Shown here one piece after another: positions 1-64,000 of a stretch of DNA of 64,000 bases. The DNA comes from a phage. The notes under the pieces were generated by a model. The model was not told the origin of the DNA. It ran no database searches and saw only the letters and a program-made list of their open reading frames with translations. The number at the start of each line of letters is the position of its first letter. Within the stretch, counting starts at the first letter, position 1. The position numbers and the translations under genes were made by a program. The DNA lies in NCBI GenBank assembly GCA_025823825.1, contig GCA_025823825.1_4720.1, one strand, 5' to 3'.

Positions 1-598
1 TTACGTATGGTTTTTCATTGTTTGCGATGAGTTCCGTGTTCAGAAGTTCGAATGCTTTGTGTGGCATCAACACTTCACCGCGGACTTCGATTTTCTGCGG
101 CATTAATGTTCCCATCTTCGATTGCGGTAAAACACCCATTACCGTACGAATATTCGATGTGACATCTTCGCCTTGAACACCATCGCCGCGGGTTACTGCA
201 CGTTGCAACAGGCCATTCTCGTAATGAATCGCAATTGCTAATCCGTCGTATTTAGGTTCGACCAGATATTCAAGAGTGTCTTCTGCTACCCCTAAGGTTT
301 TTGCGATGGACTCCGTCCAATTCCGCAACTCTTCTTCACTGAACAGGTTATCCAAAGACATCATCGGAGACGGATGCTTCACCGTCTCAAAACCATCGAC
401 CGGTGTACCTACACGACGGGTTGGGCTGTTAGGTGAAACCAGGCAGGGATGTTTTGCTTCATATTCCCGTATCGTTTTCACCATGTTGTCGTATTCTTCG
501 TCGGTGTATTTCGGTTCCGCTTTAACATGGTAATAGTAATCAGCTTCAAGGATCGTATCGATGAGTTTAAGATAGTCTAATACGGCAGTGATTTTCAT
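1..598 (-). CDS. ligA: NAD+-dependent DNA ligase, N-terminal adenylation region (partial; gene runs off the window start)
   Basis: Minus-strand translation from ATG at 598-596 gives MKITAVLDYL...SPTRRVG...MMSLDNLF...EYLVEPKYDGLAIAIHYENG; KxDG adenylation motif. Absent from ORF track because no stop inside window. Confidence 0.75.
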   Translation of the reverse strand, partial: MKITAVLDYLKLIDTILEADYYYHVKAEPKYTDEEYDNMVKTIREYEAKHPCLVSPNSPTRRVGTPVDGFETVKHPSPMMSLDNLFSEEELRNWTESIAKTLGVAEDTLEYLVEPKYDGLAIAIHYENGLLQRAVTRGDGVQGEDVTSNIRTVMGVLPQSKMGTLMPQKIEVRGEVLMPHKAFELLNTELIANNEKPYV

Positions 599-906
599 TT
601 ACGTTTACCTTTGTTTCTCTGGCGTTCTTCTCGGCGAGCGAGTGCGTCACGACGACGTTTCTGTCGAACTTCTTCGGGCAACCGACGTTCGAACCAAAAC
701 AGCGGCCAGAAAATCGACCCGAGGGCGATAAAAGGGAATGCTCCCATCATCGCAAAGCAATGTGCTGGAAGCGTGTAGGTTGGGGATTTAATACCGTGCT
801 TATGTAACCCGATGGTCACTGTAACTATTTCAATTAGCCAGCCGGATAAATACAGGCAGCCGAGCATCTGTAGAATCATGTTGTCGTTTCCTCCATACGA
901 AACCAA
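595..906 (-). CDS. small membrane protein with basic C-terminal tail
   Basis: 103 aa ORF, hydrophobic core then R/K-rich tail; ATGA overlap with ligase start. Confidence 0.45.
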   Translation of the reverse strand: MVSYGGNDNMILQMLGCLYLSGWLIEIVTVTIGLHKHGIKSPTYTLPAHCFAMMGAFPFIALGSIFWPLFWFERRLPEEVRQKRRRDALARREERQRNKGKRK

Positions 907-986
907 AAAATTGTCAAAATGTACATCGGCATAACGCCCGTGCCCGCCCGTGATGGGAGGGACACAGGCAATACGCTTTTATTTCA

Positions 987-1619
987 TCAAGACTTCACAA
1001 CGCATTCGACTTCGTCGTTCATATAGGCTTCGTATAAAGACAGTACTTCCTTCATTTTAATTTCAGGTAACGCAACAGAACGAATCGCTTTCAGGATATT
1101 CCGTGTCTGATGATGTTTAACCTTCGCTTCACGTAGTTTACAGAATTGACGGATGCAGGTATTAACTTTACCACCTTCCGCACGTTCGAGGGCGACGTGC
1201 AGTTTCAGATCCAGTAATACTTCCGTGAGTTCCTGGGTGGCAGGATCGTTACGAATAAGTCGCACCGTCCGTTCATCCGGATTCAACATCGTGAGGAACT
1301 GAAGCTTGATCTGTTCAGGTACGGGTTTCGTGTTCATCATGATGGCGTCAAACTGTTCCTTAACATCCAACTCATTGAACACATAACGTTCGATGTGTAC
1401 GACGTGTGCTTTTCCCGACTCACCGTAAATCGCCATCGCACGATAGTCATCGAACAACACAGCATACAACAAATCCTGTTCCGGTCCGATGGTACCATCG
1501 ATGAGCTTCGGGGCGTGTTTCCTAAAGAAGCCGTAGCGAACCGCTTCATCCGGCATGAGCGTCCACGCATTAACGGGCTGTTTTACGAGTTCCATGTAAC
1601 ACCTCATCAAGATTATCAC
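987..1619 (-). CDS. hypothetical protein
   Basis: 210 aa ORF in the minus-strand gene array; true start may be an internal Met. Confidence 0.5.
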   Translation of the reverse strand: MIILMRCYMELVKQPVNAWTLMPDEAVRYGFFRKHAPKLIDGTIGPEQDLLYAVLFDDYRAMAIYGESGKAHVVHIERYVFNELDVKEQFDAIMMNTKPVPEQIKLQFLTMLNPDERTVRLIRNDPATQELTEVLLDLKLHVALERAEGGKVNTCIRQFCKLREAKVKHHQTRNILKAIRSVALPEIKMKEVLSLYEAYMNDEVECVVKS

Positions 1620-1878
1620 TTACGCCAGGCGGTACCACAATACCGGTACGAATCACAGCAGCAACTTCCTGCATGCCCTTACCCTTCAACGCATAGGTTT
1701 CATGTACCACATTACGTCGAGTCGTTAATCCAACAAATTTACATACAACCATGTTGTTTTCTGAAAGATAAGCGGTGTCGAGTTCACCGTGCAACAATTC
1801 TTTTTCTTTGGTATCAATACCTAATAACGCAATTTGATAAGCAGAAAGTTTCCAATAACGCATAATCGTCCTATTCAT
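1570..1878 (-). CDS. hypothetical protein
   Basis: 102 aa ORF; overlaps neighbour by 50 nt so boundaries uncertain. Confidence 0.3.
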   Translation of the reverse strand: MNRTIMRYWKLSAYQIALLGIDTKEKELLHGELDTAYLSENNMVVCKFVGLTTRRNVVHETYALKGKGMQEVAAVIRTGIVVPPGVSDNLDEVLHGTRKTAR

Positions 1879-2698
1879 AAACTATCAAATATTCTGAAAC
1901 CAAGTTTCTTGTTTCTACTTTTGCCGAAATCGTTCTTCGTACAGTTACAGGGTACAATTTTGTCGCCGAACTATAAATCTCTTCAGTCAACGCACAAGCA
2001 CTGTTGCTAATGATTGTAGGAATTCCCCGCGAGCGCAAGTTGTCAGCCTTTTCTGCAAGATAACGATGATCGTCTAATGTAAACCCCTCTTGAGTATAGC
2101 CCGTAAACGATGCGGTGGGGGAAATGGGAATATAAGGAGGGTCGCAATAAACGACGTCACCCGGAACCACCTTTTCAAGATGCTTCTGGAACCCACCACT
2201 TACAATTTCTACCCCCCCCCCCTCGACGAAGGCAGCCTGAAGATGGTTCGCTGCCAGACGCAATTCCTGTTTCGGGAAATAGACGGTCTTATACCGCCCA
2301 TGCGCAACATTAAATAAACCATCACGATTATAACGACATAAGCCATTGAAACCGTAACGGTTTAAATACATGAAGCAAACTGCGCGTTCCCACGGATCTT
2401 CAGCGCGGTTAAAACGTTCACGTATCTCGTAGTAGCTTCTGACGTCGGTAGGATCCGTTTGAAAAAGACGTTCCACTTCTTCGATGAAAGATTCTGGACG
2501 CGCTAGCAACGCAGACCATACTGAGAGAATATCCTCATTCGCATCACCTATCGAATACGCTGGGTACTTAAGAGCAAGCGTAACAGCGCCGGAACCAACG
2601 AATGGTTCAACAAGACGCTTTCCTTTAGGTAACACTTTTTCAATCTCAGGGATAAGCCTGGTTTTGTTCCCAAGCCATTTAAGAAATGTTCTGCTCAT
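1871..2698 (-). CDS. dam: DNA adenine methyltransferase (Dam family)
   Basis: 275 aa; N-terminal WLGNKTRL and FVGSGAV SAM-binding region, catalytic DPPY motif. Confidence 0.85.
   Translation of the reverse strand: MSRTFLKWLGNKTRLIPEIEKVLPKGKRLVEPFVGSGAVTLALKYPAYSIGDANEDILSVWSALLARPESFIEEVERLFQTDPTDVRSYYEIRERFNRAEDPWERAVCFMYLNRYGFNGLCRYNRDGLFNVAHGRYKTVYFPKQELRLAANHLQAAFVEGGGVEIVSGGFQKHLEKVVPGDVVYCDPPYIPISPTASFTGYTQEGFTLDDHRYLAEKADNLRSRGIPTIISNSACALTEEIYSSATKLYPVTVRRTISAKVETRNLVSEYLIVYE
2212..2222. repeat. C11 (G11 on coding strand) homopolymer inside dam CDS
   Basis: Eleven consecutive C on plus strand; encodes E-G-G-G-V in frame of dam. Confidence 0.9.
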
Positions 2699-3113
2699 CG
2701 ATTGGCGTTCCGATAATGTTGATGACTATTTCCGTTCGAACCGGATTGGTCAGTACGGCCTGCATGCGTTCAAGCATTGTTGGGTTATCCGTAACCACCA
2801 CATCGGCGTAACACAACGGATGACTTTCGAATGCTTCGGTGTCACTTACTAACAGAACACCCATCACATTTACGTATTGCGGTATGCGTCCACGGATGCG
2901 TTGCCACATGTCTTGAGTAAGGTCTTCGTTTTCTAATGCCACCACGATGACAGGGCTGATATTTACCGGGAAACGCGGATGCACCGTGCGGCGAAAGGTC
3001 ACCCAGCTTTCGACGTGGGATAATGCAAGTTCGAGAGAACAGCACTTTGGAGAAATCTGTATGTTTATTTGCTGAATCAATGAAAGGGGGTTTTGTACAG
3101 TCGCTTCAGCCAT
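2679..3113 (-). CDS. hypothetical protein
   Basis: 144 aa ORF contiguous with neighbours. Confidence 0.4.
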   Translation of the reverse strand: MAEATVQNPLSLIQQINIQISPKCCSLELALSHVESWVTFRRTVHPRFPVNISPVIVVALENEDLTQDMWQRIRGRIPQYVNVMGVLLVSDTEAFESHPLCYADVVVTDNPTMLERMQAVLTNPVRTEIVINIIGTPIDEQNIS

Positions 3114-4091
3114 TTACTTTTTCCTGAAAATTAATGTTGGTAAGCCGTTTCTTACAGCATAATACAACACTAAGAGGTTAATCTTACCTGCGGATACCGT
3201 AAGCATTTTACGACGACGTGGTAAACTAACCGGTACGGTAGACGCCATCGTTGCGCTGTTCTTGAACGTTTGGGAATAACGTCGCAGCGATGCTTCACCT
3301 AACAATGGAAGGAACAGATCCTCGGTAAGAATATCATCGCAGATATACGTAATCGCAAGTAACGGCGGATTCCACTCGTTCAGGAACTCGAAAATCTCGT
3401 TTGTGATACCCAACGCATTATTAGGAAGCGGAACCTCACGAACGTATTTCTGATTGCCTTTATCCAGCAGGATTCTTGACATACAGTAATCGTGGATTAT
3501 ACCCGCAACATCATCCGCTGTTTCTGCGTTCTGCATCAACGCCTGTGCTTCTTCCCAGGTCAGCTGACGTTTTGTTTCGTAGTAGGTTGGTTTCAAAACC
3601 GCGTAAAAATCGTGGATTAAGCGACCAACATCCCCACGGGTTTTTGTTGCTAACGCGATCGCGTACGCTTTCTTCTCCGCATCCGTTAAGATCTGATTAC
3701 GCCACAGTTCGTATTCGTCTAACAGCTCGGTGTATTTGGCTGTCCATTCAGAGGAAAGATAATAACCAATACTATCAATCATTGCACGTGTTAAAACACC
3801 CAGACGTTCGCGTCTTGGATCGACCGACGGCTCATAAACGAAAGGTAGCTTCGGTTTTTCAAAACCACCGGCTACGACGGTATCTGAAAAAGCGTTAGCA
3901 AAAACACCCATTGGTTTCCATGACGTAAGAAGATCCTGATATAGCATTGGATGAATGTTATTAATCGCAGTGAGTTTGTCATCGAAAAGACTAATGCTTG
4001 GATGTTCAGCATTCGCAAGCTCAAAATAAATTCTTTCGAGCAACGCCTTTACGACATCGCGTGTCTTATCAATTGGGCCAACAGAAGCCAT
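3114..4091 (-). CDS. hypothetical protein
   Basis: 325 aa ORF, no motif recognised. Confidence 0.55.
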   Translation of the reverse strand: MASVGPIDKTRDVVKALLERIYFELANAEHPSISLFDDKLTAINNIHPMLYQDLLTSWKPMGVFANAFSDTVVAGGFEKPKLPFVYEPSVDPRRERLGVLTRAMIDSIGYYLSSEWTAKYTELLDEYELWRNQILTDAEKKAYAIALATKTRGDVGRLIHDFYAVLKPTYYETKRQLTWEEAQALMQNAETADDVAGIIHDYCMSRILLDKGNQKYVREVPLPNNALGITNEIFEFLNEWNPPLLAITYICDDILTEDLFLPLLGEASLRRYSQTFKNSATMASTVPVSLPRRRKMLTVSAGKINLLVLYYAVRNGLPTLIFRKK

Positions 4092-4105
4092 GTAGATTAT
4101 CCTCG

Positions 4106-4372
4106 TTAAAAAGTACCCATGATAGATAGGGCGATATGGTCTTTGTTCGCACGCGCTTGTAACGACATATCGAGACCGCTTTTCTTAATATGCCAACGCG
4201 CCACCAGTTCTGGTTGGTCAACGGAATACAGCCCTTCTCGATGTTGATTCAACCATTTAGCAATCGGATGCAATTTATCAGGATTGACCACACCCAATTC
4301 CAAGCCGCCGGATGTTAGTGGTTTAGAATAAAAGTCAAGTGCGTTCCGTAAAAAGTCATCCTCGATACTCAT
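4106..4372 (-). CDS. hypothetical protein
   Basis: 88 aa ORF. Confidence 0.4.
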   Translation of the reverse strand: MSIEDDFLRNALDFYSKPLTSGGLELGVVNPDKLHPIAKWLNQHREGLYSVDQPELVARWHIKKSGLDMSLQARANKDHIALSIMGTF

Positions 4373-4561
4373 CGCAGCATACCAGCCATGCCAATTACGG
4401 CAAACAGTATACCAACAGCGCTATATGCGAGCAACGCCTTAGCAACCCAAGATTTTATTTCCGTATACTCTTCATTATTCACCACGTTTCACCTCGTTCG
4501 GTTGTTGTCCGATCTCATACCTTTACCTAAGCGTATCCCCGTCGTTAAGACGGGGTGCTTA

Positions 4562-4936
4562 TCACCAGAGACGATTACCTTCCTCGTCCCACCACGCAAT
4601 CGCTTGTGTCGACTCAAATGAGTTAGGACGTAATACCATGCCCTTGCGATCAACGATTAATCGCAATTCCGTACCGAACCATTCAATCGAGATAAACAAA
4701 CCCTTCCGAATGATTGCTTGATAACCTGATAGCCGCTCAAAGAGTCGTTGAAAGATCTCATCATGCGAGCATGATGTTAACGCTTCTGAATAACGCTGCA
4801 TCGATCTTGTATCAACGGGTAAACGTGTTTTACAGTTCCACCACAACACAGCGTACATCAGTGCAGCACTACGCAATCGTAACGATTGAACAGGCGTTAG
4901 TTGTCGTCCTTCAACATCATCGATAATAACATACAT
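4562..4936 (-). CDS. hypothetical protein
   Basis: 124 aa ORF. Confidence 0.4.
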   Translation of the reverse strand: MYVIIDDVEGRQLTPVQSLRLRSAALMYAVLWWNCKTRLPVDTRSMQRYSEALTSCSHDEIFQRLFERLSGYQAIIRKGLFISIEWFGTELRLIVDRKGMVLRPNSFESTQAIAWWDEEGNRLW

Positions 4937-4942
4937 TGCGTC

Positions 4943-5149
4943 TTATTCCGCGTCTGTTTTCTTAACATGGACACATTCCGCATCGATAGTCACGCCAGTA
5001 GAACGATTGGTCTCGTTGGTAGAATCAAATCCGCTGTTGAACAACATTGCGAACGTATTATTATCCATACGAGCAAAGGTCTCCGCAATACGATCGGGAT
5101 GAAAATCGGTGCGGTTGATGGTCGATTTCACAAAAACTCCTATAAACAA
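4943..5149 (-). CDS. hypothetical protein
   Basis: 68 aa ORF. Confidence 0.3.
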   Translation of the reverse strand: MFIGVFVKSTINRTDFHPDRIAETFARMDNNTFAMLFNSGFDSTNETNRSTGVTIDAECVHVKKTDAE

Positions 5150-5171
5150 AAATTAATTATTGATGTTAAAA

Positions 5172-5651
5172 TTAAAGCAGAATCTGCGGACAGCAGCACG
5201 ATTCGTATCCACCTTCGTGCGGTAGTGTATTGCTGGTGTCAGGCCAGACAAGCTGGATACCAGCGACATTACCATATCGAATAACGGCCAACGTCGCGTA
5301 TTCTTTATTAAAGGCTTCGATATCTTCGATTTCGCGCACATCGAGTCGCAAGGTTTCGCCTGTACCTTTCAGGATCATGTTACCATCGAATGCGCCCAAT
5401 GGGATGGTCTTTGTTTTCACCATGAAGTTACCCAGTTTGTTGATTGCTGAACCGAGCGCCGGACAGCAACCAGATACAAAGATTTCCGGCATTCCATGGG
5501 CGGTTAGGCCAACAGTATACATAAAGCCGGGCTCGTCGCTTCCCTCATCAGGAGCGACACTGATAATAGCCCATTGCTTTTTCTCGATATAATCTTCAAC
5601 AAAATCGTCCAGTTTTGAAAAATTGTTATTAAGTTTAACCACGTTACTCAT
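5172..5651 (-). CDS. hypothetical protein, possibly DUF4262-like
   Basis: 159 aa; ISVAPDEG...FMYTVGL...GMPEIFVSG pattern recalls DUF4262 from memory only. Confidence 0.45.
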   Translation of the reverse strand: MSNVVKLNNNFSKLDDFVEDYIEKKQWAIISVAPDEGSDEPGFMYTVGLTAHGMPEIFVSGCCPALGSAINKLGNFMVKTKTIPLGAFDGNMILKGTGETLRLDVREIEDIEAFNKEYATLAVIRYGNVAGIQLVWPDTSNTLPHEGGYESCCCPQILL

Positions 5652-5937
5652 GTTCTTTATCCTTTAATGCGTTTTCTAACCAATGGACATAACTTTCGCG
5701 ATAGACATGTATATGTCCTTTGCCGTCGCGGGAATTAGGGTCGATAAGATGAACTGCAACACACGTTGATGCTGCTGCATGTTGCAGGTGTTTCTGCGTT
5801 AGCCGTCCGAGTTTTGCCCAACGTTTGATAAAGCGCGCATCAGCCGCTAGACACGTTCTATCGTCAACAAAGGGTACCAGCACCTGAACGATACTACCGT
5901 AATACACCATCGAACTGTTGAACATCTGCGTCTCCAT
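5644..5937 (-). CDS. hypothetical protein
   Basis: 97 aa ORF. Confidence 0.4.
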   Translation of the reverse strand: METQMFNSSMVYYGSIVQVLVPFVDDRTCLAADARFIKRWAKLGRLTQKHLQHAAASTCVAVHLIDPNSRDGKGHIHVYRESYVHWLENALKDKEHE

Positions 5938-5955
5938 GCAAATGGATGGGGCGGA

Positions 5956-6264
5956 TTAGTGAAGAATTACCGTTTGCGATCCGTTCTCGTATTCGGTAAG
6001 TAACTCGTCATACCGACGATCGACTACCTTGATTGCATTATCGATCTCTGTCGTGTCTGATACAACAGATCGTTTCGCTTCCAGTCGATATACTAACGCA
6101 TCACGCATACCCTCGGCTGCAGCGAGTTCACAGGTTGCTTGATGTTTATTATCCGAAAAGACGAAGAATGGTTTGTTCTCTTCATCGGCCAGGAAGTAGT
6201 TACGAATCTCAACCAACCTTTCATCTGGAACCAGTTCACATTTGTTTTCGTTCATTTTCATCAT
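5956..6264 (-). CDS. hypothetical protein
   Basis: 102 aa ORF. Confidence 0.4.
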   Translation of the reverse strand: MMKMNENKCELVPDERLVEIRNYFLADEENKPFFVFSDNKHQATCELAAAEGMRDALVYRLEAKRSVVSDTTEIDNAIKVVDRRYDELLTEYENGSQTVILH

Positions 6265-6269
6265 CTCTC

Positions 6270-6602
6270 TTAAAGTTTTAACGTATTGACGCCGCTTATA
6301 AAGGCGTTGATTTCATTGTCAATATTACCAGTTTGCTCGATAATCTTCTCCACGGTCAATCTTGGTTTGTTGTAAGCGATACATACAGCATCGGGACCAT
6401 TTCCATACATGCTCGCGACGTAAATTCGAAGTTCTTTTAAACGATCAAGTAACAACTGTGTGATATCCAGAACTTCTTCTGTGGCGGTCTGTGTGTTGCA
6501 TTCGCGTAACTTGTGTTCTAACAGCGAAGTCGCAGCATCGAGCATGGATGTGTATTTACGGTAGTTATAAATATCAATTATAGCTGTCTGATTCATATAC
6601 AC
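6270..6602 (-). CDS. hypothetical protein
   Basis: 110 aa ORF. Confidence 0.4.
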   Translation of the reverse strand: MYMNQTAIIDIYNYRKYTSMLDAATSLLEHKLRECNTQTATEEVLDITQLLLDRLKELRIYVASMYGNGPDAVCIAYNKPRLTVEKIIEQTGNIDNEINAFISGVNTLKL

Positions 6603-6607
6603 GTTAT

Positions 6608-6976
6608 TTATTTATCGGGGTCTGGAAAATAGTAAAATCGCCAATACAACATAGAAATCGCATTTCTTATTCGATTCGCACGAACACGGCGTCCGAGAAA
6701 GGACTTGTAGCAAGAATCGCAATCCATAAACAACTCATGGCTCGATTTCATCAGAACCACGATATCTCTTATATACGAATTGCAGTACTCGATAAACGGG
6801 TCTGTATCGTACGTATATTTCCTCGCACTACCTATCCCCAACTCTCTATTTAACTCACGACAATTTATCATGAGCTTCACATAACGGATAAGCCGAACGA
6901 AGTCACGTAAATTACGATTAAACCAATATCGATACCAAAATGACTGTATACTCCGAACAGTTCTATTTAACTTCAT
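6608..6976 (-). CDS. hypothetical basic protein
   Basis: 122 aa, R/K/W-rich. Confidence 0.4.
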   Translation of the reverse strand: MKLNRTVRSIQSFWYRYWFNRNLRDFVRLIRYVKLMINCRELNRELGIGSARKYTYDTDPFIEYCNSYIRDIVVLMKSSHELFMDCDSCYKSFLGRRVRANRIRNAISMLYWRFYYFPDPDK

Positions 6977-7604
6977 TGATACCTTCTATTAGTTGTACAG
7001 CAACTTCTTTTTCGGTGCTATAAAAGAACTTGCGGTGGAACTGAACAAGAAGCTTTTCGAATTTACATTGAACGATCTTTTTGCGTTCGATATGACCCAG
7101 GGAGAGCAAAGCACCCATGCAACGTACCGCTTGTTCGAGAACTTGTTTCGCGGTATCGTGATCGTCCGGTAACGGTAAATCTTCCTCATCGTCTTTAGCG
7201 ATAAGGCGTCTGATGATGTTATCGATACGTATCTCATCACCGTTAATAAAAGCCCCCTTCTCCCAGTCATCGAATCGTTGATGGATTCGACGTTGTAAGT
7301 TGGCTCTGTCTTCCATTAACTCTTTCAACTGGCTTTCTAAGTGGGATACGGTACGGCGGTCGGTTTCAGTGAAGTTTTCCGATTCTTTGTACCACCAATC
7401 ATTACGCGATAGTAAATCGTTAACGCGCGAAATCGTCCGACGACACTCACTAACAAGCCCATCACCATTCGGTAGCTCCGTGCCGAAATAGCATTTGTAT
7501 TTATAACGCATAACACGGATTAAACGTTTCGCTAGAAAACCTTGCCTTTCCAGTTTCTTCTTCAGTTGTGTGTATTTCTCTTCTTTTGTTTCCATTAATT
7601 CCAT
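6963..7604 (-). CDS. hypothetical protein
   Basis: 213 aa ORF. Confidence 0.45.
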   Translation of the reverse strand: MELMETKEEKYTQLKKKLERQGFLAKRLIRVMRYKYKCYFGTELPNGDGLVSECRRTISRVNDLLSRNDWWYKESENFTETDRRTVSHLESQLKELMEDRANLQRRIHQRFDDWEKGAFINGDEIRIDNIIRRLIAKDDEEDLPLPDDHDTAKQVLEQAVRCMGALLSLGHIERKKIVQCKFEKLLVQFHRKFFYSTEKEVAVQLIEGINEVK

Positions 7605-7993
7605 GATGTTGTACCTCGTTCAGCAATCAGGAGAGTCGTGGTTGTGCTTTTCACTAATCTATTAAAGTCTTGATATATCCGCCTGAGGGATGGTTTCAAA
7701 TCACAATAACGGCTGAAATAAACCTTCAAGTCATCTTTTGTCACAGTCTCCGTATTTATTTTCGTAGAAACACCGAGATCGATAAACTCTTTTCTTAATT
7801 GGGATAATTCATCAAGAAGTCGATGGTGGCTTAGATAAATAACAGATTTATCGGATAACAACTCGCCGGTTATCCGGCTCTGGCGTTCATCGAAATATTG
7901 GAGCCGCCATTCAATTCGCTTACGTAATTTATCAAGTAAATCAACAAAAGCGGTATAGCTGTTAACGGCTAGGTTAACTTGACTCGTTATCAT
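7595..7993 (-). CDS. hypothetical protein
   Basis: 132 aa ORF. Confidence 0.4.
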   Translation of the reverse strand: MITSQVNLAVNSYTAFVDLLDKLRKRIEWRLQYFDERQSRITGELLSDKSVIYLSHHRLLDELSQLRKEFIDLGVSTKINTETVTKDDLKVYFSRYCDLKPSLRRIYQDFNRLVKSTTTTLLIAERGTTSWN

Positions 7994-8340
7994 TCCACTT
8001 TCTCCGTTATATGCTTTAAACTGTTACGTATACTTTTCAATCGATGGTTAAATCCGGAACGATAACATTTCCGTACATCCCGTGCTGCTCGCGCTTTATT
8101 CGCCTGATGAAGCTGCTCATTCACCTGCGACGCTATACGTAAACGCTCTAATAAAGACCTCAACCGAACGACAACCAACGGCTGTTCTTTTACCTTCTCT
8201 AGTTTGAGTAAAGAGTCAATATGAAACTTTATTTCGATAATCTGATTCCTGTTTTTGCGGTACTGATGAATATACCAACATCGACGAAAATAGGCGATGT
8301 TTAGCATCGGGTAGATCCTTTTCAACGCTACCTCCAACAA
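7990..8340 (-). CDS. hypothetical basic protein
   Basis: 116 aa ORF, ATGA-type overlap with upstream gene. Confidence 0.4.
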   Translation of the reverse strand: MLEVALKRIYPMLNIAYFRRCWYIHQYRKNRNQIIEIKFHIDSLLKLEKVKEQPLVVVRLRSLLERLRIASQVNEQLHQANKARAARDVRKCYRSGFNHRLKSIRNSLKHITEKVE

Positions 8341-8525
8341 TACATCGGATTAGGCGCTTTATGGTATTTATAGATACCTACTTTCTTCTGTCTGCCTTTA
8401 CCCGGGCCTCGTTTAATACGTTTGTTATAAACACGATCCAAATATCGAGTGGTGATACATCGGGATAAATACACCGGATCGATATATTCTAGCGTACCTG
8501 CTTCTGTCACTTCGAGGCATTGCAT
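8328..8525 (-). CDS. hypothetical small basic protein
   Basis: 65 aa ORF. Confidence 0.3.
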   Translation of the reverse strand: MQCLEVTEAGTLEYIDPVYLSRCITTRYLDRVYNKRIKRGPGKGRQKKVGIYKYHKAPNPMYCWR

Positions 8526-8551
8526 GCGTAACCTCTCTTTTCTCTAAAAAG

Positions 8552-8755
8552 TCAGTCCAACATAAGCCACGGCATCGCTTTCGCGATAGAATCCACCGCA
8601 GCATTTGCGATCCTTCGTTCAGTCGTCGGTACCACATGTGCAACGAACCGTTTCCCTTTATTGCAACCTTTCTTGTGTTTTCCTTTGACTAAACGAACAC
8701 CGATCATGTCATTGATAACATGATTTAGTATGTAGCGCTGTAGAGAATTAATCAT
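8552..8755 (-). CDS. hypothetical small basic protein
   Basis: 67 aa ORF. Confidence 0.3.
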   Translation of the reverse strand: MINSLQRYILNHVINDMIGVRLVKGKHKKGCNKGKRFVAHVVPTTERRIANAAVDSIAKAMPWLMLD

Positions 8756-8924
8756 CGCTTTTACTCCAGGCAGAGAAGATTCTCGGTTTTAGTTCTATCT
8801 GTCCGCATATCCAGGTGTATCTCCATTTACCTTTACGAGGACCTTTCTTATTTTTAACACCTATCAGAATACGATAGGGGTATGACCAAGCCATTCTAAA
8901 CTCCTAAAATAAATCTCAATGTTC

Positions 8925-9185
8925 TTAATGCAACCGCTTCTCGAAGTCGGTTTTAAGAAGCATCATTCTTTCATCGATAGTATCCAACGCTTTCAGTAAT
9001 GATTTACGTTGTTCTTTCGTAAGCATTTCAGCTCGAAGACGTTCGTTAATTCCCGCTTTAAGCTGTATAGGAAGGGCTTGTGTAAGCACGCTATCAGCTT
9101 CTATCTCGTAACTATTTTTCGGTGGGGGTAATGCTGCAATAACACCAACGAGATAACAACCGACAATAGTTATCCGTTTATCCAT
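8925..9185 (-). CDS. hypothetical protein
   Basis: ORF-track start at 9251 is a GTG inside a hairpin; first ATG at 9185-9183 (MDKRITIVG) used instead. Confidence 0.35.
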   Translation of the reverse strand: MDKRITIVGCYLVGVIAALPPPKNSYEIEADSVLTQALPIQLKAGINERLRAEMLTKEQRKSLLKALDTIDERMMLLKTDFEKRLH

Positions 9186-9265
9186 TGCTTCTAACAGTTC
9201 AGAACTTACTTCATCCACGATAGTCCTCCGTATTAGGGTGGGCGTACCCACCCTCAGTTGTTACT

Positions 9266-10285
9266 TTACACCGCCACCTTGGCCTTGATAGCGGGGTGTG
9301 ATTGATATCCGACGAACACAAAGTCTTCGTAACGGTAATCCGTAATACTTTCTGGTTTACGTACGATTGTTAGCTTCGGTAATGGATACGGCTCACGACT
9401 AAGTTGTTCTTTAACCTGTTCGAAATGGTTGTGATAGATATGACAATCTCCACCTGTCCACACGAACTCACCAACGTCCATATTCAACTGCTGGGCAAGC
9501 ATGTGTGTTAACAACGAATATGAGGCGATGTTGAATGGTGTTCCAAGCAGTACGTCCTGCGATCTTGCTAGCAGCATACACGACAAGGCACGTGTTGGTA
9601 CGTTATGCGCATTCAACCAAAGTTCCGTTTCACTGTGTCGTACATCATCCGTAACCCACTGGGTTCTTAATACGTCGTTGCGTTGAACATAATCAACACG
9701 TTCATCGATCGTGAGCTCGTGGGTATAGAACTGATAGAAACTGTGGCATGCGGGAAGCGCCATATCGTCTAAATCACCTACGTTCCATGCGCTAACGATG
9801 ATTCGTCGAGAATCAGGATCTTCTTTAAGCTGGCGCATCACGTTTGCAATCTGATCGTGATGTTTAACATACACGAGGTGTTTTAGCGTACCGTCATTAA
9901 GAATGCCGCAATACTCGTAACCACGCTGCATCAACTCACGAGTACGCTCTGTATCGTGCGGAACAACCACTTTGTAGTCTATCCATTCCCGCCACTGTCT
10001 ACCGTAAATCGGTCCTAGATTCCCTTCTTCGTCAGCCCACTCATTCCAGATACGAACACCGTTATCTTGAAGATACGCAACATTTGTGTCGCCGTTAAGA
10101 AACCAGAGCAGTTCGTGGATAACGCTCTTAAGGTGAATCTTCTTGGTGGTTACCAGAGGGAATCCTTTCTTCAGGTCAAAACGCATTTGACGTCCAAATA
10201 CGGAACGGGTACCGGTACCTGTACGATCGGCTTTATCGCGACCGTTATCCATGATGTCTTGCAAAAGGTCCAAATACTGTTTCAT
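9266..10285 (-). CDS. thyA: thymidylate synthase family enzyme (ThyA-like; dUMP-specific, possibly a hydroxymethylase)
   Basis: 339 aa; [19 protein letters not shown] (catalytic Cys), [15 protein letters not shown] (Asn, uracil-type), GGDCHIY; longer than typical ThyA. Confidence 0.8.
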
Positions 10286-10485
10286 TTTAATCCTCTAAGT
10301 GTTTCAAGTAGTTCCTGAAATTTGTAACGATATTTAGGATCGCTTAACGTGCAGCAGCAACCATGTAACACGTTATACGCGTAATCGGCTTGTAAACCAC
10401 GAACCTTAGGATCCAATGATAGATTCAATGACGCGCCATCAAAAATCCACGCTTCAATGTTCTTCTTGGATTCCTTCGTTAACAT
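10282..10485 (-). CDS. hypothetical protein
   Basis: 67 aa ORF overlapping thyA start. Confidence 0.35.
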
Positions 10486-10558
10486 CGTTTCTCACCTCGT
10501 CGTAAAAGTAAATAGAGTTTTGTCGAGACGCCCTAATTACATACAACGTCGGTTATCC

Positions 10559-11440
10559 TCAGTAACAGTTATAATGGGTTCCAAGCCGCTCCGGTTTTCT
10601 CAGAAGACTATCTTTAAGCGGTACGACGTCGATATCAACGTTTTCTGAATAATAACCATTAGAACTACCATACCAACGAATAACAACACATCCTTTTGCT
10701 GTACGAATATGGTAAAATGTCCATCGCGTACGTTTGCAAAAGTCGTCATCCTCGTCTCTTTCCTCGGTTCTTTCTTCAGCGCTAAGTATCTTCTCACCAA
10801 TAATGTCGTTAAGATCGCCATCGATGTCTTCAAGGTACACTTTTTCACAGCAATCTTGCTTATGGCAGAATTCAACAACGTTCCCATCGCCCCGATAGAA
10901 AAGAAGGGCAATGCTGTATTGTAGCTGTTCGGCCGTTAAGTCTGTCGCGCAATACAAACTTTGATCTTCGGTTATCACCAAGACATTGTTGATTACGTGT
11001 CCGGCAAGCGCTCCGATCTTATTTACCGTGATAATCGGACGAACGGGTTCAGGTTGAACGATCGGAATACGAACACAACCAATTAAGGCCATCCGTCCTT
11101 TCTTTGGTCTAACCGCAAGGTAAGGTGATTTTCTTGGGTGGTTATGCAGACGTATTTCTAATTCGTCAAATTTAATCCCGTATATACCTAAGAAACGATC
11201 GAACAACCGATGAAACTCATCTGTTGCTTCTTTCAACGTTATGGTGTCTACCGTGAGTTTATGTCCCCTGAACACCCGGGTTATATCGATAACGTCGAGT
11301 GTTTTAAAATGTATTTCCGTAAGGGGGTGATTTGTATTTTCCAGGTATGTAATGGTTCTTTGAACCGCGATTTTAGGTGACGCACCTTTAAAACGTTTCA
11401 GGTATTTAACACGATAGCGTGTATGATCTGATGTTAACAT
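10559..11440 (-). CDS. hypothetical protein
   Basis: ORF-track N-terminus reads through the upstream hairpin; start set at ATG 11440 (MLTSDHTRY) preceded by GGAGAGGAG. Confidence 0.5.
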   Translation of the reverse strand: MLTSDHTRYRVKYLKRFKGASPKIAVQRTITYLENTNHPLTEIHFKTLDVIDITRVFRGHKLTVDTITLKEATDEFHRLFDRFLGIYGIKFDELEIRLHNHPRKSPYLAVRPKKGRMALIGCVRIPIVQPEPVRPIITVNKIGALAGHVINNVLVITEDQSLYCATDLTAEQLQYSIALLFYRGDGNVVEFCHKQDCCEKVYLEDIDGDLNDIIGEKILSAEERTEERDEDDDFCKRTRWTFYHIRTAKGCVVIRWYGSSNGYYSENVDIDVVPLKDSLLRKPERLGTHYNCY

Positions 11441-11507
11441 TTTAATCTCCTCTCCCGACTTCAGAGAATTCTTAAAATCCGTTAGTTTTGATAGATGAGG
11501 TAAGACG

Positions 11508-11534
11508 GCATAAAAGCCTCCCGTAATGGGAGGC
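11508..11534 (-). terminator. hairpin GCCTCCC-GTAA-GGGAGGC followed on minus strand by TTTTATGCCG
   Basis: Inverted repeat seen directly; sits just downstream of the 11548 stop. Confidence 0.55.
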
Positions 11535-11547
11535 TTCATTAATCAGC

Positions 11548-12096
11548 TTATTTCACAAGAACAGCGAATTCGAGAACATGAATAGCTTCATCGTCCATCG
11601 GATTTGTCGTGGTATAACCAACGAAGCAATAGCCCATATCCGCGATAAACTCGCTAAGTTTATCGATGACTGATGCCCCGATACGATCGTTAACAGACAG
11701 GCGACATTTACGGGTTATGTTTTGCCCGCGAGGAACGCCAGCTAACACGGATAGGAAATGTACGATCCGGTTATTGGTTGCGAACTGCTTGAAATCATCG
11801 TAGTGCTTAAGGTCTTTCATCGCAGACTCTACCGTCATACGACGACCAGGCGACACATACTCAGAATAAGAATAAGCTGCAATCGTGCGGCGGTCTTCAG
11901 TGAGGTAAGTATTCCCTTCGGGATGATAACTCTCGACTGTTCCGTCTTCATAGGTGACGGTCACAACAGGTGCACCGTACTCGTCGCGACCGAAATCAAT
12001 TTTACATTTATCCGAAAGCGGTAGAACCGTGCAAGGTTTTGCGTTGTTCTCATCAGGGAGATCGTAACCACTCATCATTTTCAAGAACATAGACAT
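11548..12096 (-). CDS. hypothetical protein, tandem paralog family member A
   Basis: 182 aa; N-terminal ~80 aa similar to 12183-12716, C-terminal ~90 aa similar to 12793-13092. Confidence 0.55.
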   Translation of the reverse strand: MSMFLKMMSGYDLPDENNAKPCTVLPLSDKCKIDFGRDEYGAPVVTVTYEDGTVESYHPEGNTYLTEDRRTIAAYSYSEYVSPGRRMTVESAMKDLKHYDDFKQFATNNRIVHFLSVLAGVPRGQNITRKCRLSVNDRIGASVIDKLSEFIADMGYCFVGYTTTNPMDDEAIHVLEFAVLVK

Positions 12097-12182
12097 AATA
12101 GAACCTCATGATAATAGATAATAGAAATGATAGATAGTACAACAAATTGAGGGGGTATTATCCCACCCCCTCGCAGGGATTA

Positions 12183-12716
12183 CTACTTAACGACCACGAT
12201 GATTTTGCCACCCGCACCGGCGTAATATGCCGTTAATTCACCAGTAAACAACTCTTGTAAAAGACGATTTACGTTACTAACAAAGTTAGGATTGTCTGAT
12301 TTTACAAACTCGATATTGCGCGTTTGTTTTATATCACGATCGATTAAGCGTATTTCCAACAACGCACAAATAAGGCGATCGTCAAGTTTACCACTTGCAT
12401 CCAGCACTTCTCCATACTTCGTAGCACGGACGTCTGCATACATACGGTCAACATCATCCTTCCCAAAACCACAGGAATAGGCGTACGTTGCGATGGTATT
12501 ACCATTGTCCATCACATAAACGTTACCGCCTGGGTAATCGATGAATCGTTGATCCTTATCACCATGAGCGACGAACTCCAGTGTCGGTCTACCTAGTGAA
12601 TCGCGATTGAATTCGATTGTGGTCAAACGGTCAGGCACCACATGCAATGTAAACGGTTTCGCATTGTTACGATCGCTAGTATCGCAGTTAGCCATTACTT
12701 TTACAATAACACTCAT
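12183..12716 (-). CDS. hypothetical protein, tandem paralog family member B
   Basis: 177 aa; shares MS..K.M...D.NNAKP...IA.YAYS N-terminal block with member A. Confidence 0.55.
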   Translation of the reverse strand: MSVIVKVMANCDTSDRNNAKPFTLHVVPDRLTTIEFNRDSLGRPTLEFVAHGDKDQRFIDYPGGNVYVMDNGNTIATYAYSCGFGKDDVDRMYADVRATKYGEVLDASGKLDDRLICALLEIRLIDRDIKQTRNIEFVKSDNPNFVSNVNRLLQELFTGELTAYYAGAGGKIIVVVK

Positions 12717-12792
12717 GTTTATTCCTTAGTAGTCCTAGTAGTAGTAGTATTGAGGAATTTCACCTCATTAGATAATCAACTTTGGTAATGTT

Positions 12793-13092
12793 TTACTGAA
12801 ACAAGACATTAAATTCGACGAGATACCCATCGGATCTATCACCACGATATCTGTTGCAGAAAACACCGAATTTCATCAAGAACTCACATAACTCTTCGGC
12901 TTTGTATAGCGGAATACGATTTTCGTCGAGCAGGGGGCACTTATGGCTAACCCGCTCCGACGAATCAACGCAACACAAATAAAGAAGGAATCGAACAATA
13001 GCTCGGTTCTTAGTGAAGCTCTCGAATTCACCTGCAGTTCTGAACTCATCGAGGAGCTTTGTCGTTTTCTTCAATCGTTCACGATCGAGCAT
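12793..13092 (-). CDS. hypothetical protein, tandem paralog family member C (C-domain only)
   Basis: NRAIVRFLLYL...HKCPLLDENRI aligns to NNRIVHFLSVL...RKCRLSVNDRI of member A; start set at internal Met (MLDRERL). Confidence 0.45.
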   Translation of the reverse strand: MLDRERLKKTTKLLDEFRTAGEFESFTKNRAIVRFLLYLCCVDSSERVSHKCPLLDENRIPLYKAEELCEFLMKFGVFCNRYRGDRSDGYLVEFNVLFQ

Positions 13093-13155
13093 GTTAACCC
13101 CAATACGAGCATAACCCTCCTCCAACCCATCAGGGAAGGAGGAGGGAATATGCTG

Positions 13156-13470
13156 TTATTCTGTTTTCGGTGTTGAACCGTTCTTCTTGAAGTCGGATTC
13201 GTATTTCACGTTAGAATCGAGAACCTCACGAACGGTTTTATCCGTACAACCACGAGCGATGTATGCATTAAGATCATCACGTAATTTACGCATCGTTGTT
13301 TTATCCGCATCAGAAACATCTGACTTGGTAAGACGGAATGCGATTGCATCGCGAATTTTATTCAACGTTGCTGGGTTATTACGCTGTTCTGCAAATACCG
13401 CTTTGATGAATGTACCGCTATCTTTCGAAGCGACAGCTGCATCAAGAATCTCAATATGCTTTTCAGACAT
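13156..13470 (-). CDS. hypothetical protein
   Basis: 104 aa ORF. Confidence 0.4.
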   Translation of the reverse strand: MSEKHIEILDAAVASKDSGTFIKAVFAEQRNNPATLNKIRDAIAFRLTKSDVSDADKTTMRKLRDDLNAYIARGCTDKTVREVLDSNVKYESDFKKNGSTPKTE

Positions 13471-13521
13471 CTTCTTTCCTTTAATAAACGATCATCGTCA
13501 TATTCATTGCGCAGGATGCTA

Positions 13522-14751
13522 TCACTTCAGAAGCTTAGACACCGCCATGCTTCGCGCCATCGCAACGTCATACGCATCCATGATCGCGTCACCGATAGCG
13601 GTATGACGGATCAACGGAATACCCATGTCTGGATACTCTTTGGTGCCTAAGATGGATACCGGTTTGTCTTGATACGCGGCAATCATCGAACGAATATCCT
13701 GAATCTGGTTATAACGGCAGATTGGTTTGAAGCCTGCCTTACGGAACCAATGTTCTAATTGAGGCCAATCTGTTTCACCACGAGCAAGATAATAGAAGGT
13801 ATCCTTACCGTAGTATTCGGTCATCTCATCACGGATATTGTTAACAAATGCATTTACTGTAGCAATGGCTTCTTTATAGTCCATCACTCCGTCATGCTGA
13901 AAACAATAGTCACGCGCTTCCTTCGGTGCTTTGGTTTGCCACCATTCTACCGTGGACTTACTAATATCACCGCCATCAGCGATTTGACCATAAACGTCGG
14001 GGAAGATATCAATACGTGGGCCGTTAATAACAGATTCTGGATTGACTAGATCGAAGAACAAGATACCGATTTCCAGCAGTACCCCGTTCTTTTCCAGACT
14101 GAGATTCTCCACATCCAGGCAAAACGCAGGTTTCTCTACCGTTGAAAAATCAAAATATTCTTCGAGACGCGGCGTTGGTTCAGCAGCGAGAAACGTCTCA
14201 TGAATGAACTGGGCGAATGTCTTATTCATTGCTACTAAGTCAATACCCAATTTACTTAGCAGAGGTATAATTGCGGGGTCATTCTGCTGTATTACCACAC
14301 ACTCTTGGTTTTTGATACAACGACCAAGTGAGTAAAAAAGATGAACGATGTCTAACGGTTTGTACGGGGCCTCAAATGTTGTTCCCTGGAACGACTGAGC
14401 TAGCACTTTATGTGTTTCTTCACGATGATCTATCAGTTGGAAAATAGCACAGCGCAGATAATGCCGTAATGTTATCTCGTGAAGGTGTGATGTATCTTCC
14501 TGAAATAACGTCATGAAACCGTGATACGTATAATACGCACCTCTTCGAATTTCTTCGAGGAGTTCTTTGTCCCCATTTGTTTCCTCCGATGTTATCGGTT
14601 CCATTTGATCGAGGATAGTGCTGAGAAGGTCACTGCCGTGTACCTTAAACAGTTTTTCAACGTCAAGATTAGGTAATGTCGCGATTGCTGCGTACATTAA
14701 TGTTTCTGCGGGATTAAGTTCTTTATTGTCAATTGTGATGGTTAAAGCCAT
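13522..14751 (-). CDS. DEDDh-type 3'-5' exonuclease domain protein with N-terminal domain of unknown function
   Basis: FCLDVENLS (D-x-E) and HTAIGDAIMDAY (H-x-A-x-x-D-A) in C-terminal half; start at ATG 14751 with GAGG upstream. Confidence 0.6.
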   Translation of the reverse strand: MALTITIDNKELNPAETLMYAAIATLPNLDVEKLFKVHGSDLLSTILDQMEPITSEETNGDKELLEEIRRGAYYTYHGFMTLFQEDTSHLHEITLRHYLRCAIFQLIDHREETHKVLAQSFQGTTFEAPYKPLDIVHLFYSLGRCIKNQECVVIQQNDPAIIPLLSKLGIDLVAMNKTFAQFIHETFLAAEPTPRLEEYFDFSTVEKPAFCLDVENLSLEKNGVLLEIGILFFDLVNPESVINGPRIDIFPDVYGQIADGGDISKSTVEWWQTKAPKEARDYCFQHDGVMDYKEAIATVNAFVNNIRDEMTEYYGKDTFYYLARGETDWPQLEHWFRKAGFKPICRYNQIQDIRSMIAAYQDKPVSILGTKEYPDMGIPLIRHTAIGDAIMDAYDVAMARSMAVSKLLK

Positions 14752-14776
14752 TTTATTATACCTCATCGAAATCAAA

Positions 14777-15118
14777 TTAGTTCAGTTCTGGTTTATCAGC
14801 AACCAGACCAAGTCCAGTCAATATCACGTAGTCGTACCAAGCTTTTACTTTTGCTTTCGCTTCACCTAAACTATCTGCGTTGATGTGCGAAAACTCATCG
14901 TTGACTGGGAAAGGTAAATCGCAGTCATAGCTGGTATAATCCTTCCAACCTTTCCATTCGATAGTTAGAGAACCAAAAACGGTCTCAGCGACAACATGGT
15001 TATAGCGACAGTTTTCACATGGCGCGCGCTCTTCCGACCAAACAAGCTCGTGTTGCGCTAAAAGTTGTTGTACGACCGATAACGGCTGCTCTTCATTAAG
15101 TTCGATACTGTCTATCAT
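14777..15118 (-). CDS. hypothetical protein
   Basis: 113 aa ORF. Confidence 0.4.
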   Translation of the reverse strand: MIDSIELNEEQPLSVVQQLLAQHELVWSEERAPCENCRYNHVVAETVFGSLTIEWKGWKDYTSYDCDLPFPVNDEFSHINADSLGEAKAKVKAWYDYVILTGLGLVADKPELN

Positions 15119-15711
15119 CGAATACTCTCCTTTTCCTTATCGTAATCGCTGCAAATATTGACAAACGCCGTATTATCAGACAGCCTGCTGACCATCTGAC
15201 GGATTGCGTCCAACGGTTCAAGTTTAGGATTGATTGATTCACCGGTCAACGCGCTTATTGCTCGTGTGATCTCAACCAAATCAACGTTCGGGTCGTTGTC
15301 ATCAATAATGAGCAGACTCTTCGCCGGTTTCTGACGACGTTTGATAATTAACAAATACGTGATGAGGTTCTCACGCCAAGCATCAGAATCCAGATTGCGT
15401 ATCAGGGTTAACGCACGACGCTCTTCCGCCCATGATGGTTTCTCACGGATAACAGGCATGTAAGATAATTGCTCAGCAAGCCCTTTCAAGCTGACACGGT
15501 TGGTGCCGCCAGGATGCTCGCTAATCCGCAACATCTCGGTTAACAGACGGACATAGGCGGCTGTTGTAGAAACACCCCTCAGCGGCAGGAACACATTATG
15601 TCCTGGAACCCCATCGTGACTCAGCGGTGCGATATACGCCATGAATTGCCGAATATCATCGTCGCTCTGTTCTCCAGCAACGAACTTAAACGCTTCACGT
15701 AAAACGCTCAC
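15115..15711 (-). CDS. hypothetical protein
   Basis: 198 aa ORF. Confidence 0.45.
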   Translation of the reverse strand: MSVLREAFKFVAGEQSDDDIRQFMAYIAPLSHDGVPGHNVFLPLRGVSTTAAYVRLLTEMLRISEHPGGTNRVSLKGLAEQLSYMPVIREKPSWAEERRALTLIRNLDSDAWRENLITYLLIIKRRQKPAKSLLIIDDNDPNVDLVEITRAISALTGESINPKLEPLDAIRQMVSRLSDNTAFVNICSDYDKEKESIR

Positions 15712-15997
15712 TATGACGTCTCCTTAATGTTTCTTGCATACGTAGTCTCTCCGGCAGGTACAGACGTTTGTATAGATCAATTAACAGATAACGCATAACG
15801 GAAGCAACCACCAGGTATTCACCTTCAGCTTCCGAATAACGTATCATGTTAATTGGGTAGTTCAAATAAGAATAAGAAAAGAGATCATCGTTGGTAAGGT
15901 GATGATCTTCAAGATACTGACGAAACAATTTTGCTAAGGCATCGTACTCCATTCCGTAGTAACACAACGACACCTGTCTTGCAGATAGTCGTTTCAT
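15695..15997 (-). CDS. hypothetical protein
   Basis: 100 aa ORF. Confidence 0.35.
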   Translation of the reverse strand: MKRLSARQVSLCYYGMEYDALAKLFRQYLEDHHLTNDDLFSYSYLNYPINMIRYSEAEGEYLVVASVMRYLLIDLYKRLYLPERLRMQETLRRRHSERFT

Positions 15998-16836
15998 GCT
16001 GGGTTACCTTTTAGTTTTCCACGTATCATGTCGACAACGCGTGAGGGATCAGAAATAACATTGGCGATAAGATGATCGATAGGTAGGTCGAGAATGATAT
16101 TCTTCAGCTGGAAAGCCGTATCTTTACGACGCACGCCGTAGAACACGCCATCTTTAAACACAACCTCGTACGAAATGGGGAGCTGGCTAATAACCGTGTT
16201 AGCGTAATCACCCAACCACATCGACCCCGCCATCAGATGCGCACAAACCGCATGACTAATACGCACATCTTTGTTCTTCCGGCTAACGTCTTTGGTTTTC
16301 GACATGGTAACCAGAAGCTCACCGATCTTACTCAGCATATCGTCGTATACCCCAAAGAACTTAATCAGTTGTCGGGCACCTAACGATATATATGTTTCTC
16401 GTGGTAAGACACAACACACCTGCGGTAACGTTCCAACCCCATAGACACAACTGTGTGGTGATAATGGAAGCAAATCAGCAACCGCGTTCTTGATGTTGTT
16501 ATACTCAACGATATCGTTGAACGGTGAAAGACCTTTCGTAATCGGTTTATCAATCGCCACATCGAACTCCGCGAACGTCCATGCTGCTTTACGTGGTTCC
16601 CCTTTCTGGTACGGTGGAGCCAGTACCGCGACAACACGAAGTCGATGTTCATGGGTATCACGTAGCTTAAGTTGGATACCCTCACCATCACCCTCACGCA
16701 CAAGTGAGTAGCGGCTTGCGCAGTCATCACATACCACCGTTGGTTCGTGTTGACCGTATGCTGCAAGCATCGGTTTACTAAGATCTTTATCACAGTGTTT
16801 ACAGCGATGATCCTGTTCCTGATAACTGATTTTCAC
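15994..16836 (-). CDS. hypothetical protein with N-terminal Cys4 zinc-ribbon
   Basis: 280 aa; CKHCDK...CDDC near N-terminus. Confidence 0.5.
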   Translation of the reverse strand: MKISYQEQDHRCKHCDKDLSKPMLAAYGQHEPTVVCDDCASRYSLVREGDGEGIQLKLRDTHEHRLRVVAVLAPPYQKGEPRKAAWTFAEFDVAIDKPITKGLSPFNDIVEYNNIKNAVADLLPLSPHSCVYGVGTLPQVCCVLPRETYISLGARQLIKFFGVYDDMLSKIGELLVTMSKTKDVSRKNKDVRISHAVCAHLMAGSMWLGDYANTVISQLPISYEVVFKDGVFYGVRRKDTAFQLKNIILDLPIDHLIANVISDPSRVVDMIRGKLKGNPA

Positions 16837-16851
16837 ACCGAGACCCCTTTG

Positions 16852-17808
16852 TTAATGCAAGACACGATCTGCTGGAATTATCGAGGCATTGCTGTCGGAC
16901 AGATCCGTCGCTTTACGATCAGGACTGAATCGACGCGCGTTCTCTTCATGGTGGTTGACGGGATTATCCTGTTTTAGCAGTTCCATTGCCTCATCAAACG
17001 TTAGTTCCCGAAATCCTCTTGGGTAGAGGAACAAGGGTTCATCAACATCCAACCCTTTAACAAACCCGTGCGACAACCAGACGCTGCCATCAGCACTGTA
17101 AAGAACCGGCTCAACGTCATAATCCAAGACGTATTGATACCAATAATTAAACAGTTGAGCAATCCACCGATTACGTAATAAGTAATCGATCATAACCGCA
17201 CTACGCACGCTGTGGCACCAGCCGATCTTACCATCAACTTTCTGCAACAACGTACCCTCATTTGCTTGATGAATAACCGCATTAAATAACCACGCAAGAT
17301 CGGTTGCGAAAAGTGCTGCTTCTTGAATATCGCTAATGTAACGCACGGGTATCGTCAGATGCGTGCGGTAATGCGACATCGCCTCTTCGTAGTTGTCTCC
17401 TTCGATACAGAGAGTCCCGTTTGGTGACAGATGCCCCTGATTCAACGACTGACCAATATAAAGATCAGCGATCGCGTTAATATGTTCGACGGTACCCAAG
17501 GTTAACTCAGACATAAAACAATCGACATCAACAGCCATCGATGTACTGGAAACAAACGGATTGGCTGGGCGAGTTGTATTAGAGAAAATAATCGACCAAA
17601 TCGCTTCGTGTTTTTCATCCGATGGCAAAAACGAAATATGGCGTTCTGCGCTATTATCGACAACAAATACCTTTACGGTTTTCAAACAGCTAGTACAAAC
17701 ATAGCAGGTGTTCGGCAGCGGCATATCCGAAAACATATCGTAACGAATCGATGCCAGCGAAATGTCATGTCCGCAATGAGGGCATGTCGTATCAATAAGC
17801 GTTTTCAT
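16852..17808 (-). CDS. hypothetical protein with N-terminal Cys4 zinc-ribbon
   Basis: 318 aa; CPHCGH...CYVCTSC near N-terminus. Confidence 0.5.
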   Translation of the reverse strand: MKTLIDTTCPHCGHDISLASIRYDMFSDMPLPNTCYVCTSCLKTVKVFVVDNSAERHISFLPSDEKHEAIWSIIFSNTTRPANPFVSSTSMAVDVDCFMSELTLGTVEHINAIADLYIGQSLNQGHLSPNGTLCIEGDNYEEAMSHYRTHLTIPVRYISDIQEAALFATDLAWLFNAVIHQANEGTLLQKVDGKIGWCHSVRSAVMIDYLLRNRWIAQLFNYWYQYVLDYDVEPVLYSADGSVWLSHGFVKGLDVDEPLFLYPRGFRELTFDEAMELLKQDNPVNHHEENARRFSPDRKATDLSDSNASIIPADRVLH

Positions 17809-18071
17809 TATTGAATTCCTTTTGATAAGAATAACTGAATATCGGTAAACTGTTCTTCAGGAACATCGTCAGCGGCCGTTAGAACCTTAGGACCGTGTTC
17901 ATTGAGGTAAGCTTCCCGTAGACAATGATGACGTCGATTGGCTTCCTGGAACTCAGTGTCCGTCATGTAAACCAGCGTAAACTTCGAACGTTTATTCGGA
18001 TTATATCTCTTATTACGTTTCTTTGGTTTCTTCGCCATAATAGCCTCGTGAAGGTGGATGGATACACCCAT
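17808..18071 (-). CDS. hypothetical protein
   Basis: 87 aa ORF. Confidence 0.35.
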   Translation of the reverse strand: MGVSIHLHEAIMAKKPKKRNKRYNPNKRSKFTLVYMTDTEFQEANRRHHCLREAYLNEHGPKVLTAADDVPEEQFTDIQLFLSKGIQ

Positions 18072-18086
18072 CCACCTTCCTCCATG

Positions 18087-18608
18087 TTAAAGTGTGTTCA
18101 ATTCTTCAGGCGTACGTACAGTACGCGTGTTGGGATCAACCATTGCTGGCACGCCCGCTGGGCATTTACGGACATCAATCCGCATCTCCGGTTCGATCGG
18201 ACGAACGCGATACGTTTTGCCATCGTCGGTTAACACCGAAATGGTCAACGCCTGATTCAATTCACTAACGAAGTTCACCAAACGCTGTTGTCCACCCTTC
18301 GACCAGAAGTTAAGATCGGTTTCTCCATTGAAATAACTGATTCCATCAGCGGTTCCAATCGTGATTTTAACGATACCCGGATAGTCACGAAGAAGAGGTG
18401 CCTGATAACCTTCATCTTCCGTATCCAGTTTTACCCACGCGCCTCCCGTAGACAAACAGTTAACTTCCAAGGCGGTTGGTGCGCTGACTTCCGCCGATGA
18501 CCAGGTATACATCGTGCCTAGTTTAGCGTGTCCGGTTTCCAGCTCGCTGTAATCCCAAGCATGTGCTGATGCCGTAATAAATAAAGCCGCAAGAAACAAC
18601 TTTTTCAT
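18087..18608 (-). CDS. predicted secreted/periplasmic protein
   Basis: 173 aa; N-terminal MKKLFLAALFITASAHA looks like a Sec signal peptide. Confidence 0.55.
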   Translation of the reverse strand: MKKLFLAALFITASAHAWDYSELETGHAKLGTMYTWSSAEVSAPTALEVNCLSTGGAWVKLDTEDEGYQAPLLRDYPGIVKITIGTADGISYFNGETDLNFWSKGGQQRLVNFVSELNQALTISVLTDDGKTYRVRPIEPEMRIDVRKCPAGVPAMVDPNTRTVRTPEELNTL

Positions 18609-18663
18609 TCTTTTCGATTCCTATTAAAAGTGACCGATTTCTGTGGTCGAGATTGCTAATAAA

Positions 18664-19125
18664 TTAATTCCGGTTTTGTTTCCGTATTGCACGGTTACGT
18701 TTACGTTCTTGGTCTTTGACTGCACCAAGAAACTTCTTTAATTCCGACGGTTCGAGCGTACCCTCACGTACCACACCGTTTTGTTCGATATGGTACGACC
18801 AATAACCAACTTCAGCCGTTAAGGATAACGTTGTCGGTTGCTCATCAGGTAACGATCGGGGTGAGAAAATAAAGAGTAATTCAAAAGGCGTTTCTCGGCT
18901 GATGGTGGGACGGATACTCACGTCAAGCCCCTCCCATCGCTGAGGTTTAAATATTCCTCCAGCGGCGACGATTGTCTCCGAGCGCTGGTCTACAAGCTCG
19001 GCTAATTCACGATCGTCATTGAAATAAATATCGTGAAGGATATCCGTATCGATAAAAAACCCGCGATCCGAATCGTGACGAACAATGGAATTCTTCATTC
19101 TAACGCCTTTGTTGTTTGTTTTCAT
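18664..19125 (-). CDS. hypothetical protein
   Basis: 153 aa ORF. Confidence 0.4.
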   Translation of the reverse strand: MKTNNKGVRMKNSIVRHDSDRGFFIDTDILHDIYFNDDRELAELVDQRSETIVAAGGIFKPQRWEGLDVSIRPTISRETPFELLFIFSPRSLPDEQPTTLSLTAEVGYWSYHIEQNGVVREGTLEPSELKKFLGAVKDQERKRNRAIRKQNRN

Positions 19126-19174
19126 GTCCTATACGAACATGAAAAACCGTTAATTTTTACCATAGCCGCGTGCG

Positions 19175-19450
19175 TTAAAATTCCACACCGCGACCTGTCA
19201 TCGACGAAGGAACCGCGCGATAATAGAAGTAGATGTAATGGTCACGATGGCTAAAATAGTTTTTGCAAGCATAGAACTCTCCAGATCCAATGAATGATTT
19301 AATACGTGTAACTTGAGGGTGTCGTGCGATTAACGCCTGTATAACGATTTCCATTTGGTGTGCGCTCAAGCCTGGTCGAGCTGCAACATGATAATGAAGC
19401 TCCTTAAGAAATCGTTTCCAGGGGTCGTGGTGTGTCGATGATCGAGACAT
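19175..19450 (-). CDS. hypothetical protein
   Basis: 91 aa ORF with AAGGAG upstream of ATG 19450. Confidence 0.35.
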   Translation of the reverse strand: MSRSSTHHDPWKRFLKELHYHVAARPGLSAHQMEIVIQALIARHPQVTRIKSFIGSGEFYACKNYFSHRDHYIYFYYRAVPSSMTGRGVEF

Positions 19451-19482
19451 CTTTATCTCCTTAACGGGTGCTGGTAACGCAG

Positions 19483-19506
19483 CATAAACCCTCCCCGAAG
19501 GGAGGG
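19483..19506 (-). terminator. hairpin CCCTCC-CCGAAG-GGAGGG followed on minus strand by TTTATGCTG
   Basis: Inverted repeat seen directly, downstream of the 19517 stop. Confidence 0.55.
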
Positions 19507-19516
19507 CGGTTAACGT

Positions 19517-20074
19517 TCACTCCATCCATACTTCTTCGTCGTAATGATTTTCTATCGCATTACGCCAAAAACGTACGGTGTCCAAACTAATCGGTGCATA
19601 AAAATGCTGATCAACGCCTACATTAAGTCCGTTGGCTTTCGCTAACATACAGCGATGAATATGACCGAATAAATTAAAGTAGCCTGGGTTTCTTTCGCTG
19701 GGCTTATGGCATAGCCAGTAGGATTCGTCATTGCTAATCGGCAACACCAACGGATGTTCATAAACCGCAGCAAACCCCATACCGAGCAATTTATCACGCC
19801 ACGCTTCAAAGCTTAATCCTGTCGCTTTGTATGCGTCCTCGTCCCAATTCCCCAATACCAATTGAACCTGGATATCAGAACGAATGGCTTCCACGAACTC
19901 GAACTTACCCCAATCACCTAAATGCCACAACACACTGTTCTTTGGAAGCTTGTTGATGGCTTTCAGCATATGCTGGTTCATATCGGCGACGCTTGCGAAC
20001 GGACGGCGTGAATACGTCCACGTACGCTCGCTATCAAAATGGGTATCCGACATAAAGAAGATGGGTGGGGTCAT
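19517..20074 (-). CDS. calcineurin-like metallophosphoesterase (Ser/Thr phosphatase-like)
   Basis: 185 aa; FMSDTHF, GDWG, GNWD, GHIH motifs in canonical order. Confidence 0.8.
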   Translation of the reverse strand: MTPPIFFMSDTHFDSERTWTYSRRPFASVADMNQHMLKAINKLPKNSVLWHLGDWGKFEFVEAIRSDIQVQLVLGNWDEDAYKATGLSFEAWRDKLLGMGFAAVYEHPLVLPISNDESYWLCHKPSERNPGYFNLFGHIHRCMLAKANGLNVGVDQHFYAPISLDTVRFWRNAIENHYDEEVWME

Positions 20075-20553
20075 TGATTTAATTGCTCCAGAAATGCACG
20101 ACCTGATTTACTTGCTTTTAAATGCTGTTCTGCGGAAGTAAGCAGAAGATCGGTTGGTGTGAACGCAGCGCTACCTTTCCACTCTGTTTTCAGTTTACCC
20201 TCTTCGATACTGAACTGAATCAGTTGTTGGGTGCCGAAGTTAAGCGTGTTCGTCGCGGCGCTAAATACACCACCCATCATGCTGTAACCAAAGACTTTCA
20301 CGTTTTCCGTGTAGAAGTCATTGTCGATCAATTTGTTCTGGAGCTCGAGTTGGTCGGACGGTAGCAATCCCCCATCAAAGACGCTTAAAATACCAGCCAG
20401 GCGATACATACTCACCTTTCCTGAAACACCCACCACGTAATTGCCGTACAGGGTTTCTTCCAGTTTAGCAACAACGGTGCGATCGTCGGAGGTTTTCATC
20501 GAAACCTCAATACCATCACCAATTTCTGTTAACGTTAAATCAACGATGCTCAT
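20071..20553 (-). CDS. hypothetical protein
   Basis: 160 aa ORF, ATGA overlap with phosphatase. Confidence 0.45.
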   Translation of the reverse strand: MSIVDLTLTEIGDGIEVSMKTSDDRTVVAKLEETLYGNYVVGVSGKVSMYRLAGILSVFDGGLLPSDQLELQNKLIDNDFYTENVKVFGYSMMGGVFSAATNTLNFGTQQLIQFSIEEGKLKTEWKGSAAFTPTDLLLTSAEQHLKASKSGRAFLEQLNQ

Positions 20554-20575
20554 TCATTATTCTCCGCTTTCATGT

Positions 20576-21262
20576 TTAACACATGATTTCACCATGTTTC
20601 TTTTCGACATACGTATAAACATCATCCAAATAAGCAATGAGTTTATCACGATCCGCACAAAGCGATTTAATCGCCGCAATCTCTTTCATATAAAGCTGCT
20701 GACCTAACGCTGGATACGTAATCCAAGCGTAGCCGTCAGGCGCAAATTTAGAAATAAGATAATCGGCGGTTTCCTGTAATGCGAACTCTTTGCTCATCTG
20801 ACCGTAACGATGTTCGATTGCGCGGATACCAAAACGTTCGCTATCAAGACGACCCATATCCGCCAAACGAAGCACCTGAGAAGCAACCGAACTACGTGGA
20901 CCAGAGTACGAGGCACGATGTTCGGCAATAAGTACGCGTATCTCTTCGATGTCTTCCGGTGTGAAAATATGCTGCTCGTTACGAAGCAGGATAACCGACG
21001 CACGAATACCCCCGATAAGGTGGTGGTAGGTTCTGTTTTCATGGCAAGCGATATCATGCATAAAAGCAGCTGTTAATAGACGGCGGCGTTCGGTAGGTCT
21101 AATAATCCCGACCACATCAGCAAGTTCATTTGCCAGTTCAACAACAGCAAGCACATGTTCTTCTTGATGTGCAAGATCGTTCTTCCGAATATTTTCAATT
21201 ACTTCAGCGCGTGTTTCCTGAGATAAGAAATTTAAACAATCCAACGAATATAAAGATTTCAT
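20576..21262 (-). CDS. HD-domain phosphohydrolase
   Basis: 228 aa; H...HD signature (EEHVLAVVE...FMHDIACHE); AAAGAGG before ATG. Confidence 0.7.
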   Translation of the reverse strand: MKSLYSLDCLNFLSQETRAEVIENIRKNDLAHQEEHVLAVVELANELADVVGIIRPTERRRLLTAAFMHDIACHENRTYHHLIGGIRASVILLRNEQHIFTPEDIEEIRVLIAEHRASYSGPRSSVASQVLRLADMGRLDSERFGIRAIEHRYGQMSKEFALQETADYLISKFAPDGYAWITYPALGQQLYMKEIAAIKSLCADRDKLIAYLDDVYTYVEKKHGEIMC

Positions 21263-21303
21263 CGCACGTACCTCTTTGAATCTATTAATAAATTTTCTTT
21301 ACT

Positions 21304-21327
21304 CACGTAAGTAATATAGCCGTGAAA
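21304..21327 (-). promoter_or_regulatory. conserved promoter-like motif, copy 1 (minus strand TTTCACGGCTATATTACTTACGTG)
   Basis: One of 4 near-identical copies, all 50-70 nt upstream of minus-strand gene starts; core TATATTAC. Confidence 0.5.
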
Positions 21328-21399
21328 GGATTTGTGTTGGCCCGTTTCGATGCCCATCGTATTTTATGGATTGTCGAATGACGTCATTTTAAGGGACAT

Positions 21400-21440
21400 C
21401 CCCGGCCTCCTCCCCAGGAAAGGTGTGGGGAGGAGTTTTT
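21400..21440 (+). promoter_or_regulatory. hairpin CCTCCTCCCC...GGGGAGGAG plus TTTTTAT at the start of the plus-strand unit
   Basis: Same hairpin family as the terminators but here no plus-strand gene lies upstream. Confidence 0.4.
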
Positions 21441-21470
21441 ATCATACATTCTATTAAATCGAGCGCGATT

Positions 21471-23552
21471 ATGTTGGATAGAATCAATCGTCTAATGAAC
21501 CGAATAACGGTTAAAAATCAGAGTAACAATACCGTGCATATCGGGGGTATCGATGCCTGGCGTCTTTCAGATGACATTCAGCGAATATGGGGTACCTCCC
21601 GATTTATGAAACATATGTTTCGTAATTTCTCTTCTAGTGGACTCAGCCTCCACAACTTTTACCTCCCCGATTTCGTTTATATTCTCGAGACGATCATCGA
21701 AGCAAAGAATACCCGCAGTAACAAACGCATGCTGAAACACCTTATTGAGGTACTGCTACAGGAAACCTGGTTGCAAAATACCACAATCGAGCAACCTGCA
21801 ATCCTCGATAAAGCACGCATGAACAAAATGCTAACGCTCTCTTTGTTCGATTATCAAGATGAGTTTATCGACATCTATAACCGTAACGTACCTAAATACC
21901 GACTGAAAGGATACGTGTGTGCGATGGGTGCTGGTGCGGGTAAAACAATCACCGCACTGGCATTAAGCTCCGCAATGAACGTCGATGTATTTGTGGTCTG
22001 CTGTCCTAAGAACACCATGCGTTCAGCATGGCAATCCGATGTAAACAAAGCCATCGTTGACCCTGCAACAGAAACCGCGTTCTGGTCAGATACGATGCCA
22101 CCATCACAGCTGCAGAAAAGCGATAAGTACTATTTTCTGCATTATGAATCGATGGGTTTATTAAACGATGTAATGATCAAGCATAAACGCACAGCGAAGC
22201 GCGTGTTGATCGTGGTTGATGAAAGCCATAACTTCAACGACAAGAACAGTCAACGTTCCCAACGACTGGTTGATCTCGTACAGACGATGCGTCAGACCAT
22301 GAATGCGGATGTGCACGTCTTGTTTATGTCAGGTACACCTGTTAAACAAATGGGTTCTGAGATGATCCCATGTTTAGGTTGTATCGACCCGATGTTCCAA
22401 GGACAGGTGGTCGATAGCTTCAAAGCGATTTACGGTTTAACCAGCAGTCGCGCTAACGATATCCTCAGACATCGTCTTGGGTTCATGATGCATGTCGTAC
22501 CTAAAGAGGCTTACCGTAAAACCCGTCCGGAAGTTCAGGATGTTTACGTGAAGCTCCCTAACGGTAGCGATTATACCATCTCAAGTATCCGCGACGACAT
22601 GGCGATATTTGTACGCGATCGGGCGAAGTATTACAAGGATAACTGGGGACACTACAGAAAGATTTTTGATGACGCCTTGGACTACTATCGTAAGACTATT
22701 CGTACCGACGGAGAACGTAAAGAGCTATCTCGATACGAATCGATTGTTGCTCGTTTCCAGAAAGGTTACGACCCCGTCAGAGACAAAGAAGATGCGATGT
22801 TCTGCAACGCGTTTGAAAAACGTTCCATCATGCCGGTTCTTCCTTCTGATTTAAGGATTGCTTTCAAAGACGCTAAGAGTGTCATCAAGTACGTTGGGTT
22901 GAAAATTCAGGGTGAGGCGTTGGCCCGTGTTCTCGGTGCAGCCCGCATTCGGTGTCATGTCGATATGGTGGAGTACATCGACTTCGAAGGGTATATCAAC
23001 AACGCTGAAGCCAAGGTGTTGATCTTCACGTCGTACGTTCAGGTGGTTGAGCGTGTCGACAACATGCTTCGTGATGCGGGTTTCTTACCGGAACCCATTT
23101 ACGGGAAGACCAACAAAAACATCAACCAAATACTTGCTCGTTTACGCGACGATCCCGACAGCGGCCCCGCTATCGCAACATTTGATAGCTTAGCTGAAGG
23201 GGTTCCGATGTTGATGTGTAACGTGGGTCTCTTCTTGAACAACCCATGGCGTTCATCCGATGAAATCCAAGCCATCAGCCGTCTCGATCGTGTAGGGCAA
23301 ACGCAACCGGTTCGGATTTATCGTTTCATGTTAGATACGGGAAGCGAGGGTAACGTTTCTACACGTAGCCACGAAATCATGGAGTTAAGTCGGCAGCTTG
23401 TTGAAGAAATCACGGGTGTCAAATACGTGGTGAACAAGCAAGACGATGTTAACTTGCAAGAAACGTTGGCGATGGAAGGATACGATCAATACGTTACCGT
23501 AAACACCACGGAATACGATATTAAACCACGACCTGCGTTCTTGGAATGGTGA
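21471..23552 (+). CDS. SNF2/Rad54-family helicase-like ATPase
   Basis: LFDYQ, GAGAGKT (Walker A), VVDESHN (DExH), MSGTP, QAISRLDRVGQ; start at first ATG rather than GTG 21423 inside hairpin. Confidence 0.75.
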   Translation: MLDRINRLMNRITVKNQSNNTVHIGGIDAWRLSDDIQRIWGTSRFMKHMFRNFSSSGLSLHNFYLPDFVYILETIIEAKNTRSNKRMLKHLIEVLLQETWLQNTTIEQPAILDKARMNKMLTLSLFDYQDEFIDIYNRNVPKYRLKGYVCAMGAGAGKTITALALSSAMNVDVFVVCCPKNTMRSAWQSDVNKAIVDPATETAFWSDTMPPSQLQKSDKYYFLHYESMGLLNDVMIKHKRTAKRVLIVVDESHNFNDKNSQRSQRLVDLVQTMRQTMNADVHVLFMSGTPVKQMGSEMIPCLGCIDPMFQGQVVDSFKAIYGLTSSRANDILRHRLGFMMHVVPKEAYRKTRPEVQDVYVKLPNGSDYTISSIRDDMAIFVRDRAKYYKDNWGHYRKIFDDALDYYRKTIRTDGERKELSRYESIVARFQKGYDPVRDKEDAMFCNAFEKRSIMPVLPSDLRIAFKDAKSVIKYVGLKIQGEALARVLGAARIRCHVDMVEYIDFEGYINNAEAKVLIFTSYVQVVERVDNMLRDAGFLPEPIYGKTNKNINQILARLRDDPDSGPAIATFDSLAEGVPMLMCNVGLFLNNPWRSSDEIQAISRLDRVGQTQPVRIYRFMLDTGSEGNVSTRSHEIMELSRQLVEEITGVKYVVNKQDDVNLQETLAMEGYDQYVTVNTTEYDIKPRPAFLEW

Positions 23553-23559
23553 TTAAGAA

Positions 23560-23589
23560 GCCCTGCCGTCAAGCAGGGCTTTATGCTGC
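23560..23589 (+). terminator. hairpin GCCCTGC-CGTCAA-GCAGGGC followed by TTTATGCTGCG
   Basis: Inverted repeat seen directly, just after the SNF2 stop. Confidence 0.5.
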
Positions 23590-23647
23590 GTTTGTTGCAA
23601 GATCGTATGACGTATATGCGTTGTACTTATTTAAAAAGGCAGAATAA

Positions 23648-25102
23648 ATGAAACTCAAACAAAGCTGGAAAGACGAACTTCTCGCGTTAGTAAACAACAA
23701 AAACAGTTTACAGCTGACATTAGACGACGTAAAATTTGAACTAACTGAACCGGTAAGCGAAGTGCCCGGAACAGTCGTCGTTACGATCAAACCGAACGAT
23801 GATAGCCGTTACTTTAACGAGCAGTCTCTGACCTACATCCGTCGAGACATCGCTAAAAACTTCACCGGGATCCCGTTACGTGTTATCGTTAAAAATGATA
23901 CCGTCGTAAGGGATATCATCAATACGATTGCTGAACGTTACGGATTGGTATTTGACACAACCGTTGACTTCCTCGAATCAGAGCTGAATAAGCAGATTAC
24001 GTTCGAAGACACCGGTATTAAAGACATTACGGTTCCGGTTGCAAACACGTCTTATGTTTGGGCTGGTAATCTTCAGTTCAATATCGCTAACGATACGTTA
24101 AGCTTGATTACGATCATCAAGGAAACCAATCTTACGAATCTGGTTTATCTGGATGGCGTTGAAGCTGACACAACCGGATCGTTATTATTAGCAACGGCCT
24201 CGATTATCGACGATAACGGAAATACCGAAACAACTGAAGGTGTCCTTGATGCCGAGTACTTCCAGAATGTCCTGAATGTCATGGTTCGTTATGGTGATAT
24301 TACCAGCGAACAAATGCAACAAGCAATGCAGACAATTAACCAAAACGAAGACGTTCGTGAAGTGGAGGTTAAGTCATACGGCGACTCTGAGCTGTTGGTA
24401 ACCACAAAGAAAGATTGGGCTATCGGTAACCTTAAGGGCGCTATGGCAGTTGTTCGCAACGCTCAACCGAAACCAATTCAGTACATTCTCAAAACGAATG
24501 GCGGCTCCGTTACACTAGCATTGGACGGTTGGACAAATATTTCCATCGATTGGGGTGATGGGAATAAAGCAACATTACCAGGCGGACAAACTCGCGGATT
24601 CCACGAATACAGTGACGGTACAGAACGTACGATTGTAGCTACTGGTGTCCTCTCAAACCCTGAAGCACCAACACAGACACAAACCATCAGCGGCGATAAC
24701 ATCACTGAAATCGTTGACTGGAACAACGGATTACCGCAGGCTGTACAATTAACGGGATTAACCAGTTTGATTAAGGTTCCCGATTATATCCCGTCATACT
24801 GGACAACGTTGGAAAGTTTGTTCGAGAGCTGCTCATCGATAAACGACGTAAACATCACGAAATGGAATACCGGTAACGTCACATCAATGAAGAATTTGTT
24901 CTTTGGCTGTAACGTCTTCAACCAACCGATCATCGTATGGGATGTTACCCATGTAACAAATATCGACAATATGTTCTCGGGATGTTCGGCGTTCAACCAG
25001 GATCTAAGGATGTGGTCATTCCCAGCGGATACTTCCCGCAACAACTACGATAACGGTGCTACAGCCTGGCGGTCAGAGTATCGTCCAAGCTTCGATTTGT
25101 AA
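23648..25102 (+). CDS. DUF285/BspA-like repeat protein
   Basis: 484 aa; C-terminal repeats of F.GC..FNQ.I..WDV..VT...MF; family assignment from memory. Confidence 0.6.
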   Translation: MKLKQSWKDELLALVNNKNSLQLTLDDVKFELTEPVSEVPGTVVVTIKPNDDSRYFNEQSLTYIRRDIAKNFTGIPLRVIVKNDTVVRDIINTIAERYGLVFDTTVDFLESELNKQITFEDTGIKDITVPVANTSYVWAGNLQFNIANDTLSLITIIKETNLTNLVYLDGVEADTTGSLLLATASIIDDNGNTETTEGVLDAEYFQNVLNVMVRYGDITSEQMQQAMQTINQNEDVREVEVKSYGDSELLVTTKKDWAIGNLKGAMAVVRNAQPKPIQYILKTNGGSVTLALDGWTNISIDWGDGNKATLPGGQTRGFHEYSDGTERTIVATGVLSNPEAPTQTQTISGDNITEIVDWNNGLPQAVQLTGLTSLIKVPDYIPSYWTTLESLFESCSSINDVNITKWNTGNVTSMKNLFFGCNVFNQPIIVWDVTHVTNIDNMFSGCSAFNQDLRMWSFPADTSRNNYDNGATAWRSEYRPSFDL

Positions 25103-25117
25103 AAAAAAAAAAAAAAA
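25101..25117. repeat. A17 homopolymer tract overlapping the stop codon of the DUF285 gene
   Basis: Seventeen consecutive A counted on plus strand. Confidence 0.9.
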
Positions 25118-25128
25118 TAGTTAGCATA

Positions 25129-25167
25129 TCTTCCTCCCTACCCATAACGGGCGGGGAGGAAGGTTTT
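25129..25167 (+). terminator. hairpin CTTCCTCCC...GGGAGGAAGG followed by TTTTATGGCG
   Basis: Inverted repeat and T-run seen directly between convergent genes. Confidence 0.55.
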
Positions 25168-25180
25168 ATGGCGTTATAGC

Positions 25181-25519
25181 TTAGAACCAGAGTTCTTTCA
25201 TGAGGTAGGCTTCCATATCGTAGATAAGCCACGCATCGGGGATTTCTAAAGGATCGTCTTCGGTTAAGGTCAGCATGTGCAGGGCGAACGCACGCTTGAT
25301 ATCTTCCAACAGCTTATCATCACCGTAATCCTCGGGTAGTTTACGGTCAACCAGCTGGGTTTGTTTATAGACGTCGCGGAACGCTTCAGGGCTGTGTTTG
25401 TCCATCGGGAATTGTTCAGCAGCCTGAACCATCGTCAACGTCCAGCTTACAACATTGTAACGCTCACCGTTAATTTCACTGAACTGATCATCGATTAAAC
25501 AGATTTGTTGTACGTTCAT
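25181..25519 (-). CDS. hypothetical protein
   Basis: 112 aa ORF. Confidence 0.4.
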   Translation of the reverse strand: MNVQQICLIDDQFSEINGERYNVVSWTLTMVQAAEQFPMDKHSPEAFRDVYKQTQLVDRKLPEDYGDDKLLEDIKRAFALHMLTLTEDDPLEIPDAWLIYDMEAYLMKELWF

Positions 25520-26409
25520 TCATTTTCTCCATTCTTATCTTGGTCGCAATCACACTCTTCGACGTCTTTCTTACTTAAACGTAAGACACCTAGTGCAGCA
25601 TGCTTGAGTTCTTGCAAAGCGCTTTTCAGCTGACCTTCTTCATCGAAATCAAAATACTTCTCGTTGTAGCTTAATGCCGGAATCATATTTACGAGAGGTT
25701 CGATGGCGGGCATCAGCATTTCAATGACGACCTTAGGATCGACAAAACGTTCAAACCCTTCAGGAAGTTTGCTCGCTACAACCTTATCGTTCTTGATGTA
25801 GAATTTGTTCTTGAATAGATCGTCAAGAATAGCATTCTCTTCATCCGTACGTTTTGCGTGAGGACGATCGATCATCTGCACAAACACACCACTCAACGCT
25901 TCAGGCAAAGTCGGATTTTCGCGAAGATAAGTTCCGGCCGGAATTTCAATGTCGATCTTCGTCCACTCAACAACCTGATGGTCTCGCGTATAGATGACGT
26001 CAACTTCCCATGCCAGACCATCAGCGCTTTCTACGGTGTAACGTGTTTTCGCCTGGCCTTCAGGAGCCATACGTTCGATCGCATCAAACATCTCGACTGG
26101 GATTTCGACTTCGCTTTCCGTTGCATCGCCTGGACCGCGATACACCTTCGTGGTCATGATGTATTTCGGTTCTTCGTTATCGATCTGTATAGCTCGTGCT
26201 CGTACTTGACCTTTCACACCACCAACGGCCGTGTTATCAAACAACCATTGATGTTGCACCATATGTTCGATTTTTGATGCGACTTGACGAAGACGTTCAA
26301 CACCGTCTTCGGCCAGTTTACCAAAGAAGACCAGCTCACGTTCCTGCTGTGTCTCACCACTTAACATCATTAAATTGGCGATTTGTTTCACGCCTCTTAC
26401 TTTTGACAT
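25516..26409 (-). CDS. hypothetical protein
   Basis: 297 aa ORF. Confidence 0.5.
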   Translation of the reverse strand: MSKVRGVKQIANLMMLSGETQQERELVFFGKLAEDGVERLRQVASKIEHMVQHQWLFDNTAVGGVKGQVRARAIQIDNEEPKYIMTTKVYRGPGDATESEVEIPVEMFDAIERMAPEGQAKTRYTVESADGLAWEVDVIYTRDHQVVEWTKIDIEIPAGTYLRENPTLPEALSGVFVQMIDRPHAKRTDEENAILDDLFKNKFYIKNDKVVASKLPEGFERFVDPKVVIEMLMPAIEPLVNMIPALSYNEKYFDFDEEGQLKSALQELKHAALGVLRLSKKDVEECDCDQDKNGENE

Positions 26410-26477
26410 ACATGCTCCGGTTATAAGGGCCTGCTTCGAGGCCCTTCATTGATTTTTGATTCCACCAAACGCTATCG

Positions 26478-28052
26478 TTACAATTCAAAATCTTCATCGA
26501 TAACACGCTGGGTAAGCACTTTGTCGCTGAAGAACTCCACCTTGCGCTGATGGTATTTACGGTGCGCTTCGATAGAAGTACATACCAGATACCAGAACGT
26601 TGGCGTCATTCCTTCAAACTTTCCTTTCAGCTGACGCAGTCGTCCCAACACCTGAATGTTACCGGTTCGTGACCCCATCGCTAATGTCATGAACGTCATC
26701 ACCAAGTCAGGAAGGTCGATACCTGTACCTGCCGATTTCACCGTTGTAACGCTAATATCGTTATCCAGCAAGACCATGAAGTCTTCTTCAGCAGTATAAG
26801 GACCGATTTCTAACTCAGGGATACGTTCACTGAGATAATGCGACAACGACTTACACATATCGACGGTTGCACAATACACCAGCATCTTCATACCTTCCTG
26901 ATACTGGTTCATGAAACCCTTGATAATAACGGTATAGATGAAGTTAAAATACGCGAGTTTGAGTTGCTTGTTCTTCATGATAGACTGTTCGAATATCGTG
27001 TGCGAATAAGCTCCACCAAACCCTTTGTATCTGACTTTATCTGTACTGCGTAGTCGGTACGTTACCGCATTTACCGCAATGTATTTCTTGTATTCGCCTT
27101 TCGCATAACGGGCTTCTTTCGGATACATCAAATACAGCATCTGTTCGATAAACGGATCATCGGATACCGCTGTTGCCGACAGATAAATGATTTCCGGAAT
27201 ATTGGCGTAACACTTGACCTTAAACAAGAAATGCAATGCTTCGTGACACTCGTCATGAATCAGCAAACCTATGCCGGTCTTTTCCCAAAACTCAGCGGGA
27301 TGAAAGGCATATGGCGCAACGCAGTTATTCTTCTCGTAGTCCGCAATATAACGTTGGAACATGTTCAAGGAGAACAATGCGATTTTGAAGTCGAGTTCAC
27401 CTTGTTCAACCAAGGTTTGAAACTCCAACATACTGTAACGAGGAATGTCGGGATGCGGTGGATCCTCCTTAGCGTTCCCGCGTATCTCGATAACGTCCCC
27501 TGGTTCCATCCCGAAGAAGTTCAGCAGTGAGCTTCGCCAACCTGGCATGTATCTCGGCGACAGAATGATACCCGTCCGTACACCGCGTCGGAAGGTGATC
27601 TCCTGCGACATGGCCGTTTTTCCTGACCCCGTTTGAGCGGTGTTTAGGCTCATTCTGAAGGGGGTATCCTTACCCCCGTCCATGTACTCCAACCATTCTT
27701 GCTGATCTTGACGCCATGGAAACTTCCATTTCTTTACGAACTCCACTTCTTTACCTGGTACCGGATCGTGATAGACGATTTCCAACCACTCTTTTCGTAT
27801 CCCTCGGGAAAAGATAAAATCCAAAAACGATTTCAACTGTTCACGGAGTAAGTATACCTCGCTATAATCGCTTCTTGCCGCGGCATACGTGTTTATGGTA
27901 TCGGTAACCATTCTCCGTGTACGAGGGTCACGCCGTTTCCTCAGATGCAAACAACGGTCTCGAAGGTAATGGCCGATAAGATGGGCAAATCGAAGTCCGT
28001 ATCCGCTCAGCCTCATGCCGTGCGAGAAGACGTCGATACGAGCTAACTTCAT
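26478..28052 (-). CDS. superfamily 2 DExH-box helicase
   Basis: 524 aa; AQTGSGKT, HDECHEA, SAT, QVLGRLRQ motifs. Confidence 0.75.
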   Translation of the reverse strand: MKLARIDVFSHGMRLSGYGLRFAHLIGHYLRDRCLHLRKRRDPRTRRMVTDTINTYAAARSDYSEVYLLREQLKSFLDFIFSRGIRKEWLEIVYHDPVPGKEVEFVKKWKFPWRQDQQEWLEYMDGGKDTPFRMSLNTAQTGSGKTAMSQEITFRRGVRTGIILSPRYMPGWRSSLLNFFGMEPGDVIEIRGNAKEDPPHPDIPRYSMLEFQTLVEQGELDFKIALFSLNMFQRYIADYEKNNCVAPYAFHPAEFWEKTGIGLLIHDECHEALHFLFKVKCYANIPEIIYLSATAVSDDPFIEQMLYLMYPKEARYAKGEYKKYIAVNAVTYRLRSTDKVRYKGFGGAYSHTIFEQSIMKNKQLKLAYFNFIYTVIIKGFMNQYQEGMKMLVYCATVDMCKSLSHYLSERIPELEIGPYTAEEDFMVLLDNDISVTTVKSAGTGIDLPDLVMTFMTLAMGSRTGNIQVLGRLRQLKGKFEGMTPTFWYLVCTSIEAHRKYHQRKVEFFSDKVLTQRVIDEDFEL

Positions 28053-30055
28053 AACGTGATTACATCCTCCGGTTTAGGTTCTTTACGCGGTAACAGCATG
28101 TAGTCGATCGGATGATCCGGCTTCATGGTTGGGATATAACTGTTCGGGTTTTGGAACGCATCCAGCTGCTCTTGGTGAGCGAACTTCATACTCAAGGAGC
28201 GCATGTTCATGTTCTTCTTGAAGGTACTGAAGTATCGTGTTGTTCCCTGTTTCGGCATGCGATAATCTTTCGTGTGCGGTGAACGAATCATGCTGGCGTA
28301 GAGAATAACATCGAGATGCGAAAGGTTCATTCGCAGACGCTGGGCACACAGACGATGCCAATAGTACAGCACGTTTGCAACTTCTTCCGGTGTTGCTTCG
28401 TCTTCCGAAAGGAATCCGGCACTGAAAGAACCTTTCCCGAATTTGAATTCACGTTCGATTTCTTTTGCGTATTCCATCATGTTTTTGTGGATTAACGGCA
28501 TCTGGAATAACGTACGTGAATTGTCCCAATGTTTCAAGTCGAAAATCACAATCCCGTCAGACGTCACTTCCCAGCTATGGCGTTTAAGATAACGGATAAA
28601 CGCTTTACTCGGTACAACAGGACGTCCACAGAAATCGAAATTGACTTTGAGCTTACGATAGCTTTCATCTTTCCTGTCGTAAATCTCCATATCGCAAAGC
28701 GTCATGTTAAACAAGCGTTGCGGTATCAGCGAACTGATTTCTTCCGCTTCGGCTACGTCGTACAACATGTTCGCAAGACCTAACTTCATCTTAATCAGCA
28801 CGTGTTTACCTTTCAGCTCACGTGCGAGTTTGATGTCGTTCATGTTCTGGCTATAGCGAAGGATATGTTGATATTCCGGTGGGATTGGTGCTGTGGATAC
28901 CGTTGACGAACCATCGTGGTGTTTGGTAGAAAGAATGTTCTGCGTCACCTGTTGCGAACAGGTACGCGCTGCGCCATCGCCGACATTATCAGTCAATGCG
29001 AAGTTATGACTTAATTCACCGTAACACGTTGTACATACCCCAGCAGGATCGGGATGATGACAATAGTTAACGGAGCGCATGCGTACCGTCGTGCCGATCA
29101 ATTCTTTCATGTGTGGTTGTATCGCTACCAACGAACCGTCATCACGAATAATGAATCGACCATGGAAGCCACGCAGGTCGGTCTCGTCGCGGATTGGCAT
29201 CGGGATGGTCTCTTTACTACCACAATCACCAGGATGGAGTCGTTGTACAACCGCTGTCGCTATCTGAAGTTCACGACCGAAATATTCAGACTTTTTAATC
29301 TGCTCTTTGTTGAACAGCAACGATTTTGCCGCAGAACGACTTTCTTTCAAGCTGTCGGGAAGAGAGATCAAACCGGCTGCGTATGACCGCATTACTGGAT
29401 CACGGAATATCTCGGAGTTAATATCGGTCAAGAATCCACGCATCCCAATACACTGCAGCACCTGTCCAATCGAAACGTGTTCGGTTCTTACCGCACGTGC
29501 GATAGGGTTTGCATGTAACGTTTTATCGGTGCTCAGTACCTTTGTCAGTTTCTTGTATGCGCTTTCGATACCTTCACGGGTGGGTTCCGCTTCGGCGATG
29601 ATTTTCTTAACTTCGGGATGTACGGTAATCTGATAAAAATCGTCCGCGCAAATCGTTGTTACGTATTCCTCCAACGCATACGTAAAGAAGTTATATACGT
29701 TGTTGAACATATCGAACAGTGCTTTCCAGAGAACCTCACGATTCTCTTGTGGGTAAGCATACATGCATTGACGATACGCTGCGCTTTGCAACGCAACCGA
29801 CGAACCAGCAGTAAACTTGCGTTTATCGACCAGGTTCTCTTTTGTCAATGGTGTCTCAGGATACATGCGATGCACAGACCAGTGCATGTAACTAAAGAAA
29901 ATGCGTCGCGCACGCAATTCATGAACGCCATCGTCCATCTCGATATATACACGGTCATTAGGCTGTGCCCACTCGAACACCTCATCAACCGGCCAATGCA
30001 TAAGCTCGCGTGCCCTCACACGACGTTTCGTGGTGGTCGTCTGTGTTATAGTCAT
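28049..30055 (-). CDS. RNA polymerase beta'-like subunit, C-terminal portion
   Basis: 668 aa; VLQCIGMRGFL...YAAGL...GDCGS resembles bacterial beta' region F/G (QLAGMRGLM...FREGL...DDCGT); compared from memory. Confidence 0.6.
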   Translation of the reverse strand: MTITQTTTTKRRVRARELMHWPVDEVFEWAQPNDRVYIEMDDGVHELRARRIFFSYMHWSVHRMYPETPLTKENLVDKRKFTAGSSVALQSAAYRQCMYAYPQENREVLWKALFDMFNNVYNFFTYALEEYVTTICADDFYQITVHPEVKKIIAEAEPTREGIESAYKKLTKVLSTDKTLHANPIARAVRTEHVSIGQVLQCIGMRGFLTDINSEIFRDPVMRSYAAGLISLPDSLKESRSAAKSLLFNKEQIKKSEYFGRELQIATAVVQRLHPGDCGSKETIPMPIRDETDLRGFHGRFIIRDDGSLVAIQPHMKELIGTTVRMRSVNYCHHPDPAGVCTTCYGELSHNFALTDNVGDGAARTCSQQVTQNILSTKHHDGSSTVSTAPIPPEYQHILRYSQNMNDIKLARELKGKHVLIKMKLGLANMLYDVAEAEEISSLIPQRLFNMTLCDMEIYDRKDESYRKLKVNFDFCGRPVVPSKAFIRYLKRHSWEVTSDGIVIFDLKHWDNSRTLFQMPLIHKNMMEYAKEIEREFKFGKGSFSAGFLSEDEATPEEVANVLYYWHRLCAQRLRMNLSHLDVILYASMIRSPHTKDYRMPKQGTTRYFSTFKKNMNMRSLSMKFAHQEQLDAFQNPNSYIPTMKPDHPIDYMLLPRKEPKPEDVITL

Positions 30056-30200
30056 TATTGCTTTCCGATTTAAATGGTTTTATCATACGGTTTACCAAAT
30101 CCGTTGGACTTTACTATCGTTGTGATAGCATCGGGAATCCCTTCCCTTAGGTTATGTAGGTGTTAATATATCTCCACTGCTGACCTTTATGTCGGCAGCA

Positions 30201-30686
30201 TTATCCAGCTTTCTGTTGTAAAGCGTATGGATCCATAGCGTCTGACATATCCGCAAAAACGGTGAGAATAAACCCCTTTATCTGTCTCACCTCGGTTACA
30301 CGAAGCCCTTTATCATTGCGATATACGTTTTCTTCACCGACTAACTTTGGTCGAATAACATAAACTCCATCAACAAGCGGGAATGTCGGATACGGATAAA
30401 TACCAATACGAATGATGTTTGGGTGATCGCCTAGAAGGTCACGTCCAAACTTATCGACTCGACCATAAATCGCCCCATCCGCACCTTCCACTTCAATGAG
30501 ATCATTTCGAATATCCTGAAATAGTTGCTCTAACGTGTCGGCGGGATACGCATATGCGACGCCTAACGCCGGATCCTCGACGGTTTTGACACTGAATCCG
30601 TTAAGCCAAACAATCCGTTCATCCGCCCATGTTTCTTCATATACCGTTAATCCATCGCCGTATATGTTGGCGTGTGCTATCTCCAT
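30201..30686 (-). CDS. hypothetical protein
   Basis: 161 aa ORF. Confidence 0.45.
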   Translation of the reverse strand: MEIAHANIYGDGLTVYEETWADERIVWLNGFSVKTVEDPALGVAYAYPADTLEQLFQDIRNDLIEVEGADGAIYGRVDKFGRDLLGDHPNIIRIGIYPYPTFPLVDGVYVIRPKLVGEENVYRNDKGLRVTEVRQIKGFILTVFADMSDAMDPYALQQKAG

Positions 30687-30843
30687 AATCTCATTTCCTC
30701 TTATACGTTAGGATAGATGACATGTTGGATATACGTTGCCTTTGCATATATTGCTTTATTTCCGTCAGAAATAACGGAAAATAAAAACAACGACATAGTT
30801 CCCTCCCACCTCCACATGGGAGAGGGAGGGCTATTCGTGTTTA

Positions 30844-31206
30844 TTACTCTATGCTGTCTTCTTCAGCACAATCCTCTTCTGAACCGTCGAACGTTTTCTG
30901 CACTGCAGTGGTATCCCAGTTGGCAGCGTAATCAGCCATCGCTTCGCGCAGTGCTTCTTCACCAGCATCACCGGCCAGGTCAAGCACAACCAAACCTTGC
31001 GCGACGTTTTGAGCGACAGTATCAATAACGGTCGCATCTTCTTCAAAACTACGTACCGGTTCAATGGTGCCTACATCAACAGCATAGTTCGTGGTCGCTG
31101 TAAGCACGGCGACTTGTAGCGCGTCGCTATCTTCATCATGCAATGCTGCTTCAATACCGATTGGACGGGCCAGTTCTTGCAGTGTTAATTTGCGAATTAA
31201 GTTCAT
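30844..31206 (-). CDS. hypothetical acidic protein, small paralog family
   Basis: 120 aa; VAQGLVVLDLAGDAGEEALREAM resembles TARGLMLLELFGEQGRTELQSEL of 31697-32107. Confidence 0.4.
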   Translation of the reverse strand: MNLIRKLTLQELARPIGIEAALHDEDSDALQVAVLTATTNYAVDVGTIEPVRSFEEDATVIDTVAQNVAQGLVVLDLAGDAGEEALREAMADYAANWDTTAVQKTFDGSEEDCAEEDSIE

Positions 31207-31227
31207 TATATTTTCCTCAGGTGAATG

Positions 31228-31578
31228 TTAGCAATCGTTTAAAACTTTTTCGATACGATGGTTGACGAATTCATTGAACGACTCTTCGGCTTGTTCGATA
31301 ATTTCATCAACGTCGATATCTAATTGTTGGGGTTGGATAACATGCTCTTTCATGGTTTCTAGCCAGTATTCGGCTTTAACCATAACGTTAGCGACATGTT
31401 CGACCTGACTGCGTATGTCGACGATCTGGCAGTCAGGATTGTTAATATCGATGATGTGTCCGTGGTGGTTGATAAAACCTAGCTTATTTGATGCCCTTAC
31501 CGCATCGCGGGTAAGTTCTTGCAAGATTAAATTATTGACGTAGTTCACTGCTACGGAACGATTTTCGTTATCACTCAT
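31228..31578 (-). CDS. hypothetical protein
   Basis: Start set at ATG 31578 (MSDNENRS) with AAAGAGG upstream. Confidence 0.4.
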   Translation of the reverse strand: MSDNENRSVAVNYVNNLILQELTRDAVRASNKLGFINHHGHIIDINNPDCQIVDIRSQVEHVANVMVKAEYWLETMKEHVIQPQQLDIDVDEIIEQAEESFNEFVNHRIEKVLNDC

Positions 31579-31647
31579 ACCAGGGATCCTCTTTAAGTCT
31601 TCACATTCTAGTGTTAAGCAGTTAAAATAAACCGTTCCTTTAATCAG

Positions 31648-31687
31648 CATAAACATCCTCCTCCCACCACATGGGCAGGAGGAGGCG
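31648..31687 (-). terminator. hairpin CCTCCTCCC...GGAGGAGG followed on minus strand by TGTTTATGCTG
   Basis: Inverted repeat seen directly. Confidence 0.5.
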
Positions 31688-31696
31688 TAATATGCA

Positions 31697-32107
31697 TCAG
31701 AAAGGAGGACGATCTTTAAATTCTAACAACGTGTCTTCGAAGCAAGCGATGAGTTCAGACTGCAATTCGGTACGGCCTTGTTCACCGAAGAGTTCCAGCA
31801 ACATTAACCCCCGAGCGGTCTTCGTAGCAACCTCTTCGCAGATGCGGAGATCGTGAACTTCATCATCGTTGACATCTTTACGCAACTGTGCCGCAATGGG
31901 CTTAAGATTGCCGTTTTCATCGTGTTCGTCACGAAATGCATCATAAGCCGCATCGATGTTCGCGATCCGTGTCAATCCTTCAGAATCCCGCCAGTCTCGA
32001 TATAATCCAAGCAGACGGTTATGATTCTTCGTTTTGACGTTCGGTGCTGGAAGGTTGCGCAACAGATGTGGTGTAATCATTGCTATCACGCTATCCGAAT
32101 GATCCAT
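31697..32107 (-). CDS. hypothetical acidic protein, small paralog family
   Basis: 136 aa ORF. Confidence 0.4.
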   Translation of the reverse strand: MDHSDSVIAMITPHLLRNLPAPNVKTKNHNRLLGLYRDWRDSEGLTRIANIDAAYDAFRDEHDENGNLKPIAAQLRKDVNDDEVHDLRICEEVATKTARGLMLLELFGEQGRTELQSELIACFEDTLLEFKDRPPF

Positions 32108-32118
32108 CGTATACCTCG

Positions 32119-34287
32119 TTAGCTTTCGCAGTCATCTGCGTCGATGATTTGTCCGCCAGCAACGTTCAGTTGATGATACAGAATCCTCAACGCACGGTTG
32201 CCGCCAATGGGATATTTCTCGAAGTTGGTTGCAATAGGAATCGCTGACGGTTTATCGGTCGCATAGATGCTTTCGGTGATGCTATCCACCTGTTTTGGAT
32301 TGTTCGCATAATCCATAAAGACGCTTGCGAACCATCCGCCAGCAAAGGCGGTAACCTCACGATGTTCAGATTCGCCACAGTAACGAGTCGGTTGCTCTTT
32401 ACCCGGAGAACTGTATTTATCGCTATTACTGAGTTTCGACGGTAATCCGTGCGCTTGCAATTTAGGGATACCCACCGCTGACCAATCGTTCGCCGTCTTC
32501 TCCAACATCATGATGTACGTGTCACCGATCGCAATATCGTTCTTGGTTGTCCGCCATTGCCCGGAACGCCCACGGTATCGTACAGGACCTTTCTTCAACG
32601 GGAACTCACGAATCAGATTCTCCATACGTTCTGAACCTGCTGCGATACTGTCCGTCGGGATATAAACTTCCGTACCGTGGCGTTGTACGTACCGTAAATG
32701 ATCCCATTTATCCTCATCCGTGATACAGTATTTTTCAACAACCTGTTCCACGAACTCAGGACTGACGATATAGTAGTAGCGCATCAGTGTGTTCCAAGCG
32801 GTCTCCAGATCGCCTGCATCCATCACCGGTTTCAGTTCACGCATGATCTGATCACCAACGCCGTTGATGTAAGGTGCGTTAACACGACTTAAACTCATCC
32901 TTTTGATTACCGTACTATCGTCGAACATGAAGTCCGCAACGTTACCCCATTGGTCGACCGGCATTTCATCGTCTTCCATGATGTCGGTTACGACGAATTT
33001 ATCACCCGCCATACCGGTGAATTTAAACCCGATACCTGGAACAACGTCGTACGTGTACGTGATGGTCACACGCCAATCATCGAGATTCTCTTTACGGTAA
33101 TCGCGGGTTGGTAATACATGACGTAGCTGTCCGTTGGGATTGCGGATATCAATACCATGTTCAGCATCAGCCAGGTTCAACCACCACATCACCGTTTGAT
33201 GATGACGTATCGGCGTACCAACGCGTTCACGTTCGTACTTACGAACAGCATCCTGAATTCGGGTGTAAAGCAAACCAATCGCGTTCTCGTATTTCAGGAA
33301 TTGACGATACGGAGGACGCATCTTCTCTTCCATCATAATCGCACGCTCGCGGGCTTGACGTCCAGAACGACGATGTCGGTCGCTGACAACATCGATATCC
33401 GTTACACGCGCATTCGGTTCCGCGTAAGTGAGATCATCGTAAACATAATCCACACGCTGAAGGTTACACGTCATCATGTCAACAACGCTGAGGATAGGAT
33501 CGATTTCGCGTGTTGCTGCAAGTAACCCATCCTTACGAATACGCTCACCATTCTCGGGTATTGCTTGGTATACCTCGTCATCGCCGTAGAGATTGATTGG
33601 GTATCGTGATTTACCTGATGTGATCGTCCGCTTCTCAATGCCGGTACTGGTGAAATGCTTCAATACACCACGACGGGCAACACCACCATCCTCGATACAC
33701 TGATAGAAGCTACCGAAACACACCTTGCAATCGCGACCGTAACCCCACTCGCGTGTTTCTTGATTGATCGCTGGGCTTTCCATCAAACGAGAATATCGCG
33801 GTACGATCTGGCCTCGACGGAGGGAATGGAACAAGTTGGTTGGTCGAAAACGGAAACCGTACTGCTGATGCATGATGTGATGCTCAGGCACTTCAAGCAA
33901 GCGTAGTTCGTGGCGGTTACCATCCTCTTGGTTTTCGTACAGCACGTAATGCATCGTGTTTGTTTTGATGCTGTTTGCTGTATGCCCCGGTTGGAAACGT
34001 GGGATGATATCTATGATGCGAGATTCAACTGGAAACTCTACTGACCAAGTGTTCTGTCCGTACTGGTATTCGATCCCCGTCGTCAGTCGGGACGGTTTCG
34101 CATCTTTGATAACCAACGCTTGGCTAAGATGTCCGCCAAACATCGCAGCGCGCTGTGCTGAGTTATAATGCAATAGCCCGTTAAGTCCAGTCCCTACGCC
34201 AGTATACTCCTGTTTAATGGGAATGATTTTACCTTCAGCGATTGCCTGCTTCACAGATTCATAAAGAGGTTTTTCTTTATAATGCAT
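32119..34287 (-). CDS. RNA polymerase beta-like subunit, C-terminal portion
   Basis: AGDKFVV..EDDEMPVDQWGNVADFMF..RMSLSRV and GESEHREVTAFAGGW resemble bacterial beta GDKMAGRHGNKG...EDMPYDENG and GEMEVWALEAYGA; start at ATG 34287 with AGGAAG upstream. Confidence 0.65.
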   Translation of the reverse strand: MHYKEKPLYESVKQAIAEGKIIPIKQEYTGVGTGLNGLLHYNSAQRAAMFGGHLSQALVIKDAKPSRLTTGIEYQYGQNTWSVEFPVESRIIDIIPRFQPGHTANSIKTNTMHYVLYENQEDGNRHELRLLEVPEHHIMHQQYGFRFRPTNLFHSLRRGQIVPRYSRLMESPAINQETREWGYGRDCKVCFGSFYQCIEDGGVARRGVLKHFTSTGIEKRTITSGKSRYPINLYGDDEVYQAIPENGERIRKDGLLAATREIDPILSVVDMMTCNLQRVDYVYDDLTYAEPNARVTDIDVVSDRHRRSGRQARERAIMMEEKMRPPYRQFLKYENAIGLLYTRIQDAVRKYERERVGTPIRHHQTVMWWLNLADAEHGIDIRNPNGQLRHVLPTRDYRKENLDDWRVTITYTYDVVPGIGFKFTGMAGDKFVVTDIMEDDEMPVDQWGNVADFMFDDSTVIKRMSLSRVNAPYINGVGDQIMRELKPVMDAGDLETAWNTLMRYYYIVSPEFVEQVVEKYCITDEDKWDHLRYVQRHGTEVYIPTDSIAAGSERMENLIREFPLKKGPVRYRGRSGQWRTTKNDIAIGDTYIMMLEKTANDWSAVGIPKLQAHGLPSKLSNSDKYSSPGKEQPTRYCGESEHREVTAFAGGWFASVFMDYANNPKQVDSITESIYATDKPSAIPIATNFEKYPIGGNRALRILYHQLNVAGGQIIDADDCES

Positions 34288-34318
34288 AGGACTTCCTATT
34301 ATCGAATTGAGGTACGTC

Positions 34319-34672
34319 ATGTCTAACACGCCCCTGAACGACTTTCTTAAGACAAACCCCGATGACCTCATCCACGATCTTGATTTCAGGAACGTTGTTG
34401 AGATGCATCTGGAATATTTCAAAAATGCCGGACTGGTCTCTACGATAGACATACCACCCGAACGTGCCTACGAATTCGATGGTAACTTTTATGGATTGTG
34501 TCGTGTTCTGCTCGGCGAGGGTAGCGAACCAATGCACTGGATAACCATGAGACTCAATGGTTATCGTGACCCTACGGAATACACCGCCGATGTTCTAACC
34601 ATGAAGATTGTCGATACAAGCGCAATCAACACATTAAAACAACAGTACCGCACAATCCACTACAGCGCTTAA
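34319..34672 (+). CDS. hypothetical protein (isolated plus-strand gene)
   Basis: 117 aa from ATG 34319 with GAGG upstream; divergent from beta gene. Confidence 0.5.
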   Translation: MSNTPLNDFLKTNPDDLIHDLDFRNVVEMHLEYFKNAGLVSTIDIPPERAYEFDGNFYGLCRVLLGEGSEPMHWITMRLNGYRDPTEYTADVLTMKIVDTSAINTLKQQYRTIHYSA

Positions 34673-34677
34673 GATAA

Positions 34678-34712
34678 CCCTCCCACAGCGTAAAGCGTAG
34701 GGAGGGCATTTA
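34678..34712 (+). terminator. hairpin CCCTCCC...GGGAGGG followed by CATTTATGCCG
   Basis: Inverted repeat directly after the 34672 stop. Confidence 0.55.
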
Positions 34713-34737
34713 TGCCGTCGTTCGATGACTTAACACA

Positions 34738-36018
34738 TCAGAAACGATTTACAGTACGTCCTGTCCACGCGCTCAGGATGTTGTTACGTTCCATCTCAGC
34801 ACGACGACGTAAACCGTTTGGCGACTGCGGTGCTTGCGGCATCCCCCATCCAGCCGGTTGCATACCCATGCCCGGCCAAGCAGCGTTATTGAACATCGTA
34901 CCGTTACGTTCCGCAACACGGTTCATCAGCGCATCAAACGTGCTATTACCTGCCGGTTGGTTACCACCACTTTCCCATTGATTAGGTTGGACAGGTGCGG
35001 TTTTACCTAACAGGTTATCGATCACACTGCCTGTTGCAGCAGGACGCGGTTGCATACCTTCATGTGCGGCTGCCGATGGATTTGGCTTAACCGTCGGCTG
35101 TGGACGACTGTTCAGCGTTACGCCCATGTTGTATTTCGCTGGCGGAATCTGACCACGATGTTGATTAATCGGTTCAAAATCCTCAACCCAGGTAACATCA
35201 CAATAACCGTTCTCTTTACCGTCGTACTTATCACCAAACAGTTTGATGAGATTGTTCAGCGGTTCCATCAGCTTAGCGAAGCTGTGGATAAGACAATCGA
35301 AATACGGAGCATGGGGATCGCTTGACCCAGCGTTGTACGTTTCGCTTACTTCACCCGCGTGCGGGATAACGTACTCAACCAGGTTTCTCAGCATGTTAAG
35401 ATCTTTCTTGGAAATCTCAACACCACACCAATACGTTTTCTTATCTTTCGTGCTGATGTGTTCTTCTTCCATGAACGGGAAAGTAACGACCGCAACGCGG
35501 GTCATCTTCTTACCCATGTAGGTTGCACCAGTACGACGAAGATAAATTTTGGACAGCGTATACGGCGTATCACGTTTCAGCCAAACGGTGACCAGTTTGC
35601 CCAGGGTCGTTAGTGTTTTATCGCTGGCGTCCGCAAGGATGTTGAAGAACTCTTTTTGCTTCGGCCCGAAACGTTTTGCTTCTTTAGGATTGATTGCGGT
35701 TTCAACCATCCAAATCAGCATGGAGCATAGCGTGGCATTAAAACGAACAACCATCGCGCGGCGCAGGAACTGAAGGACTTCCGATTCGCCGTTCATCACG
35801 TCTTCACTTAGCGGATGGAACAGCACACGTTCAGCCAGCTGATTTCCGGTACGAACTTCAGAAACCGGCATCAGCAACGGCATGCTTTCCACGGTAGCGG
35901 CAACTGCAACAACTTTACCATCCCCATCCGTAAAACGATATTCTAATTCGTGGGCGTCATTCTCAAAATAGTTAACGCTCTGTAGTGCTTTGCGATAAGC
36001 TTCGATAAGCTTCGACAT
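34738..36018 (-). CDS. hypothetical protein with P/Q/G/M-rich C-terminal region
   Basis: 426 aa ORF. Confidence 0.5.
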   Translation of the reverse strand: MSKLIEAYRKALQSVNYFENDAHELEYRFTDGDGKVVAVAATVESMPLLMPVSEVRTGNQLAERVLFHPLSEDVMNGESEVLQFLRRAMVVRFNATLCSMLIWMVETAINPKEAKRFGPKQKEFFNILADASDKTLTTLGKLVTVWLKRDTPYTLSKIYLRRTGATYMGKKMTRVAVVTFPFMEEEHISTKDKKTYWCGVEISKKDLNMLRNLVEYVIPHAGEVSETYNAGSSDPHAPYFDCLIHSFAKLMEPLNNLIKLFGDKYDGKENGYCDVTWVEDFEPINQHRGQIPPAKYNMGVTLNSRPQPTVKPNPSAAAHEGMQPRPAATGSVIDNLLGKTAPVQPNQWESGGNQPAGNSTFDALMNRVAERNGTMFNNAAWPGMGMQPAGWGMPQAPQSPNGLRRRAEMERNNILSAWTGRTVNRF

Positions 36019-36073
36019 ATTGTATTTCCTTTTCTTTACGTCAACGGTCCCCCTACAACAGGGGACCTATGGA

Positions 36074-37660
36074 TTAGAAGTTGCCTTTGGTAGTTACCGC
36101 ATCCACCAGGTTAAACAAATCAACACTCAGCTTATACACCTCCTGCTGGCTACGGTTGAGCAGCGGGCTGTATGCGGATGGGTTGATGTTCGGCATGGTG
36201 TACGGAATCGGTGCAGAGCCGTCAACGCTGATCTTGAACTGGCTGTCCAGGAACAGGTTAATCGCGCCGCTCACCATAACCGCATTCGGGTTGTTACCCA
36301 ACATGGAGGGTAGGATATTGGTAATCATGTCAGAACGCATTTGTTCAGCAGCACGGTTACAATCGTATCCTTTAATGAAAGGTACAGCGTCGGTAACCGC
36401 AACCGCCCACTGACCAGGCATGATACCGAGTTCTGGGTGACCATGGTTGTCAGCAATAAAACGGAACGACTCCAACATGCGGTACGTCATCGCAGCAGGC
36501 ATCATTGCAGCAAGCGATGAGCAATACAGCGTTGGATAATCGATCACGTCCCAGCTCTGGCTGTCGGTCGGCATCCAACCAAACTCGGTGGTTGCTGATG
36601 TACCGCGACGAGCTTCCACATACGGGAATAACGTTAAGACGTCACGGATATGTTCACCGAACATCCGTTTCATGTCAGCCCAACTCAGGCTACCGCTGAA
36701 AGCGAATCCTTCATCACGCATAATCGCACCGAATACCGGATGCGCGACCAGCGGTTCTTCACGAACAGCTTGAGCGGCTTCTACGTAAATATCCTCGTTC
36801 TCTGCGCTACCTGGATGAGACCCGCTTTCGTACGTCTGACGAATAGCCCCAACATTATCGAAGGCTTTTCTCAGATAGATGGTTGGGATGTTCGTATCGG
36901 CACTAGCTGGTTTGATTTTCTCTGTTGCGAAACACATTGCTGCTTCCACACCACGGAAAACCGGTTCCGGTTGCGGTGGGTAGGATGTACGATGAACCAC
37001 GTCAGCGTAGGCGGGATCGAACTGCTGCATTACGTTCTGCATGGCTGGGTCCATGAACTGGTTATCAAAACCACCATTGCCCACCCAACGTGCTGTCGAT
37101 GCATAAGTCAGTGTATCCTGAACACGAGTACTGAACTGAACATCGCGATTAACAGGGTCGTATGCACCGGTCAACAGGTTCGTTGCGTCCATCGGGGTTG
37201 CACGAACAATTTGCTTACCGAACATATCTGTCGTGGTTGTTTCGGTTACCTGGATTACGTTCGTGAAGAAGAACACCAGTTCATTCGGCAGATCGATAGC
37301 ACGCGTTGTAAACGCATCGAGGCTTACAGAATGGTCGGTGTATCCAGAAATGTAATGGACACGCTTGGTTCCTGGTGCAAGGGCCAAGGATTCTTCTACA
37401 GCCATCATGAAATGGAAACGACGTGTGCCCCAACCATTCGCAATCTCCGAAACCCCCTCAGGTTCTGCAGACTGCTGCAACAAACCGGTTGCAAGCTTGT
37501 TGATTGCTGATGGTGTTGTTGCCGTACCGAACCGCGTCGTGTTAATAAAGTCTTCGATGCTACGCATGCTATCTGCGTGGAATCGTAGTGGACGACGTTG
37601 TACGTTGTTGTACGGTGCGGTTTCAACCATCAGTATTTCACGAACATTCATCGGGATCAT
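36074..37660 (-). CDS. hypothetical protein
   Basis: 528 aa ORF, 1 nt after upstream stop. Confidence 0.55.
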   Translation of the reverse strand: MIPMNVREILMVETAPYNNVQRRPLRFHADSMRSIEDFINTTRFGTATTPSAINKLATGLLQQSAEPEGVSEIANGWGTRRFHFMMAVEESLALAPGTKRVHYISGYTDHSVSLDAFTTRAIDLPNELVFFFTNVIQVTETTTTDMFGKQIVRATPMDATNLLTGAYDPVNRDVQFSTRVQDTLTYASTARWVGNGGFDNQFMDPAMQNVMQQFDPAYADVVHRTSYPPQPEPVFRGVEAAMCFATEKIKPASADTNIPTIYLRKAFDNVGAIRQTYESGSHPGSAENEDIYVEAAQAVREEPLVAHPVFGAIMRDEGFAFSGSLSWADMKRMFGEHIRDVLTLFPYVEARRGTSATTEFGWMPTDSQSWDVIDYPTLYCSSLAAMMPAAMTYRMLESFRFIADNHGHPELGIMPGQWAVAVTDAVPFIKGYDCNRAAEQMRSDMITNILPSMLGNNPNAVMVSGAINLFLDSQFKISVDGSAPIPYTMPNINPSAYSPLLNRSQQEVYKLSVDLFNLVDAVTTKGNF

Positions 37661-37661
37661 T

Positions 37662-39248
37662 TTATTTTTTTCCTCTTAAATTTACTACGTGTTCATTTAA
37701 TCGAACAACTAATTGCACAAGTTGCTGACGGATATCTGCTGGACAAAGCATCAATCCTTTACGATCAGCTGGGACTTTCTCAAGGATTTCCGGGCCTGCT
37801 GCTGAAACATCCCAGTCCCATTCACAAAACGCATCGGCCACCATGTTAATACCGACAACCGGTAAAGTTGTACGTTCATCTTCATACATGGCGTGTGGAT
37901 ACAATTTATTGACAGTAATGATCTCCTGTGGTTTTAATTGGTGGATAATCTGATAAACATCGTCGCGTTTAACCTGGATACCTACGGTCAGCGCTGCCAG
38001 TTGAGGAAAACCCCAATGGTCTAATAAGCAAGCTGCAATCGCTAACGCTTTTGCTTGATGCACGGCTTCAATCGGTGCCAGACTTCTCGCCGGAAGATGG
38101 CTATCAAGCAACCATTGTGCCAGTGCTCGGCATCCACGGTTGATTGGTTTTAACTCAACGCTGTCATCGTGCTTAGCGTACGTGTATCCGTCGTAACGTT
38201 TTGCGATACGCGCATACATGTCTTCAACTTTACCGTAAGGTGCCGTTTCGTCGACGTCGTGTAACACACGTTCCATCTGGGTAAGATACGCGATGTCAAG
38301 AATGAGTACACGCGGTGAACGTTTATCTTTCACCATCAACGCATCAATCACGCCTTGACTGTCTTCATCTTGCGCGTTCCCTCGTGGGGTTTTCTCACGA
38401 ATCGGTCCGCTGAAACGTCGTTCCGTACAAAGGTTATTCACATAGCTAAAGATCAGTGTTACCAGATGCGTACAACTCACCAACACCCCATCTTTAACGA
38501 CAGGCTGTACGGCTTGGTCCAAGTCGCGTACGGCGAGACGGCGGACGATGGCTTGTGAACGCAACCAGCCGGGCACTTTCTCCGTCGACATGTAATCCAC
38601 GGTCATCGACAGCGTGATCTTTTTATCACCCGTCTGTGCGCGGATATAGTCTTCCAGTCGGTCGTAAGCGGCGATATCATGAATGCGTGTTTTATACATC
38701 AACGACATAGCCACTTCTTCTTTACGGACTGTCCCGTACGTTTTCCCTGCGTCAATCAGAAACTCTGCCCAAATCGGCACCATCAGACGGACATAGATCG
38801 CTAACGCTGTTAACTCAACGTAATCATTTCGTAAATAGGTTTTCTCGGGTATATCGTCCTCACCTAATGTTGTTTTCATGTCCGGTGGTAATTTTACCCA
38901 ACCTGGGGTATTACACAACGCCAGAATCTCTTCATACACAACCGGTTTGTAAATCTCACCAACAGCGCGACTCAACTCCTCCATTTGTTGTTGTGGAGCA
39001 ATGTAGTTATCCATCGCTTCACGTGCTTTAACGAACCCTTCGAAGATGTCGTCAATTCGACGTGGGTTCTTTTGTTCTATCCAGGCGAGATACTTGTTAA
39101 TCTCCCGCATCTGATTGCTAGCCATATCCCCATCAATCTTGATGTAACCCTGGCCTGAAAATTCCACAGTACGTCCATCACGATGTTTGATGAGATAGTG
39201 ATCCAGCTTTTCTTTTCCTTGCGTCGTAATGACGGGCACTATGTGCAT
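37662..39248 (-). CDS. hypothetical protein
   Basis: Start set at ATG 39248 (MHIVPV) with AAGAGG upstream; ORF-track N-terminus is leader. Confidence 0.55.
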   Translation of the reverse strand: MHIVPVITTQGKEKLDHYLIKHRDGRTVEFSGQGYIKIDGDMASNQMREINKYLAWIEQKNPRRIDDIFEGFVKAREAMDNYIAPQQQMEELSRAVGEIYKPVVYEEILALCNTPGWVKLPPDMKTTLGEDDIPEKTYLRNDYVELTALAIYVRLMVPIWAEFLIDAGKTYGTVRKEEVAMSLMYKTRIHDIAAYDRLEDYIRAQTGDKKITLSMTVDYMSTEKVPGWLRSQAIVRRLAVRDLDQAVQPVVKDGVLVSCTHLVTLIFSYVNNLCTERRFSGPIREKTPRGNAQDEDSQGVIDALMVKDKRSPRVLILDIAYLTQMERVLHDVDETAPYGKVEDMYARIAKRYDGYTYAKHDDSVELKPINRGCRALAQWLLDSHLPARSLAPIEAVHQAKALAIAACLLDHWGFPQLAALTVGIQVKRDDVYQIIHQLKPQEIITVNKLYPHAMYEDERTTLPVVGINMVADAFCEWDWDVSAAGPEILEKVPADRKGLMLCPADIRQQLVQLVVRLNEHVVNLRGKK

Positions 39249-39300
39249 AACAACCTCTTTTCGCGGTTCCCTGTTAAAACGTCTTCTGTGACGTCTACCA

Positions 39301-39324
39301 CAAAGGTAATATAAGCGTGAATAA
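39301..39324 (-). promoter_or_regulatory. conserved promoter-like motif, copy 2 (minus strand TTATTCACGCTTATATTACCTTTG)
   Basis: TATATTAC core about 55 nt upstream of ATG 39248. Confidence 0.45.
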
Positions 39325-39452
39325 TTTTGGATTCCGGCTGAGTTATCGCTCAGCATGCAAGGCATCCCGCCGAAGCGAGACACCTTGCACTAACGGAAAA
39401 TATTCGCGTTACCTTCTGAATCGAAGACTCAGAATGCGATGCTAAAGCATTA

Positions 39453-40241
39453 TTAGAACGCTAAGCCATCAAAGGCTACGGACGGATCATCATCGTCATT
39501 TGCGCTTGGCGCATCCCAACGGGTATCAGGGGCCGCTGAAGCCGAACTTGATGCGTTAGAGTTACCGTTGTACTGGCCGTTACCAGCATTACGGTTACCG
39601 CCGCCGTTGTTATTGTTACGGTTATAGCTATTGTTGCCATTACTTACGCTACGGCTTTCACCGTCGAAATTGGTTGCGAGGATGCTCGGCAACACCGCAC
39701 GATGAATACGTACAAATTCCAACGCACAAAGCGGAGAAACAACCCCGATCTGTAAAGGTTGCCCAGACTCATCAACCAGAGCGTGGAAGCGCGGTGGCTT
39801 GAATACGAATTGGATGTTCGGTTTTTGGTACGCTGTTACGGCGATATATACCGAACCATCATCATTCTTACCAACCCATGTTGTACTTTCGGTAATCTGT
39901 TTCTTCTTACCTGGGTTATTGCGATCGTCAATAACCTTTTCGTTCTTCATCGCAAAGCGCTGACCTGGTTTACCCTTAGCAACCTGCTCGAGGATCGCAA
40001 GCAGGTTATAGAACGCGTATGAGCTCATGCGTGCCCAAATGCTTTCAGCGCGACCCTGCTGGTCTTTACGACCGGTGTAAACCGTGATACGCGGTTGATT
40101 CTTAGCAACGCTAATTTTCAATGAGGGGATTGAATTACCGCCCTCAACCTTTTCGTCCGCCCACAGTTTCCAGTTGTTGTCGTCATACGCTGTAGGAATA
40201 ATGTTTCCTTGTGGTTTACTGCCCGAATTCCAATTGCTCAT
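39453..40241 (-). CDS. single-stranded DNA-binding protein-like
   Basis: 262 aa; structured N-terminal part, N/G-rich linker, acidic tip ...ANDDDDPSVAFDGLAF. Confidence 0.5.
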   Translation of the reverse strand: MSNWNSGSKPQGNIIPTAYDDNNWKLWADEKVEGGNSIPSLKISVAKNQPRITVYTGRKDQQGRAESIWARMSSYAFYNLLAILEQVAKGKPGQRFAMKNEKVIDDRNNPGKKKQITESTTWVGKNDDGSVYIAVTAYQKPNIQFVFKPPRFHALVDESGQPLQIGVVSPLCALEFVRIHRAVLPSILATNFDGESRSVSNGNNSYNRNNNNGGGNRNAGNGQYNGNSNASSSASAAPDTRWDAPSANDDDDPSVAFDGLAF

Positions 40242-40314
40242 TTTCAGCCTCGTTACGTAGTGTGAATCAATTTCTGGTTCAGATGATAGTTAATATTAGT
40301 TAAAAATTACAGCC

Positions 40315-41112
40315 TCAGCGGAACATGTCCAACAGAAAACGTTTTGCGAAGGGGTCACGTAACTGGTTGACGCCAAAGCGCGTACGGTCTTCCGTTGTTA
40401 ATGGATTCCACTGACTCTGTTTCGCAAGATCTAACAGCATCCTTTTTATTTTCACCGGCCCACTGTTAAACTGTACGGCTTGGTCACCGAACGTTCCCAA
40501 TGTCATCTTTGTAAATGGAAGATTCGCAACCTCTGGACGATCCCCACCAGTAAGTTTAGTCGACCACTGATGTTTTCGTTTCAAGGTTCCGGTATGGCTC
40601 TCCACCAAAATAAGTTCACCAAAACCGGTTCTTGCCAACAAGTCAGAAACATAGTGCGTGGTGATATACGATGTCTTGGTTATCGTGGGTAATTTACAAT
40701 CCATCGATTCGATATTAGGGAGTCGATCTACAGACGCCATCAACCCACGATAAAGTGTAGCGAGTCCTTTTTGTTTTTCGGTGTGTGGCTCCTTATGTAT
40801 AGCGTGCGGATAAACACGCTTTATTGACGCATAGGTTGGCGCATATATCCGCAAACGAATATGGGGAACGAGTTCATTCACCAGCTGCCTTAGCTGCAGT
40901 AACTCGTTTTGAAAATCCCCTGTTATCATCGATAACGGTAATTTATGTTGTTCAACGTCTTCAAAGCTTTCAACGAAATTGCGTGCTAAAGTACGCAGGT
41001 TGAACAACCAATCCATCGGTGTTTCTGGCTGTTGCTGCACGGCTGATAATGTTGCTGACGTCCCTACCGATAAAGGATAATCACCTAACGTGCGGGCGTA
41101 CATATTGCTCAT
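40315..41112 (-). CDS. hypothetical protein
   Basis: Start set at ATG 41112 (MSNMYAR) with AAGGAG upstream. Confidence 0.45.
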   Translation of the reverse strand: MSNMYARTLGDYPLSVGTSATLSAVQQQPETPMDWLFNLRTLARNFVESFEDVEQHKLPLSMITGDFQNELLQLRQLVNELVPHIRLRIYAPTYASIKRVYPHAIHKEPHTEKQKGLATLYRGLMASVDRLPNIESMDCKLPTITKTSYITTHYVSDLLARTGFGELILVESHTGTLKRKHQWSTKLTGGDRPEVANLPFTKMTLGTFGDQAVQFNSGPVKIKRMLLDLAKQSQWNPLTTEDRTRFGVNQLRDPFAKRFLLDMFR

Positions 41113-41131
41113 ACCCCACAACTCCTTCTTA

Positions 41132-42274
41132 TCATGGCAACGTATCAAGCCAAGCAGAAACCTTTAAGGCATCAACGTTCGGGTATTTATTACGAATGCG
41201 TTCGACCAACAAACGCTTAACGTTGTCCTTTGTCAAGTCTCCACCTTTCTCGATAACGTTATTGACAAAACTGTTCTTTAATAGCGACTGGTTGTTCTTG
41301 GCATCCGTTTTAATTGACCAGACAAAACCTGGATACAAAGAAGGGATAGAACGAAACGTTTTCGCCGCATCGTCTTCCTTATCGCAGCGTATTCGAATAT
41401 GATCGCCCTTCTTCAATGGAGCCAATTCCCGTTCCAACACACGGACAATTTCATCTCCAACAAGACCATGCAGTTTTATCGTCTTATAGACATCTGCTTT
41501 CTTGTTCTCAACAAATTCCCACTGGTCGTTAAACGATTCTGTTAACGTATAACGGAGATACCCCTTTGGACCTTCTTCGCCGTGCGCCAAGCGACCGAAC
41601 GAACCGCCAACCATGATACGTCCTTTCTGGGATTGTAAGTGAATATGTCCGCTCACGATCCATCCCTGGGTCTTCTCCACCATTGCGTTATACGCATCGC
41701 TGCTATGAACACATGTCGCTTTTAACGCTTCTGGTGGAAGCTGATATTCGAACGCACCGTGCATCAGAATGAAGTCCGGCGATCCCTTCTCATCAATAAG
41801 TCGGTTCACGGCCGACAACGTCACATCCGGATCGTGGCTGTAGTTATCTGGAAGATAAAGCACTTTTAAACCAAAGTCTTCATCAACCATGCAGAGGTCA
41901 TCGTAATAACGAACTTTCGCTCCTATCTCCATGACCTCGTTCTGTTCAACGAACCACTGACTTTGCTTCTGGTCGTGTAAATTGGTACCCTCAAGAAAGA
42001 TCAACGTAATATCATGTTTTCTCGCATACCGTAACAACCAGGTACCCCAGGCACGAACAGCAACCACATCACTCGTCACAAATGTCGTAATGCGATCGAA
42101 GACATCGCCACTGAACGTAATCACATCAAGCAGCGCAGGATCTTCTTTTGTAATGTAATAACGCAGTTGGCTAATCAGGTTTACTGTCGGTGTTTGACGA
42201 TGGATAAAGTGAATATCCGACAAATTGATTCCACGTAATACCCCAGGCGTTTTATTTCGACTGAAGTCTCGCAT
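41132..42274 (-). CDS. Mre11/SbcD-like metallophosphoesterase nuclease
   Basis: 380 aa; LSDIHF, SGDVFD, GTNLHD, MHGAFE, SGHIH in order. Confidence 0.7.
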   Translation of the reverse strand: MRDFSRNKTPGVLRGINLSDIHFIHRQTPTVNLISQLRYYITKEDPALLDVITFSGDVFDRITTFVTSDVVAVRAWGTWLLRYARKHDITLIFLEGTNLHDQKQSQWFVEQNEVMEIGAKVRYYDDLCMVDEDFGLKVLYLPDNYSHDPDVTLSAVNRLIDEKGSPDFILMHGAFEYQLPPEALKATCVHSSDAYNAMVEKTQGWIVSGHIHLQSQKGRIMVGGSFGRLAHGEEGPKGYLRYTLTESFNDQWEFVENKKADVYKTIKLHGLVGDEIVRVLERELAPLKKGDHIRIRCDKEDDAAKTFRSIPSLYPGFVWSIKTDAKNNQSLLKNSFVNNVIEKGGDLTKDNVKRLLVERIRNKYPNVDALKVSAWLDTLP

Positions 42275-43056
42275 CAGAATTCCTCTAGGTTGCTGCTGCT
42301 AATAGTCCCCGTCGTAGACGGCATGTTTCTACTGCTCGCCGACGCTGTTGTTGAAGAAGTTCTGGCTAGATTCAATCCGTTTAATAACCCACGCTCTTTT
42401 ACCGTACGACGTGAACCATCACGAACGTCGTAAAGGGGTACGTTATAATGGTCAAAAATCCGAAGCCATTGCACGTAATCAGCAACAACATGGTCTTTGC
42501 TTTCATTCGGGGCAAAGCGATCAAGCTGATGGTCGACGTAAGCTTTAGCGCTTTCAGGATTGAAGTTATACTGTCGACGTGCTTTGTCCACCATCGCGAG
42601 GAAACATGTGTTGGGGTCACGATTGATGTATGAACGTGTCCGGATAAAGATAGCCGGTACCGTAAACAGAACCTTGTTGTTATTCCCATCAGCAACGATG
42701 TTAACCGCACGATGTGGTTGGCCTGCTATCTTGCACCAATCGTGAACAATGGTGCTATTACTCAGCATCTCCGCGTATTCAGGATCCTGCGAAAACATTC
42801 CTGCGAACGGATACAAGAAATGTTTAACAAACAGCGACTCAGGCAGGATGTTGGGACGCGTCATCTCCTGTAAACCTTTTCGTAGAAGCTCGCTGTTGTC
42901 TACCAGCTCCTGCCACATGTCCGGTCGTGTTTTCGGGATGGACGGATCCTGAGCGCGGCGAATGCGCTCTTCCTCATTTACAACCACTACCCCAGCCGGA
43001 TACCCCAATAAATCCGTTCCTTCGCTAACGTTGCTGTTAGTTTGGCGCGCCTTCAT
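42274..43056 (-). CDS. hypothetical protein
   Basis: 260 aa, no Walker A. Confidence 0.45.
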   Translation of the reverse strand: MKARQTNSNVSEGTDLLGYPAGVVVVNEEERIRRAQDPSIPKTRPDMWQELVDNSELLRKGLQEMTRPNILPESLFVKHFLYPFAGMFSQDPEYAEMLSNSTIVHDWCKIAGQPHRAVNIVADGNNNKVLFTVPAIFIRTRSYINRDPNTCFLAMVDKARRQYNFNPESAKAYVDHQLDRFAPNESKDHVVADYVQWLRIFDHYNVPLYDVRDGSRRTVKERGLLNGLNLARTSSTTASASSRNMPSTTGTISSSNLEEF

Positions 43057-43444
43057 TTACTTCCTCCTGCCACTTGATAAAATTACCACGCTCGGATCGC
43101 AGAACACCGCCCAAATCGTACGATATACCTTTCTCTGTGACAATCCCACCAATCTGGAGATCAACACGTTCCGTCGTCGGATCGATATACTTGACACGGA
43201 CTTTCAATTCCACGCGATCGTAATAACGCATTAAATAATCATACAACATCCGGTATGTCGCATCTTCCAATTTGGGTGCGCTATACTGCGATGTTGCAAT
43301 GAGGTACGGTAGTGAAACGATGGAACCTTGATAGCAATACGACTGGGAATAATTCGATATTGCAAAATTGGTCATTAACCCATCCAGCTTTTTTCCCGAC
43401 GCGGTTAAAAAGCTCGACAGTCCCGGTAACGGATTCGATGCCAT
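43037..43444 (-). CDS. hypothetical protein
   Basis: 135 aa ORF. Confidence 0.4.
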   Translation of the reverse strand: MASNPLPGLSSFLTASGKKLDGLMTNFAISNYSQSYCYQGSIVSLPYLIATSQYSAPKLEDATYRMLYDYLMRYYDRVELKVRVKYIDPTTERVDLQIGGIVTEKGISYDLGGVLRSERGNFIKWQEEVNEGAPN

Positions 43445-43457
43445 GAGGAACTCCTCT

Positions 43458-43907
43458 TTAAGCGTAATTCATTCCAACCAATCTATCGTAGTTAGGCATA
43501 TGCCCTAACTCCAGTTCGACAGGCATGGATACATTGGTGCGCGGCGCGTAAAATGTTCGCGTATGCATATCGATATACCCGCAGTCCAAATAAACAATAT
43601 CGGACAACTCCACCGGATGTTTAGGTGCGGGAATCTTTAGTCGGTTATAACACTCAAGCTGCCACCAGGCATGAAAAAAGTTATTGTAAGCGTACGATTT
43701 ACTGTTAGCAATTTTAAGACCGTAGATCACCCATAACGCCGCCATGAAGTTGGTCGCGTTAATTCGCATCGGTTGTTCATTATTGAGCATGTACGTGTAG
43801 GTAAACAACGGTGTGTTACCATCACCGAAACGTCCAACCAAGGTATTGTTTGTGCGTTCGACCTCAAAGGAAAAATGCTGGCTGCTATTGCCATCAAAAT
43901 GGATCAT
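43458..43907 (-). CDS. hypothetical protein
   Basis: Start set at ATG 43907 (MIHFDG) with GAGGAG upstream. Confidence 0.4.
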   Translation of the reverse strand: MIHFDGNSSQHFSFEVERTNNTLVGRFGDGNTPLFTYTYMLNNEQPMRINATNFMAALWVIYGLKIANSKSYAYNNFFHAWWQLECYNRLKIPAPKHPVELSDIVYLDCGYIDMHTRTFYAPRTNVSMPVELELGHMPNYDRLVGMNYA

Positions 43908-44026
43908 TCCGTTCTCCTCAAGCTTTTTCATTTCATAGAGTGGTGGAAATTCGTAGAAAGTTACAAAAATAAAAAAGAATGGGCAGCCCCTCCCCACCCG
44001 AAGGTAGGGAGAGACCGCAAATATAC

Positions 44027-44512
44027 TTAAACCAATGCTGCGATAACGTCGTTAACATTACGGCCTCGCAACTCTGCCGCTAAACGAATAACTTCATCCA
44101 GGGAACGGGTTGTACGAATCTTGGCCACTTTCCAATTTTCAGGATACTGTTCGAAGTTAAGCAACCAAGTCATTACCTTTGCTTGTTCCATACCGTTGAG
44201 TTTGATTGTCGTGCGCGGATTGGCTTTGAACCACTTCTTGCTCAGCTGCGCCATACGGCGAACAGGGTAAGCGTAAGCGCGAGTCCAGTCTTTGGACAGA
44301 TTGTCGAGTAATTCACAGTAGCTGTTGTCGTAGTCTTTGTTGATACGACGTAATAACCAGTTGGCGGTCATCTGATAAAGTTTATCATCTTCACGTAACC
44401 GCATACCCGCTACTGCTAAATAAATGATAAGACCTGCGCCCAGGATGAGAGACAGGATAAACAGGATTTGGGTTTCTTGTGCTAAAGTCATTTTACTATC
44501 CTCGGATTTCAT
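44027..44512 (-). CDS. membrane-anchored protein (single N-terminal TM helix)
   Basis: 161 aa; ILFILSLILGAGLIIYLAVAG helix then soluble domain. Confidence 0.5.
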   Translation of the reverse strand: MKSEDSKMTLAQETQILFILSLILGAGLIIYLAVAGMRLREDDKLYQMTANWLLRRINKDYDNSYCELLDNLSKDWTRAYAYPVRRMAQLSKKWFKANPRTTIKLNGMEQAKVMTWLLNFEQYPENWKVAKIRTTRSLDEVIRLAAELRGRNVNDVIAALV

Positions 44513-44577
44513 TAGGATTTAATTTCCAATATAAGGGCAATGTGATATGCCTTATACAGTCGATTGATGTTGTACAT

Positions 44578-44601
44578 CACCTAAGTAATATAGCCGTGAA
44601 A
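44578..44601 (-). promoter_or_regulatory. conserved promoter-like motif, copy 3 (minus strand TTTCACGGCTATATTACTTAGGTG)
   Basis: About 65 nt upstream of ATG 44512. Confidence 0.5.
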
Positions 44602-44610
44602 AATGTTGGA

Positions 44611-45408
44611 TTAACGTGTTCTCCTATCACGATGCGTATACGACTGAAGACCGATGTCCATATGCGGTAACGTCAGCGTCTGCCAGATCTGTCGTGCATA
44701 GCGATCGAGCGTATGATCGTCAGTAACACAATCGACGGGTTCGATGAGGTGAGTCGTATACTGGCTTTTCTCAGAGAAAGGTTCGATGTTAGCTGTATCT
44801 CCTAATCCGCTTTTCACCGTGAAGACAAGACGTGTGACTATCATCGCCTTATGTTGCTGTTCGTTATAACGAAGGCTGCGGTATACGGCATAGCTTCCTC
44901 CTTTTAGGCTTCGGGTATAACGAAGGTCGGAGGTCGTCTCGGAAATCTGATACAGCATCCAGTCCAACGTATCGCGCCAGTACGCATCATCCACATCAGG
45001 AACTGTAATACCATATCGCGTAGGCAGCAGTTCTAAAAGCAATTTATAAAGTCCGCGACGCAAGCCATGCTCTTCTGTTTCCGATAAACCGTTTCCAACA
45101 TAACGTGAAATACGCGTACGTAAATACGTACGGATGAACATATTCGCCATCAGTGTTTTCACTCTGCTACTTGTATCCTCAAAGCGATCAACGCTGAAAC
45201 TCGTTTCAATCAGCCGTCCATTAAAATACAATGCGGCAACATACATCGCATTACTGCTATCACGTTCAATGTTTAAACGACCGCAGATATTGGCTGCGTC
45301 GTTCATGGTAAATTCTAATTTATCGTGTTCGATACGATAGATAATATCCTCTTGGGTTGCTAGGCTCGCAATACGACGATAGCCCGGAGAAGTACGTTTT
45401 ACACTCAT
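44611..45408 (-). CDS. hypothetical protein
   Basis: Start likely ATG 45408 (MSVKRT, GAGGA upstream) or 45447. Confidence 0.5.
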   Translation of the reverse strand: MSVKRTSPGYRRIASLATQEDIIYRIEHDKLEFTMNDAANICGRLNIERDSSNAMYVAALYFNGRLIETSFSVDRFEDTSSRVKTLMANMFIRTYLRTRISRYVGNGLSETEEHGLRRGLYKLLLELLPTRYGITVPDVDDAYWRDTLDWMLYQISETTSDLRYTRSLKGGSYAVYRSLRYNEQQHKAMIVTRLVFTVKSGLGDTANIEPFSEKSQYTTHLIEPVDCVTDDHTLDRYARQIWQTLTLPHMDIGLQSYTHRDRRTR

Positions 45409-45444
45409 GATTGTCCTCGTTTTCAATTTTAAGATTGCATGCGG

Positions 45445-45475
45445 CATAAACCCTCCCCGCCTTGTGCAGGGAGGG
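45445..45475 (-). terminator. hairpin CCCTCCC...GGGAGGG followed on minus strand by TTTATGCCG
   Basis: Inverted repeat downstream of the 45491 stop. Confidence 0.55.
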
Positions 45476-45490
45476 TAGCCATTAAATGGA

Positions 45491-46129
45491 TTAACCTAAT
45501 TTACCACCGGCGATGTTGGTGAAGTCTTCGCCGTCAGGAACTTGCAGTAGGATACGTGCCATGTCCCAGTTAGTTAATGTGATTGCTTTATCATCGATAC
45601 TCAGTTCTGGTAGGTCGAGTTCATGATCATCAAACTCGTAGGAAATACTCCACGTTTCGTCTGTTTTAGGATCGGTTATCAACACACCGTCTGTTACACG
45701 CATGTAGTCCGGATGCAGTTCATTACTGAATGTGCTGAACGGATCGGTGTAACATTCAGCATACCCCTCGATCTGCTGACGCTGTGCCTTCGTACGTAAA
45801 TCAGGGCACGCCATGATCAGTTGTCGAGATATGCCGTTTGCAGCTCGGAAATCCTCCACGGTGTTACATGGCATAACCACATCGTCGTGGAAGATGTTCT
45901 CCGATTGTCTCAACAGCGTCTTACGGAGTTCAGCATAGTTTATCTGATTGAATGCATCAAACGTTGCTAACGATTCAGCGTAAAAATGCTTTACGTGTTC
46001 GCTTGCGCCGCCGAGACTATTCATCAACTTGTGCCCGTACTCCATGAAACTTTTATCGAGACCGGAGGACATTTCTCCGAACCTCAGTGCACGATAACTG
46101 TCTCGTCCACCTGTAAATATTTGCGCCAT
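45491..46129 (-). CDS. hypothetical protein
   Basis: 212 aa ORF. Confidence 0.5.
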   Translation of the reverse strand: MAQIFTGGRDSYRALRFGEMSSGLDKSFMEYGHKLMNSLGGASEHVKHFYAESLATFDAFNQINYAELRKTLLRQSENIFHDDVVMPCNTVEDFRAANGISRQLIMACPDLRTKAQRQQIEGYAECYTDPFSTFSNELHPDYMRVTDGVLITDPKTDETWSISYEFDDHELDLPELSIDDKAITLTNWDMARILLQVPDGEDFTNIAGGKLG

Positions 46130-46144
46130 TACAGGCGTCCTCCT

Positions 46145-46378
46145 TTAGCAATGGTTGTTAGTTGCTTCTATTTCGTCAAGATAAGGTTCTACGTCATCGC
46201 CCTCCACGAATTCGTTGAACCAGCAGTCAATGGTAGAAATAACCGGTGACTGGTGTTCACATTTCTTAGATACCTTAAAAGGTACGTTATTATCCATCAT
46301 ACCGAGTTCGGGTCGAAAACGCCCGAAATGTTTCGCAGTCCAAATGTCTGGGACGATATGGTTGTTCATCGTAGCGTT
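46145..46378 (-). CDS. RNA polymerase beta' N-terminal subunit, proposed exon 4
   Basis: NATMNNHIVPD...PELGMMDNNVPF aligns to bacterial beta' QMAVHVPL...ALMMSTNNILSP just after DFDGD. Confidence 0.55.
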   Translation of the reverse strand, partial: NATMNNHIVPDIWTAKHFGRFRPELGMMDNNVPFKVSKKCEHQSPVISTIDCWFNEFVEGDDVEPYLDEIEATNNHC

Positions 46379-46727
46379 CAGCATGAGTCGCTACCTCATG
46401 CCCGCAGCTTTACCTGCAGCTTCCGGTGTTACCGGAATGTCCAGAATACATCTTATCCATATTCCAAATGGAACGTAGGACTTCCGCGCTGGATCTCGCT
46501 TGAGACCACGTATTCGTTGAACGTTCTCCTGAACGGAGCTTCGCTGCTGATCGAACATTGTCATGTACGGTAGGCGTCCCCGAAGGGATTGTCATTGAAG
46601 CCGCGTACATCCGCTACCTTGTTTCTACCTTATCGGTTCCTCTTACGAGGCGTAGCGGCCTTAGCCCTTCCCAGCAATTCACGGAATCCAAGCTCTTCCT
46701 TTCGGAAGGCAGGGCCTATGATTAAGC
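46379..46727 (-). ncRNA. group I intron C (ORF-less), boundaries approximate
   Basis: Minus-strand P/Q/R/S-like elements AATTGCTGGGAAG, GATCAGCAGC, GTTCAACGAATA, AAGATGTATTCT; ends in G before exon 4. Confidence 0.5.
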
Positions 46728-46737
46728 ATCCCCGTCG
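46728..46737 (-). CDS. proposed 10-nt micro-exon 3 (C GAC GGG GAT, completes F and encodes DGD)
   Basis: Inferred from frame restoration, not observed. Confidence 0.4.
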
Positions 46738-47113
46738 CTGTTATCGACTATATCTTCATCCTCGTTGCGAGGAGTCTCCCGTTTTGGTCTGTGTTTAACA
46801 GAGCCTACTCTACTCGACATCGCGTCTTTCGATAGTCTGTGAGCACACATCTTAACGAACATTCGTGGATTCCTAAACAGGTGAACGTTCTTGTTGAGAT
46901 GCTTCGCTGCGGATTATTCCCGTCCTACCTCTTTTACCCTACCCAGTTCATTACGCTGGCCCTCATCTGTGTCACCACGATGAGTTGGTGTGTAGTCCGA
47001 TTACAGAAACTTCCCGTCAATTAGAGAGTTTTAACTACGTTCCTGTTACCAGAAACCAGATCCCGACGGTATCAATAAATCAACGTAAGTTATTGATTTA
47101 ATTGAAAAAACTG
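46738..47113 (-). ncRNA. group I intron B (ORF-less), boundaries approximate
   Basis: Minus-strand AATTGACGGGAAG (P), AATCCGCAGC (Q), GCTCACAGACTATCG (R), AAGATATAGTCG (S) in canonical order; GGTAGGGTAAAAG P5-like. Confidence 0.6.
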
Positions 47114-47126
47114 AAATCTGCATTAT
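47114..47126 (-). CDS. proposed 13-nt micro-exon 2 (AT AAT GCA GAT TT, completes Y and encodes NAD)
   Basis: Joining exon 1 ...AAA GGG T to this gives MILKG-YNADF; preceded by G, ends in U. Confidence 0.4.
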
Positions 47127-47492
47127 CTTAATCTTCAGTATGGTTCGCTACTCCATACCCGTACGTCATGTACTGCTTACGTCTTTCACGTAAGAAGAGA
47201 CTATATCTTTCACCCTCAGCATTATCTGGTCGGGGCTCCCATTTCGGCGGTCAGATGACCGGTGGTTTCCCACGCCGCTTGGCCCTAACGCCCGTAAGCG
47301 ATAGTCGTTGAGCGCATCTCCGTTCTGGAGACTTCGCTGCGGATTCCCCAATCCTTGCCGCTTTTACCATACCTGAATGATTAGTTCAGCCCCACGCTCT
47401 GTTCCCAGGCGTGGTTGGTGGACAAGGCTCTAAGTAGGTTCCCGCATTAGAGAGTTCTGCGTGACAACATTTCTGCGTTACTGGGCCTAACG
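47127..47492 (-). ncRNA. group I intron A (ORF-less), boundaries approximate
   Basis: Minus-strand TAATGCGGGAACC (P), AATCCGCAGC (Q), GCTCAACGACTATCG (R), AAGATATAGTC (S); GGTATGGTAAAAGCG P5-like; GCCC near 5' end can pair with exon GGGU. Confidence 0.6.
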
Positions 47493-48735
47493 ACCCTTTC
47501 AAGATCATCACGCTTAACCCGATGGTGTTATCCTGCGGATCGCGTTTAACCTTGGTGATTTCAAGACATTGGTTACTGCTTCGGTCAAGTGATGGGTTTC
47601 GAACAAAGCCACACACAATCCCATCGAACGGTGTATCAGCAATAAGCTCATCGTGCAGCTCGCTCATCATTGGATGATAATTACGGACATGTTCCGCAAC
47701 GAACGCACGTGCTGCTCTCGGTGAATAACCACGATGGAATAACTTGGATTGGATATGTTCTTTATTGGTTAAAGTAAATGGTGCGTATGGGAAATGCAGA
47801 TGATAATAACGATGGTTCGCTGTTATCGAACTGATTACGGTACGCGTGGTGAATGGATGTAATGTACCTAATATGTTTTTACGTGTGATACCTTTCTTCT
47901 TACCAATGAACTCATCGAAAATTGCTGCGTGGTATTGCAGTAGCTTCAATTGCACTTTCGCCATCCAGTTTTCTTTCTTTCTGGCGCTCAAAGGTGTTGT
48001 TGGGTGATAGATACTGTTCAACGTACCAATAGCATCGATCGCACCTTCCATTTTGCTATCTGCATAACGACCGGTTGGCGTATTCTCGATAACGAACATC
48101 ATGGCCGCAGGAAAGCTGATATACTGGCTGAAGAACTTATCACGATGGATACGGATGAATTCTCGTAGCGTGTCAACTTTCTCCGTGTTCTTCGGTCCAC
48201 GTAACGTAGGTCCTTTATACAAGATCTCCATTATGCGATCGAAGTTCTGTATAAAGCTATTTACGCCGCGACGTATCCCGAATACATCGAATTGCTGCTC
48301 CAGATAGTTCTTGAGTTCGATGGGTCGTTTTACATTTGGACGGTAACTGGCATCAATGAGCCACGTCATCGTTTCAAAGCTTTTGATATTCAACTCGCTT
48401 GCCAGCACGAGATGGACCAACGGGTTAATGAACGCATCAATTCCTTCAGGAACACGCGCCCAAACCGTCGAACGAATCTCCTGTTCTGCCGGGTAGGTCA
48501 CGACCGTTTTACAGTTTGGACACACCGTGCCGAGTAGCTCACCACGATTGTAGAAACCACAACCACATTGTGGTGTGATATCCAACGTATCGCTGGAGTA
48601 AACACGGGTGATAAAACTGTTTAATTTCTTCTTCTCTTCGACGACTTTTGTATCGTAATCATTCAACAAAATCGGCGTAAAAGGAAGTTCTGCGAGCTGT
48701 CTATCGAAACTCACGATATCGAGCATGATGGCCAT
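47493..48735 (-). CDS. RNA polymerase beta' N-terminal subunit, exon 1
   Basis: Zinc ribbon CGCG...CPNC, GRYADS, KNILGTLHPFTTRTVIS, RNPSLDRSSNQ in beta' order; ORF ends just before DFDGD would be expected; 35-aa ORF tail is intron read-through. Confidence 0.65.
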
Positions 48736-48777
48736 GGGGTATCTCCTACAAATGAAAAAGAACGTTAGGACGTATAA

Positions 48778-48802
48778 GGGAGGGAGGTTGCCCTCCCTCC
48801 CG
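48778..48802 (-). terminator. hairpin GGGAGGGAGG-TTG-CCTCCCTCCC downstream of the 631-aa gene
   Basis: Perfect 10-bp inverted repeat; arm order reversed versus the others; weak U-tract. Confidence 0.45.
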
Positions 48803-48827
48803 TCAGATTACATCGAACGTTCTTCCA

Positions 48828-50723
48828 TTAGAACAGGTTGAATGCCCCACCCATGTTGTTAACGCCAACATTCGGACGATCGCTACGTGCGTAGATGTTA
48901 CCGGAGATGTTACCCAGACCACGAGCACGTGCTGCCATGTTACCACGAACAGCGGTACCTGCCAGATGCTGGATGTTCTCAGGACGGATGGTGAAGCCAG
49001 CATCAGCAGCAGCTTCGATCAGCGCCTGCAGTGCTAACGGATCGAAGTCGTAACGCATTGCCCAGCCGGTTTGTTCCCAGCTACCAGACAGAACACGATC
49101 GATGATTTCGTGACGAGCGACAACACGCTGAGACATCGTCATATCGGTACGGTCGAAGCTGTCTTCCCAAGCTTCTACGGTATCCGGGTTAGTGATGTTC
49201 ATCATGTACAGATCGTCCATATCACGAATATCGTGACGGTGACCATCCTGGTGGTTGTAGTGACCCAGCGGGATACGGTTACCGGTAGCGTAGACCAGCG
49301 GTAAGCCGTATTGATATTTCTTGCTGAAGCAACCCAGGGTAACATCATCGAAGGCACGGTAGAGTGCTTTGTAACCTTCAGAGACTTCCCGAACATCAGC
49401 CTCAACATTACCCGTATAGATCTTCTCAGCCGCCGGGATCATACGCAGCAGCCAGCTGTATTCGCCTTCTTCCGGTACGTCGATAGAAATCAGCAGGGAC
49501 GGATACAGTACCTGTTGCAGGAACTTGTAAATCTGCTCATTGGTTTGAGTAGACAGATCCAGCGGTGCGGTAACTTCCGGATCCAGCACCATCGCCAGAG
49601 CACCCGGGTTATGCGGACCGATACCACGAGCAGCGTTGCTGATTAAAGACTGCGCCCATGCCATGCCGCTGTTCAGCGTAGCGATGGTGCCAATCAGACC
49701 CAACACGAAAGTGTTCGGTGTGAACGCATCCAGCTCCAGCGGGTAAGCGCTGGTCATCACGTAACGCGGCTGGTATTGTACAGTCGGCGGTACCGGATAA
49801 CCGTTAACCAGAACAGGGCCTTGGTTGAAGGTCGGGTTCTGCGGGCTGTAAGTCAGGTCAATGTAACCGGTGGTGGCGACCAGACGCTGTTGACTATCGT
49901 AATCGCTCATCGCTTGACGGATGCGGTTAGAGATAGTTACAGTGATGTCAGAACGCACAGGGTTACCAACAATATCGCTGTCCTGCATACCGCTGGTGTT
50001 GTACTGAACGCTGCTGATTGGCTGATCGCTTGCCATCATGCCCAGGTTGAACTGCGGCAGACCCAGTTTATCACCGAGACGGATTTCGATTGCGGTCTGG
50101 ATTGCGTTATCTGCAGCAGACAGCAGGGTGGTCGCCAGATGCGCAGATTCAGCGGTGATTTCATTGGTCACCACAGCCAGACCAGCGATACGAGCAGTAC
50201 CATTAGACTTACCGCCAATAGCTGCATACATTGCCGCCATGACTTCGTTGATGAACGTACCGTTCAGGTTATCAACCCAGGTACGCGGTACCAGAATGTT
50301 ACCATGCGGACCTTGTTCTTCACGACGCGGCAGCGGAGCCAAACCGGCAACCAGCGGAAGCACATAACCGAAGAAGTGGTTATGATCACCAACTTTTGCA
50401 CCACTCATAACGACCAGGGTCGGATACGGTACGCTGTACTGGTTCGGGTCAACCGCAACAAAGATGAAGTCGTCTTTGAACTGGGTATCTTCCAGATATT
50501 TCTCCATCAGACGACGGAGATTCAGTACCTGCTCGGAGCCGGTATTACGGCTGATACGACGGCTCAGTGTACGGTTGATCGTACGCATCGTATGAGTTAC
50601 TTTAGGACGGTCGGCAAAATCTGCAGCGGTTTCCAGCGCCTCATCAGCACGTTGTGCGGTGCGGGTTTCAGCTGCACGAATTTCTACATTATCGTTACCG
50701 TTATTACGTACGTCTAAGCCCAT
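48828..50723 (-). CDS. abundant early protein, candidate phage-nucleus shell protein (chimallin-like); alternative structural protein not excluded
   Basis: 631 aa, strong AGAGGA RBS, promoter motif copy 4 upstream, hairpin downstream; product is inference from context and length. Confidence 0.4.
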   Translation of the reverse strand: MGLDVRNNGNDNVEIRAAETRTAQRADEALETAADFADRPKVTHTMRTINRTLSRRISRNTGSEQVLNLRRLMEKYLEDTQFKDDFIFVAVDPNQYSVPYPTLVVMSGAKVGDHNHFFGYVLPLVAGLAPLPRREEQGPHGNILVPRTWVDNLNGTFINEVMAAMYAAIGGKSNGTARIAGLAVVTNEITAESAHLATTLLSAADNAIQTAIEIRLGDKLGLPQFNLGMMASDQPISSVQYNTSGMQDSDIVGNPVRSDITVTISNRIRQAMSDYDSQQRLVATTGYIDLTYSPQNPTFNQGPVLVNGYPVPPTVQYQPRYVMTSAYPLELDAFTPNTFVLGLIGTIATLNSGMAWAQSLISNAARGIGPHNPGALAMVLDPEVTAPLDLSTQTNEQIYKFLQQVLYPSLLISIDVPEEGEYSWLLRMIPAAEKIYTGNVEADVREVSEGYKALYRAFDDVTLGCFSKKYQYGLPLVYATGNRIPLGHYNHQDGHRHDIRDMDDLYMMNITNPDTVEAWEDSFDRTDMTMSQRVVARHEIIDRVLSGSWEQTGWAMRYDFDPLALQALIEAAADAGFTIRPENIQHLAGTAVRGNMAARARGLGNISGNIYARSDRPNVGVNNMGGAFNLF

Positions 50724-50788
50724 TTGGGATTCCTCTTTTCTTAAACTTTATTAAATGACGTCATTGAATCAGCTTCTACTCGCTCATT

Positions 50789-50812
50789 CACCTAGGTAAT
50801 ATAACCCTGAAA
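50789..50812 (-). promoter_or_regulatory. conserved promoter-like motif, copy 4 (minus strand TTTCAGGGTTATATTACCTAGGTG)
   Basis: About 70 nt upstream of ATG 50723. Confidence 0.5.
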
Positions 50813-50977
50813 TTTTTTTCAATATTGGTGTAACCACATTGAACGATATAAACCCCTAGGCGAACGCTGCCGAGAAGCAACATTCTTTCTACATATAATC
50901 AGGATATGTCTGTAAACTTTTACTTCTCTTATTGAGAGTAATGTCATATCCGTTTACTACCTTCTTACGGAGTTCGT

Positions 50978-52072
50978 ATGTTTCGTGTTTTAAATAACCT
51001 CCCGCGAACATCATCGGGTGTGCAACCCGTCCCTCAGAAAGACTATCTAATACGCGAAGTTCAAAGAAACCTACAGACAATCCAGAACCACTATCAAGGT
51101 TTTACCTTCGCGGTTCAGAGCGATCACATCCTTGCGTTGCTGCTCGCACAGCTCCCTATGAGATACGACATCTCAGTACAAACTTACTACGACATGATTC
51201 TCGATCTTACGCCAGAATTGGGTAATCGTGTTAAGTTGACAACATCAAGATACGCGGGTAAGTTATTCGACGGTGCTTTCTATCCGGGATTGCACGAAGC
51301 TATTATCGCAACCGGTGAAAGTCGTCTTATTTCACGTGACGTTCTTGACAACTGGCGTAATTGGTCGCCGGTTAGAATCGTGACGCACCCATACGCAAAT
51401 CTTCGTTACATTCCTCTTCACCAAAAGCAGGTTGAAGAAGGACGAGGTTTTGCGGTCATTATGGTTGATGTACCTTTATTAGCATTACAGTATCGAATGT
51501 GGTCTTTGGTCATGGGTCATAACGTCGACGGTAAATGGGTGGTTAAAGAACCGGTTACAAGCTTCCTTGCGAGTTTTCCGTTGGTTAACGCATTATACTC
51601 ACACAACGATGTTGTTATACGCAATCGTTGTTTGTGGGTATCTCCGGCTAAGAATCCACTCAAATCACCCATTTACGTTAACGACCTTGATAACGTATTC
51701 AGCCAAGTCGTTCTGTCCGTACAGCATCATTTATTACGAAGAAGACGAAGCTACACCGACATGCTTAAACAGATACCGAGTTTATACGGAGATCAGTACC
51801 AAGCAACCCGAATGGGTTACACCGTCGATCTTCGACAAACCCGATGGGCAAGGGATCTGGGCTGTCTGTCGTTATGGCAACAACTCGTCACACTACAAAA
51901 CGTATCTGAAAGCGTCGGGTTCAGCAGCCAAATCGATAACGACCTGTATCGTGCCGCCGACCGTAGTCTAAAAGAAGGTAACTGGGAGTCCTCTCCATTA
52001 CCTGGCGATTTAAGACGTGAAGTTATTGCACAGGTTGCCGACCTCTTAAAAATTCTTCCCGCCGGTGCATAA
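50978..52072 (+). CDS. hypothetical protein (plus-strand gene)
   Basis: 364 aa from ATG 50978 with GGAG upstream; TATAAT-like hexamer at 50893-50898. Confidence 0.6.
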   Translation: MFRVLNNLPRTSSGVQPVPQKDYLIREVQRNLQTIQNHYQGFTFAVQSDHILALLLAQLPMRYDISVQTYYDMILDLTPELGNRVKLTTSRYAGKLFDGAFYPGLHEAIIATGESRLISRDVLDNWRNWSPVRIVTHPYANLRYIPLHQKQVEEGRGFAVIMVDVPLLALQYRMWSLVMGHNVDGKWVVKEPVTSFLASFPLVNALYSHNDVVIRNRCLWVSPAKNPLKSPIYVNDLDNVFSQVVLSVQHHLLRRRRSYTDMLKQIPSLYGDQYQATRMGYTVDLRQTRWARDLGCLSLWQQLVTLQNVSESVGFSSQIDNDLYRAADRSLKEGNWESSPLPGDLRREVIAQVADLLKILPAGA

Positions 52073-52073
52073 T

Positions 52074-52130
52074 CACCTCCCTCTTCCCTTGCATCCTCCC
52101 AACCCGTAAGGGAAGGGAGGATGGGGTGGC
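52074..52130. terminator. compound C-rich/G-rich hairpin between convergent genes (likely bidirectional)
   Basis: CCTCCCTCTTCCCTT ... AAGGGAAGGGAGG imperfect inverted repeat followed by GGTTATGTT. Confidence 0.45.
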
Positions 52131-52138
52131 GGGTTATG

Positions 52139-54292
52139 TTATTCTGCGGTTTCTTGCTTCGGTAAATAACTTGCTGCAATGTCTTGGGCTAACAATGTAT
52201 TGTTTTTATTCGAGATGAAAATACCGTAACTTTCCATTAACGCGTAATACGAACGAACGAGCGTAGAGATCAATCGACGAATATCCATACCTTGAATAAA
52301 GATATCAGGAAGCCCGGAGGCTTCGATCACCGGTAATGGTATCGTTAAGTTGCTTATCGTTTTCTTATCGTTACGTACAATCCAATCACGGAAACGTTGT
52401 TGTAACCCTTTATCCTCCCATGAATCAATCCAATCGTTAAGAAGCGTTTTGTTCTTCGTCGCCAACGGCACACGCACCCCAACATAGGGCGGTTCGGGGC
52501 AATGACCGTACGATTGAGCAAACACCTCTTCCCACATATCGTAAGACTGTTTCGTTACTGCAACATGCGGCTTCACTTTAACACGCGTTAAGAAATCGGG
52601 ATCACCACGTTTCATTGACTCAACGATTTCGTTTTCTAACGAGATAATATCATCAAGAACCAATCGAATGCTGATCTTCTCATTACGTAACAGCTTATCC
52701 ATGATACCACACATCATGCGTTCAACACGTTTGACGATCATTTTTGGTGCTGACGCGTCACGCATAACCGGACCTTTCAATTCCAGCTTCGGTGGATTGA
52801 TAGGAACCCCTTCACGCATGGTCATGTACCCGTAATAGTTTTTACCCATCGAGGTTAACGACAGAATCAAGAACATATATTCGTTCTTCATTTCCATTAC
52901 GTACATATGCTCTTTCGCTACACCGATATTACCAGAACACATCGCCATCAGATGAACCGTAATCTGCGTAACCAGATAGATAAGCGTATTTGCTAAGCGC
53001 GTCGAAATTGGATTGATCTCCATATTTCCAAATCGCCACTGAACCCACTCCTGGCAGGTAAACACCGTCGAGTCGGTATCAGACAACACACCCACTTCAC
53101 GGATTGCTGATGGGAAAGCATAAACGCCAGCCGGTTGGTTCTCGGTACGCCAGAACGCCATAATCAAATCTGCGTAGCTTTGAATACGCTGTAACATCAA
53201 TTTTGTCGTTGCTGCAGTAAGACGATAACCAAGTTCATTTCCTTTTTCTAGCGCTACGTAAATCGCTTCCCCGTTCAAGAACTCCGTGCATTGTGCTGTA
53301 ATCCAAGCGACCGTGTTGTTATCCATGGAAGCAATAATGGCTTTAGCCTCTTCCATCGTTTCAACAGGTTCGGCTGCCAGTTCACATAACGAGTCAAGAA
53401 AATCTCGAACAAATTCAGGATTAAGCTCACGTAACGAGTACAGGTTATTGCTGTACATGTAGCAGGCGCGTTCCAGTGGGGTTAAACCGGTAATTAACTC
53501 CCGGATAGTCAGTTCTTTCTCCGGGTCGAAAGTATATCGATGCAAACATTTCGATACGTTAGCCCAAACCTCTTCCGGCGTAGGGTAATGCAGTTTGTAT
53601 TTTACCATTACCTGTTCAATGGCGTTACGATCGCTGTTGCGGACAATACTTACGATGTTTTCAATTGCAATATCACAATCGTAATAATGGAAATTGCCCG
53701 CAAGGAAACGTTCGTTGTTCGCATTGGCTGAACCTGAGGCACAGCGACACGTTGTCGTTAAACTTGGATGCGCGATCGGATTATAAAAAGGGTTAAACTT
53801 GGACGCCTGGGTTCCTGACAAACTGTTATTATCTAACTTGGTGTTGGTCTGTCGTTTATCGTGTAACTCAGCTTCATCTTTACGTCCGTGTGCTTGTGCT
53901 ATCGACATTTGTTTCTTTTGTTTCTTACGCAACTTACCGTTTTCAACCGCAAAGTCGCTTAGCACACTGGAACGTGTTTCACGTGGATAACAGTTAGCCC
54001 ATACCGGCGTGATAATTAAATTATTTTCTTTAATATCATTGAAGTATTGGCTGAACTTGATGACTTCTTTTTCTCGATTTCCTTCGGTACGCTGTGTTAA
54101 TACAAGACAGTCGGGATCAACCATCCCGTATTTTCCACCGGGACGAACCGTATCAAGGACAAACTGCAACGCTTCCTGCTGTGATATCCCACGCATGCGC
54201 ATTAAGAACAGGGTATAATCCTGTACCGCTTCTTTGGTCATATCCAACGTACGACCATATCCGTTTTCATCGTAAAAGAACGGATTTTCCAT
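52139..54292 (-). CDS. large hypothetical protein with SDTDS and KNYYGY motifs
   Basis: 717 aa; GGAGG before ATG; motifs loosely recall polymerase motif C / KxY but no convincing motif A. Confidence 0.55.
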   Translation of the reverse strand: MENPFFYDENGYGRTLDMTKEAVQDYTLFLMRMRGISQQEALQFVLDTVRPGGKYGMVDPDCLVLTQRTEGNREKEVIKFSQYFNDIKENNLIITPVWANCYPRETRSSVLSDFAVENGKLRKKQKKQMSIAQAHGRKDEAELHDKRQTNTKLDNNSLSGTQASKFNPFYNPIAHPSLTTTCRCASGSANANNERFLAGNFHYYDCDIAIENIVSIVRNSDRNAIEQVMVKYKLHYPTPEEVWANVSKCLHRYTFDPEKELTIRELITGLTPLERACYMYSNNLYSLRELNPEFVRDFLDSLCELAAEPVETMEEAKAIIASMDNNTVAWITAQCTEFLNGEAIYVALEKGNELGYRLTAATTKLMLQRIQSYADLIMAFWRTENQPAGVYAFPSAIREVGVLSDTDSTVFTCQEWVQWRFGNMEINPISTRLANTLIYLVTQITVHLMAMCSGNIGVAKEHMYVMEMKNEYMFLILSLTSMGKNYYGYMTMREGVPINPPKLELKGPVMRDASAPKMIVKRVERMMCGIMDKLLRNEKISIRLVLDDIISLENEIVESMKRGDPDFLTRVKVKPHVAVTKQSYDMWEEVFAQSYGHCPEPPYVGVRVPLATKNKTLLNDWIDSWEDKGLQQRFRDWIVRNDKKTISNLTIPLPVIEASGLPDIFIQGMDIRRLISTLVRSYYALMESYGIFISNKNNTLLAQDIAASYLPKQETAE

Positions 54293-54354
54293 AAATCCTC
54301 CAAAAGTTATTTAGTCTGTCTACATCATCTCGTATATCTGTTAAAAAAGAAGGA

Positions 54355-54395
54355 CGGCATAAAAAAGAACCGATCCAGCCGAAGCCAGATCGGTT
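54355..54395 (-). terminator. hairpin AACCGATC...GATCGGTT followed on minus strand by CTTTTTTATGCCG
   Basis: 8-bp stem and T-run seen directly. Confidence 0.55.
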
Positions 54396-54590
54396 AAAAA
54401 GGATAATAACTGACAGAAAGATATCGATGATGTTCGTGAAACAAGATCTTCTCTCGTGTACAATGATGCTAGATCAGAGGGAGGTTGTAACACGAGAGGT
54501 GGTCCGCCAAAGAAGGAATAAAAACACGAACCTATCTTATTTCACTGATGGCACTAACCACTCAAAATATATAGTACTGTATGTAAAAGT

Positions 54591-55004
54591 TTACTGATTA
54601 ATCAAGTCGTTAGCAACAATCTTGGTGTAGCCTGCCTGATTAAGAATTTGATTAATTTTCGTCACGTCGGTCGCATCCTCAATAACGATGCTGGGTTTAT
54701 AGATCAGCGTCTTGGTAACGACGATTGTACTCTCCTTAATCCAAGGAATCCCTAGAATCACATACTCACCATCGGCTGTAATGACCTCGACGTAATTGTA
54801 TTTCGTCGGATCGTTCGGTACACTAGACGGGAGCCGGGAATAAATCTGTTGGTGAATGGCGTCTACATCACGACCGTTACGTACAGCTGTGCGATAATTG
54901 TACACAGCGCTAATTTCTACTCCGTTGAAGTTAACCCCAAGTTCTGGGGCGTACACATCAAAACTCACAACAGAGCCAATCTTTTCTAAATCAGAAGCTG
55001 GCAT
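54591..55004 (-). CDS. hypothetical protein
   Basis: 137 aa ORF. Confidence 0.45.
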   Translation of the reverse strand: MPASDLEKIGSVVSFDVYAPELGVNFNGVEISAVYNYRTAVRNGRDVDAIHQQIYSRLPSSVPNDPTKYNYVEVITADGEYVILGIPWIKESTIVVTKTLIYKPSIVIEDATDVTKINQILNQAGYTKIVANDLINQ

Positions 55005-55015
55005 AATAGCATCCT

Positions 55016-55414
55016 TTATTTAAAAATGTATTCATATCCGAAAGTCGTCGCTGACCAGACCCGGATAGATGATAGTGTTCCGCCACGATAAAACGTTTTT
55101 GTAAACTCCATATCCTGGACAACACGATAATAAACACGTCCGATAATACGCACGATAAGGTTTCGTGATAACGATCTCTCCTCGCAGTATTCATCGATAA
55201 AGTCATCGTCGATATCCGATAAGACAACATCCGCAATTTCTTGCAGTAGATTCCTCATCAGCATCTGCCTTCCTTCGGTACCCCACCCAGACAAACAGTA
55301 ATCGTCTTCTGCCTGACTATAGATGTCGTTAACCGCCTGTTCGAGCAGTTGCTCAAGATAGTAGTCATCGCGTTTTATAACGTGGCGACGGCGCTCAGTG
55401 GCGTATTTTTCCAT
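55016..55414 (-). CDS. hypothetical protein
   Basis: Start moved to internal Met (MEKYATERR) to reduce overlap. Confidence 0.4.
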   Translation of the reverse strand: MEKYATERRRHVIKRDDYYLEQLLEQAVNDIYSQAEDDYCLSGWGTEGRQMLMRNLLQEIADVVLSDIDDDFIDEYCEERSLSRNLIVRIIGRVYYRVVQDMEFTKTFYRGGTLSSIRVWSATTFGYEYIFK

Positions 55415-55863
55415 CCTGTGTTTCTCTTGTTCGGCGTATGTATTAACGACGCCACAGTCTTTTCTGGATCGTCCCACAATGCGCGACGAAAACTGGATAC
55501 TACCATAACGGTAGGATAGATTTGTACAACCTCCCATCCGTAACGATGTGCGTTAGTCGTACGTCCGACATTGAACAGACATAACTGATTTAAGAAACAG
55601 AGCTGCATCTTCGTAAACAACACCATGTCTTCACGTTTAACGTATCCGAGGATATACGCATTCTCGAACGCCTCGCGTGACAAGACGGGACGATTAAGAT
55701 ACCGCAACGACAGTACCAACAACGTTGTTATGCGCAACGGATCTTCTGGGTCATTCATGGTGCTCAGCTCTGCTTGTAACCAGTCAGGGATAGTAACCGT
55801 CAGACGATAGGTATCTGTTCCACGATCAACCACATTCAATGTTGAAAAAGGCAACATATCCAT
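55375..55863 (-). CDS. hypothetical protein
   Basis: 162 aa ORF. Confidence 0.4.
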   Translation of the reverse strand: MDMLPFSTLNVVDRGTDTYRLTVTIPDWLQAELSTMNDPEDPLRITTLLVLSLRYLNRPVLSREAFENAYILGYVKREDMVLFTKMQLCFLNQLCLFNVGRTTNAHRYGWEVVQIYPTVMVVSSFRRALWDDPEKTVASLIHTPNKRNTGWKNTPLSAVATL

Positions 55864-56320
55864 GAATTCCTTCTAGCTCGAGGTTGTTCTCGCCGGTCTT
55901 CGGTAATAACCCACTGGCCGTTAACATCTGTGTCATCGAGTAGTCAAAGCACGGAAATATCAGGTTAACGGTTTCCTGGATCGCGTCAACATAACTATAA
56001 ATGGCTTCATAATACTCACCGTCATGATCCACGCTAACCAGTTCCTGACACAGTTCTTCGCTTATCATTTCATATACCGGCGGATACCACGATTGAAATG
56101 GTCGCTGCATACGTAACGACCAGTACTCGTACGTCGTATACTGAAGCACGTCATAAGCCGATACATTAATGCGGTCGAAGAAAGCATACTTGTCCATATG
56201 CTGATACAACATCGCCAGTACGGTTTCCAAGCACACCGATATCCGCACGCCATCATCTTTCCCGTTAAGAAAATTAGGTTTCTGCCGATAACGCACAAAT
56301 GCCGACGGCTTTGATTGCAT
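55826..56320 (-). CDS. hypothetical protein
   Basis: Start set at ATG 56320 (MQSKPSAF), TAATG overlap with upstream stop. Confidence 0.4.
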   Translation of the reverse strand: MQSKPSAFVRYRQKPNFLNGKDDGVRISVCLETVLAMLYQHMDKYAFFDRINVSAYDVLQYTTYEYWSLRMQRPFQSWYPPVYEMISEELCQELVSVDHDGEYYEAIYSYVDAIQETVNLIFPCFDYSMTQMLTASGLLPKTGENNLELEGIHGYVAFFNIECG

Positions 56321-57003
56321 TATTCCACCACCAACCATAACGTCATACTCGTATCTAACGTAAAATTGAAATGCCACCAATCTTCTACACGTGGAATCCA
56401 CGTACGAAGGATTTGGTTAACTTCGCTTCGCATCACCGATAAACGACAACGAAAGTCGAACTTCTCATCATGGCCATAGTCTTCATGCATGAAAACTTCA
56501 TCCAAAACGAACTCAAGTTGCATGTCGACATCACGGCCAGAGATATTCCGTTTGTACAAATACAACTCAATCGTGTCGTAAAGCAACGTGTGAATATCAT
56601 AATTTCCGTTCGGTGAGAAATAAGGTAATCGCTCATCGAGCATCGTAAACAGATATTCGCTGTAGTTTAATAACGGGATGATGTACCGACGCCCTGTCTG
56701 TGGTGTGCGAATATGTATCGAAACCTGACTTGGGCGCGGAATAACCGACGGCTTAGAATCGTCTCTCTGAAATTGCTCTAAAGATCGCAACAAAGGTGGC
56801 CGCATTGTAACTCTCCAACGCCCAATTGTAAGGCCCTTCCAACATGTGTTCCCATACGTGAATAAACTCACTACCGAAGACAGGCTCCAGCGCCATGGTG
56901 AGATTCGTAAGTTCTGACGCAGCCGCATGGTAAGCATCAACATGTCTTTCCATTGACGGATCGTCTTCATTGAAAATACGTTCTGTGTCGCCAGCCCGTT
57001 CAA
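56320..57003 (-). CDS. hypothetical protein
   Basis: 227 aa ORF, ATGA overlap with 57000-57977. Confidence 0.45.
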   Translation of the reverse strand: MNGLATQNVFSMKTIRQWKDMLMLTMRLRQNLRISPWRWSLSSVVSLFTYGNTCWKGLTIGRWRVTMRPPLLRSLEQFQRDDSKPSVIPRPSQVSIHIRTPQTGRRYIIPLLNYSEYLFTMLDERLPYFSPNGNYDIHTLLYDTIELYLYKRNISGRDVDMQLEFVLDEVFMHEDYGHDEKFDFRCRLSVMRSEVNQILRTWIPRVEDWWHFNFTLDTSMTLWLVVE

Positions 57004-57977
57004 TAAGTTCGGTAATGAGATCTGTCCATGTCTCGTGACACGTCATCATTTCCTGTTCTCGACTTAGTATGCCGATGTCTGCGTGGACGCTGGACTCGAA
57101 CCGGTCTAAAAGGACCCGAAGAACGTGCACCTTGTCGATGTATTTCACCGTTATCCAAGAAAGCGGTTGCCATCGACTCAGCATCCATCCGGTACTCGGG
57201 AACCCCAAACTCATATAGTACGGGTTGCACGGGACCGAAGACGGAGCGGCGTTGTTTAAATCGTTCCTTAAGGGCAAGGCCTTGTTTAATGTAAATGGGT
57301 TCATTGGCGAGTTGTTTCGCTTTTCGTTTCGCGTGAGCCAATCGAAGTTCTTCCAATTGCCCAAGCCATTCAAATTGTTCATCTGTTAGCTCCTGGGGAC
57401 GTTCAACAATCGCGCCAGATGGGCAGACATTGATCGTGATGTTAATTGATGGCATCGCCATCACTTGAGGGTTACTATTACGTACGCGGACAACATGTTC
57501 GGTTGCTGACTTACGATCAACGCAATACTCTGTTTCTTGGAACTCAAATGCTTTTAACGGCGTTGGTTTTGTTTGACGTTTAGGAACGCGGCCAAGATCA
57601 ACAATATAGGCATAATCGCACACACGTTCTATTCCGTAAATACGGTTATCCGACCAGTTCTTACCAAACAGCTTGTTGTGATGATAAGACAGATATTCGG
57701 TTACCATACCCTGGACAACATCGAAGTCTTCTCGAAATTCAGGTTGGTACCAAATCGGGCCGAGAATATCTGCGAACGATTCATGGCGATATCGAGGATC
57801 ATGTCGAGTCCATGTCATTCTCTGATTAAGATCGAAATCCACCAACAACTCGGTTAATTGCAATTTTTCCTTCGGAGAAAGCTGGCGTTGATGATGCAAA
57901 CTCAGACAATCGATAAGCGGTAATGAAACCCACGATGCTAATGTGTACAAATCGATCCTGGCTAATCTCTTGGTCAT
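57000..57977 (-). CDS. hypothetical protein
   Basis: 325 aa ORF. Confidence 0.5.
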   Translation of the reverse strand: MTKRLARIDLYTLASWVSLPLIDCLSLHHQRQLSPKEKLQLTELLVDFDLNQRMTWTRHDPRYRHESFADILGPIWYQPEFREDFDVVQGMVTEYLSYHHNKLFGKNWSDNRIYGIERVCDYAYIVDLGRVPKRQTKPTPLKAFEFQETEYCVDRKSATEHVVRVRNSNPQVMAMPSINITINVCPSGAIVERPQELTDEQFEWLGQLEELRLAHAKRKAKQLANEPIYIKQGLALKERFKQRRSVFGPVQPVLYEFGVPEYRMDAESMATAFLDNGEIHRQGARSSGPFRPVRVQRPRRHRHTKSRTGNDDVSRDMDRSHYRTY

Positions 57978-58068
57978 ACTCTTTTCCTAAGTCCCCATTG
58001 TTTATACACACGATATCTGGGAATAGTTAAAATATACGGCGTAAAACGAAGCAGGAGAGTTTCTGACG

Positions 58069-58389
58069 TCATTTTCTCCCTCTTCGAATACCACCGATAC
58101 CTCTTTCGTCTAAGACGTCCCAAGCACGCTTTATTTCATCCTCCGTTGCTCTGGTATCTGAAGGGACAACCATAACACAGTCGTGGAATGGCCAATGTGT
58201 AGGTCTGGGGTCAGCGAACAAATCATCCCATTCAAATGTCCATTCTTTCTTTGAGCGGTTGTAGTAGAGCGTAAGATACGTATTGGTGTATGCTGGATAA
58301 CCGTGCATAACCTCAATATTCTTACGATCCAGCCGTTCCTGATTCCAATCGTTAAACCGCTTTCTTATTTTCTCCCACCATTTTCCCAT
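58069..58389 (-). CDS. hypothetical protein
   Basis: 106 aa; AGGAGAAAGC before ATG. Confidence 0.45.
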   Translation of the reverse strand: MGKWWEKIRKRFNDWNQERLDRKNIEVMHGYPAYTNTYLTLYYNRSKKEWTFEWDDLFADPRPTHWPFHDCVMVVPSDTRATEDEIKRAWDVLDERGIGGIRRGRK

Positions 58390-58405
58390 GCTTTCTCCTA
58401 CGCGG

Positions 58406-58433
58406 CATAAAAGCCTGCCCCGAAGGACAGGCT
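58406..58433 (-). terminator. hairpin AGCCTG...CAGGCT followed on minus strand by TTTTATGCCG
   Basis: Inverted repeat seen directly. Confidence 0.5.
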
Positions 58434-58442
58434 CGATAGAAC

Positions 58443-58643
58443 TTAATAACCATCCAATTTCAATGAAGGATGGTTGACGATATGTGCGTGTTTTGCTGGG
58501 TCATATAGCTGATATGGAAAATAGCCATGCCATTGACGACCTTGGCATTTCGTACACAAGAACTGACCAACACCTTGTCGATTCTCGTAAGCGAGTTCGG
58601 TACTATCAACATGACCGCAACGTTCGCAAATAAACAGCGACAT
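58443..58643 (-). CDS. small zinc-ribbon protein
   Basis: 66 aa; CERCGH...CTKCQG. Confidence 0.4.
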   Translation of the reverse strand: MSLFICERCGHVDSTELAYENRQGVGQFLCTKCQGRQWHGYFPYQLYDPAKHAHIVNHPSLKLDGY

Positions 58644-58681
58644 AGCGCATCCCCATTCACTTGAACTTTTTTGGTTCGGTG

Positions 58682-59662
58682 TTAGAAAAGCAAGAAACCG
58701 CTGTTCTTCGCTTCTGCTACAGTTTCATCACCAACTTTCGGTGCTTGTTGACGTGCGTTACGATGTTCGATGTAACGTTTCGCTTCGTCAGCGATTTGTT
58801 TGATAATACCCCCTAAACGATCGGTACTTAAAACAAACGACGTCGCTTCACGAATCGGACTGCTTTCAGGCACAAAACCATCACAGCTGTAAATAGCGCT
58901 AACACCCATGACTTTTGTCGCGTCTTTCGGATAAAGCGTACAGAAAGCAATCGGGCTATCGTTCTCTTTCGTCCAATCGTATCCCATGAACGTATTCAGT
59001 TCGGTAATCGTTGGTTCCAAACCGGTAACACGTGGATGGTTTAAGAAGTTTTCCAGGTCGGCGCTGTCAAGACGGCGGTTCTCGCCAGAAAACAGAACAC
59101 AAAGCTGGCTAATAACAACCTGGACGTCCAGGTTGACATCCTGCTCCGATTTCCCATTTTCGCCATTCATGTGATAGCTAACAATCACCGGACGTTTCAA
59201 TCCTTCTGCAGCTGCCATCAGTCCTTTAAAGGTACGATCGGCGTTGATCGTTTGACGCTCATCATCGAACGAGGCAACGATGCAACATACCACACGTTCA
59301 CCACGTTCCAGCAGGTTAGCAACCAACGCAGGACCGGCAACAGAACCTGAACCACCGCTCAAACTAAAGACCACGATATTAAATTTACCTGGCGTATGCT
59401 TATTGAGAATACCTGGGATTTGCGAGCAGATCAGTTCAGCGTTCTCGTCGCGCTTCTTACCAGAACCGTCTAACTCACGACCGGCCGCATCTTTAAAGAT
59501 GTAAATATGATCGTCGTCCAGTGTGCTATCGCGTAGGTTAGCGCGGCTGGTATCAACATACGTCATGCTGTGTAATCCTTTCGCGACTTCGCCTTCAAAT
59601 GCTGAGCCGATTTCGCCACCACAACCACCGACAGCCCAAATATGTACTTGGTTCTCTTGCAT
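58682..59662 (-). CDS. phuZ: tubulin/FtsZ-like GTPase (PhuZ-like phage tubulin)
   Basis: 326 aa; VGGCGGEIG and SLSGGSGSVAGPA glycine-rich GTP-binding loops. Confidence 0.7.
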   Translation of the reverse strand: MQENQVHIWAVGGCGGEIGSAFEGEVAKGLHSMTYVDTSRANLRDSTLDDDHIYIFKDAAGRELDGSGKKRDENAELICSQIPGILNKHTPGKFNIVVFSLSGGSGSVAGPALVANLLERGERVVCCIVASFDDERQTINADRTFKGLMAAAEGLKRPVIVSYHMNGENGKSEQDVNLDVQVVISQLCVLFSGENRRLDSADLENFLNHPRVTGLEPTITELNTFMGYDWTKENDSPIAFCTLYPKDATKVMGVSAIYSCDGFVPESSPIREATSFVLSTDRLGGIIKQIADEAKRYIEHRNARQQAPKVGDETVAEAKNSGFLLF

Positions 59663-59726
59663 GTGAACTCCTAACTTAATATGTATTTAACGCACAATGA
59701 ATCTTTCTTTGCTAAAGGGGTGACCC

Positions 59727-60569
59727 ATGGGTGCTATTGACTACAGTGTAGATCGTATCTGTCGTACAATACCGGCAGATATCCTACAGTATTGCTATAT
59801 CGATCGTTACGACTGGCGTAATCGCTATCCTCGTTCCGTAGAAGACATCATTACCGATTGGGTAATCCGTAAACGGGTTATCGGTGACATCGATATCTAC
59901 GGGGGACTACAAACCGTTATTCCCCTTGACGATGCAGGTGTCACTATCGAAGAAGTCACCATTAACTGTTATGTTTTCCATATTCCGTTGGAAGCCACGC
60001 AGGGACGTTACATCACGTCCGCATTATCCATTATCTCAGGAAGCGTGAACAACTACGGAATAAACTATAACGGTCAATGGGGCGCTTTCAACCAAACCCA
60101 GTTTCAACGTCAGCTTTGTGGGTGGAACCCTGCAAGCAACACGTTACAGCAAGGGATGAACGCGTTCGGTCCCATGAACGTTCTTAGTACAGCCAACGTC
60201 GACATCATCGCCCCTAACACCATCATGGTGAACAACGTCACGCCTGTACAATTTCCCCTGAGCCTACGCTGTTTCCTTGCCCACGATCCAGAACTCACCA
60301 ACCTCAGCATGGAGGTTTGGAACGACTTCTACAAACTCTGTTTATACGCCACACAAAGTGACATCTACAACAGAACCGTTATCCGTCTCGATAGAGGTGT
60401 TACAGCACAAGGACAAGAAGTCGGTGCATTCAAGGAATACATCGATCGCTTTGCTGATGCTGAAAACACGTACCAAGAATTCCTGAACGAAACGTGGGCG
60501 GGCGTTGCTGCCTGGAACGATCCACAAACTAAACGTCGTGCTATTCGACTACAAACCGGTTACTTCTGA
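59727..60569 (+). CDS. hypothetical protein (plus-strand gene)
   Basis: 280 aa from ATG 59727. Confidence 0.55.
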   Translation: MGAIDYSVDRICRTIPADILQYCYIDRYDWRNRYPRSVEDIITDWVIRKRVIGDIDIYGGLQTVIPLDDAGVTIEEVTINCYVFHIPLEATQGRYITSALSIISGSVNNYGINYNGQWGAFNQTQFQRQLCGWNPASNTLQQGMNAFGPMNVLSTANVDIIAPNTIMVNNVTPVQFPLSLRCFLAHDPELTNLSMEVWNDFYKLCLYATQSDIYNRTVIRLDRGVTAQGQEVGAFKEYIDRFADAENTYQEFLNETWAGVAAWNDPQTKRRAIRLQTGYF

Positions 60570-61096
60570 TTAACGACAGCTTCCTCCCTCGGTGTTTTCG
60601 AGGGAGGTATTTGCCGTTTGAAGACTTTCAGTACGTTCGCAAATTCAGCAGCAATAATACAGGCCGAGGTTGATAGCTTATTACTGAAAATGAGATCGTC
60701 CGGTAAACAATCGAACTGAATACCGTATTGCGTCTTTGTCTCATCAACGATCAATGACGGTGTCGATCTTGTCTTCGCGATGTCGGTGATATACAAACGT
60801 AAAAATAATTCACCGTCTTCGCTATCCATAAAACGATAGGCGTTACCAGAAAACGCAACACATGGCGTAACGATAAATTGAACACGATCGTCGGTCGGAT
60901 GGATATTTAACCAACGTTCGATATCACTGCTACTCACATTTTGCATATTTACTACGGTAAAAGCAAATAGCGTATCATGATGTTTGGAATAATGCAGCAC
61001 ATACGCCGCACCTTTCTTTTTGTGAATCCCTTCAATGTATTCTATTGTCGTATAGCCGGATTTATATAGCTTTGCTTTCGGTTTCTCACTCATCAT
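60560..61096 (-). CDS. hypothetical protein
   Basis: Start moved to ATG 61096 (ATGA overlap); C-terminal residues encoded through the hairpin. Confidence 0.45.
   Translation of the reverse strand: MMSEKPKAKLYKSGYTTIEYIEGIHKKKGAAYVLHYSKHHDTLFAFTVVNMQNVSSSDIERWLNIHPTDDRVQFIVTPCVAFSGNAYRFMDSEDGELFLRLYITDIAKTRSTPSLIVDETKTQYGIQFDCLPDDLIFSNKLSTSACIIAAEFANVLKVFKRQIPPSKTPREEAVVNQK
60583..60613 (+). terminator. hairpin CCTCCCTCG...GAGGGAGG followed by TATTTGCCG
   Basis: Inverted repeat after the plus-gene stop; overlaps the 3' end of the convergent minus gene. Confidence 0.5.
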
Positions 61097-61392
61097 AACA
61101 ACCCTTCCCGTTTCATCGCAGCACGCATACTTGCGTAAAGCGCATTCTTCATTGCACCTGGACGCAACGGATAACAAATCTCATATCGACGTCCTTGTTT
61201 TACAGCAATTTTCCTTCCGTTCAGAAACAACGTGCCATTATCTAGCAACAACTCACCTTGTAGTACCATGAGTCCTGCTTTAACATGACGTCCTTCTTCT
61301 TTCGTTAAGACCTTATAGCCGTGTTTATCCAATAACCACAATTCGTAGATACCACGCGCAGCCTTCGGCATTACTTTCTTCTTCGTCGTCAT
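61093..61392 (-). CDS. hypothetical basic protein
   Basis: 99 aa ORF. Confidence 0.4.
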   Translation of the reverse strand: MTTKKKVMPKAARGIYELWLLDKHGYKVLTKEEGRHVKAGLMVLQGELLLDNGTLFLNGRKIAVKQGRRYEICYPLRPGAMKNALYASMRAAMKREGLL

Positions 61393-61404
61393 GGAAGATC
61401 CTCC

Positions 61405-61779
61405 TTAAACTCCTTGTCGGATCATCACCAACCGGAGCATGTTGTATTCCAATGTAGCGCTTTCTAATTCGAATTCATATCGATACCAGAAATTCGGCTC
61501 TAATTGACCTACAACACATTTACGAACATCTGTCTGCACCTTCCTCGACAGCACCTGTAACAGTTGTGTTATCTCCGGCTTGAAGTAATGCGCCAAACCT
61601 AACTGATCAGAATAAAACAGGCCACAATCAAAGATGGCCTGTAAAATAACATATTCAACCATCAGGTGACGCGCATCGGGGTCAGGGAATGGCGAACGTA
61701 AAGCGAGGTCTAACACATCGACAATTGGGCCGACATAAATGGCGGCACGGTACTCACGAATAACGCTGATGTTATCCAT
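61405..61779 (-). CDS. hypothetical protein
   Basis: 124 aa ORF. Confidence 0.4.
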   Translation of the reverse strand: MDNISVIREYRAAIYVGPIVDVLDLALRSPFPDPDARHLMVEYVILQAIFDCGLFYSDQLGLAHYFKPEITQLLQVLSRKVQTDVRKCVVGQLEPNFWYRYEFELESATLEYNMLRLVMIRQGV

Positions 61780-61792
61780 GATAACCTATTCG

Positions 61793-62617
61793 TTAACTAT
61801 CGCTTTCTGATGTATCGACGTAGTTGAAAATACGATCCCGTAAGCACTCGTAACGAGGCAATGCGCTAAGAATGATCATCTTCAACTGCATCGCGATCGA
61901 TACGCGTTCTTCATCCGATGCATCGTCTCCCCATTTACCAGGCTTAACCTGAATGGGTTCGTGCGGATCCTGCGGGAATATAAAACTTAACAACAGATAA
62001 TCCGTACGGAACTCCCATACTTCTCGACCGTCGTTATCGGTTTCTTTACGCAACGTGAAGAGTTGACGTTCGGTGGTTGGATCCAGCATCAGCGGTCGAC
62101 CACGAACAATCTCCAGTTTACGTGGACTGACGAACGTCGTACGTTCAGGAAGGTATTTTTCAACATCATCCGTATCCAACAAGAACAAAATGATGTCGTC
62201 GAAATACTTCGGTGCGTACGTGTGTATCGGTTCACCGTCGCTATACGAAGAGATCTCTTGAAGTATTGGTGTCTTACACGAAAAGTTCTGGCACGAACCA
62301 CGGGTGATCGGTAAGGTGGTCCATTGATGTTCTGTAGACAATTCAACAGGCACCAACGGATAATCATCGATGAAGACCACACACGTTGTACTAATGGGTA
62401 TTCTTCCATCATTACCTGGCTCAAAAACCAAACGTATCTTACCAGTAATCAACGCCATCTCATCTGGCATTAAATGGCTTGCTGAACGAGCAAGTCTGAA
62501 ACCGCTCGCCTGTTTATAAGGTTCGGGTTTATAGCCACGGACAATAAGAGAGACATCCGCAAGTTCAACGCTCACAAATACATCTTTGGTGTCTTCATTG
62601 TTCGTCGTTAACGTCAT
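61793..62617 (-). CDS. hypothetical protein
   Basis: 274 aa ORF. Confidence 0.5.
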   Translation of the reverse strand: MTLTTNNEDTKDVFVSVELADVSLIVRGYKPEPYKQASGFRLARSASHLMPDEMALITGKIRLVFEPGNDGRIPISTTCVVFIDDYPLVPVELSTEHQWTTLPITRGSCQNFSCKTPILQEISSYSDGEPIHTYAPKYFDDIILFLLDTDDVEKYLPERTTFVSPRKLEIVRGRPLMLDPTTERQLFTLRKETDNDGREVWEFRTDYLLLSFIFPQDPHEPIQVKPGKWGDDASDEERVSIAMQLKMIILSALPRYECLRDRIFNYVDTSESDS

Positions 62618-63632
62618 TGTTCATTTTCTCCATTGCAACAAATCGTTCAAGCTCGCGTAATAAACGCTCTTTTAACGCAGGATCAACTTCCGGAGCATGT
62701 TTATCACGATACCACTCTGTCCCGTTGTATTGCAGGCTAACGTGCCATGTTCCTAAAGGGCTTTCCTCTGCAGCAGCAATGAAATTCTTAACGCCGGTTT
62801 TGGTAGGATACTCCATGATAGGAACAGCCTGCTTCAGATCCATCACGGTAAGATCCTGGAAGTTATAATCCAGGAGCGTTAACGCACGTTTGTCACGTAG
62901 CAGTAACCCGCAATCCAAAATGGTGAAATCGATACCCCAAAATTGTAGCTTACCGCCCGTACTGATAGGAATATGACCGCGATAGACCGCGAGATAGATC
63001 TCCCCCTTATCGGTTTCTTTATTGTATCCTGCGATGAATGCTGCGGTAATTAACGGCTGATCACCTTTCGCAAAGAAAACAGGATGCGTACGATAAAGCC
63101 AATCATTACGGATTAAATCTGATACCTGGCCTAAACGTGCCGTGGGCACCATTGTCGAGCCTAAGTCACTATTACTAACTTCGAATTGGTAATATTCAAA
63201 CAGAACACCGTCGACTTCTTCTTTAGCGTATGGCTCACGAGCCGGATTAGCGAGTAGGTAACGTAACTTGTTATCGATTTCGGCTACGCGTTCCTCATGG
63301 GTATCCATACGACTAGCGATGACGAAAGCAGCCAGATTACGTACGCTAAGGAACACGTCATCTTTCTCTTGGTCACTTAGTCCTTCTTCATCTGCTAGCG
63401 TTGTCCAATGCAGTGGCCCCTCCACCATCTTTAACCATTTGTCTTCACGCTCTGGGTAAACAAAGGGTTTATGCACAGGAACATTGGTATGCTGAACGCG
63501 CAATAGTAACGAACAAGGGGATTGCATTATCGACTCCCATGGCACTATACCACTCGTGACAGCGATGACGTGACGATTAAGAACAAGAGAAGCTGAATAG
63601 GTGATGTTATCTAATCCTGGTAATTGATCCAT
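62595..63632 (-). CDS. hypothetical protein
   Basis: 345 aa ORF followed upstream by AT-rich region. Confidence 0.5.
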   Translation of the reverse strand: MDQLPGLDNITYSASLVLNRHVIAVTSGIVPWESIMQSPCSLLLRVQHTNVPVHKPFVYPEREDKWLKMVEGPLHWTTLADEEGLSDQEKDDVFLSVRNLAAFVIASRMDTHEERVAEIDNKLRYLLANPAREPYAKEEVDGVLFEYYQFEVSNSDLGSTMVPTARLGQVSDLIRNDWLYRTHPVFFAKGDQPLITAAFIAGYNKETDKGEIYLAVYRGHIPISTGGKLQFWGIDFTILDCGLLLRDKRALTLLDYNFQDLTVMDLKQAVPIMEYPTKTGVKNFIAAAEESPLGTWHVSLQYNGTEWYRDKHAPEVDPALKERLLRELERFVAMEKMNNDVNDEQ

Positions 63633-64000
63633 GATAGGAATCCTTAGTATGTTTGATATGTTGTTTAATTGACATATTAAGTTTAAAAGAGGTTATGTTT
63701 TACGTAATGTTAATAACGTATTCTTATCTCTATTAAGTTATGTTCTATCTAAAGATAGTAAACAGATATAATGCTCCCCACCTCCCCATTCTCCCAAGTA
63801 ATACTGGCCTACCGGCCCTCTCCTTTTTAAGGGAGAGAGTAAGCATTCAGTATTGCTCAAATGAATAAGCAAAACAGTATAAACTTACCGTCTCGAGACA
63901 ACTCGAGACGGCGTAGTAGTATCTGTTTATCTCTTTTATGTTAACAGCCTATTTCTGCATGAACCTTTAACGATTCGAATACATCTTCCTTCTTTATCAT

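Follow-up and report, generated by a model that had tools for sequence, protein, structure and literature searches.

Where does this phage RNA polymerase keep the codons of its active site? The stretch of DNA analyzed here (the window, 64,000 nucleotides) comes from a Goslar-like E. coli jumbo phage and is colinear with Escherichia phage Goslar at 92-98% identity. On its minus strand, at 47386..48735, is a 449-aa ORF with the four cysteines of a beta prime-type zinc ribbon (C57, C59, C72, C75). This ORF departs from the beta prime frame exactly before YNADFDGD, and the following ~1.1 kb of the minus strand is non-coding, with no ORF that has a Pfam match. A first-pass annotation, which had already described these features, proposed that three tandem introns divide the gene and that NADFDGD is built from micro-exons. 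The core of that proposal stands: with a probability of about 0.88, judging from comparative analysis of the DNA, three tandem ORF-less group I introns split the YNADFDGDA codons of a beta prime gene. The borders proposed for the third intron are probably wrong. The arrangement is an extreme example of a type of interruption already known in related phages. The predicted features, with the evidence for each, are:

48828..50723, minus strand: gene for chimallin, immediately upstream of the split gene (Goslar annotation 'nuclear shell protein')
47493..48735, minus strand: exon 1, 1243 nt, Met1-Gly414 and one further base, the U that opens the Tyr415 codon (PHROG 2987, phiKZ gp55, Goslar read-through)
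47127..47492, minus strand: intron 1, group I, 366 nt, no ORF, last base G (Rfam RF00028; absence in Goslar)
47114..47126, minus strand: micro-exon 2, 13 nt, AUAAUGCAGAUUU (contiguous with exon 1 in Goslar; identical in L090, a third genome)
46738..47113, minus strand: intron 2, group I, 376 nt, no ORF, last base G (Rfam, guide pairing, Goslar 'Intron_gpI')
46725..46737, minus strand: micro-exon 3, most likely 13 nt, CGACGGGGAUGCU (P10, comparison with Goslar and L003, profile score)
46370..46724, minus strand: intron 3, group I, most likely 355 nt, no ORF, last base G46370 as omega-G (helices, partial Rfam match, core homology)
46145..46369, minus strand: exon 4, 225 nt with its stop codon, from M424 NNHIVPDIWTAK... 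to C-terminal residue 497 (alignment with phiKZ gp55 residues 443-495)

Gene identity and predicted product

The split gene encodes the catalytic nvRNAP beta prime-N subunit, homologous to phiKZ gp55, of the phage's own RNA polymerase. The protein predicted after splicing hits PHROG 2987 ('RNA polymerase beta subunit') with an E-value of 5e-131 over residues 1-476, scores above the cutoff for Pfam RNA_pol_Rpb1_2, and aligns with phiKZ gp55 (PDB 7OGP chain A; E 5e-73) colinearly over residues 21-478, all junctions included. The zinc-ribbon cysteines and NADFDGD are invariant among 34 aligned homologs, and the revised version of the product favored below fits the alignment without gaps. The two hallmarks of the gp55 family over its full length, zinc ribbon and NADFDGD Mg-binding loop, are both present, the second arising only after splicing. 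So is the family's usual place, just downstream of the gene for chimallin (the nuclear shell protein), which is the same in the window, Goslar, L003 and L005-L009 (Pfam PF25677 in L003 and L005-L009). No intact copy of the gene is found elsewhere in the 64-kb window, none of whose frames contains a contiguous stretch encoding DFDGD.

Removal of introns of 366, 376 and ~355 nt from a precursor transcript of ~2.6 kb would give a 497-aa protein. The predicted joins, ...MILKG + U / AUAAUGCAGAUUU / CGACGGGGAUGCU / AUGAAC..., would read ...MILKG-YNADFDGDA-MNNHIVPD; as cDNA the preferred model predicts GGGT / ATAATGCAGATTT / CGACGGGGATGCT / ATGAAC, and the tryptic peptide crossing all three junctions would be GYNADFDGDAMNNHIVPDIWTAK. 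With these joins, the Mg-binding DFDGD loop would be spread over exon 1, two 13-nt micro-exons and exon 4. Both micro-exons would be almost entirely pairing partners, the 5' part forming P10 with the upstream intron and the 3' part P1 with the downstream one. Skipping of either or both would cause a frameshift, and an active polymerase subunit would require complete and accurate triple splicing.

Comparison with relatives establishes strong purifying selection on the predicted spliced frame: in the 1494-nt spliced coding sequence, 30 of the 31 differences from Goslar are synonymous, and the 27 differences from L090, which has all three introns, include one amino-acid change (those in exon 4, three in number, are all synonymous). 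Seven of the 31 Goslar differences crowd into 33 nt around the junctions (P = 2.5e-5).

Group I structure and the first two introns

The canonical core elements occur in order (P3-P4-P5-P6, P7 from R and S, P8, P9), with the P3/P7 pseudoknot, and P7 has 6/6 pairs in each of the three introns. Of the core elements quoted in the first-pass annotation, AATCCGCAGC and AAGATATAGTC are present in introns 1 and 2 and GCTCACAGACTATCG in intron 2; the intron 3 versions have diverged (GATCAGCAGC, GTTCAACGAATACG, AAGATGTATTC). The curated gathering score of Rfam RF00028 is 50 bits, and a scan of the window at that threshold returned nothing, introns 2, 1 and 3 scoring 46.9, 32.0 and 16.7 bits, respectively; E-values were therefore used instead. 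Across the whole window these are still significant for introns 2 and 1, for both of which the alignment spans the entire model (positions 1-253). The scores are lowered by long inserts at the periphery, in P5 and between P7 and P3'.

Each intron ends in an omega-G, and P10 can be drawn for all three: UAAUG/CGUUA in intron 1, CGACGG/CCGUCG in intron 2, AUGA/UCAU in intron 3. The terminal U of each 5' exon pairs with a guide G in P1, as GGGU/GCCC, CAGAUUU/GGAUCUG, and GCU/GGC plus UA/UA, respectively; in the third intron P1 is weak and the site less certain, but the U at the 5' site is conserved in three genomes. Exact removal restores the frame, and natural intron-less alleles exist, L003 and L004 lacking all three introns. 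An intein was considered and rejected: in-frame stops occur 27, 5 and 0 codons past the three 5' junctions. No homing endonuclease gene was found in the window introns, whose minus-strand ORFs encode 46-66 aa without a Pfam match.

Intron 1 matches RF00028 at 47177-47513 (32.0 bits, E 2.4e-4 for the whole window), with P7 as GACUAU/AUAGUC. Its guide, CGUUAGGCCC (47492-47483), pairs with both the GGGU ending exon 1 (P1, with U.G at the splice site) and UAAUG of micro-exon 2 (P10), a 9/10 match to the ligated junction. Goslar lacks the intron precisely at the predicted borders, reading ...AAAGGT/TATAATGCCGACTT; since it is a natural intron-1-less allele, it establishes the exon 1/2 junction at the level of sequence. 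Intron 1 of L090 has A in place of G2, so that a U.G pair of P10 becomes U-A; four mapped changes near its 3' end are in hairpin loops, and three more lie near its 5' end.

Micro-exon 2 codes for (T)AT AAT GCA GAT TT, or Y415(2/3) N416 A417 D418 F419(2/3); intron 1 uses its bases 2-6 for P10, and intron 2 its bases 7-13 for P1. The next intron gives the strongest match to RF00028 (46738-47104, 46.9 bits, E 8.5e-9 for the whole window), with P2 at 47056-47039 and P7 at 46837-46832/46751-46746. Its guide, CCGUCG-GGAUCUG (47069-47057), pairs with the ligated junction CAGAUUU/CGACGG at 13/13 positions, equaled by 0 of 5000 shuffles. In Goslar, micro-exon 2 has the synonymous codons GCC and GAC, compensated in the guide: GAGUCGG pairs with the exon sequence CCGACUU at 7/7 positions through two double compensatory changes. 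The 13/13 match and these changes together fix the intron 2 borders by covariation. The first-pass coordinates for micro-exon 2 (47126-47114) and for the start of micro-exon 3 (46737) are borne out by the Goslar intron-less allele, the guide match and the compensatory changes. The GenBank record of Goslar already lists intron 2, as 'Intron_gpI'; in that phage it carries an extra 1065-nt insert with a 337-aa HNH/NUMOD endonuclease ORF, 3 nt before the intron's 3' end.

The borders of the third intron

RF00028 matches intron 3 partially (46482-46686, 16.7 bits, E 0.05-0.27), over P3-P6 and the P3 return strand. Its helices P2, P3, P4, P5, P6, P6a, P7, P7.1, P8, P9, P9.1 and P9.2 are fully paired (63/63 pairs), and P7, GAAUAC/GUAUUC, is two compensatory pairs apart from that of introns 1 and 2. 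In its core, intron 3 shares 88-90% identity with two introns at the same motif in other chimalliviruses, both above the Rfam threshold: at positions 174-214 the values are 90% for that of L008 (76 bits) and 89% for that of L006 (87.8 bits). The sequence as a whole is 99% conserved in Goslar and L090.

Where exactly does it begin and end? The first-pass annotation gave micro-exon 3 only 10 nt (46737-46728), with the intron at 46727-46379 and exon 4 from 46378, for a product DFDGD-NAT-MNNH; its quotation of the last exon's start as AAC GCT ACA ATG misread one base of AAC GCT ACG ATG. We think, with quite good confidence, that micro-exon 3 instead ends at 46725 and exon 4 starts at 46369, giving DFDGD-A-MNNH. 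Micro-exon 3 would then code for (TT)C GAC GGG GAT GCT, or F419(1/3) D420 G421 D422 A423, its bases 1-6 forming P10 of intron 2 (CGACGG/CCGUCG) and its last three, GCU, P1 of intron 3. The guide would be the 5' region UAAUCAUAGGCCCUG (46724-46710), and exon 4 AUGA would form P10 with UCAU at intron positions 4-7.

The protein evidence favors this version. Exactly one residue, without gaps, separates DFDGD from [MLIVC]-[NSTP] in 33/33 uninterrupted homologs, and the revised product fits; in L003 the uninterrupted sequence is GAT GCC ATG AAC. A profile built from the same 33 homologs scores the revised product 8.5 bits higher than the first-pass version, which inserts two residues after the catalytic aspartates, as found in 0/33 homologs. 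Goslar points the same way: its micro-exon 3, CGACGGUGACGCU, is synonymous and keeps U at -1 only if the exon ends at 46725. With the end at 46728, the Goslar exon would finish in C and leave the guide uncompensated, whereas the intron 2 guide does compensate; the earlier statement that exons end in U would therefore fail for the third exon in Goslar, while the statement that all introns end in G holds. The proposed 'NAT' codons also carry non-synonymous changes in both relatives (GCT to ACC in Goslar and to ACT in L090), in a gene where 30/31 differences are otherwise synonymous, and no P10 can be drawn for AACGCU. It is because of this homolog spacing, profile score, Goslar C end and non-synonymous change that the first-pass borders are considered probably wrong. 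Features of the RNA argue in their favor: the last exon base would be U and the last intron base G in the window, the guide GGCCCUG pairs 6/7 with CGGGGAU, a 2-bp P9.0 (GG/CU) lies directly before G46379, and the related PA7/phiKZ intron also sits directly after the GAU of DFDGD. At the preferred site P1 has just three exon and two intron base pairs (GCU/GGC plus UA/UA), the junction complementarity is no better than that of shuffles, and a manual P1 pair count of 6/7 for the first-pass site versus 4/7 runs against the protein evidence. On balance the first-pass borders appear unlikely.

Another combination, which we consider slightly less credible again, takes the 5' site after GAU (46728) and the 3' site between 46370 and 46369. 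The frame would be preserved, the strongest P1 in the window (6/7) would be joined to the only available P10 (AUGA/UCAU), and the insertion point would be that of PA7/phiKZ. The product, DFDGD-MNNH, would however be one residue shorter than all relatives, dropping a residue present after DFDGD in 33/33 homologs, with a profile score 9 bits lower and C at position -1 in Goslar. Cellular RNA polymerases have a residue there too (DFDGDQ or DFDGDE).

Further candidates were discarded. Pairing of the P9.2 loop (GUAGCG) with the intron's 3' tail (CGCUAC) is broken by changes in Goslar; an exon end GCUU combined with 46374 is contradicted by G46375, which is A in Goslar and L090; and 3' sites after 46373 or 46376 would leave an intron whose last base is not G.

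With the preferred borders (46725/46369), the start of the called 79-aa ORF (46384-46145) falls inside intron 3; its Goslar counterpart, corresponding to exon 4, is annotated as a separate 79-aa hypothetical protein, gp185.

Splicing or relics

Might the gene instead be a decaying pseudogene, or its pieces be made as separate, unspliced polypeptides, with the intervening RNAs as dead relics? GenBank and RefSeq do list Goslar proteins of 423 and 79 aa, and ONT-cappable-seq, in the conditions of that study, detected no splicing of the phiKZ introns homologous to these (PMC10914365). There would then be no polypeptide with DFDGD, the window having no other copy; yet the exons, both micro-exons included, are kept in three independent genomes under strong purifying selection, a guide co-varies with its exon, and none of the intron cores is broken. 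Goslar, moreover, is viable and has been studied extensively (PMC12908238), and the solved phiKZ nvRNAP contains a joined chain, named PHIKZ055/PHIKZ056.1 in the PDB. This alternative is accordingly regarded as very improbable. We infer that all three introns are spliced, presumably by self-splicing with GTP. More speculatively, splicing would need to be completed without help from ribosomes, because transcription is separated from translation in these phages.

Interruptions at the same motif in related phages

The phiKZ gp55 gene has a reported intron at this motif (PMC11512511, PMC10914365), associated with the gp56 HNH endonuclease and studied here through the phiKZ-like PA7 (L030); gene family and chimallin neighborhood are the same as in the window. 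The PA7 intron (74.8 bits) begins right after the GAU of DFDGD, with P1 as GGAGAU/GUCUCC and QLNLTLMPD encoded by the next exon. Intron 3 has core sequence in common with this lineage, and the insertion points are a few bases apart, whereas introns 1 and 2 belong to another sequence subgroup (P4 GCGGG/CCGC, P7 GACUAU). In PA7/phiKZ a single intron carries an HNH gene, against three introns and no endonuclease gene in the window.

Goslar itself (gp247 / Intron_gpI / gp186 / gp185) is 98% identical in DNA and has introns 2 and 3 with both flanking exons; unlike the window, it lacks intron 1 and has the 1065-nt insert in intron 2. Window positions 46100-47600 correspond to Goslar 167.6-169.7 kb. 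Its record presents the gene as fragments and leaves micro-exon 3 and intron 3 unannotated, and no description of introns in the Goslar polymerase gene was found in the literature.

Group I introns, often with HNH genes, also occur at this motif in L006, L008, Serratia phages Totoro and 2050HW, and Erwinia phage pEa_SNUABM_54. HNH-type endonuclease ORFs lie within the introns of L005-L007, L009, PA7 and Totoro, as in Goslar intron 2 (HNH/NUMOD). Altogether 13/54 homolog clusters are cut at NADFDGD, at no fewer than five different (at least five) points within or beside its 21 coding bases. Among 14 loci with matches ending near residue 424, an Rfam scan found introns only in L030 and L034. A scan of viral contigs with protein alignment used NADFDGD itself as its search pattern, so that only uninterrupted motifs could be returned and the scan is useless as a census of interrupted genes; it did yield PA7, whose intron follows the motif.

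Possible origins and implications

The introns probably arrived by homing, with an endonuclease gene later lost or never carried. A parallel is found in PhiPA3, whose vRNAP beta gene (gp211/209) contains the gp210 intron; the endonuclease of this intron acts in competition between co-infecting phages (PMC11620839). There too a chimallivirus RNA polymerase gene is cut at conserved aspartate codons by an HNH-type group I intron; the differences are that it is the virion polymerase, the beta subunit, and a single intron with an active endonuclease, while the window introns have none. One tentative and rather doubtful interpretation is that co-infecting phages fight over the catalytic-loop codons of chimallivirus nvRNAP beta prime by means of HNH endonucleases carried in introns, with introns retained as a defense and not as mere parasites. 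Each inserted intron would destroy one endonuclease target; if so, three ORF-less introns and clustered synonymous changes could make the essential polymerase gene immune to the endonucleases of several competitors at once. As a homing hot spot, the NADFDGD codons are relevant to the idea of 'weaponised' intron endonucleases.

A more practical consequence concerns the databases, where GenBank and RefSeq break the Goslar-type nvRNAP catalytic subunit into fragments listed as unrelated and omit the exon with the active site. The predicted full product of 497 aa should help structural, proteomic and knock-down studies of nucleus-forming phages, for which this type is a widely used model.

The closest precedent for the layout is orf142 of Staphylococcus phage Twort, described as having three group I introns, a 23-nt internal exon and exon skipping (PMC10136302, citing Landthaler and Shub, 1999). 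In both phages a single gene contains three such introns with very little exon sequence in between, and two of the introns are mutually similar, as introns 1 and 2 are here; the window would have two internal exons of 13 nt, in a catalytic motif, against one of 23 nt in Twort. Among the bacterial and phage examples that the literature search turned up, the internal exons are longer (23 nt in Twort, 34 nt in Coxiella 23S rRNA) than the two of 13 nt predicted here between group I ribozymes. Such an arrangement lends itself to studying how tightly packed ribozymes share one short exon for P10 and P1, and whether exons are skipped.

The T4 td intron (subgroup IA2) has similar extra P7.1 helices between P7 and P3' and a guide a few bases into the intron; the start of intron 3, UAAU... 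with its immediate in-frame stop, also resembles td. Intron 1 resembles introns of other phages, including a PhiPA3 region at 74.7 kb.

Gene identity and genomic setting

The phage from which the window comes is closely related to Escherichia phage vB_EcoM_Goslar, a jumbo phage that forms a nucleus: the window is colinear throughout with Goslar 123.6-186.2 kb at 92-98% identity, and the 3.2 kb around the locus are 98.2% identical in DNA comparison. Here the first-pass annotation had proposed an RNA polymerase beta prime gene split by three group I introns, with the NADFDGD motif assembled from micro-exons. The 449-aa ORF, the ~1.1 kb non-coding stretch and the P-, Q-, R- and S-like strings that it described are all present, and its reading is right in substance: the feature is real, although one junction (the borders of intron 3) is probably misplaced.

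Parts of the split gene (all on the minus strand; matches are to the Rfam group I model)
47493-48735, exon 1
47492-47127, intron 1, 366 nt; match at 47177-47513, 32.0 bits, E 2.4e-4 (whole window)
47114-47126, micro-exon 2
47113-46738, intron 2, 376 nt; match at 46738-47104, 46.9 bits, E 8.5e-9 (whole window)
46725-46737, micro-exon 3 (end probable)
Between micro-exon 3 and exon 4, intron 3; partial match at 46482-46686, 16.7 bits, E 0.05-0.27
From 46369, exon 4 (start probable)

The conceptually spliced protein matches PHROG 2987 (“RNA polymerase beta subunit”) along its entire length (E 5e-131) and Pfam RNA_pol_Rpb1_2 with a score above cutoff. Against the reference phiKZ gp55 (PDB 7OGP chain A), the beta prime-N subunit of the non-virion RNA polymerase (nvRNAP), alignment is colinear from residue 21 to 478, spanning all three proposed junctions (E 5e-73). 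In phiKZ the catalytic Mg is held by the DFDGD loop from gp55 (PMC8287921). DFDGD is encoded contiguously in none of the frames of the 64-kb window, whether here or in an intact paralog, a possibility that the first-pass annotation had raised.

The split gene follows directly downstream of the chimallin (nuclear shell) gene, as in Goslar and every related contig fetched. The Goslar record (NC_048170.1 167622-170910; positions 3266-6554 of our locus L001) divides the nvRNAP beta prime-N gene among several features: gp247 (423 aa, which extends into intron 2), an ncRNA “Intron_gpI” (already labeling the intron 2 element), the HNH endonuclease gp186, and gp185, a 79-aa hypothetical protein whose start lies within intron 3. 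Neither micro-exon 3 nor intron 3 is annotated in that record.

Introns and their borders

At gathering score the Rfam group I model matches nothing in the window, but rerun in E-value mode it matches all three introns (intron 3 partially). The description of the introns as ORF-less is borne out: internal ORFs are 46-66 aa, none with a Pfam match.

Goslar lacks exactly the intron 1 stretch, reading ...ATC CTC AAA GGT TAT AAT GCC GAC TT/C..., and is therefore a natural intron-less allele, which at the DNA level proves the predicted exon 1/exon 2 junction. Of the 10 bases in the ligated junction GGGU/AUAAUG, 9 are paired by the intron's opening ten bases, CGUUAGGCCC, with U.G at the splice site. 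A third genome with all three introns (L090, a Logan assembly) has A for G at intron base 2, making a P10 pair U-A instead of U.G; its four mapped changes near the 3' end all lie within hairpin loops, and it also differs near the 5' end (positions 30, 34 and 35). Stretches of intron 1 have counterparts in introns of other phages, among them DNA polymerase introns of Av-05-like coliphages, SPO1-like Bacillus phages and phage EL, as well as a PhiPA3 locus at 74.7 kb. Within 47320-47410, parts of the intron share 69-86% identity with sequence lying inside or next to DNA polymerase genes of phages that are not related (Escherichia phage Av-05, SPO1-like Bacillus phages, phage EL) and with PhiPA3 74677-74762, which suggests that this intron type has spread horizontally.

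In intron 2, positions 45-57 (CCGUCG-GGAUCUG) are complementary to 13 of 13 bases of the ligated junction CAGAUUU/CGACGG, a match reached by none of 5000 shuffles. The Goslar exon has two synonymous differences (GCA to GCC, GAT to GAC), and its guide has changed to match (GGAUCUG to GAGUCGG), giving 7/7 pairs in both phages within an otherwise almost identical intron. As a comparison of sequences, this is direct covariation support for the predicted P1; because of it and a 6-bp P10, both predicted borders of intron 2 are fixed. Goslar carries a 1065-nt insert 3 nt before the 3' end of this intron, holding a 337-aa HNH/NUMOD endonuclease ORF, where the window has only CAG.

Intron 3 is a genuine group I intron. 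Helices P2, P3, P4, P5, P6, P6a, P7, P7.1, P8, P9, P9.1 and P9.2 can be drawn in canonical order, with standard pairs throughout (63/63). Compared with P7 of introns 1 and 2 (GACUAU/AUAGUC), its P7 (GAAUAC/GUAUUC) shows two pair changes, both fully compensated. Over positions 174-214 it shares 90% and 89% identity with introns of two other chimalliviruses (related contigs L008 and L006), which interrupt the homologous gene at this motif and score above the threshold of Rfam (76 and 87.8 bits, respectively).

As to its borders, we put at about 0.75-0.8 the probability that micro-exon 3 ends at 46725 (GAU GCU/) and exon 4 starts at 46369 (G/AUG AAC), for a product DFDGDAMNNH. The first-pass annotation instead ended the exon at GAU and began exon 4 with AACGCU. 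That site lies exactly where the related intron of phage PA7 is inserted (directly after GAU), and the window guide GGCCCUG pairs 6/7 with CGGGGAU, better than the revised P1, a short helix of GCU/GGC and two pairs within the intron. However, the earlier product departs from all 33 uninterrupted homologs, which read DFDGD-[A/E/Q]-[MLIVC]-[NSTP], one residue separating DFDGD from [MLIVC], without a gap across 27 columns; the closest are DFDGDAMNHH (64% identical overall) and DFDGDEMNNH. A profile built from these 33 gives the revised product 585.6 bits, against 577.1 for the earlier one and 576.5 for a one-residue-shorter alternative. The earlier site would also make the Goslar exon end in C (GGU GAC/G) with no compensating guide change, its “NAT” codons are NTT in Goslar and L090 in a gene where nearly all differences are synonymous, and AACGCU has no P10 pairing. 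On these counts the earlier borders are probably wrong. For the revised borders, the U before the 5' site is kept in all three genomes (window, Goslar, L090), and AUGA, at the start of the 3' exon, is complementary to UCAU at intron positions 4-7.

Proposed splicing and possible signs of homing

We infer that the three introns are spliced. The precursor RNA would fold into three ribozymes with 13-nt exons between them: bases 2-6 of micro-exon 2 would enter P10 of intron 1 and bases 7-13 P1 of intron 2, while micro-exon 3 would contribute bases 1-6 to P10 of intron 2 and the bases at its end to P1 of intron 3. Accurate removal of all three would be required, as leaving out 13 or 26 nt would disrupt the reading frame. 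The core strands of introns 1 and 2 are almost identical, so hybrid folding and exon skipping, for which Twort orf142 provides a precedent (PMC10136302), are conceivable.

Leaving aside the “NAT” codons, 30 of 31 differences from Goslar in the spliced gene, and 26 of 27 from L090, are synonymous. Seven of the 31, all synonymous, fall within 33 nt around the three junctions (P = 2.5e-5 versus the rest of the gene), a pattern that homing with co-conversion would be expected to leave, as would divergence of the sites targeted by endonucleases.

Interruption of the motif in relatives

Among 54 homolog clusters (P0001-P0054, E <= 1e-10), 13 stop inside or beside NADFDGD, at no fewer than five different points.

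Break points in homolog clusters
Between G and Y: 1
After NAD: 4
After DFD: 1
After DFDG: 6
After DFDGD: 1

The NADFDGD codons of gp55-type genes are an intron hot spot (P0001-P0054; loci L005-L009, L030, L093-L095). Where DNA was fetched, group I introns exceed the Rfam threshold in L006, L008 and PA7, and HNH ORFs occur in L005, L006, L007, L009, PA7 and Totoro; the DFDG site has an ORF-less version in Serratia phage 2050HW and an HNH-containing one in Totoro. In related contig L009 (4670-4740, intron after DFD), the best P1 that can be drawn (UUUCGAU/AUCGAAA) places A, not G, opposite the final U of the exon; the intron may depart from the U.G rule, or the drawn junction may be off. In Erwinia phage pEa_SNUABM_54 (L095, ~2560-2600 and 3895-3910), the intron's first seven bases (AGAGCGU) are complementary to bases 2-8 of the 3' exon (ACGCUCU) and its bases 9-15 to the 5' exon, a textbook contiguous P10-P1 guide in the same lineage as intron 3. 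Locus L034 has a group I intron at 7164-7358 (83.4 bits, above the Rfam threshold), ~1.4 kb downstream of a gp55-like match stopping at query residue 382; this may point to a further insertion site close to the RNPSL motif, at which P0038 is broken as well.

Introns have been reported in phiKZ gp55/gp56, gp71-73/gp72 and gp179/gp180 (PMC11512511, PMC10914365), in PhiPA3 gp65-66 (PMC11077065) and in PhiPA3 gp211/209, where the endonuclease gp210 has a role in competition between phages (PMC11620839); our literature search found no paper on the Goslar-type locus. Group I introns in active-site codons of essential phage genes are already known, this gene family included, and three introns with two 13-nt exons are an extreme case of that kind.

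Other segments absent from Goslar

An 850-nt segment (window 1864-2713) is not in Goslar; its minus-strand ORF (1871-2698) encodes a 275-aa D12-class N6-adenine DNA methyltransferase (Pfam PF02086, E 2e-60). Of two further insertions relative to Goslar (7594-7989 and 10559-11450), one holds a 132-aa ORF without a Pfam match and the other, inserted beside the thymidylate synthase region, a 326-aa ORF carrying a DUF7448 domain (E 2e-24).

Follow-up and report, generated by a model that had tools for sequence, protein, structure and literature searches.

A chimallin gene of a Goslarvirus and its expression signals in a 64-kb phage sequence

Analysis of a 64-kb stretch of phage DNA (hereafter the window, meaning the whole sequence at its full length) indicates that the gene under study is almost certainly chmA, encoding chimallin, the major phage-nucleus shell protein of a Goslarvirus. 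Goslarviruses are E. coli/Salmonella jumbo phages of the Chimalliviridae. The phage nucleus, built from chimallin, protects the DNA of jumbo phages against restriction enzymes and CRISPR nucleases. An initial annotation had described a 631-aa open reading frame (ORF), leaving its strand unstated, and had guessed at a chimallin-like shell protein. The ORF is real and runs on the minus strand from an ATG start to a TAA stop codon (Table 1), and the guess is supported by Pfam family PF25677, PHROG 4795, PDB entry 7SQT and identity to the Goslar protein at 624 of 631 residues. The finding as such is already known, ChmA being the well-studied nucleus-like shell protein of Goslar and the phiKZ group of jumbo phages; a well-characterised protein was correctly re-identified from raw sequence alone, adding no new biology.

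Table 1. Features of the chmA locus and its surroundings, in window coordinates.
Feature	Position	Strand	Basis
chmA CDS (631-aa chimallin, major phage-nucleus shell protein)	48828..50723	-	ORF, Pfam, PHROG, PDB, identity to Goslar
Shine-Dalgarno AGAGGA	50731..50736	-	read from sequence; identical in Goslar
Early-type (virion RNAP) promoter motif, copy 4 of 4, TGAAAAAAATTTCAGGGTTATATTACCTAGGTGAATGA	50784..50821	-	PWM, consensus match, conservation in Goslar
Motif copies 1-4	21299-21336, 39294-39331, 44573-44610, 50784-50821	-	shared extended context
Compound hairpin 3' of the chmA stop codon	48751..48829	-	fold energy, conservation in Goslar; role predicted
Split multisubunit-RNAP genes	28049-30055, 32119-34452, 47386-48735		PHROGs
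PhuZ tubulin	58682-59662		PHROGs
Putative group I introns A, B and C in nvRNAP beta'	~47492-47127, 47113-46738, 46724-46382		

Identity of the protein and its relation to Goslar chimallin

The protein was searched against Pfam (E up to 1), PHROGs (E up to 0.01) and the sequences of the PDB (E up to 1). Its sole Pfam match is PF25677, Chimallin_Phikzvirus (89.4 bits against a cutoff of 27, E 2e-25), with an alignment that spans residues 19-595 and profile positions 10-591 of 627 and places the protein within the family. Similarly, the sole PHROGs match is phrog_4795, 'nuclear shell protein' (E 1e-51, residues 20-629). Among PDB sequences, the Goslar entry 7sqt_A, 'Chimallin', was matched over residues 1-631 at E = 0, and remoter phmmer matches were obtained to PhiPA3 PhuN (E 2e-20) and 201phi2-1 7SQQ (E 4.5e-10). 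The match to 7sqt_A and the 624 residues shared with Goslar ChmA establish homology to a solved, shell-forming chimallin. As judged from sequence, chimallin membership holds by each measure that could be tested, and the protein is a near-identical allelic form of the structurally solved Goslar ChmA.

Protein size and strong expression signals would also suit an HK97-fold major capsid or tail sheath protein, the signals then reflecting bulk synthesis late in infection. The initial annotation had argued against a capsid or sheath, proposing HMM and structure searches against both ChmA and capsid families as a check, and this view is upheld: homology to the HK97 fold or to sheath proteins was looked for in Pfam, PHROGs and PDB sequences and not found. 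Instead, Pfam and PHROGs return chimallin and nuclear shell protein alone, and the PDB matches are chimallin structures only. Moreover, the motif upstream of the gene is of early type, and the gene sits in a replication and transcription block, beside nvRNAP and a DNA polymerase gene that PHROGs confirms in the window. We regard a virion structural role as vanishingly improbable, and the homology searches already refute it.

The chimallin assignment is further detailed by comparison with the Goslar nuclear shell protein (gp189 of Laughlin et al. 2022, HOV27_gp246, YP_009820873.1; PDB 7SQT/7SQU/7SQV). Both proteins comprise 631 residues and align without gaps, and they are told apart by seven substitutions, G38D, Q39R, R81Q, K439N, G442A, E443D and I447V. 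The coding sequences show 42 nucleotide differences, comprising 34 synonymous changes and seven codons with an amino-acid change; since the changes are mostly synonymous, purifying selection on chmA is indicated. Among 16 Goslar-type ChmA proteins, identity to the window protein amounts to 97-99%, with the variable columns falling mostly at residues 38-40 and 436-447. The chimallins of 201phi2-1 (PDB 7SQQ), PhiPA3 (PhuN, PDB 8FNE) and phiKZ belong to the same PF25677 family as the window ChmA. Goslar and 201phi2-1 chimallin, with a reported sequence identity of ~19%, share the same fold and lattice architecture (r.m.s.d. 1.8 Å), the CTS2 of the Goslar type being shorter and making other contacts than that of 201phi2-1 (PMC9365700).

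How chimallin assembles has been described for Goslar and 201phi2-1 (PMC9365700). Monomers form tetramers, with an N-terminal segment docking on the neighbour, and tetramers are joined through two C-terminal segments on flexible linkers, generating a square lattice with units of ~11.5 nm, flexible enough to curve into a closed shell; for Goslar, the NTS, CTS1 and CTS2 contacts were resolved by cryo-EM (PMC9365700). Residues 40-80 and 448-631 of the window ChmA are identical to Goslar, and the three docking segments fall within these ranges when placed by homology to 201phi2-1 (NTS 48-61, CTS1 590-611, CTS2 622-631). As these segments are unchanged, the window protein would be expected to assemble by the same mechanism. 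In Goslar, the assembly of a protein shell around the phage DNA has been shown by cryo-ET, cryo-EM and knockdown. The shell holds the replicating phage DNA inside, keeps ribosomes and host nucleases out, and separates transcription from translation. ChmA knockdown lowers Goslar plaquing at least 10,000-fold, and without ChmA the infection stalls as a membrane-bound early-infection (EPI) vesicle with no DNA replication (PMC10541120).

Promoter motif, ribosome-binding site and codon usage

The gene is preceded by the fourth, in window order, of four copies of a motif of ~38 nt with the consensus AAA..TTTCACGGyTATATTACyTAgGTGA, as the initial annotation had stated. The TATATTAC core of this copy, at 50796-50803, ends 72 nt before the chmA ATG. 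Exactly four copies are found in the 64 kb, all on the minus strand, and every one is intergenic and located about 50-95 nt upstream of a ribosome-binding site and start codon. In a PWM search over 128 kb of strand the four copies scored 46-51 bits, compared to 11 bits for the next-best site, a gap that arises partly by construction as the PWM was built from the same copies. The window holds four copies of the bare 8-mer TATATTAC, where 2.6 would be expected, and this enrichment is not significant alone; it is the long shared context, in combination with the confinement to a single strand and the intergenic placement, that argues for the copies being more than chance.

Early-promoter consensus sequences have been published for OBP/N1M2, 201phi2-1 and phiKZ, namely TTTCARRYAKATATTATYWAAGTG, TTTRARR_BTATATTACDWHDGTG and TATATTAC, respectively (PMC7058600), and the motif matches them in register. 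Written as TTTCA-SG-Gy-TATATTAC-yTAgGTGA, the window motif agrees with phiKZ-like early promoters in its A/T-rich leader, the TTTCA block, the TATATTA core and the downstream GTG, but differs from them in being G/C-rich (CGG/GGG) between the TTTCA block and the core. In phiKZ, it is the injected virion RNAP that uses AT-rich early promoters of this kind (PMC10914365), and according to a review, the vRNAP transcribes 'particularly chmA and the nvRNAP' (PMC12908238). For Goslar, chmA transcripts and a transcription start site (TSS) were read from RNA-seq at 5 min after infection, and the chmA TSS display begins 91 nt upstream of the ATG (PMC10541120); this start corresponds to window position 50814, within motif copy 4. 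The early-type reading of the promoter, likewise put forward initially, is supported by the register match and by the Goslar 5-min RNA-seq. Indeed, early and very abundant chmA expression via the virion RNAP has been shown for both Goslar and 201phi2-1, and copy 4 is 100% conserved in Goslar. By analogy, the virion-packaged multisubunit RNAP would transcribe chmA on infection from a TATATTAC-type promoter ~75 nt upstream of the ATG. No host-type promoter would be expected at chmA, and a sigma-70 promoter scan around the gene returned two sites against 3.5 expected.

The claimed AGAGGA ribosome-binding site is indeed present, separated by a 7-nt spacer (ATCCCAA) from the ATG at 50723, the upstream sequence in gene orientation reading ...AAAGAGGAATCCCAAATG. 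Codon usage was assessed across 77 greedy non-overlapping ORFs of the window, using a list of E. coli optimal codons. Here chmA ranks first of the 77 both in optimal-codon fraction (Fop 0.79 compared to a mean of 0.51, z = +4.0) and in codon bias (Nc 34.6 compared to a mean of 51.4, z = -3.2), so that the proposed codon usage of a highly expressed gene is borne out. By analogy with the known systems, the strong ribosome-binding site and the host-optimised codons may direct very high early ChmA translation on host ribosomes. Aggregated, the promoter motif, the ribosome-binding site and the top-ranking codon bias make the window sequence consistent with early and abundant chmA expression. The intergenic flanks of the gene, 254 nt upstream and 92 nt downstream, are 100% identical to Goslar, and the promoter region, the ribosome-binding site and the downstream hairpin are shared in identical form.

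Downstream hairpin and genome setting

A strong hairpin downstream of chmA had also been pointed out, and it stands up to folding analysis: the 91-nt segment reaches -40.7 kcal/mol against a shuffle mean of -22.0 (z = -5.8), and 0/200 shuffles were as stable. Its core is a 10-bp all-G/C stem, GGGAGGGAGG-ttgc-CCTCCCTCCC, at 48778-48801, nested in a longer outer stem that is directly followed by CUUUUUCAUUU. A simple terminator scan around chmA did not flag the hairpin, as the T-run follows the outer stem and not the inner one. The hairpin is likely a transcription terminator or attenuator, or a stabiliser of the mRNA 3' end, and as such it would end or protect the chmA transcript ahead of the nvRNAP beta' N-part.

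Alternatively, with the ChmA assignment left intact, the hairpin may be a 5'-UTR or processing structure of nvRNAP beta', or a pure stability element, with the two genes being co-transcribed. The distance between the T-run and the inner stem and the lack of a call in the consensus terminator scan point this way. So does the published Goslar TSS display for nvRNAP beta'(1), which starts 91 nt upstream of the ATG, at about window position 48826, and would include the hairpin, and RefSeq places several putative terminators in the Goslar region, none of them at the hairpin site. On the other hand, the outer stem runs straight into CUUUUUCAUUU, the element is fully conserved in Goslar, and its position, 25 nt past a very highly expressed gene, fits an attenuator, since it lies between chmA and a gene that is needed in smaller amounts. 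Weighing these points, we consider the co-transcription reading rather unlikely and retain a terminating, attenuating or 3'-stabilising role as the preferred one.

The genes that had been named as context in the initial annotation, a PhuZ-like tubulin and split RNAP genes, are present according to PHROGs (Table 1). With chmA adjoining the nvRNAP beta' N-part, the window displays the gene context of the Chimalliviridae, and Erwinia phage Simmy50 and Pseudomonas phage PA7 share the order from chmA to nvRNAP beta'. Over its whole length, the window aligns collinearly with 123.6-186.2 kb of the Goslar genome at 92-98% nucleotide identity and with few indels. Megablast matched the chmA region to Escherichia phage vB_EcoM_Goslar (98.2% identity), where the RefSeq annotation reads 'nuclear shell protein'. 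Both genomes have the nvRNAP beta' N-part downstream of chmA and, upstream, a divergent 364-aa gene followed by the DNA polymerase, whereas the intron content of the adjoining nvRNAP gene differs between them. Sequence comparison identifies the window as a Goslarvirus genome, other than Goslar itself.

A public record with precisely the sequence of the window ChmA already exists, HCQ4163637.1, which is named 'hypothetical protein [Escherichia coli]' and encoded on a 238-kb contig. It is one of 249 proteins that cluster at 90% identity and come largely from E. coli and Salmonella assemblies, and the 15 members listed are either named 'hypothetical protein [Escherichia coli]' or unnamed. Goslarvirus has grown from 1 to 237 genomes via bacterial assemblies (PMC12768965). 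The occurrence of the 249-member ChmA cluster in bacterial assemblies fits this published expansion, and therefore also speaks for the window being a Goslarvirus genome. A megablast search of window positions 46000-51000 against RefSeq complete E. coli genomes gave no match, the protein being found in draft assemblies. It is safe to rename the cluster records as ChmA, encoded by Goslarvirus phages that were present in the respective cultures, and this re-annotation of many 'hypothetical protein' records constitutes the only practical value of the chmA finding.

Putative introns in the adjoining polymerase gene

As a side observation, the nvRNAP beta' gene downstream of chmA appears to be interrupted. 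The N-part ORF (47386..48735) covers positions 1-414 of the 478 in its PHROG profile, and a 79-aa ORF at 46145-46384, whose Goslar counterpart is annotated as 'gp185 hypothetical protein', aligns with that profile at positions 424-475 (E 2.7e-5). Since it matches the later part of that profile, the 79-aa ORF is a candidate 3' exon of nvRNAP beta'. Rfam gives three group I intron matches in this region, all under the 50-bit gathering score: 47177-47513 (32 bits, E 2e-5), 46738-47104 (46.9 bits, E 8e-10) and a weak partial match at 46482-46686 (16.7 bits, E 0.054 in a local scan). Two short ORFs in 46385-46740 were considered as exons; they gave no family match, and intron C accounts better for this region.

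The three putative introns cluster within ~26 coding nt of the catalytic Mg-binding motif, in the arrangement KG-Y|NADF|DGD(A)|.... In intron-less homologues NADFDGD directly follows exon 1, while in the window the codons for NADF sit between introns A and B, and those for DGD come immediately after intron B. In silico removal of all three yields a 501-aa product, ...ILKGYNADFDGDALNATMNNH..., which aligns with Simmy50; the splice sites of intron C are ambiguous by a few nt. Splicing would place ...ILKGYNADFDGD(A)... contiguous with MNNHIVPDIW in the nvRNAP beta' product.

Goslar-like genomes vary in the introns they carry at this site. Goslar is without intron A, which appears as a 366-368-nt insertion in the window. 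Intron B is common to both, but the Goslar copy carries a 1,065-nt insert with an HNH endonuclease gene that is absent from the window. From Goslar to the window, the exons carry two synonymous changes (GCC to GCA, GAC to GAT), and the putative internal guide sequence of intron B shows complementary ones, the exon/guide pairs being CCGACTT/GAGTCGG in Goslar and CAGATTT/GGATCTG in the window. Because the exon and guide changes are complementary, they support a functional P1 helix and a splice site within the Phe codon. A Goslar-like genome from IMG/VR has another intron, X, after Asn-Ala and a homologue of intron C after DGD, each scoring 26-28 bits over the full Rfam model. A contig search with the 79-aa exon-4 ORF recovered one contig, with the same intron configuration as the window. 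Across five Goslar-like genomes, four insertion sites and three intron configurations are seen in nvRNAP beta': B with HNH plus C in Goslar; A, B without HNH and C in the window and two other contigs; and X plus C in the IMG/VR genome.

Homing-endonuclease introns in RNAP genes of the Chimalliviridae are known from PhiPA3; a description of the nvRNAP beta' cluster was not found in the searchable literature. With somewhat more confidence than doubt, we propose that nvRNAP beta' is cut by three tandem group I introns and that its active-site codons form a polymorphic homing hot spot in a globally common lineage. This cluster is the sole part of the locus that is worth a further look. Were the proposal correct, the hot spot could serve competition between co-infecting phages, comparable to the PhiPA3 intron endonuclease, and the cluster, if confirmed, would offer a useful setting in nature in which to follow the homing of introns and the competition between phages of the Chimalliviridae.

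Apparent interruption in the gene for the nvRNAP beta' N-part

Next to chmA, the gene for the chimallin ChmA, the nvRNAP beta' N-part gene (46145-48735, minus strand) appears to be interrupted by three tandem group I introns, A, B and C, all of which seem to sit inside codons of the catalytic NADFDGD motif. The Rfam group I intron matches of A, B and C reach 32, 46.9 and 16.7 bits, and all three fall under the gathering score of 50 bits. Joining the four predicted exons yields a protein of 501 aa that can be aligned to intron-less homologues.

The ORF at 46145-46384 (minus strand) is in the RefSeq annotation of Goslar a gene of its own, HOV27_gp185, 'gp185 hypothetical protein'. It matches PHROG 2987 (RNAP beta') at positions 424-475, the C-terminal end of the profile (E 2.7e-5), and judging from sequence it is most likely the final exon of the nvRNAP beta' N-part rather than an independent gene.

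Features of the window and of related genomes
Feature	Position	Strand	Remark
Exon 1	48735-47493	-	nvRNAP beta' N-part
Intron A	about 47492-47127	-	putative
Exon 2	47126-47114	-	nvRNAP beta' N-part
Intron B	about 47113-46738	-	putative
Exon 3	46737-46725	-	nvRNAP beta' N-part
Intron C	about 46724-46382	-	putative; ends uncertain to within a few nucleotides
Exon 4	46381-46145	-	nvRNAP beta' N-part
Junction facing Goslar HNH gene	46739/46741		
HNH endonuclease gene	L001 5461-6471		L001, Goslar
Intron-bearing stretch	L008 9229-9965		L008, Goslar-like IMG/VR genome
ChmA residues 38-40	about 50604-50612		variable patch
ChmA residues 436-447	about 49383-49418		variable patch
Early-type promoter motif	21299-21336	-	
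Early-type promoter motif	39294-39331	-	
Early-type promoter motif	44573-44610	-	

Intron polymorphism and the putative intron B guide

Goslar-like genomes differ in the introns that they carry at the NADFDGD site. Goslar has intron C together with an intron B that holds an HNH endonuclease ORF, while the window and two further contigs, L009 and L006, have A, B lacking the HNH ORF, and C; the IMG/VR genome pairs intron C with a different intron, inserted after Asn-Ala. Across these five, the insertion sites total four, all within about eight codons.

Two synonymous differences, GCA/GCC and GAT/GAC, separate the exon of the window from that of Goslar (47059-47120 versus L001 6820-6895), and intron B shows complementary differences in its putative internal guide, which reads GGATCTG in the window and GAGTCGG in Goslar. 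Being compensatory, the exon and guide changes support a predicted active P1 helix in intron B, as well as a putative 5' splice site within the Phe codon of NADF.

ChmA records and other differences from Goslar

A deposited protein identical to the ChmA of the window (48828-50723) is named 'hypothetical protein [Escherichia coli]' (HCQ4163637.1). Its listed cluster members, which come from assemblies of E. coli and Salmonella enterica, also bear the name 'hypothetical protein' or none at all. These records are phage ChmA, originating from Goslarvirus genomes co-assembled with their host. When 16 ChmA sequences of the Goslar type are compared, each sharing 97-99% identity with that of the window, variable columns cluster at two patches (see table), with residues 439-447 holding four of the seven differences between window and Goslar.

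Besides the copy at chmA, the early-type promoter motif precedes homologues of Goslar gp159 (an HD-domain protein), gp175 and gp182, and these three copies are kept in Goslar with 0-1 mismatches per 38 nt. Segments 1864-2713, 7594-7989 and 10559-11450 have no counterpart at the matching Goslar positions; the first carries a 275-aa ORF (1871-2698) matching DNA methyltransferase PHROGs (E 2e-72), and the last overlaps a 326-aa ORF (10559-11539) of PHROG 2650.

What the first reader, a model, noticed from the sequence alone, without database searches (positions are those of the whole stretch)
58682..59662. PhuZ-like tubulin encoded near the RNAP genes
Glycine-rich loops VGGCGGEIG and SLSGGSGSVAGPA match the tubulin/FtsZ GTP-binding signature in a 326-aa protein. 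This supports a nucleus-forming jumbo-phage lifestyle for the window.
Basis: partly seen in the sequence, partly recalled or inferred. Interest (0 to 1): 0.4.

Follow-up and report, generated by a model that had tools for sequence, protein, structure and literature searches.

The report
Goslar-type phage tubulin PhuZ gene

Summary
The 326-aa ORF at 58682-59662 (- strand) exists, and both glycine-rich motifs are present. It is PhuZ, the tubulin/FtsZ-family GTPase of nucleus-forming jumbo phages (Chimalliviridae). Evidence: a full-length match to PHROG 4733 'tubulin PhuZ' (E 2.4e-68); 324/326 identity to Goslar PhuZ, solved as PDB 9pm9/9pmk; and homology to phiKZ and 201phi2-1 PhuZ structures. 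An AlphaFold model (pLDDT 85.8) finds 9pm9 first (TM 0.90), then phiKZ TubZ, PhuZ201, CetZ, TubZ and FtsZ. The T1 loop, the T4 loop and the T7 aspartates D199/D202 are conserved. D202 is the residue whose D202A mutant stopped vortex formation and most nucleus rotation in Goslar. The whole window is collinear with Goslar at 92-98% nucleotide identity. It carries chimallin 8 kb away, DNA polymerase and three phage RNAP beta/beta' genes, so the nucleus-forming lifestyle is supported. The gene is under strong purifying selection (25 synonymous to 2 non-synonymous changes against Goslar). Verdict: already known, low interest. Side observation: the RNAP beta' gene in this window appears to be split by three group-I-type introns around the catalytic NADFDGD motif. 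One is absent from Goslar, and Goslar's intron HNH endonuclease is missing here.

The parts
58682..59662 (-). phuZ coding sequence (326 aa plus stop), a tubulin/FtsZ-family GTPase
   Evidence: ORF. PHROG 4733 'tubulin PhuZ' E 2.4e-68 over residues 1-323. PDB 9pm9 E 4e-219. 99.4% identity to Goslar HOV27_gp234 'tubulin PhuZ'. The AF2 model finds 9pm9 first on Foldseek, TM 0.90.
59668..59672 (-). Shine-Dalgarno AGGAG, 5 nt upstream of the ATG
   Evidence: Read directly from the sequence.
59606..59632 (-). Codons for residues 11-19, VGGCGGEIG: T1 loop (G12-G13-x-G15), phosphate binding
   Evidence: G12/G13/G15 are invariant or nearly invariant in 24 family members and G12/G13 are invariant against phiKZ, Phabio and Erwinia PhuZ.
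59327..59365 (-). Codons for residues 100-112, SLSGGSGSVAGPA: T4 loop, the PhuZ variant of the tubulin signature
   Evidence: G103 and G104 are invariant; S105, G106 and S107 are at least 90% conserved.
59057..59071 (-). Codons for residues 198-202, LDSAD: T7 loop with catalytic aspartates D199 and D202
   Evidence: D199 and D202 are invariant in both alignments. They align to RLDVHDV of PhuZ 201phi2-1. D202A in Goslar PhuZ abolished the vortex and most rotation (PMC9891218).
58685..58744 (-). Codons for residues 307-326: flexible C-terminal tail ending in G-F-L-L-F, after the long last helix
   Evidence: G322 is at least 90% conserved, with a hydrophobic terminus across the family. pLDDT falls to 46-58 here and a long helix spans 281-306. 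A role in inter-subunit contact is inferred from PhuZ 201phi2-1 literature (own knowledge: Kraemer 2012, Zehr 2014).
58443..58643 (-). 66-aa CxxC...CxxC zinc-ribbon gene 38 bp downstream of phuZ, probably co-transcribed; function unknown
   Evidence: ORF. Weak Pfam Zn_ribbon_Elf1 hit, E 9e-4, below cut-off. The same position after phuZ is kept in a relative whose PhuZ is 56% identical, with 57% identity between the small proteins. It is not next to phuZ in Erwinia phage pEa_SNUABM_54.
58409..58434 (-). Intrinsic-terminator-like hairpin plus U-run closing the phuZ / zinc-ribbon unit
   Evidence: 10-bp stem, -18 kcal/mol, z -2.76. Goslar has an annotated terminator at the same place. The simple scanner did not list it because the T-run is only 4 long.
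59727..60569 (+). Divergently transcribed DUF7484 gene (context), conserved across chimalliviruses and often adjacent to phuZ
   Evidence: Pfam PF24302 E 1.4e-87. Found in 249 phage records, including genera without PhuZ. It is adjacent to or within 2-3 kb of phuZ in Agricanvirus, phiKZ-like, Serratia/Klebsiella and Pectobacterium phages.
48828..50723 (-). Chimallin (nuclear shell protein), the context that defines the nucleus-forming lifestyle
   Evidence: PHROG 4795 E 1.1e-51. Pfam Chimallin_Phikzvirus E 2.1e-25. Goslar gp246 is annotated 'nuclear shell protein'.

Best explanation
This is phuZ, the tubulin-like cytoskeletal GTPase of a Goslar-type nucleus-forming jumbo phage of enterobacteria. 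The monomers bind GTP through the T1-T6 loops of the N-terminal domain. They polymerise head to tail, so that the T7 loop (D199/D202) of one subunit completes the GTPase site of the next. GTP hydrolysis makes the filaments dynamic. The C-terminal tail probably contacts neighbouring subunits. In Goslar the filaments form a vortex-like array around the chimallin-shelled phage nucleus and push against the cell envelope to rotate the nucleus, which is thought to spread capsids over its surface for DNA packaging. Shown here: identity, fold, conserved catalytic residues, purifying selection and chimallivirus context. Taken from published work on the 99.4% identical Goslar protein: filament and vortex formation, and the dependence of rotation on D202. 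Inferred: the tail contact and the capsid-distribution benefit.
For: The match to PHROG 'tubulin PhuZ' is full-length, E 2.4e-68. PDB matches are 9pm9/9pmk at E 4e-219, phiKZ PhuZ 3zbp at 1e-29 and PhuZ201 3r4v at 5.6e-15. The window region is 96.9% identical in DNA to Goslar, where the gene is annotated 'tubulin PhuZ', and the protein is 99.4% identical, differing only at D49G and D229E. The AF2 model with a 24-sequence alignment has pLDDT 85.8 and pTM 0.86. Foldseek against the PDB ranks 9pm9 'PhuZ Tubulin from phage Goslar' first (TM 0.90), then 3zbq (0.82), 3r4v/3rb8 (about 0.8), then CetZ, TubZ and FtsZ. G12, G13, G103, G104, N140, D199 and D202 are invariant. Against Goslar there are 25 synonymous and 2 non-synonymous codon changes, and 38 of 40 polymorphic sites across 8 alleles are at third codon positions. 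Chimallin, the split RNAP genes and the DNA polymerase lie in the same window. Function in Goslar: GFP-PhuZ vortex, and D202A dominant-negative loss of rotation (PMC9891218; review PMC12908238).
Against: Nothing substantive. The Pfam Tubulin score is 30.4 bits, below the gathering cut-off of 33. The strict PROSITE tubulin signature is not matched. A single-sequence AF2 run gave an uninformative model with pLDDT 39. No experiment has been done on this exact allele (D49, D229). Six of the eight alleles used for the polymorphism count were retrieved by exact protein identity, so only the comparison with Goslar is an unbiased dN/dS estimate.
Confidence: 0.96

Rival explanations
1. A TubZ-type (type III) DNA-segregation motor that partitions a plasmid-like or prophage replicon through a TubR adaptor bound to a centromere, as in Bacillus pXO1/pBtoxis or Clostridium phage c-st.
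For: TubZ structures (3v3t, 2xka, 2xkb) are structural neighbours at TM 0.56-0.65. The phiKZ homologue was originally deposited under the name TubZ.
Against: PhuZ structures match much better, with TM 0.8-0.9 and E 1e-22 to 1e-56 against about 1e-10 to 1e-12 for TubZ. No TubR-like winged-helix gene flanks the gene: the neighbours are a zinc-ribbon protein, DUF7484 and proteins with no family hit. The genome is a lytic chimallivirus, and published imaging shows that the Goslar filaments act on the phage nucleus. Centromere-like repeats were not searched for.
Confidence: 0.02
2. An FtsZ mimic that interferes with or substitutes for host cell division rather than acting on the phage nucleus.
For: It has the FtsZ fold, with TM about 0.55-0.62 to many FtsZ structures.
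Against: Identity to FtsZ is only 11-16%. Sequence searches recover only phage PhuZ-type proteins. Whether FtsZ's C-terminal peptide for FtsA/ZipA binding is present was not examined. Published localisation places the protein around the phage nucleus.
Confidence: 0.01
3. A decaying or catalytically dead tubulin remnant, given that PhuZ is an accessory gene repeatedly lost in Chimalliviridae.
For: PhuZ is non-essential and absent from about one third of the family (PMC12908238; PMC12768965).
Against: The ORF is intact and all nucleotide-binding and T7 residues are conserved. dN/dS against Goslar is about 0.02 (25 synonymous and 2 non-synonymous changes over about 219 synonymous and 759 non-synonymous sites). 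The exact protein recurs in 38 blocks of the public collection, on contigs that differ in DNA by 2-3%.
Confidence: 0.01

Closest known systems
PhuZ of Escherichia phage vB_EcoM_Goslar (gp201 in Birkholz et al. 2022; RefSeq HOV27_gp234; PDB 9pm9/9pmk)
   Same: 324/326 residues are identical, the length is the same, and so are the flanking genes (DUF7484 upstream and divergent, zinc-ribbon gene and terminator downstream). The catalytic D202 is the same.
   Different: Two substitutions (D49 here against G, D229 here against E) lie outside the conserved loops, and there are 25 silent changes. The host genome differs from Goslar by 2-8% in DNA and by several gene-sized indels.
PhuZ/TubZ of Pseudomonas phage phiKZ (gp39; PDB 3zbp, 3zbq)
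   Same: Same family and fold: E 1e-29, TM 0.78-0.82, 26-28% identity. The T1, T4 and T7 residues are shared.
   Different: phiKZ-like PhuZ builds a bipolar spindle that centres the nucleus, whereas Goslar-type PhuZ builds a vortex and does not position the nucleus (PMC9891218, PMC12908238). The C-terminal tail sequence differs.
PhuZ of Pseudomonas phage 201phi2-1 (gp59; PDB 3r4v, 3rb8, 3j5v)
   Same: Homologous over residues 65-294 (E 5.6e-15) with TM about 0.8. RLDxxD of T7 aligns.
   Different: About 23-27% identity. Its three-stranded filament held by an acidic C-terminal 'knuckle' is documented for 201phi2-1 (own knowledge: Zehr 2014). The tail here is less acidic (DETVAEAKNSGFLLF), and the filament architecture of this allele was not examined.
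Bacterial/archaeal FtsZ, CetZ and plasmid TubZ
   Same: Common tubulin/FtsZ GTPase fold (Foldseek probability 1.0, TM 0.55-0.71).
   Different: 11-16% identity, with different partners and cellular roles. The Pfam Tubulin score here is below the gathering threshold.

Membership tests
Tubulin/FtsZ superfamily | Two-domain tubulin/FtsZ fold (Rossmann-like GTPase domain, core helix H7, C-terminal domain) | tested here: met
   AF2 model pLDDT 85.8. All of the top 50 Foldseek PDB hits are PhuZ, TubZ, CetZ or FtsZ, with probability 1.0.
Tubulin/FtsZ superfamily | T1 loop GGxG and T4 glycine-rich signature loop that bind the nucleotide phosphates | tested here: met
   G12-G13-C-G15 and G103-G104-S-G106-S107 are present and conserved.
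Tubulin/FtsZ superfamily | Strict PROSITE tubulin signature [SAG]-G-G-T-G-[SA]-G (pattern recalled from own knowledge) | tested here: not met
   The regex finds no match. The loop reads S-G-G-S-G-S-V, the variant shared by PhuZ proteins. This is a pattern-level miss, not a structural one.
Tubulin/FtsZ superfamily | Pfam PF00091 (Tubulin) at or above the gathering score | tested here: not met
   30.4 bits against a cut-off of 33, E 5.7e-7, residues 9-151. Relatives at 33-60% identity do carry precomputed PF00091 hits.
Tubulin/FtsZ superfamily | T7 (synergy) loop acidic residues that activate GTP hydrolysis in the neighbouring subunit | tested here: met
   D199 and D202 are invariant and align with the T7 DxxD of PhuZ201. 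D202A has a phenotype in Goslar.
PhuZ (chimallivirus phage tubulin) | Full-length sequence homology to characterised PhuZ proteins | tested here: met
   PHROG 4733 E 2.4e-68 over profile positions 1-321 of 323. PDB 9pm9, 3zbp and 3r4v. 173 jumbo-phage records hit by tblastn.
PhuZ (chimallivirus phage tubulin) | Encoded in a chimallin-encoding jumbo phage genome with split multisubunit RNAP genes | tested here: met
   Chimallin at 48828-50723; RNAP beta/beta' genes at 28049-30055, 32119-34452 and 46145-48735. The window is collinear with Goslar.
PhuZ (chimallivirus phage tubulin) | Extended C-terminal tail after the last long helix, used for filament contacts | tested here: inconclusive
   A tail of about 20 residues with a conserved G322 and a hydrophobic end is present, and it is disordered in the monomer model. 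Its contact role cannot be tested here, and it is less acidic than the tail of PhuZ201.
PhuZ (chimallivirus phage tubulin) | GTP-dependent dynamic filaments that position or rotate the phage nucleus | not testable with these tools
   Shown experimentally for the 99.4% identical Goslar protein (PMC9891218), not for this allele.
TubZ type III partition system | Adjacent TubR DNA-binding adaptor and tubC centromere repeats | tested here: not met
   The neighbours are a zinc-ribbon protein, DUF7484 and proteins with no family hit, and no TubR-like family was found. Centromere repeats were not specifically searched for.

The most novel reading that the evidence does not exclude
The 66-aa zinc-ribbon protein encoded 38 bp downstream of phuZ may be a PhuZ-associated factor, for example a nucleator, anchor or regulator. 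It appears to share phuZ's transcription unit, and it keeps that position in a relative whose PhuZ is only 56% identical. Such a factor could help explain why Goslar-type phages build a vortex rather than the bipolar spindle of phiKZ-like phages. The review PMC12908238 states that the factors controlling that difference are unknown.
Probability: 0.05. Interest if true: 0.5.

Novelty: already known. Interest (0 to 1): 0.08.

Why it matters
It confirms that the window comes from a Goslarvirus-type nucleus-forming jumbo phage. This lineage was recently shown to be widespread in enterobacterial genome assemblies. It also shows that PhuZ is held almost invariant across the lineage. Beyond correct annotation it adds nothing new about phage tubulins: the function, the catalytic mutant and the structure have all been published for a protein that differs at two residues.

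Tried and rejected
- **Single-sequence AlphaFold.** It gave pLDDT 39 and was discarded as uninformative. It was repeated with a 24-sequence alignment.
- **Source paper for PDB 9pm9/9pmk.** Literature searches found nothing relevant, so the filament architecture of that entry was not used.
- **Rfam at gathering thresholds.** Nothing was found across the whole window. The group I intron hits appear only with E-value thresholds.
- **Sigma-70 promoter and terminator scan of 58000-60700.** It gave no more sites than shuffled sequence and missed the real hairpin terminator. No promoter is claimed.
- **DUF7484 as a PhuZ-specific partner.** Rejected, because DUF7484 is also present in genera reported to lack PhuZ, such as Seoulvirus and Erskinevirus (PMC12768965).
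- **Zinc-ribbon protein linked to PhuZ outside the Goslar clade.** Not supported. In Erwinia phage pEa_SNUABM_54 its homologue lies about 70 kb from the DUF7484 locus, which is next to or near phuZ in other chimalliviruses; phuZ itself was not located in that genome.
- **Contigs carrying the identical protein.** None is identical to the window in DNA; the best is 98.35%. The exact source genome was therefore not identified.

Full report
**Observation.** It runs from an ATG at 59662 to a stop at 58682-58684 on the - strand and encodes 326 aa. An AGGAG ribosome-binding site sits 5 nt upstream of the ATG. VGGCGGEIG occupies residues 11-19 and SLSGGSGSVAGPA residues 100-112. Among 125 stop-to-stop frames of at least 100 aa in the window, only this one contains the relaxed tubulin T4 pattern GG[TSA]G[ST].

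**Identity.**
- Pfam gives a Tubulin/FtsZ GTPase-domain hit at E 5.7e-7. At 30.4 bits it is just under the gathering score of 33.
- The phage-specific PHROG 4733 'tubulin PhuZ' matches end to end at E 2.4e-68.
- Against PDB sequences the best match is 9pm9/9pmk (E 4e-219), followed by phiKZ gp39 (3zbp/3zbq, 1e-29) and PhuZ of 201phi2-1 (3r4v/3rb8/3j5v, about 6e-15).
- Window 58000-60700 is 96.9% identical in DNA to Escherichia phage vB_EcoM_Goslar, where the gene is annotated 'tubulin PhuZ' (HOV27_gp234).
- The protein is 99.4% identical to the Goslar protein. The two differences are D49 (G in Goslar) and D229 (E in Goslar).
- tblastn finds homologues in 173 phage records, all at less than 60% identity apart from the two Goslar records. 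Every listed record is over 200 kb, and the hosts are Pseudomonas, Erwinia, Serratia, Klebsiella, Ralstonia, Vibrio and Aeromonas.

**Fold.**
- A single-sequence AlphaFold run was uninformative (pLDDT 39).
- With a 24-sequence alignment of database homologues the model reached pLDDT 85.8 and pTM 0.86.
- Foldseek against the PDB returned 9pm9, 'PhuZ Tubulin from phage Goslar (locally refined monomer)', first at TM 0.90. Next came phiKZ TubZ (0.78-0.82) and PhuZ-GDP of 201phi2-1 (0.79-0.81). CetZ, c-st TubZ and dozens of FtsZ chains followed at TM 0.53-0.71.
- The tubulin/FtsZ fold is therefore confirmed.

**Functional residues.** Two alignments were used: six PhuZ proteins and 24 database relatives.
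- In the 24-sequence alignment the invariant positions are D37-T38-S39, N42, G66, G68, R71 (the DGSGKxR loop), G103, G104 (T4), N140, Y163, N166, D199 and D202.
- G12 and G13 (T1) are invariant in the six-protein alignment and at least 90% conserved in the larger one, as are G15, S105, G106 and S107.
- D199/D202 align with the T7 DxxD of PhuZ201.
- D202 is the residue mutated by Birkholz et al. PhuZ(D202A) formed hyper-stable filaments, failed to form the vortex, and cut the fraction of rotating nuclei to 29% (PMC9891218).
- After a long terminal helix (281-306) the model ends in a low-confidence tail. The last residues of that tail, G322 followed by hydrophobic residues, are conserved across the family.

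**Selection and distribution.**
- Against Goslar the gene shows 25 synonymous and 2 non-synonymous codon differences. With about 219 synonymous and 759 non-synonymous sites, dN/dS is about 0.02.
- The exact protein occurs in 38 blocks of the public collection. These include contigs of 236-244 kb in NCBI assemblies GCA_961210045.1 and GCA_009290805.1.
- Those contigs differ from the window by 1.6-3% in DNA around the gene.
- This agrees with the recent report that Goslarvirus expanded from 1 to 237 genomes found in E. coli, Shigella and Salmonella assemblies (PMC12768965).

**Context.** The whole window is collinear with Goslar 123.5-186 kb at 92-98% identity.
- It encodes chimallin at 48828-50723 (PHROG E 1e-51; Pfam Chimallin_Phikzvirus E 2e-25).
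- It encodes a divergent DNA polymerase at 52139-54292.
- It encodes three phage RNAP beta/beta' genes, at 28049-30055, 32119-34452 and 48735 downward.
- 'Near the RNAP genes' is therefore loosely true, with the nearest about 10 kb away. Chimallin 8 kb away is the better lifestyle marker.
- phuZ is followed 38 bp downstream by a 66-aa CxxC...CxxC zinc-ribbon gene (58443-58643), and then by a strong hairpin plus U-run (58409-58434, -18 kcal/mol). Goslar has an annotated terminator at that position. The two genes probably form one transcription unit.
- Upstream and divergent lies a DUF7484 gene (59727-60569).

**Mechanism.**
- Shown here: identity, fold, residues, purifying selection and context.
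- Established for the near-identical Goslar protein: GTP-dependent polymerisation into filaments that wrap the phage nucleus as a vortex, push against the envelope and rotate the nucleus. Positioning of the nucleus is not affected.
- Inferred: the tail-mediated subunit contacts, and the benefit for capsid distribution and packaging.

**Rivals.** A TubZ-type partition motor, an FtsZ mimic and a decaying remnant are each contradicted. The evidence against them is the ranking of structural neighbours, the absence of TubR-like neighbours, the published localisation and the purifying selection.

**Verdict.** Interest is low.

**Side observations.**
- *RNAP beta' gene split by three group-I-type introns.* The gene downstream of chimallin appears to be split around the catalytic NADFDGD motif.
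  - Comparison with Goslar shows a precise 366-nt insertion at 47492-47127 on the - strand. It scores as Intron_gpI at 32 bits, E 7.6e-6.
  - Goslar's annotated intron corresponds to 47113-46738 (46.9 bits). Here it lacks the 1065-nt segment that carries Goslar's HNH endonuclease.
  - A third 343-nt element (46724-46382, weak partial Rfam hit) separates a 13-nt exon from the ORF that Goslar annotates as hypothetical gp185.
  - Every 5' exon ends in U and every intron ends in G.
  - Joining the four exons gives a 1506-nt, 501-aa ORF reading ...GYNADFDGDALN.... It aligns to the uninterrupted homologues of phages Eowyn (E 5e-101) and RAY through to their C-termini.
  - Intron-borne HNH endonucleases in chimallivirus RNAP genes are known from PhiPA3 (PMC12908238). 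This clustered arrangement was not found in the literature searched.
- *Genes absent from Goslar.* The window carries a Dam-like D12 methyltransferase (1871-2698), a 132-aa ORF (7595-7993) and a DUF7448 protein (10559-11539).
- *DUF7484 next to phuZ.* The divergent DUF7484-phuZ arrangement recurs across several chimallivirus genera.

Noticed in passing
window 46145-48735 (- strand): The phage RNAP beta' gene (Goslar gp247 homologue) appears to be split by three group-I-type introns clustered at the catalytic NADFDGD motif. Proposed structure: exon 1 48735-47493, intron A 47492-47127, exon 2 47126-47114 (13 nt), intron B 47113-46738, exon 3 46737-46725 (13 nt), intron C 46724-46382, exon 4 46381-46145. 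Splicing restores ...GYNADFDGDALN... and a 501-aa protein that aligns full-length to intron-less homologues. All Rfam scores are below the gathering cut-off, and splicing has not been tested.
   Followed up: partly
window 46738-46741 and 47127-47492, compared with L002 47218-48282: Intron content differs from Goslar. Goslar's intron-borne HNH endonuclease (gp186, a 1065-nt segment) is cleanly absent here, while intron A (366 nt) is present here and absent from Goslar. This looks like mobile-intron presence/absence polymorphism within Goslarvirus.
   Followed up: partly
L001 / NC_048170.1 gp185 (record 167622-167861) = window 46145-46384: Goslar's 'hypothetical protein' gp185 looks like the last exon of the RNAP beta' subunit, so the RefSeq annotation of gp247 (ending ...NADFSFFN*) reads into an intron.
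   Followed up: partly
window 1871-2698 (- strand): A 275-aa Dam-like D12-class N6-adenine DNA methyltransferase (Pfam PF02086, E 2e-60) lies in a segment that has no counterpart in Goslar.
   Followed up: partly
window 7595-7993 and 10559-11539 (- strand): Two more genes absent from the Goslar reference: a 132-aa ORF with no family hit and a 326-aa protein with a C-terminal DUF7448 domain (E 2e-24).
   Followed up: partly
window 59727-60569 (+), and phage records: The DUF7484 gene divergent from phuZ is found in 249 phage records, including genera without PhuZ. It lies adjacent to or within 2-3 kb of phuZ in Goslar-like, Agricanvirus, phiKZ-like, Pectobacterium and Serratia/Klebsiella phages. 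Its function is unknown.
   Followed up: partly
window 58443-58643 (- strand); L015 6992-7186: A 66-aa zinc-ribbon protein lies directly downstream of phuZ and is conserved at 57% identity in the same position in a metagenomic relative whose PhuZ is 56% identical. Weak homologues occur in Xanthomonas, Erwinia and Pseudomonas jumbo phages, and in the one record compared (Erwinia pEa_SNUABM_54) the homologue lies far from the phuZ neighbourhood.
   Followed up: partly
P0002, P0003 (L015, 127-kb contig from SRR24234330): PhuZ proteins at 60% and 56% identity fill the gap between Goslar and all other known PhuZ proteins (35% identity or less). This indicates undescribed Goslar-related chimallivirus lineages in metagenomes.
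   Followed up: no
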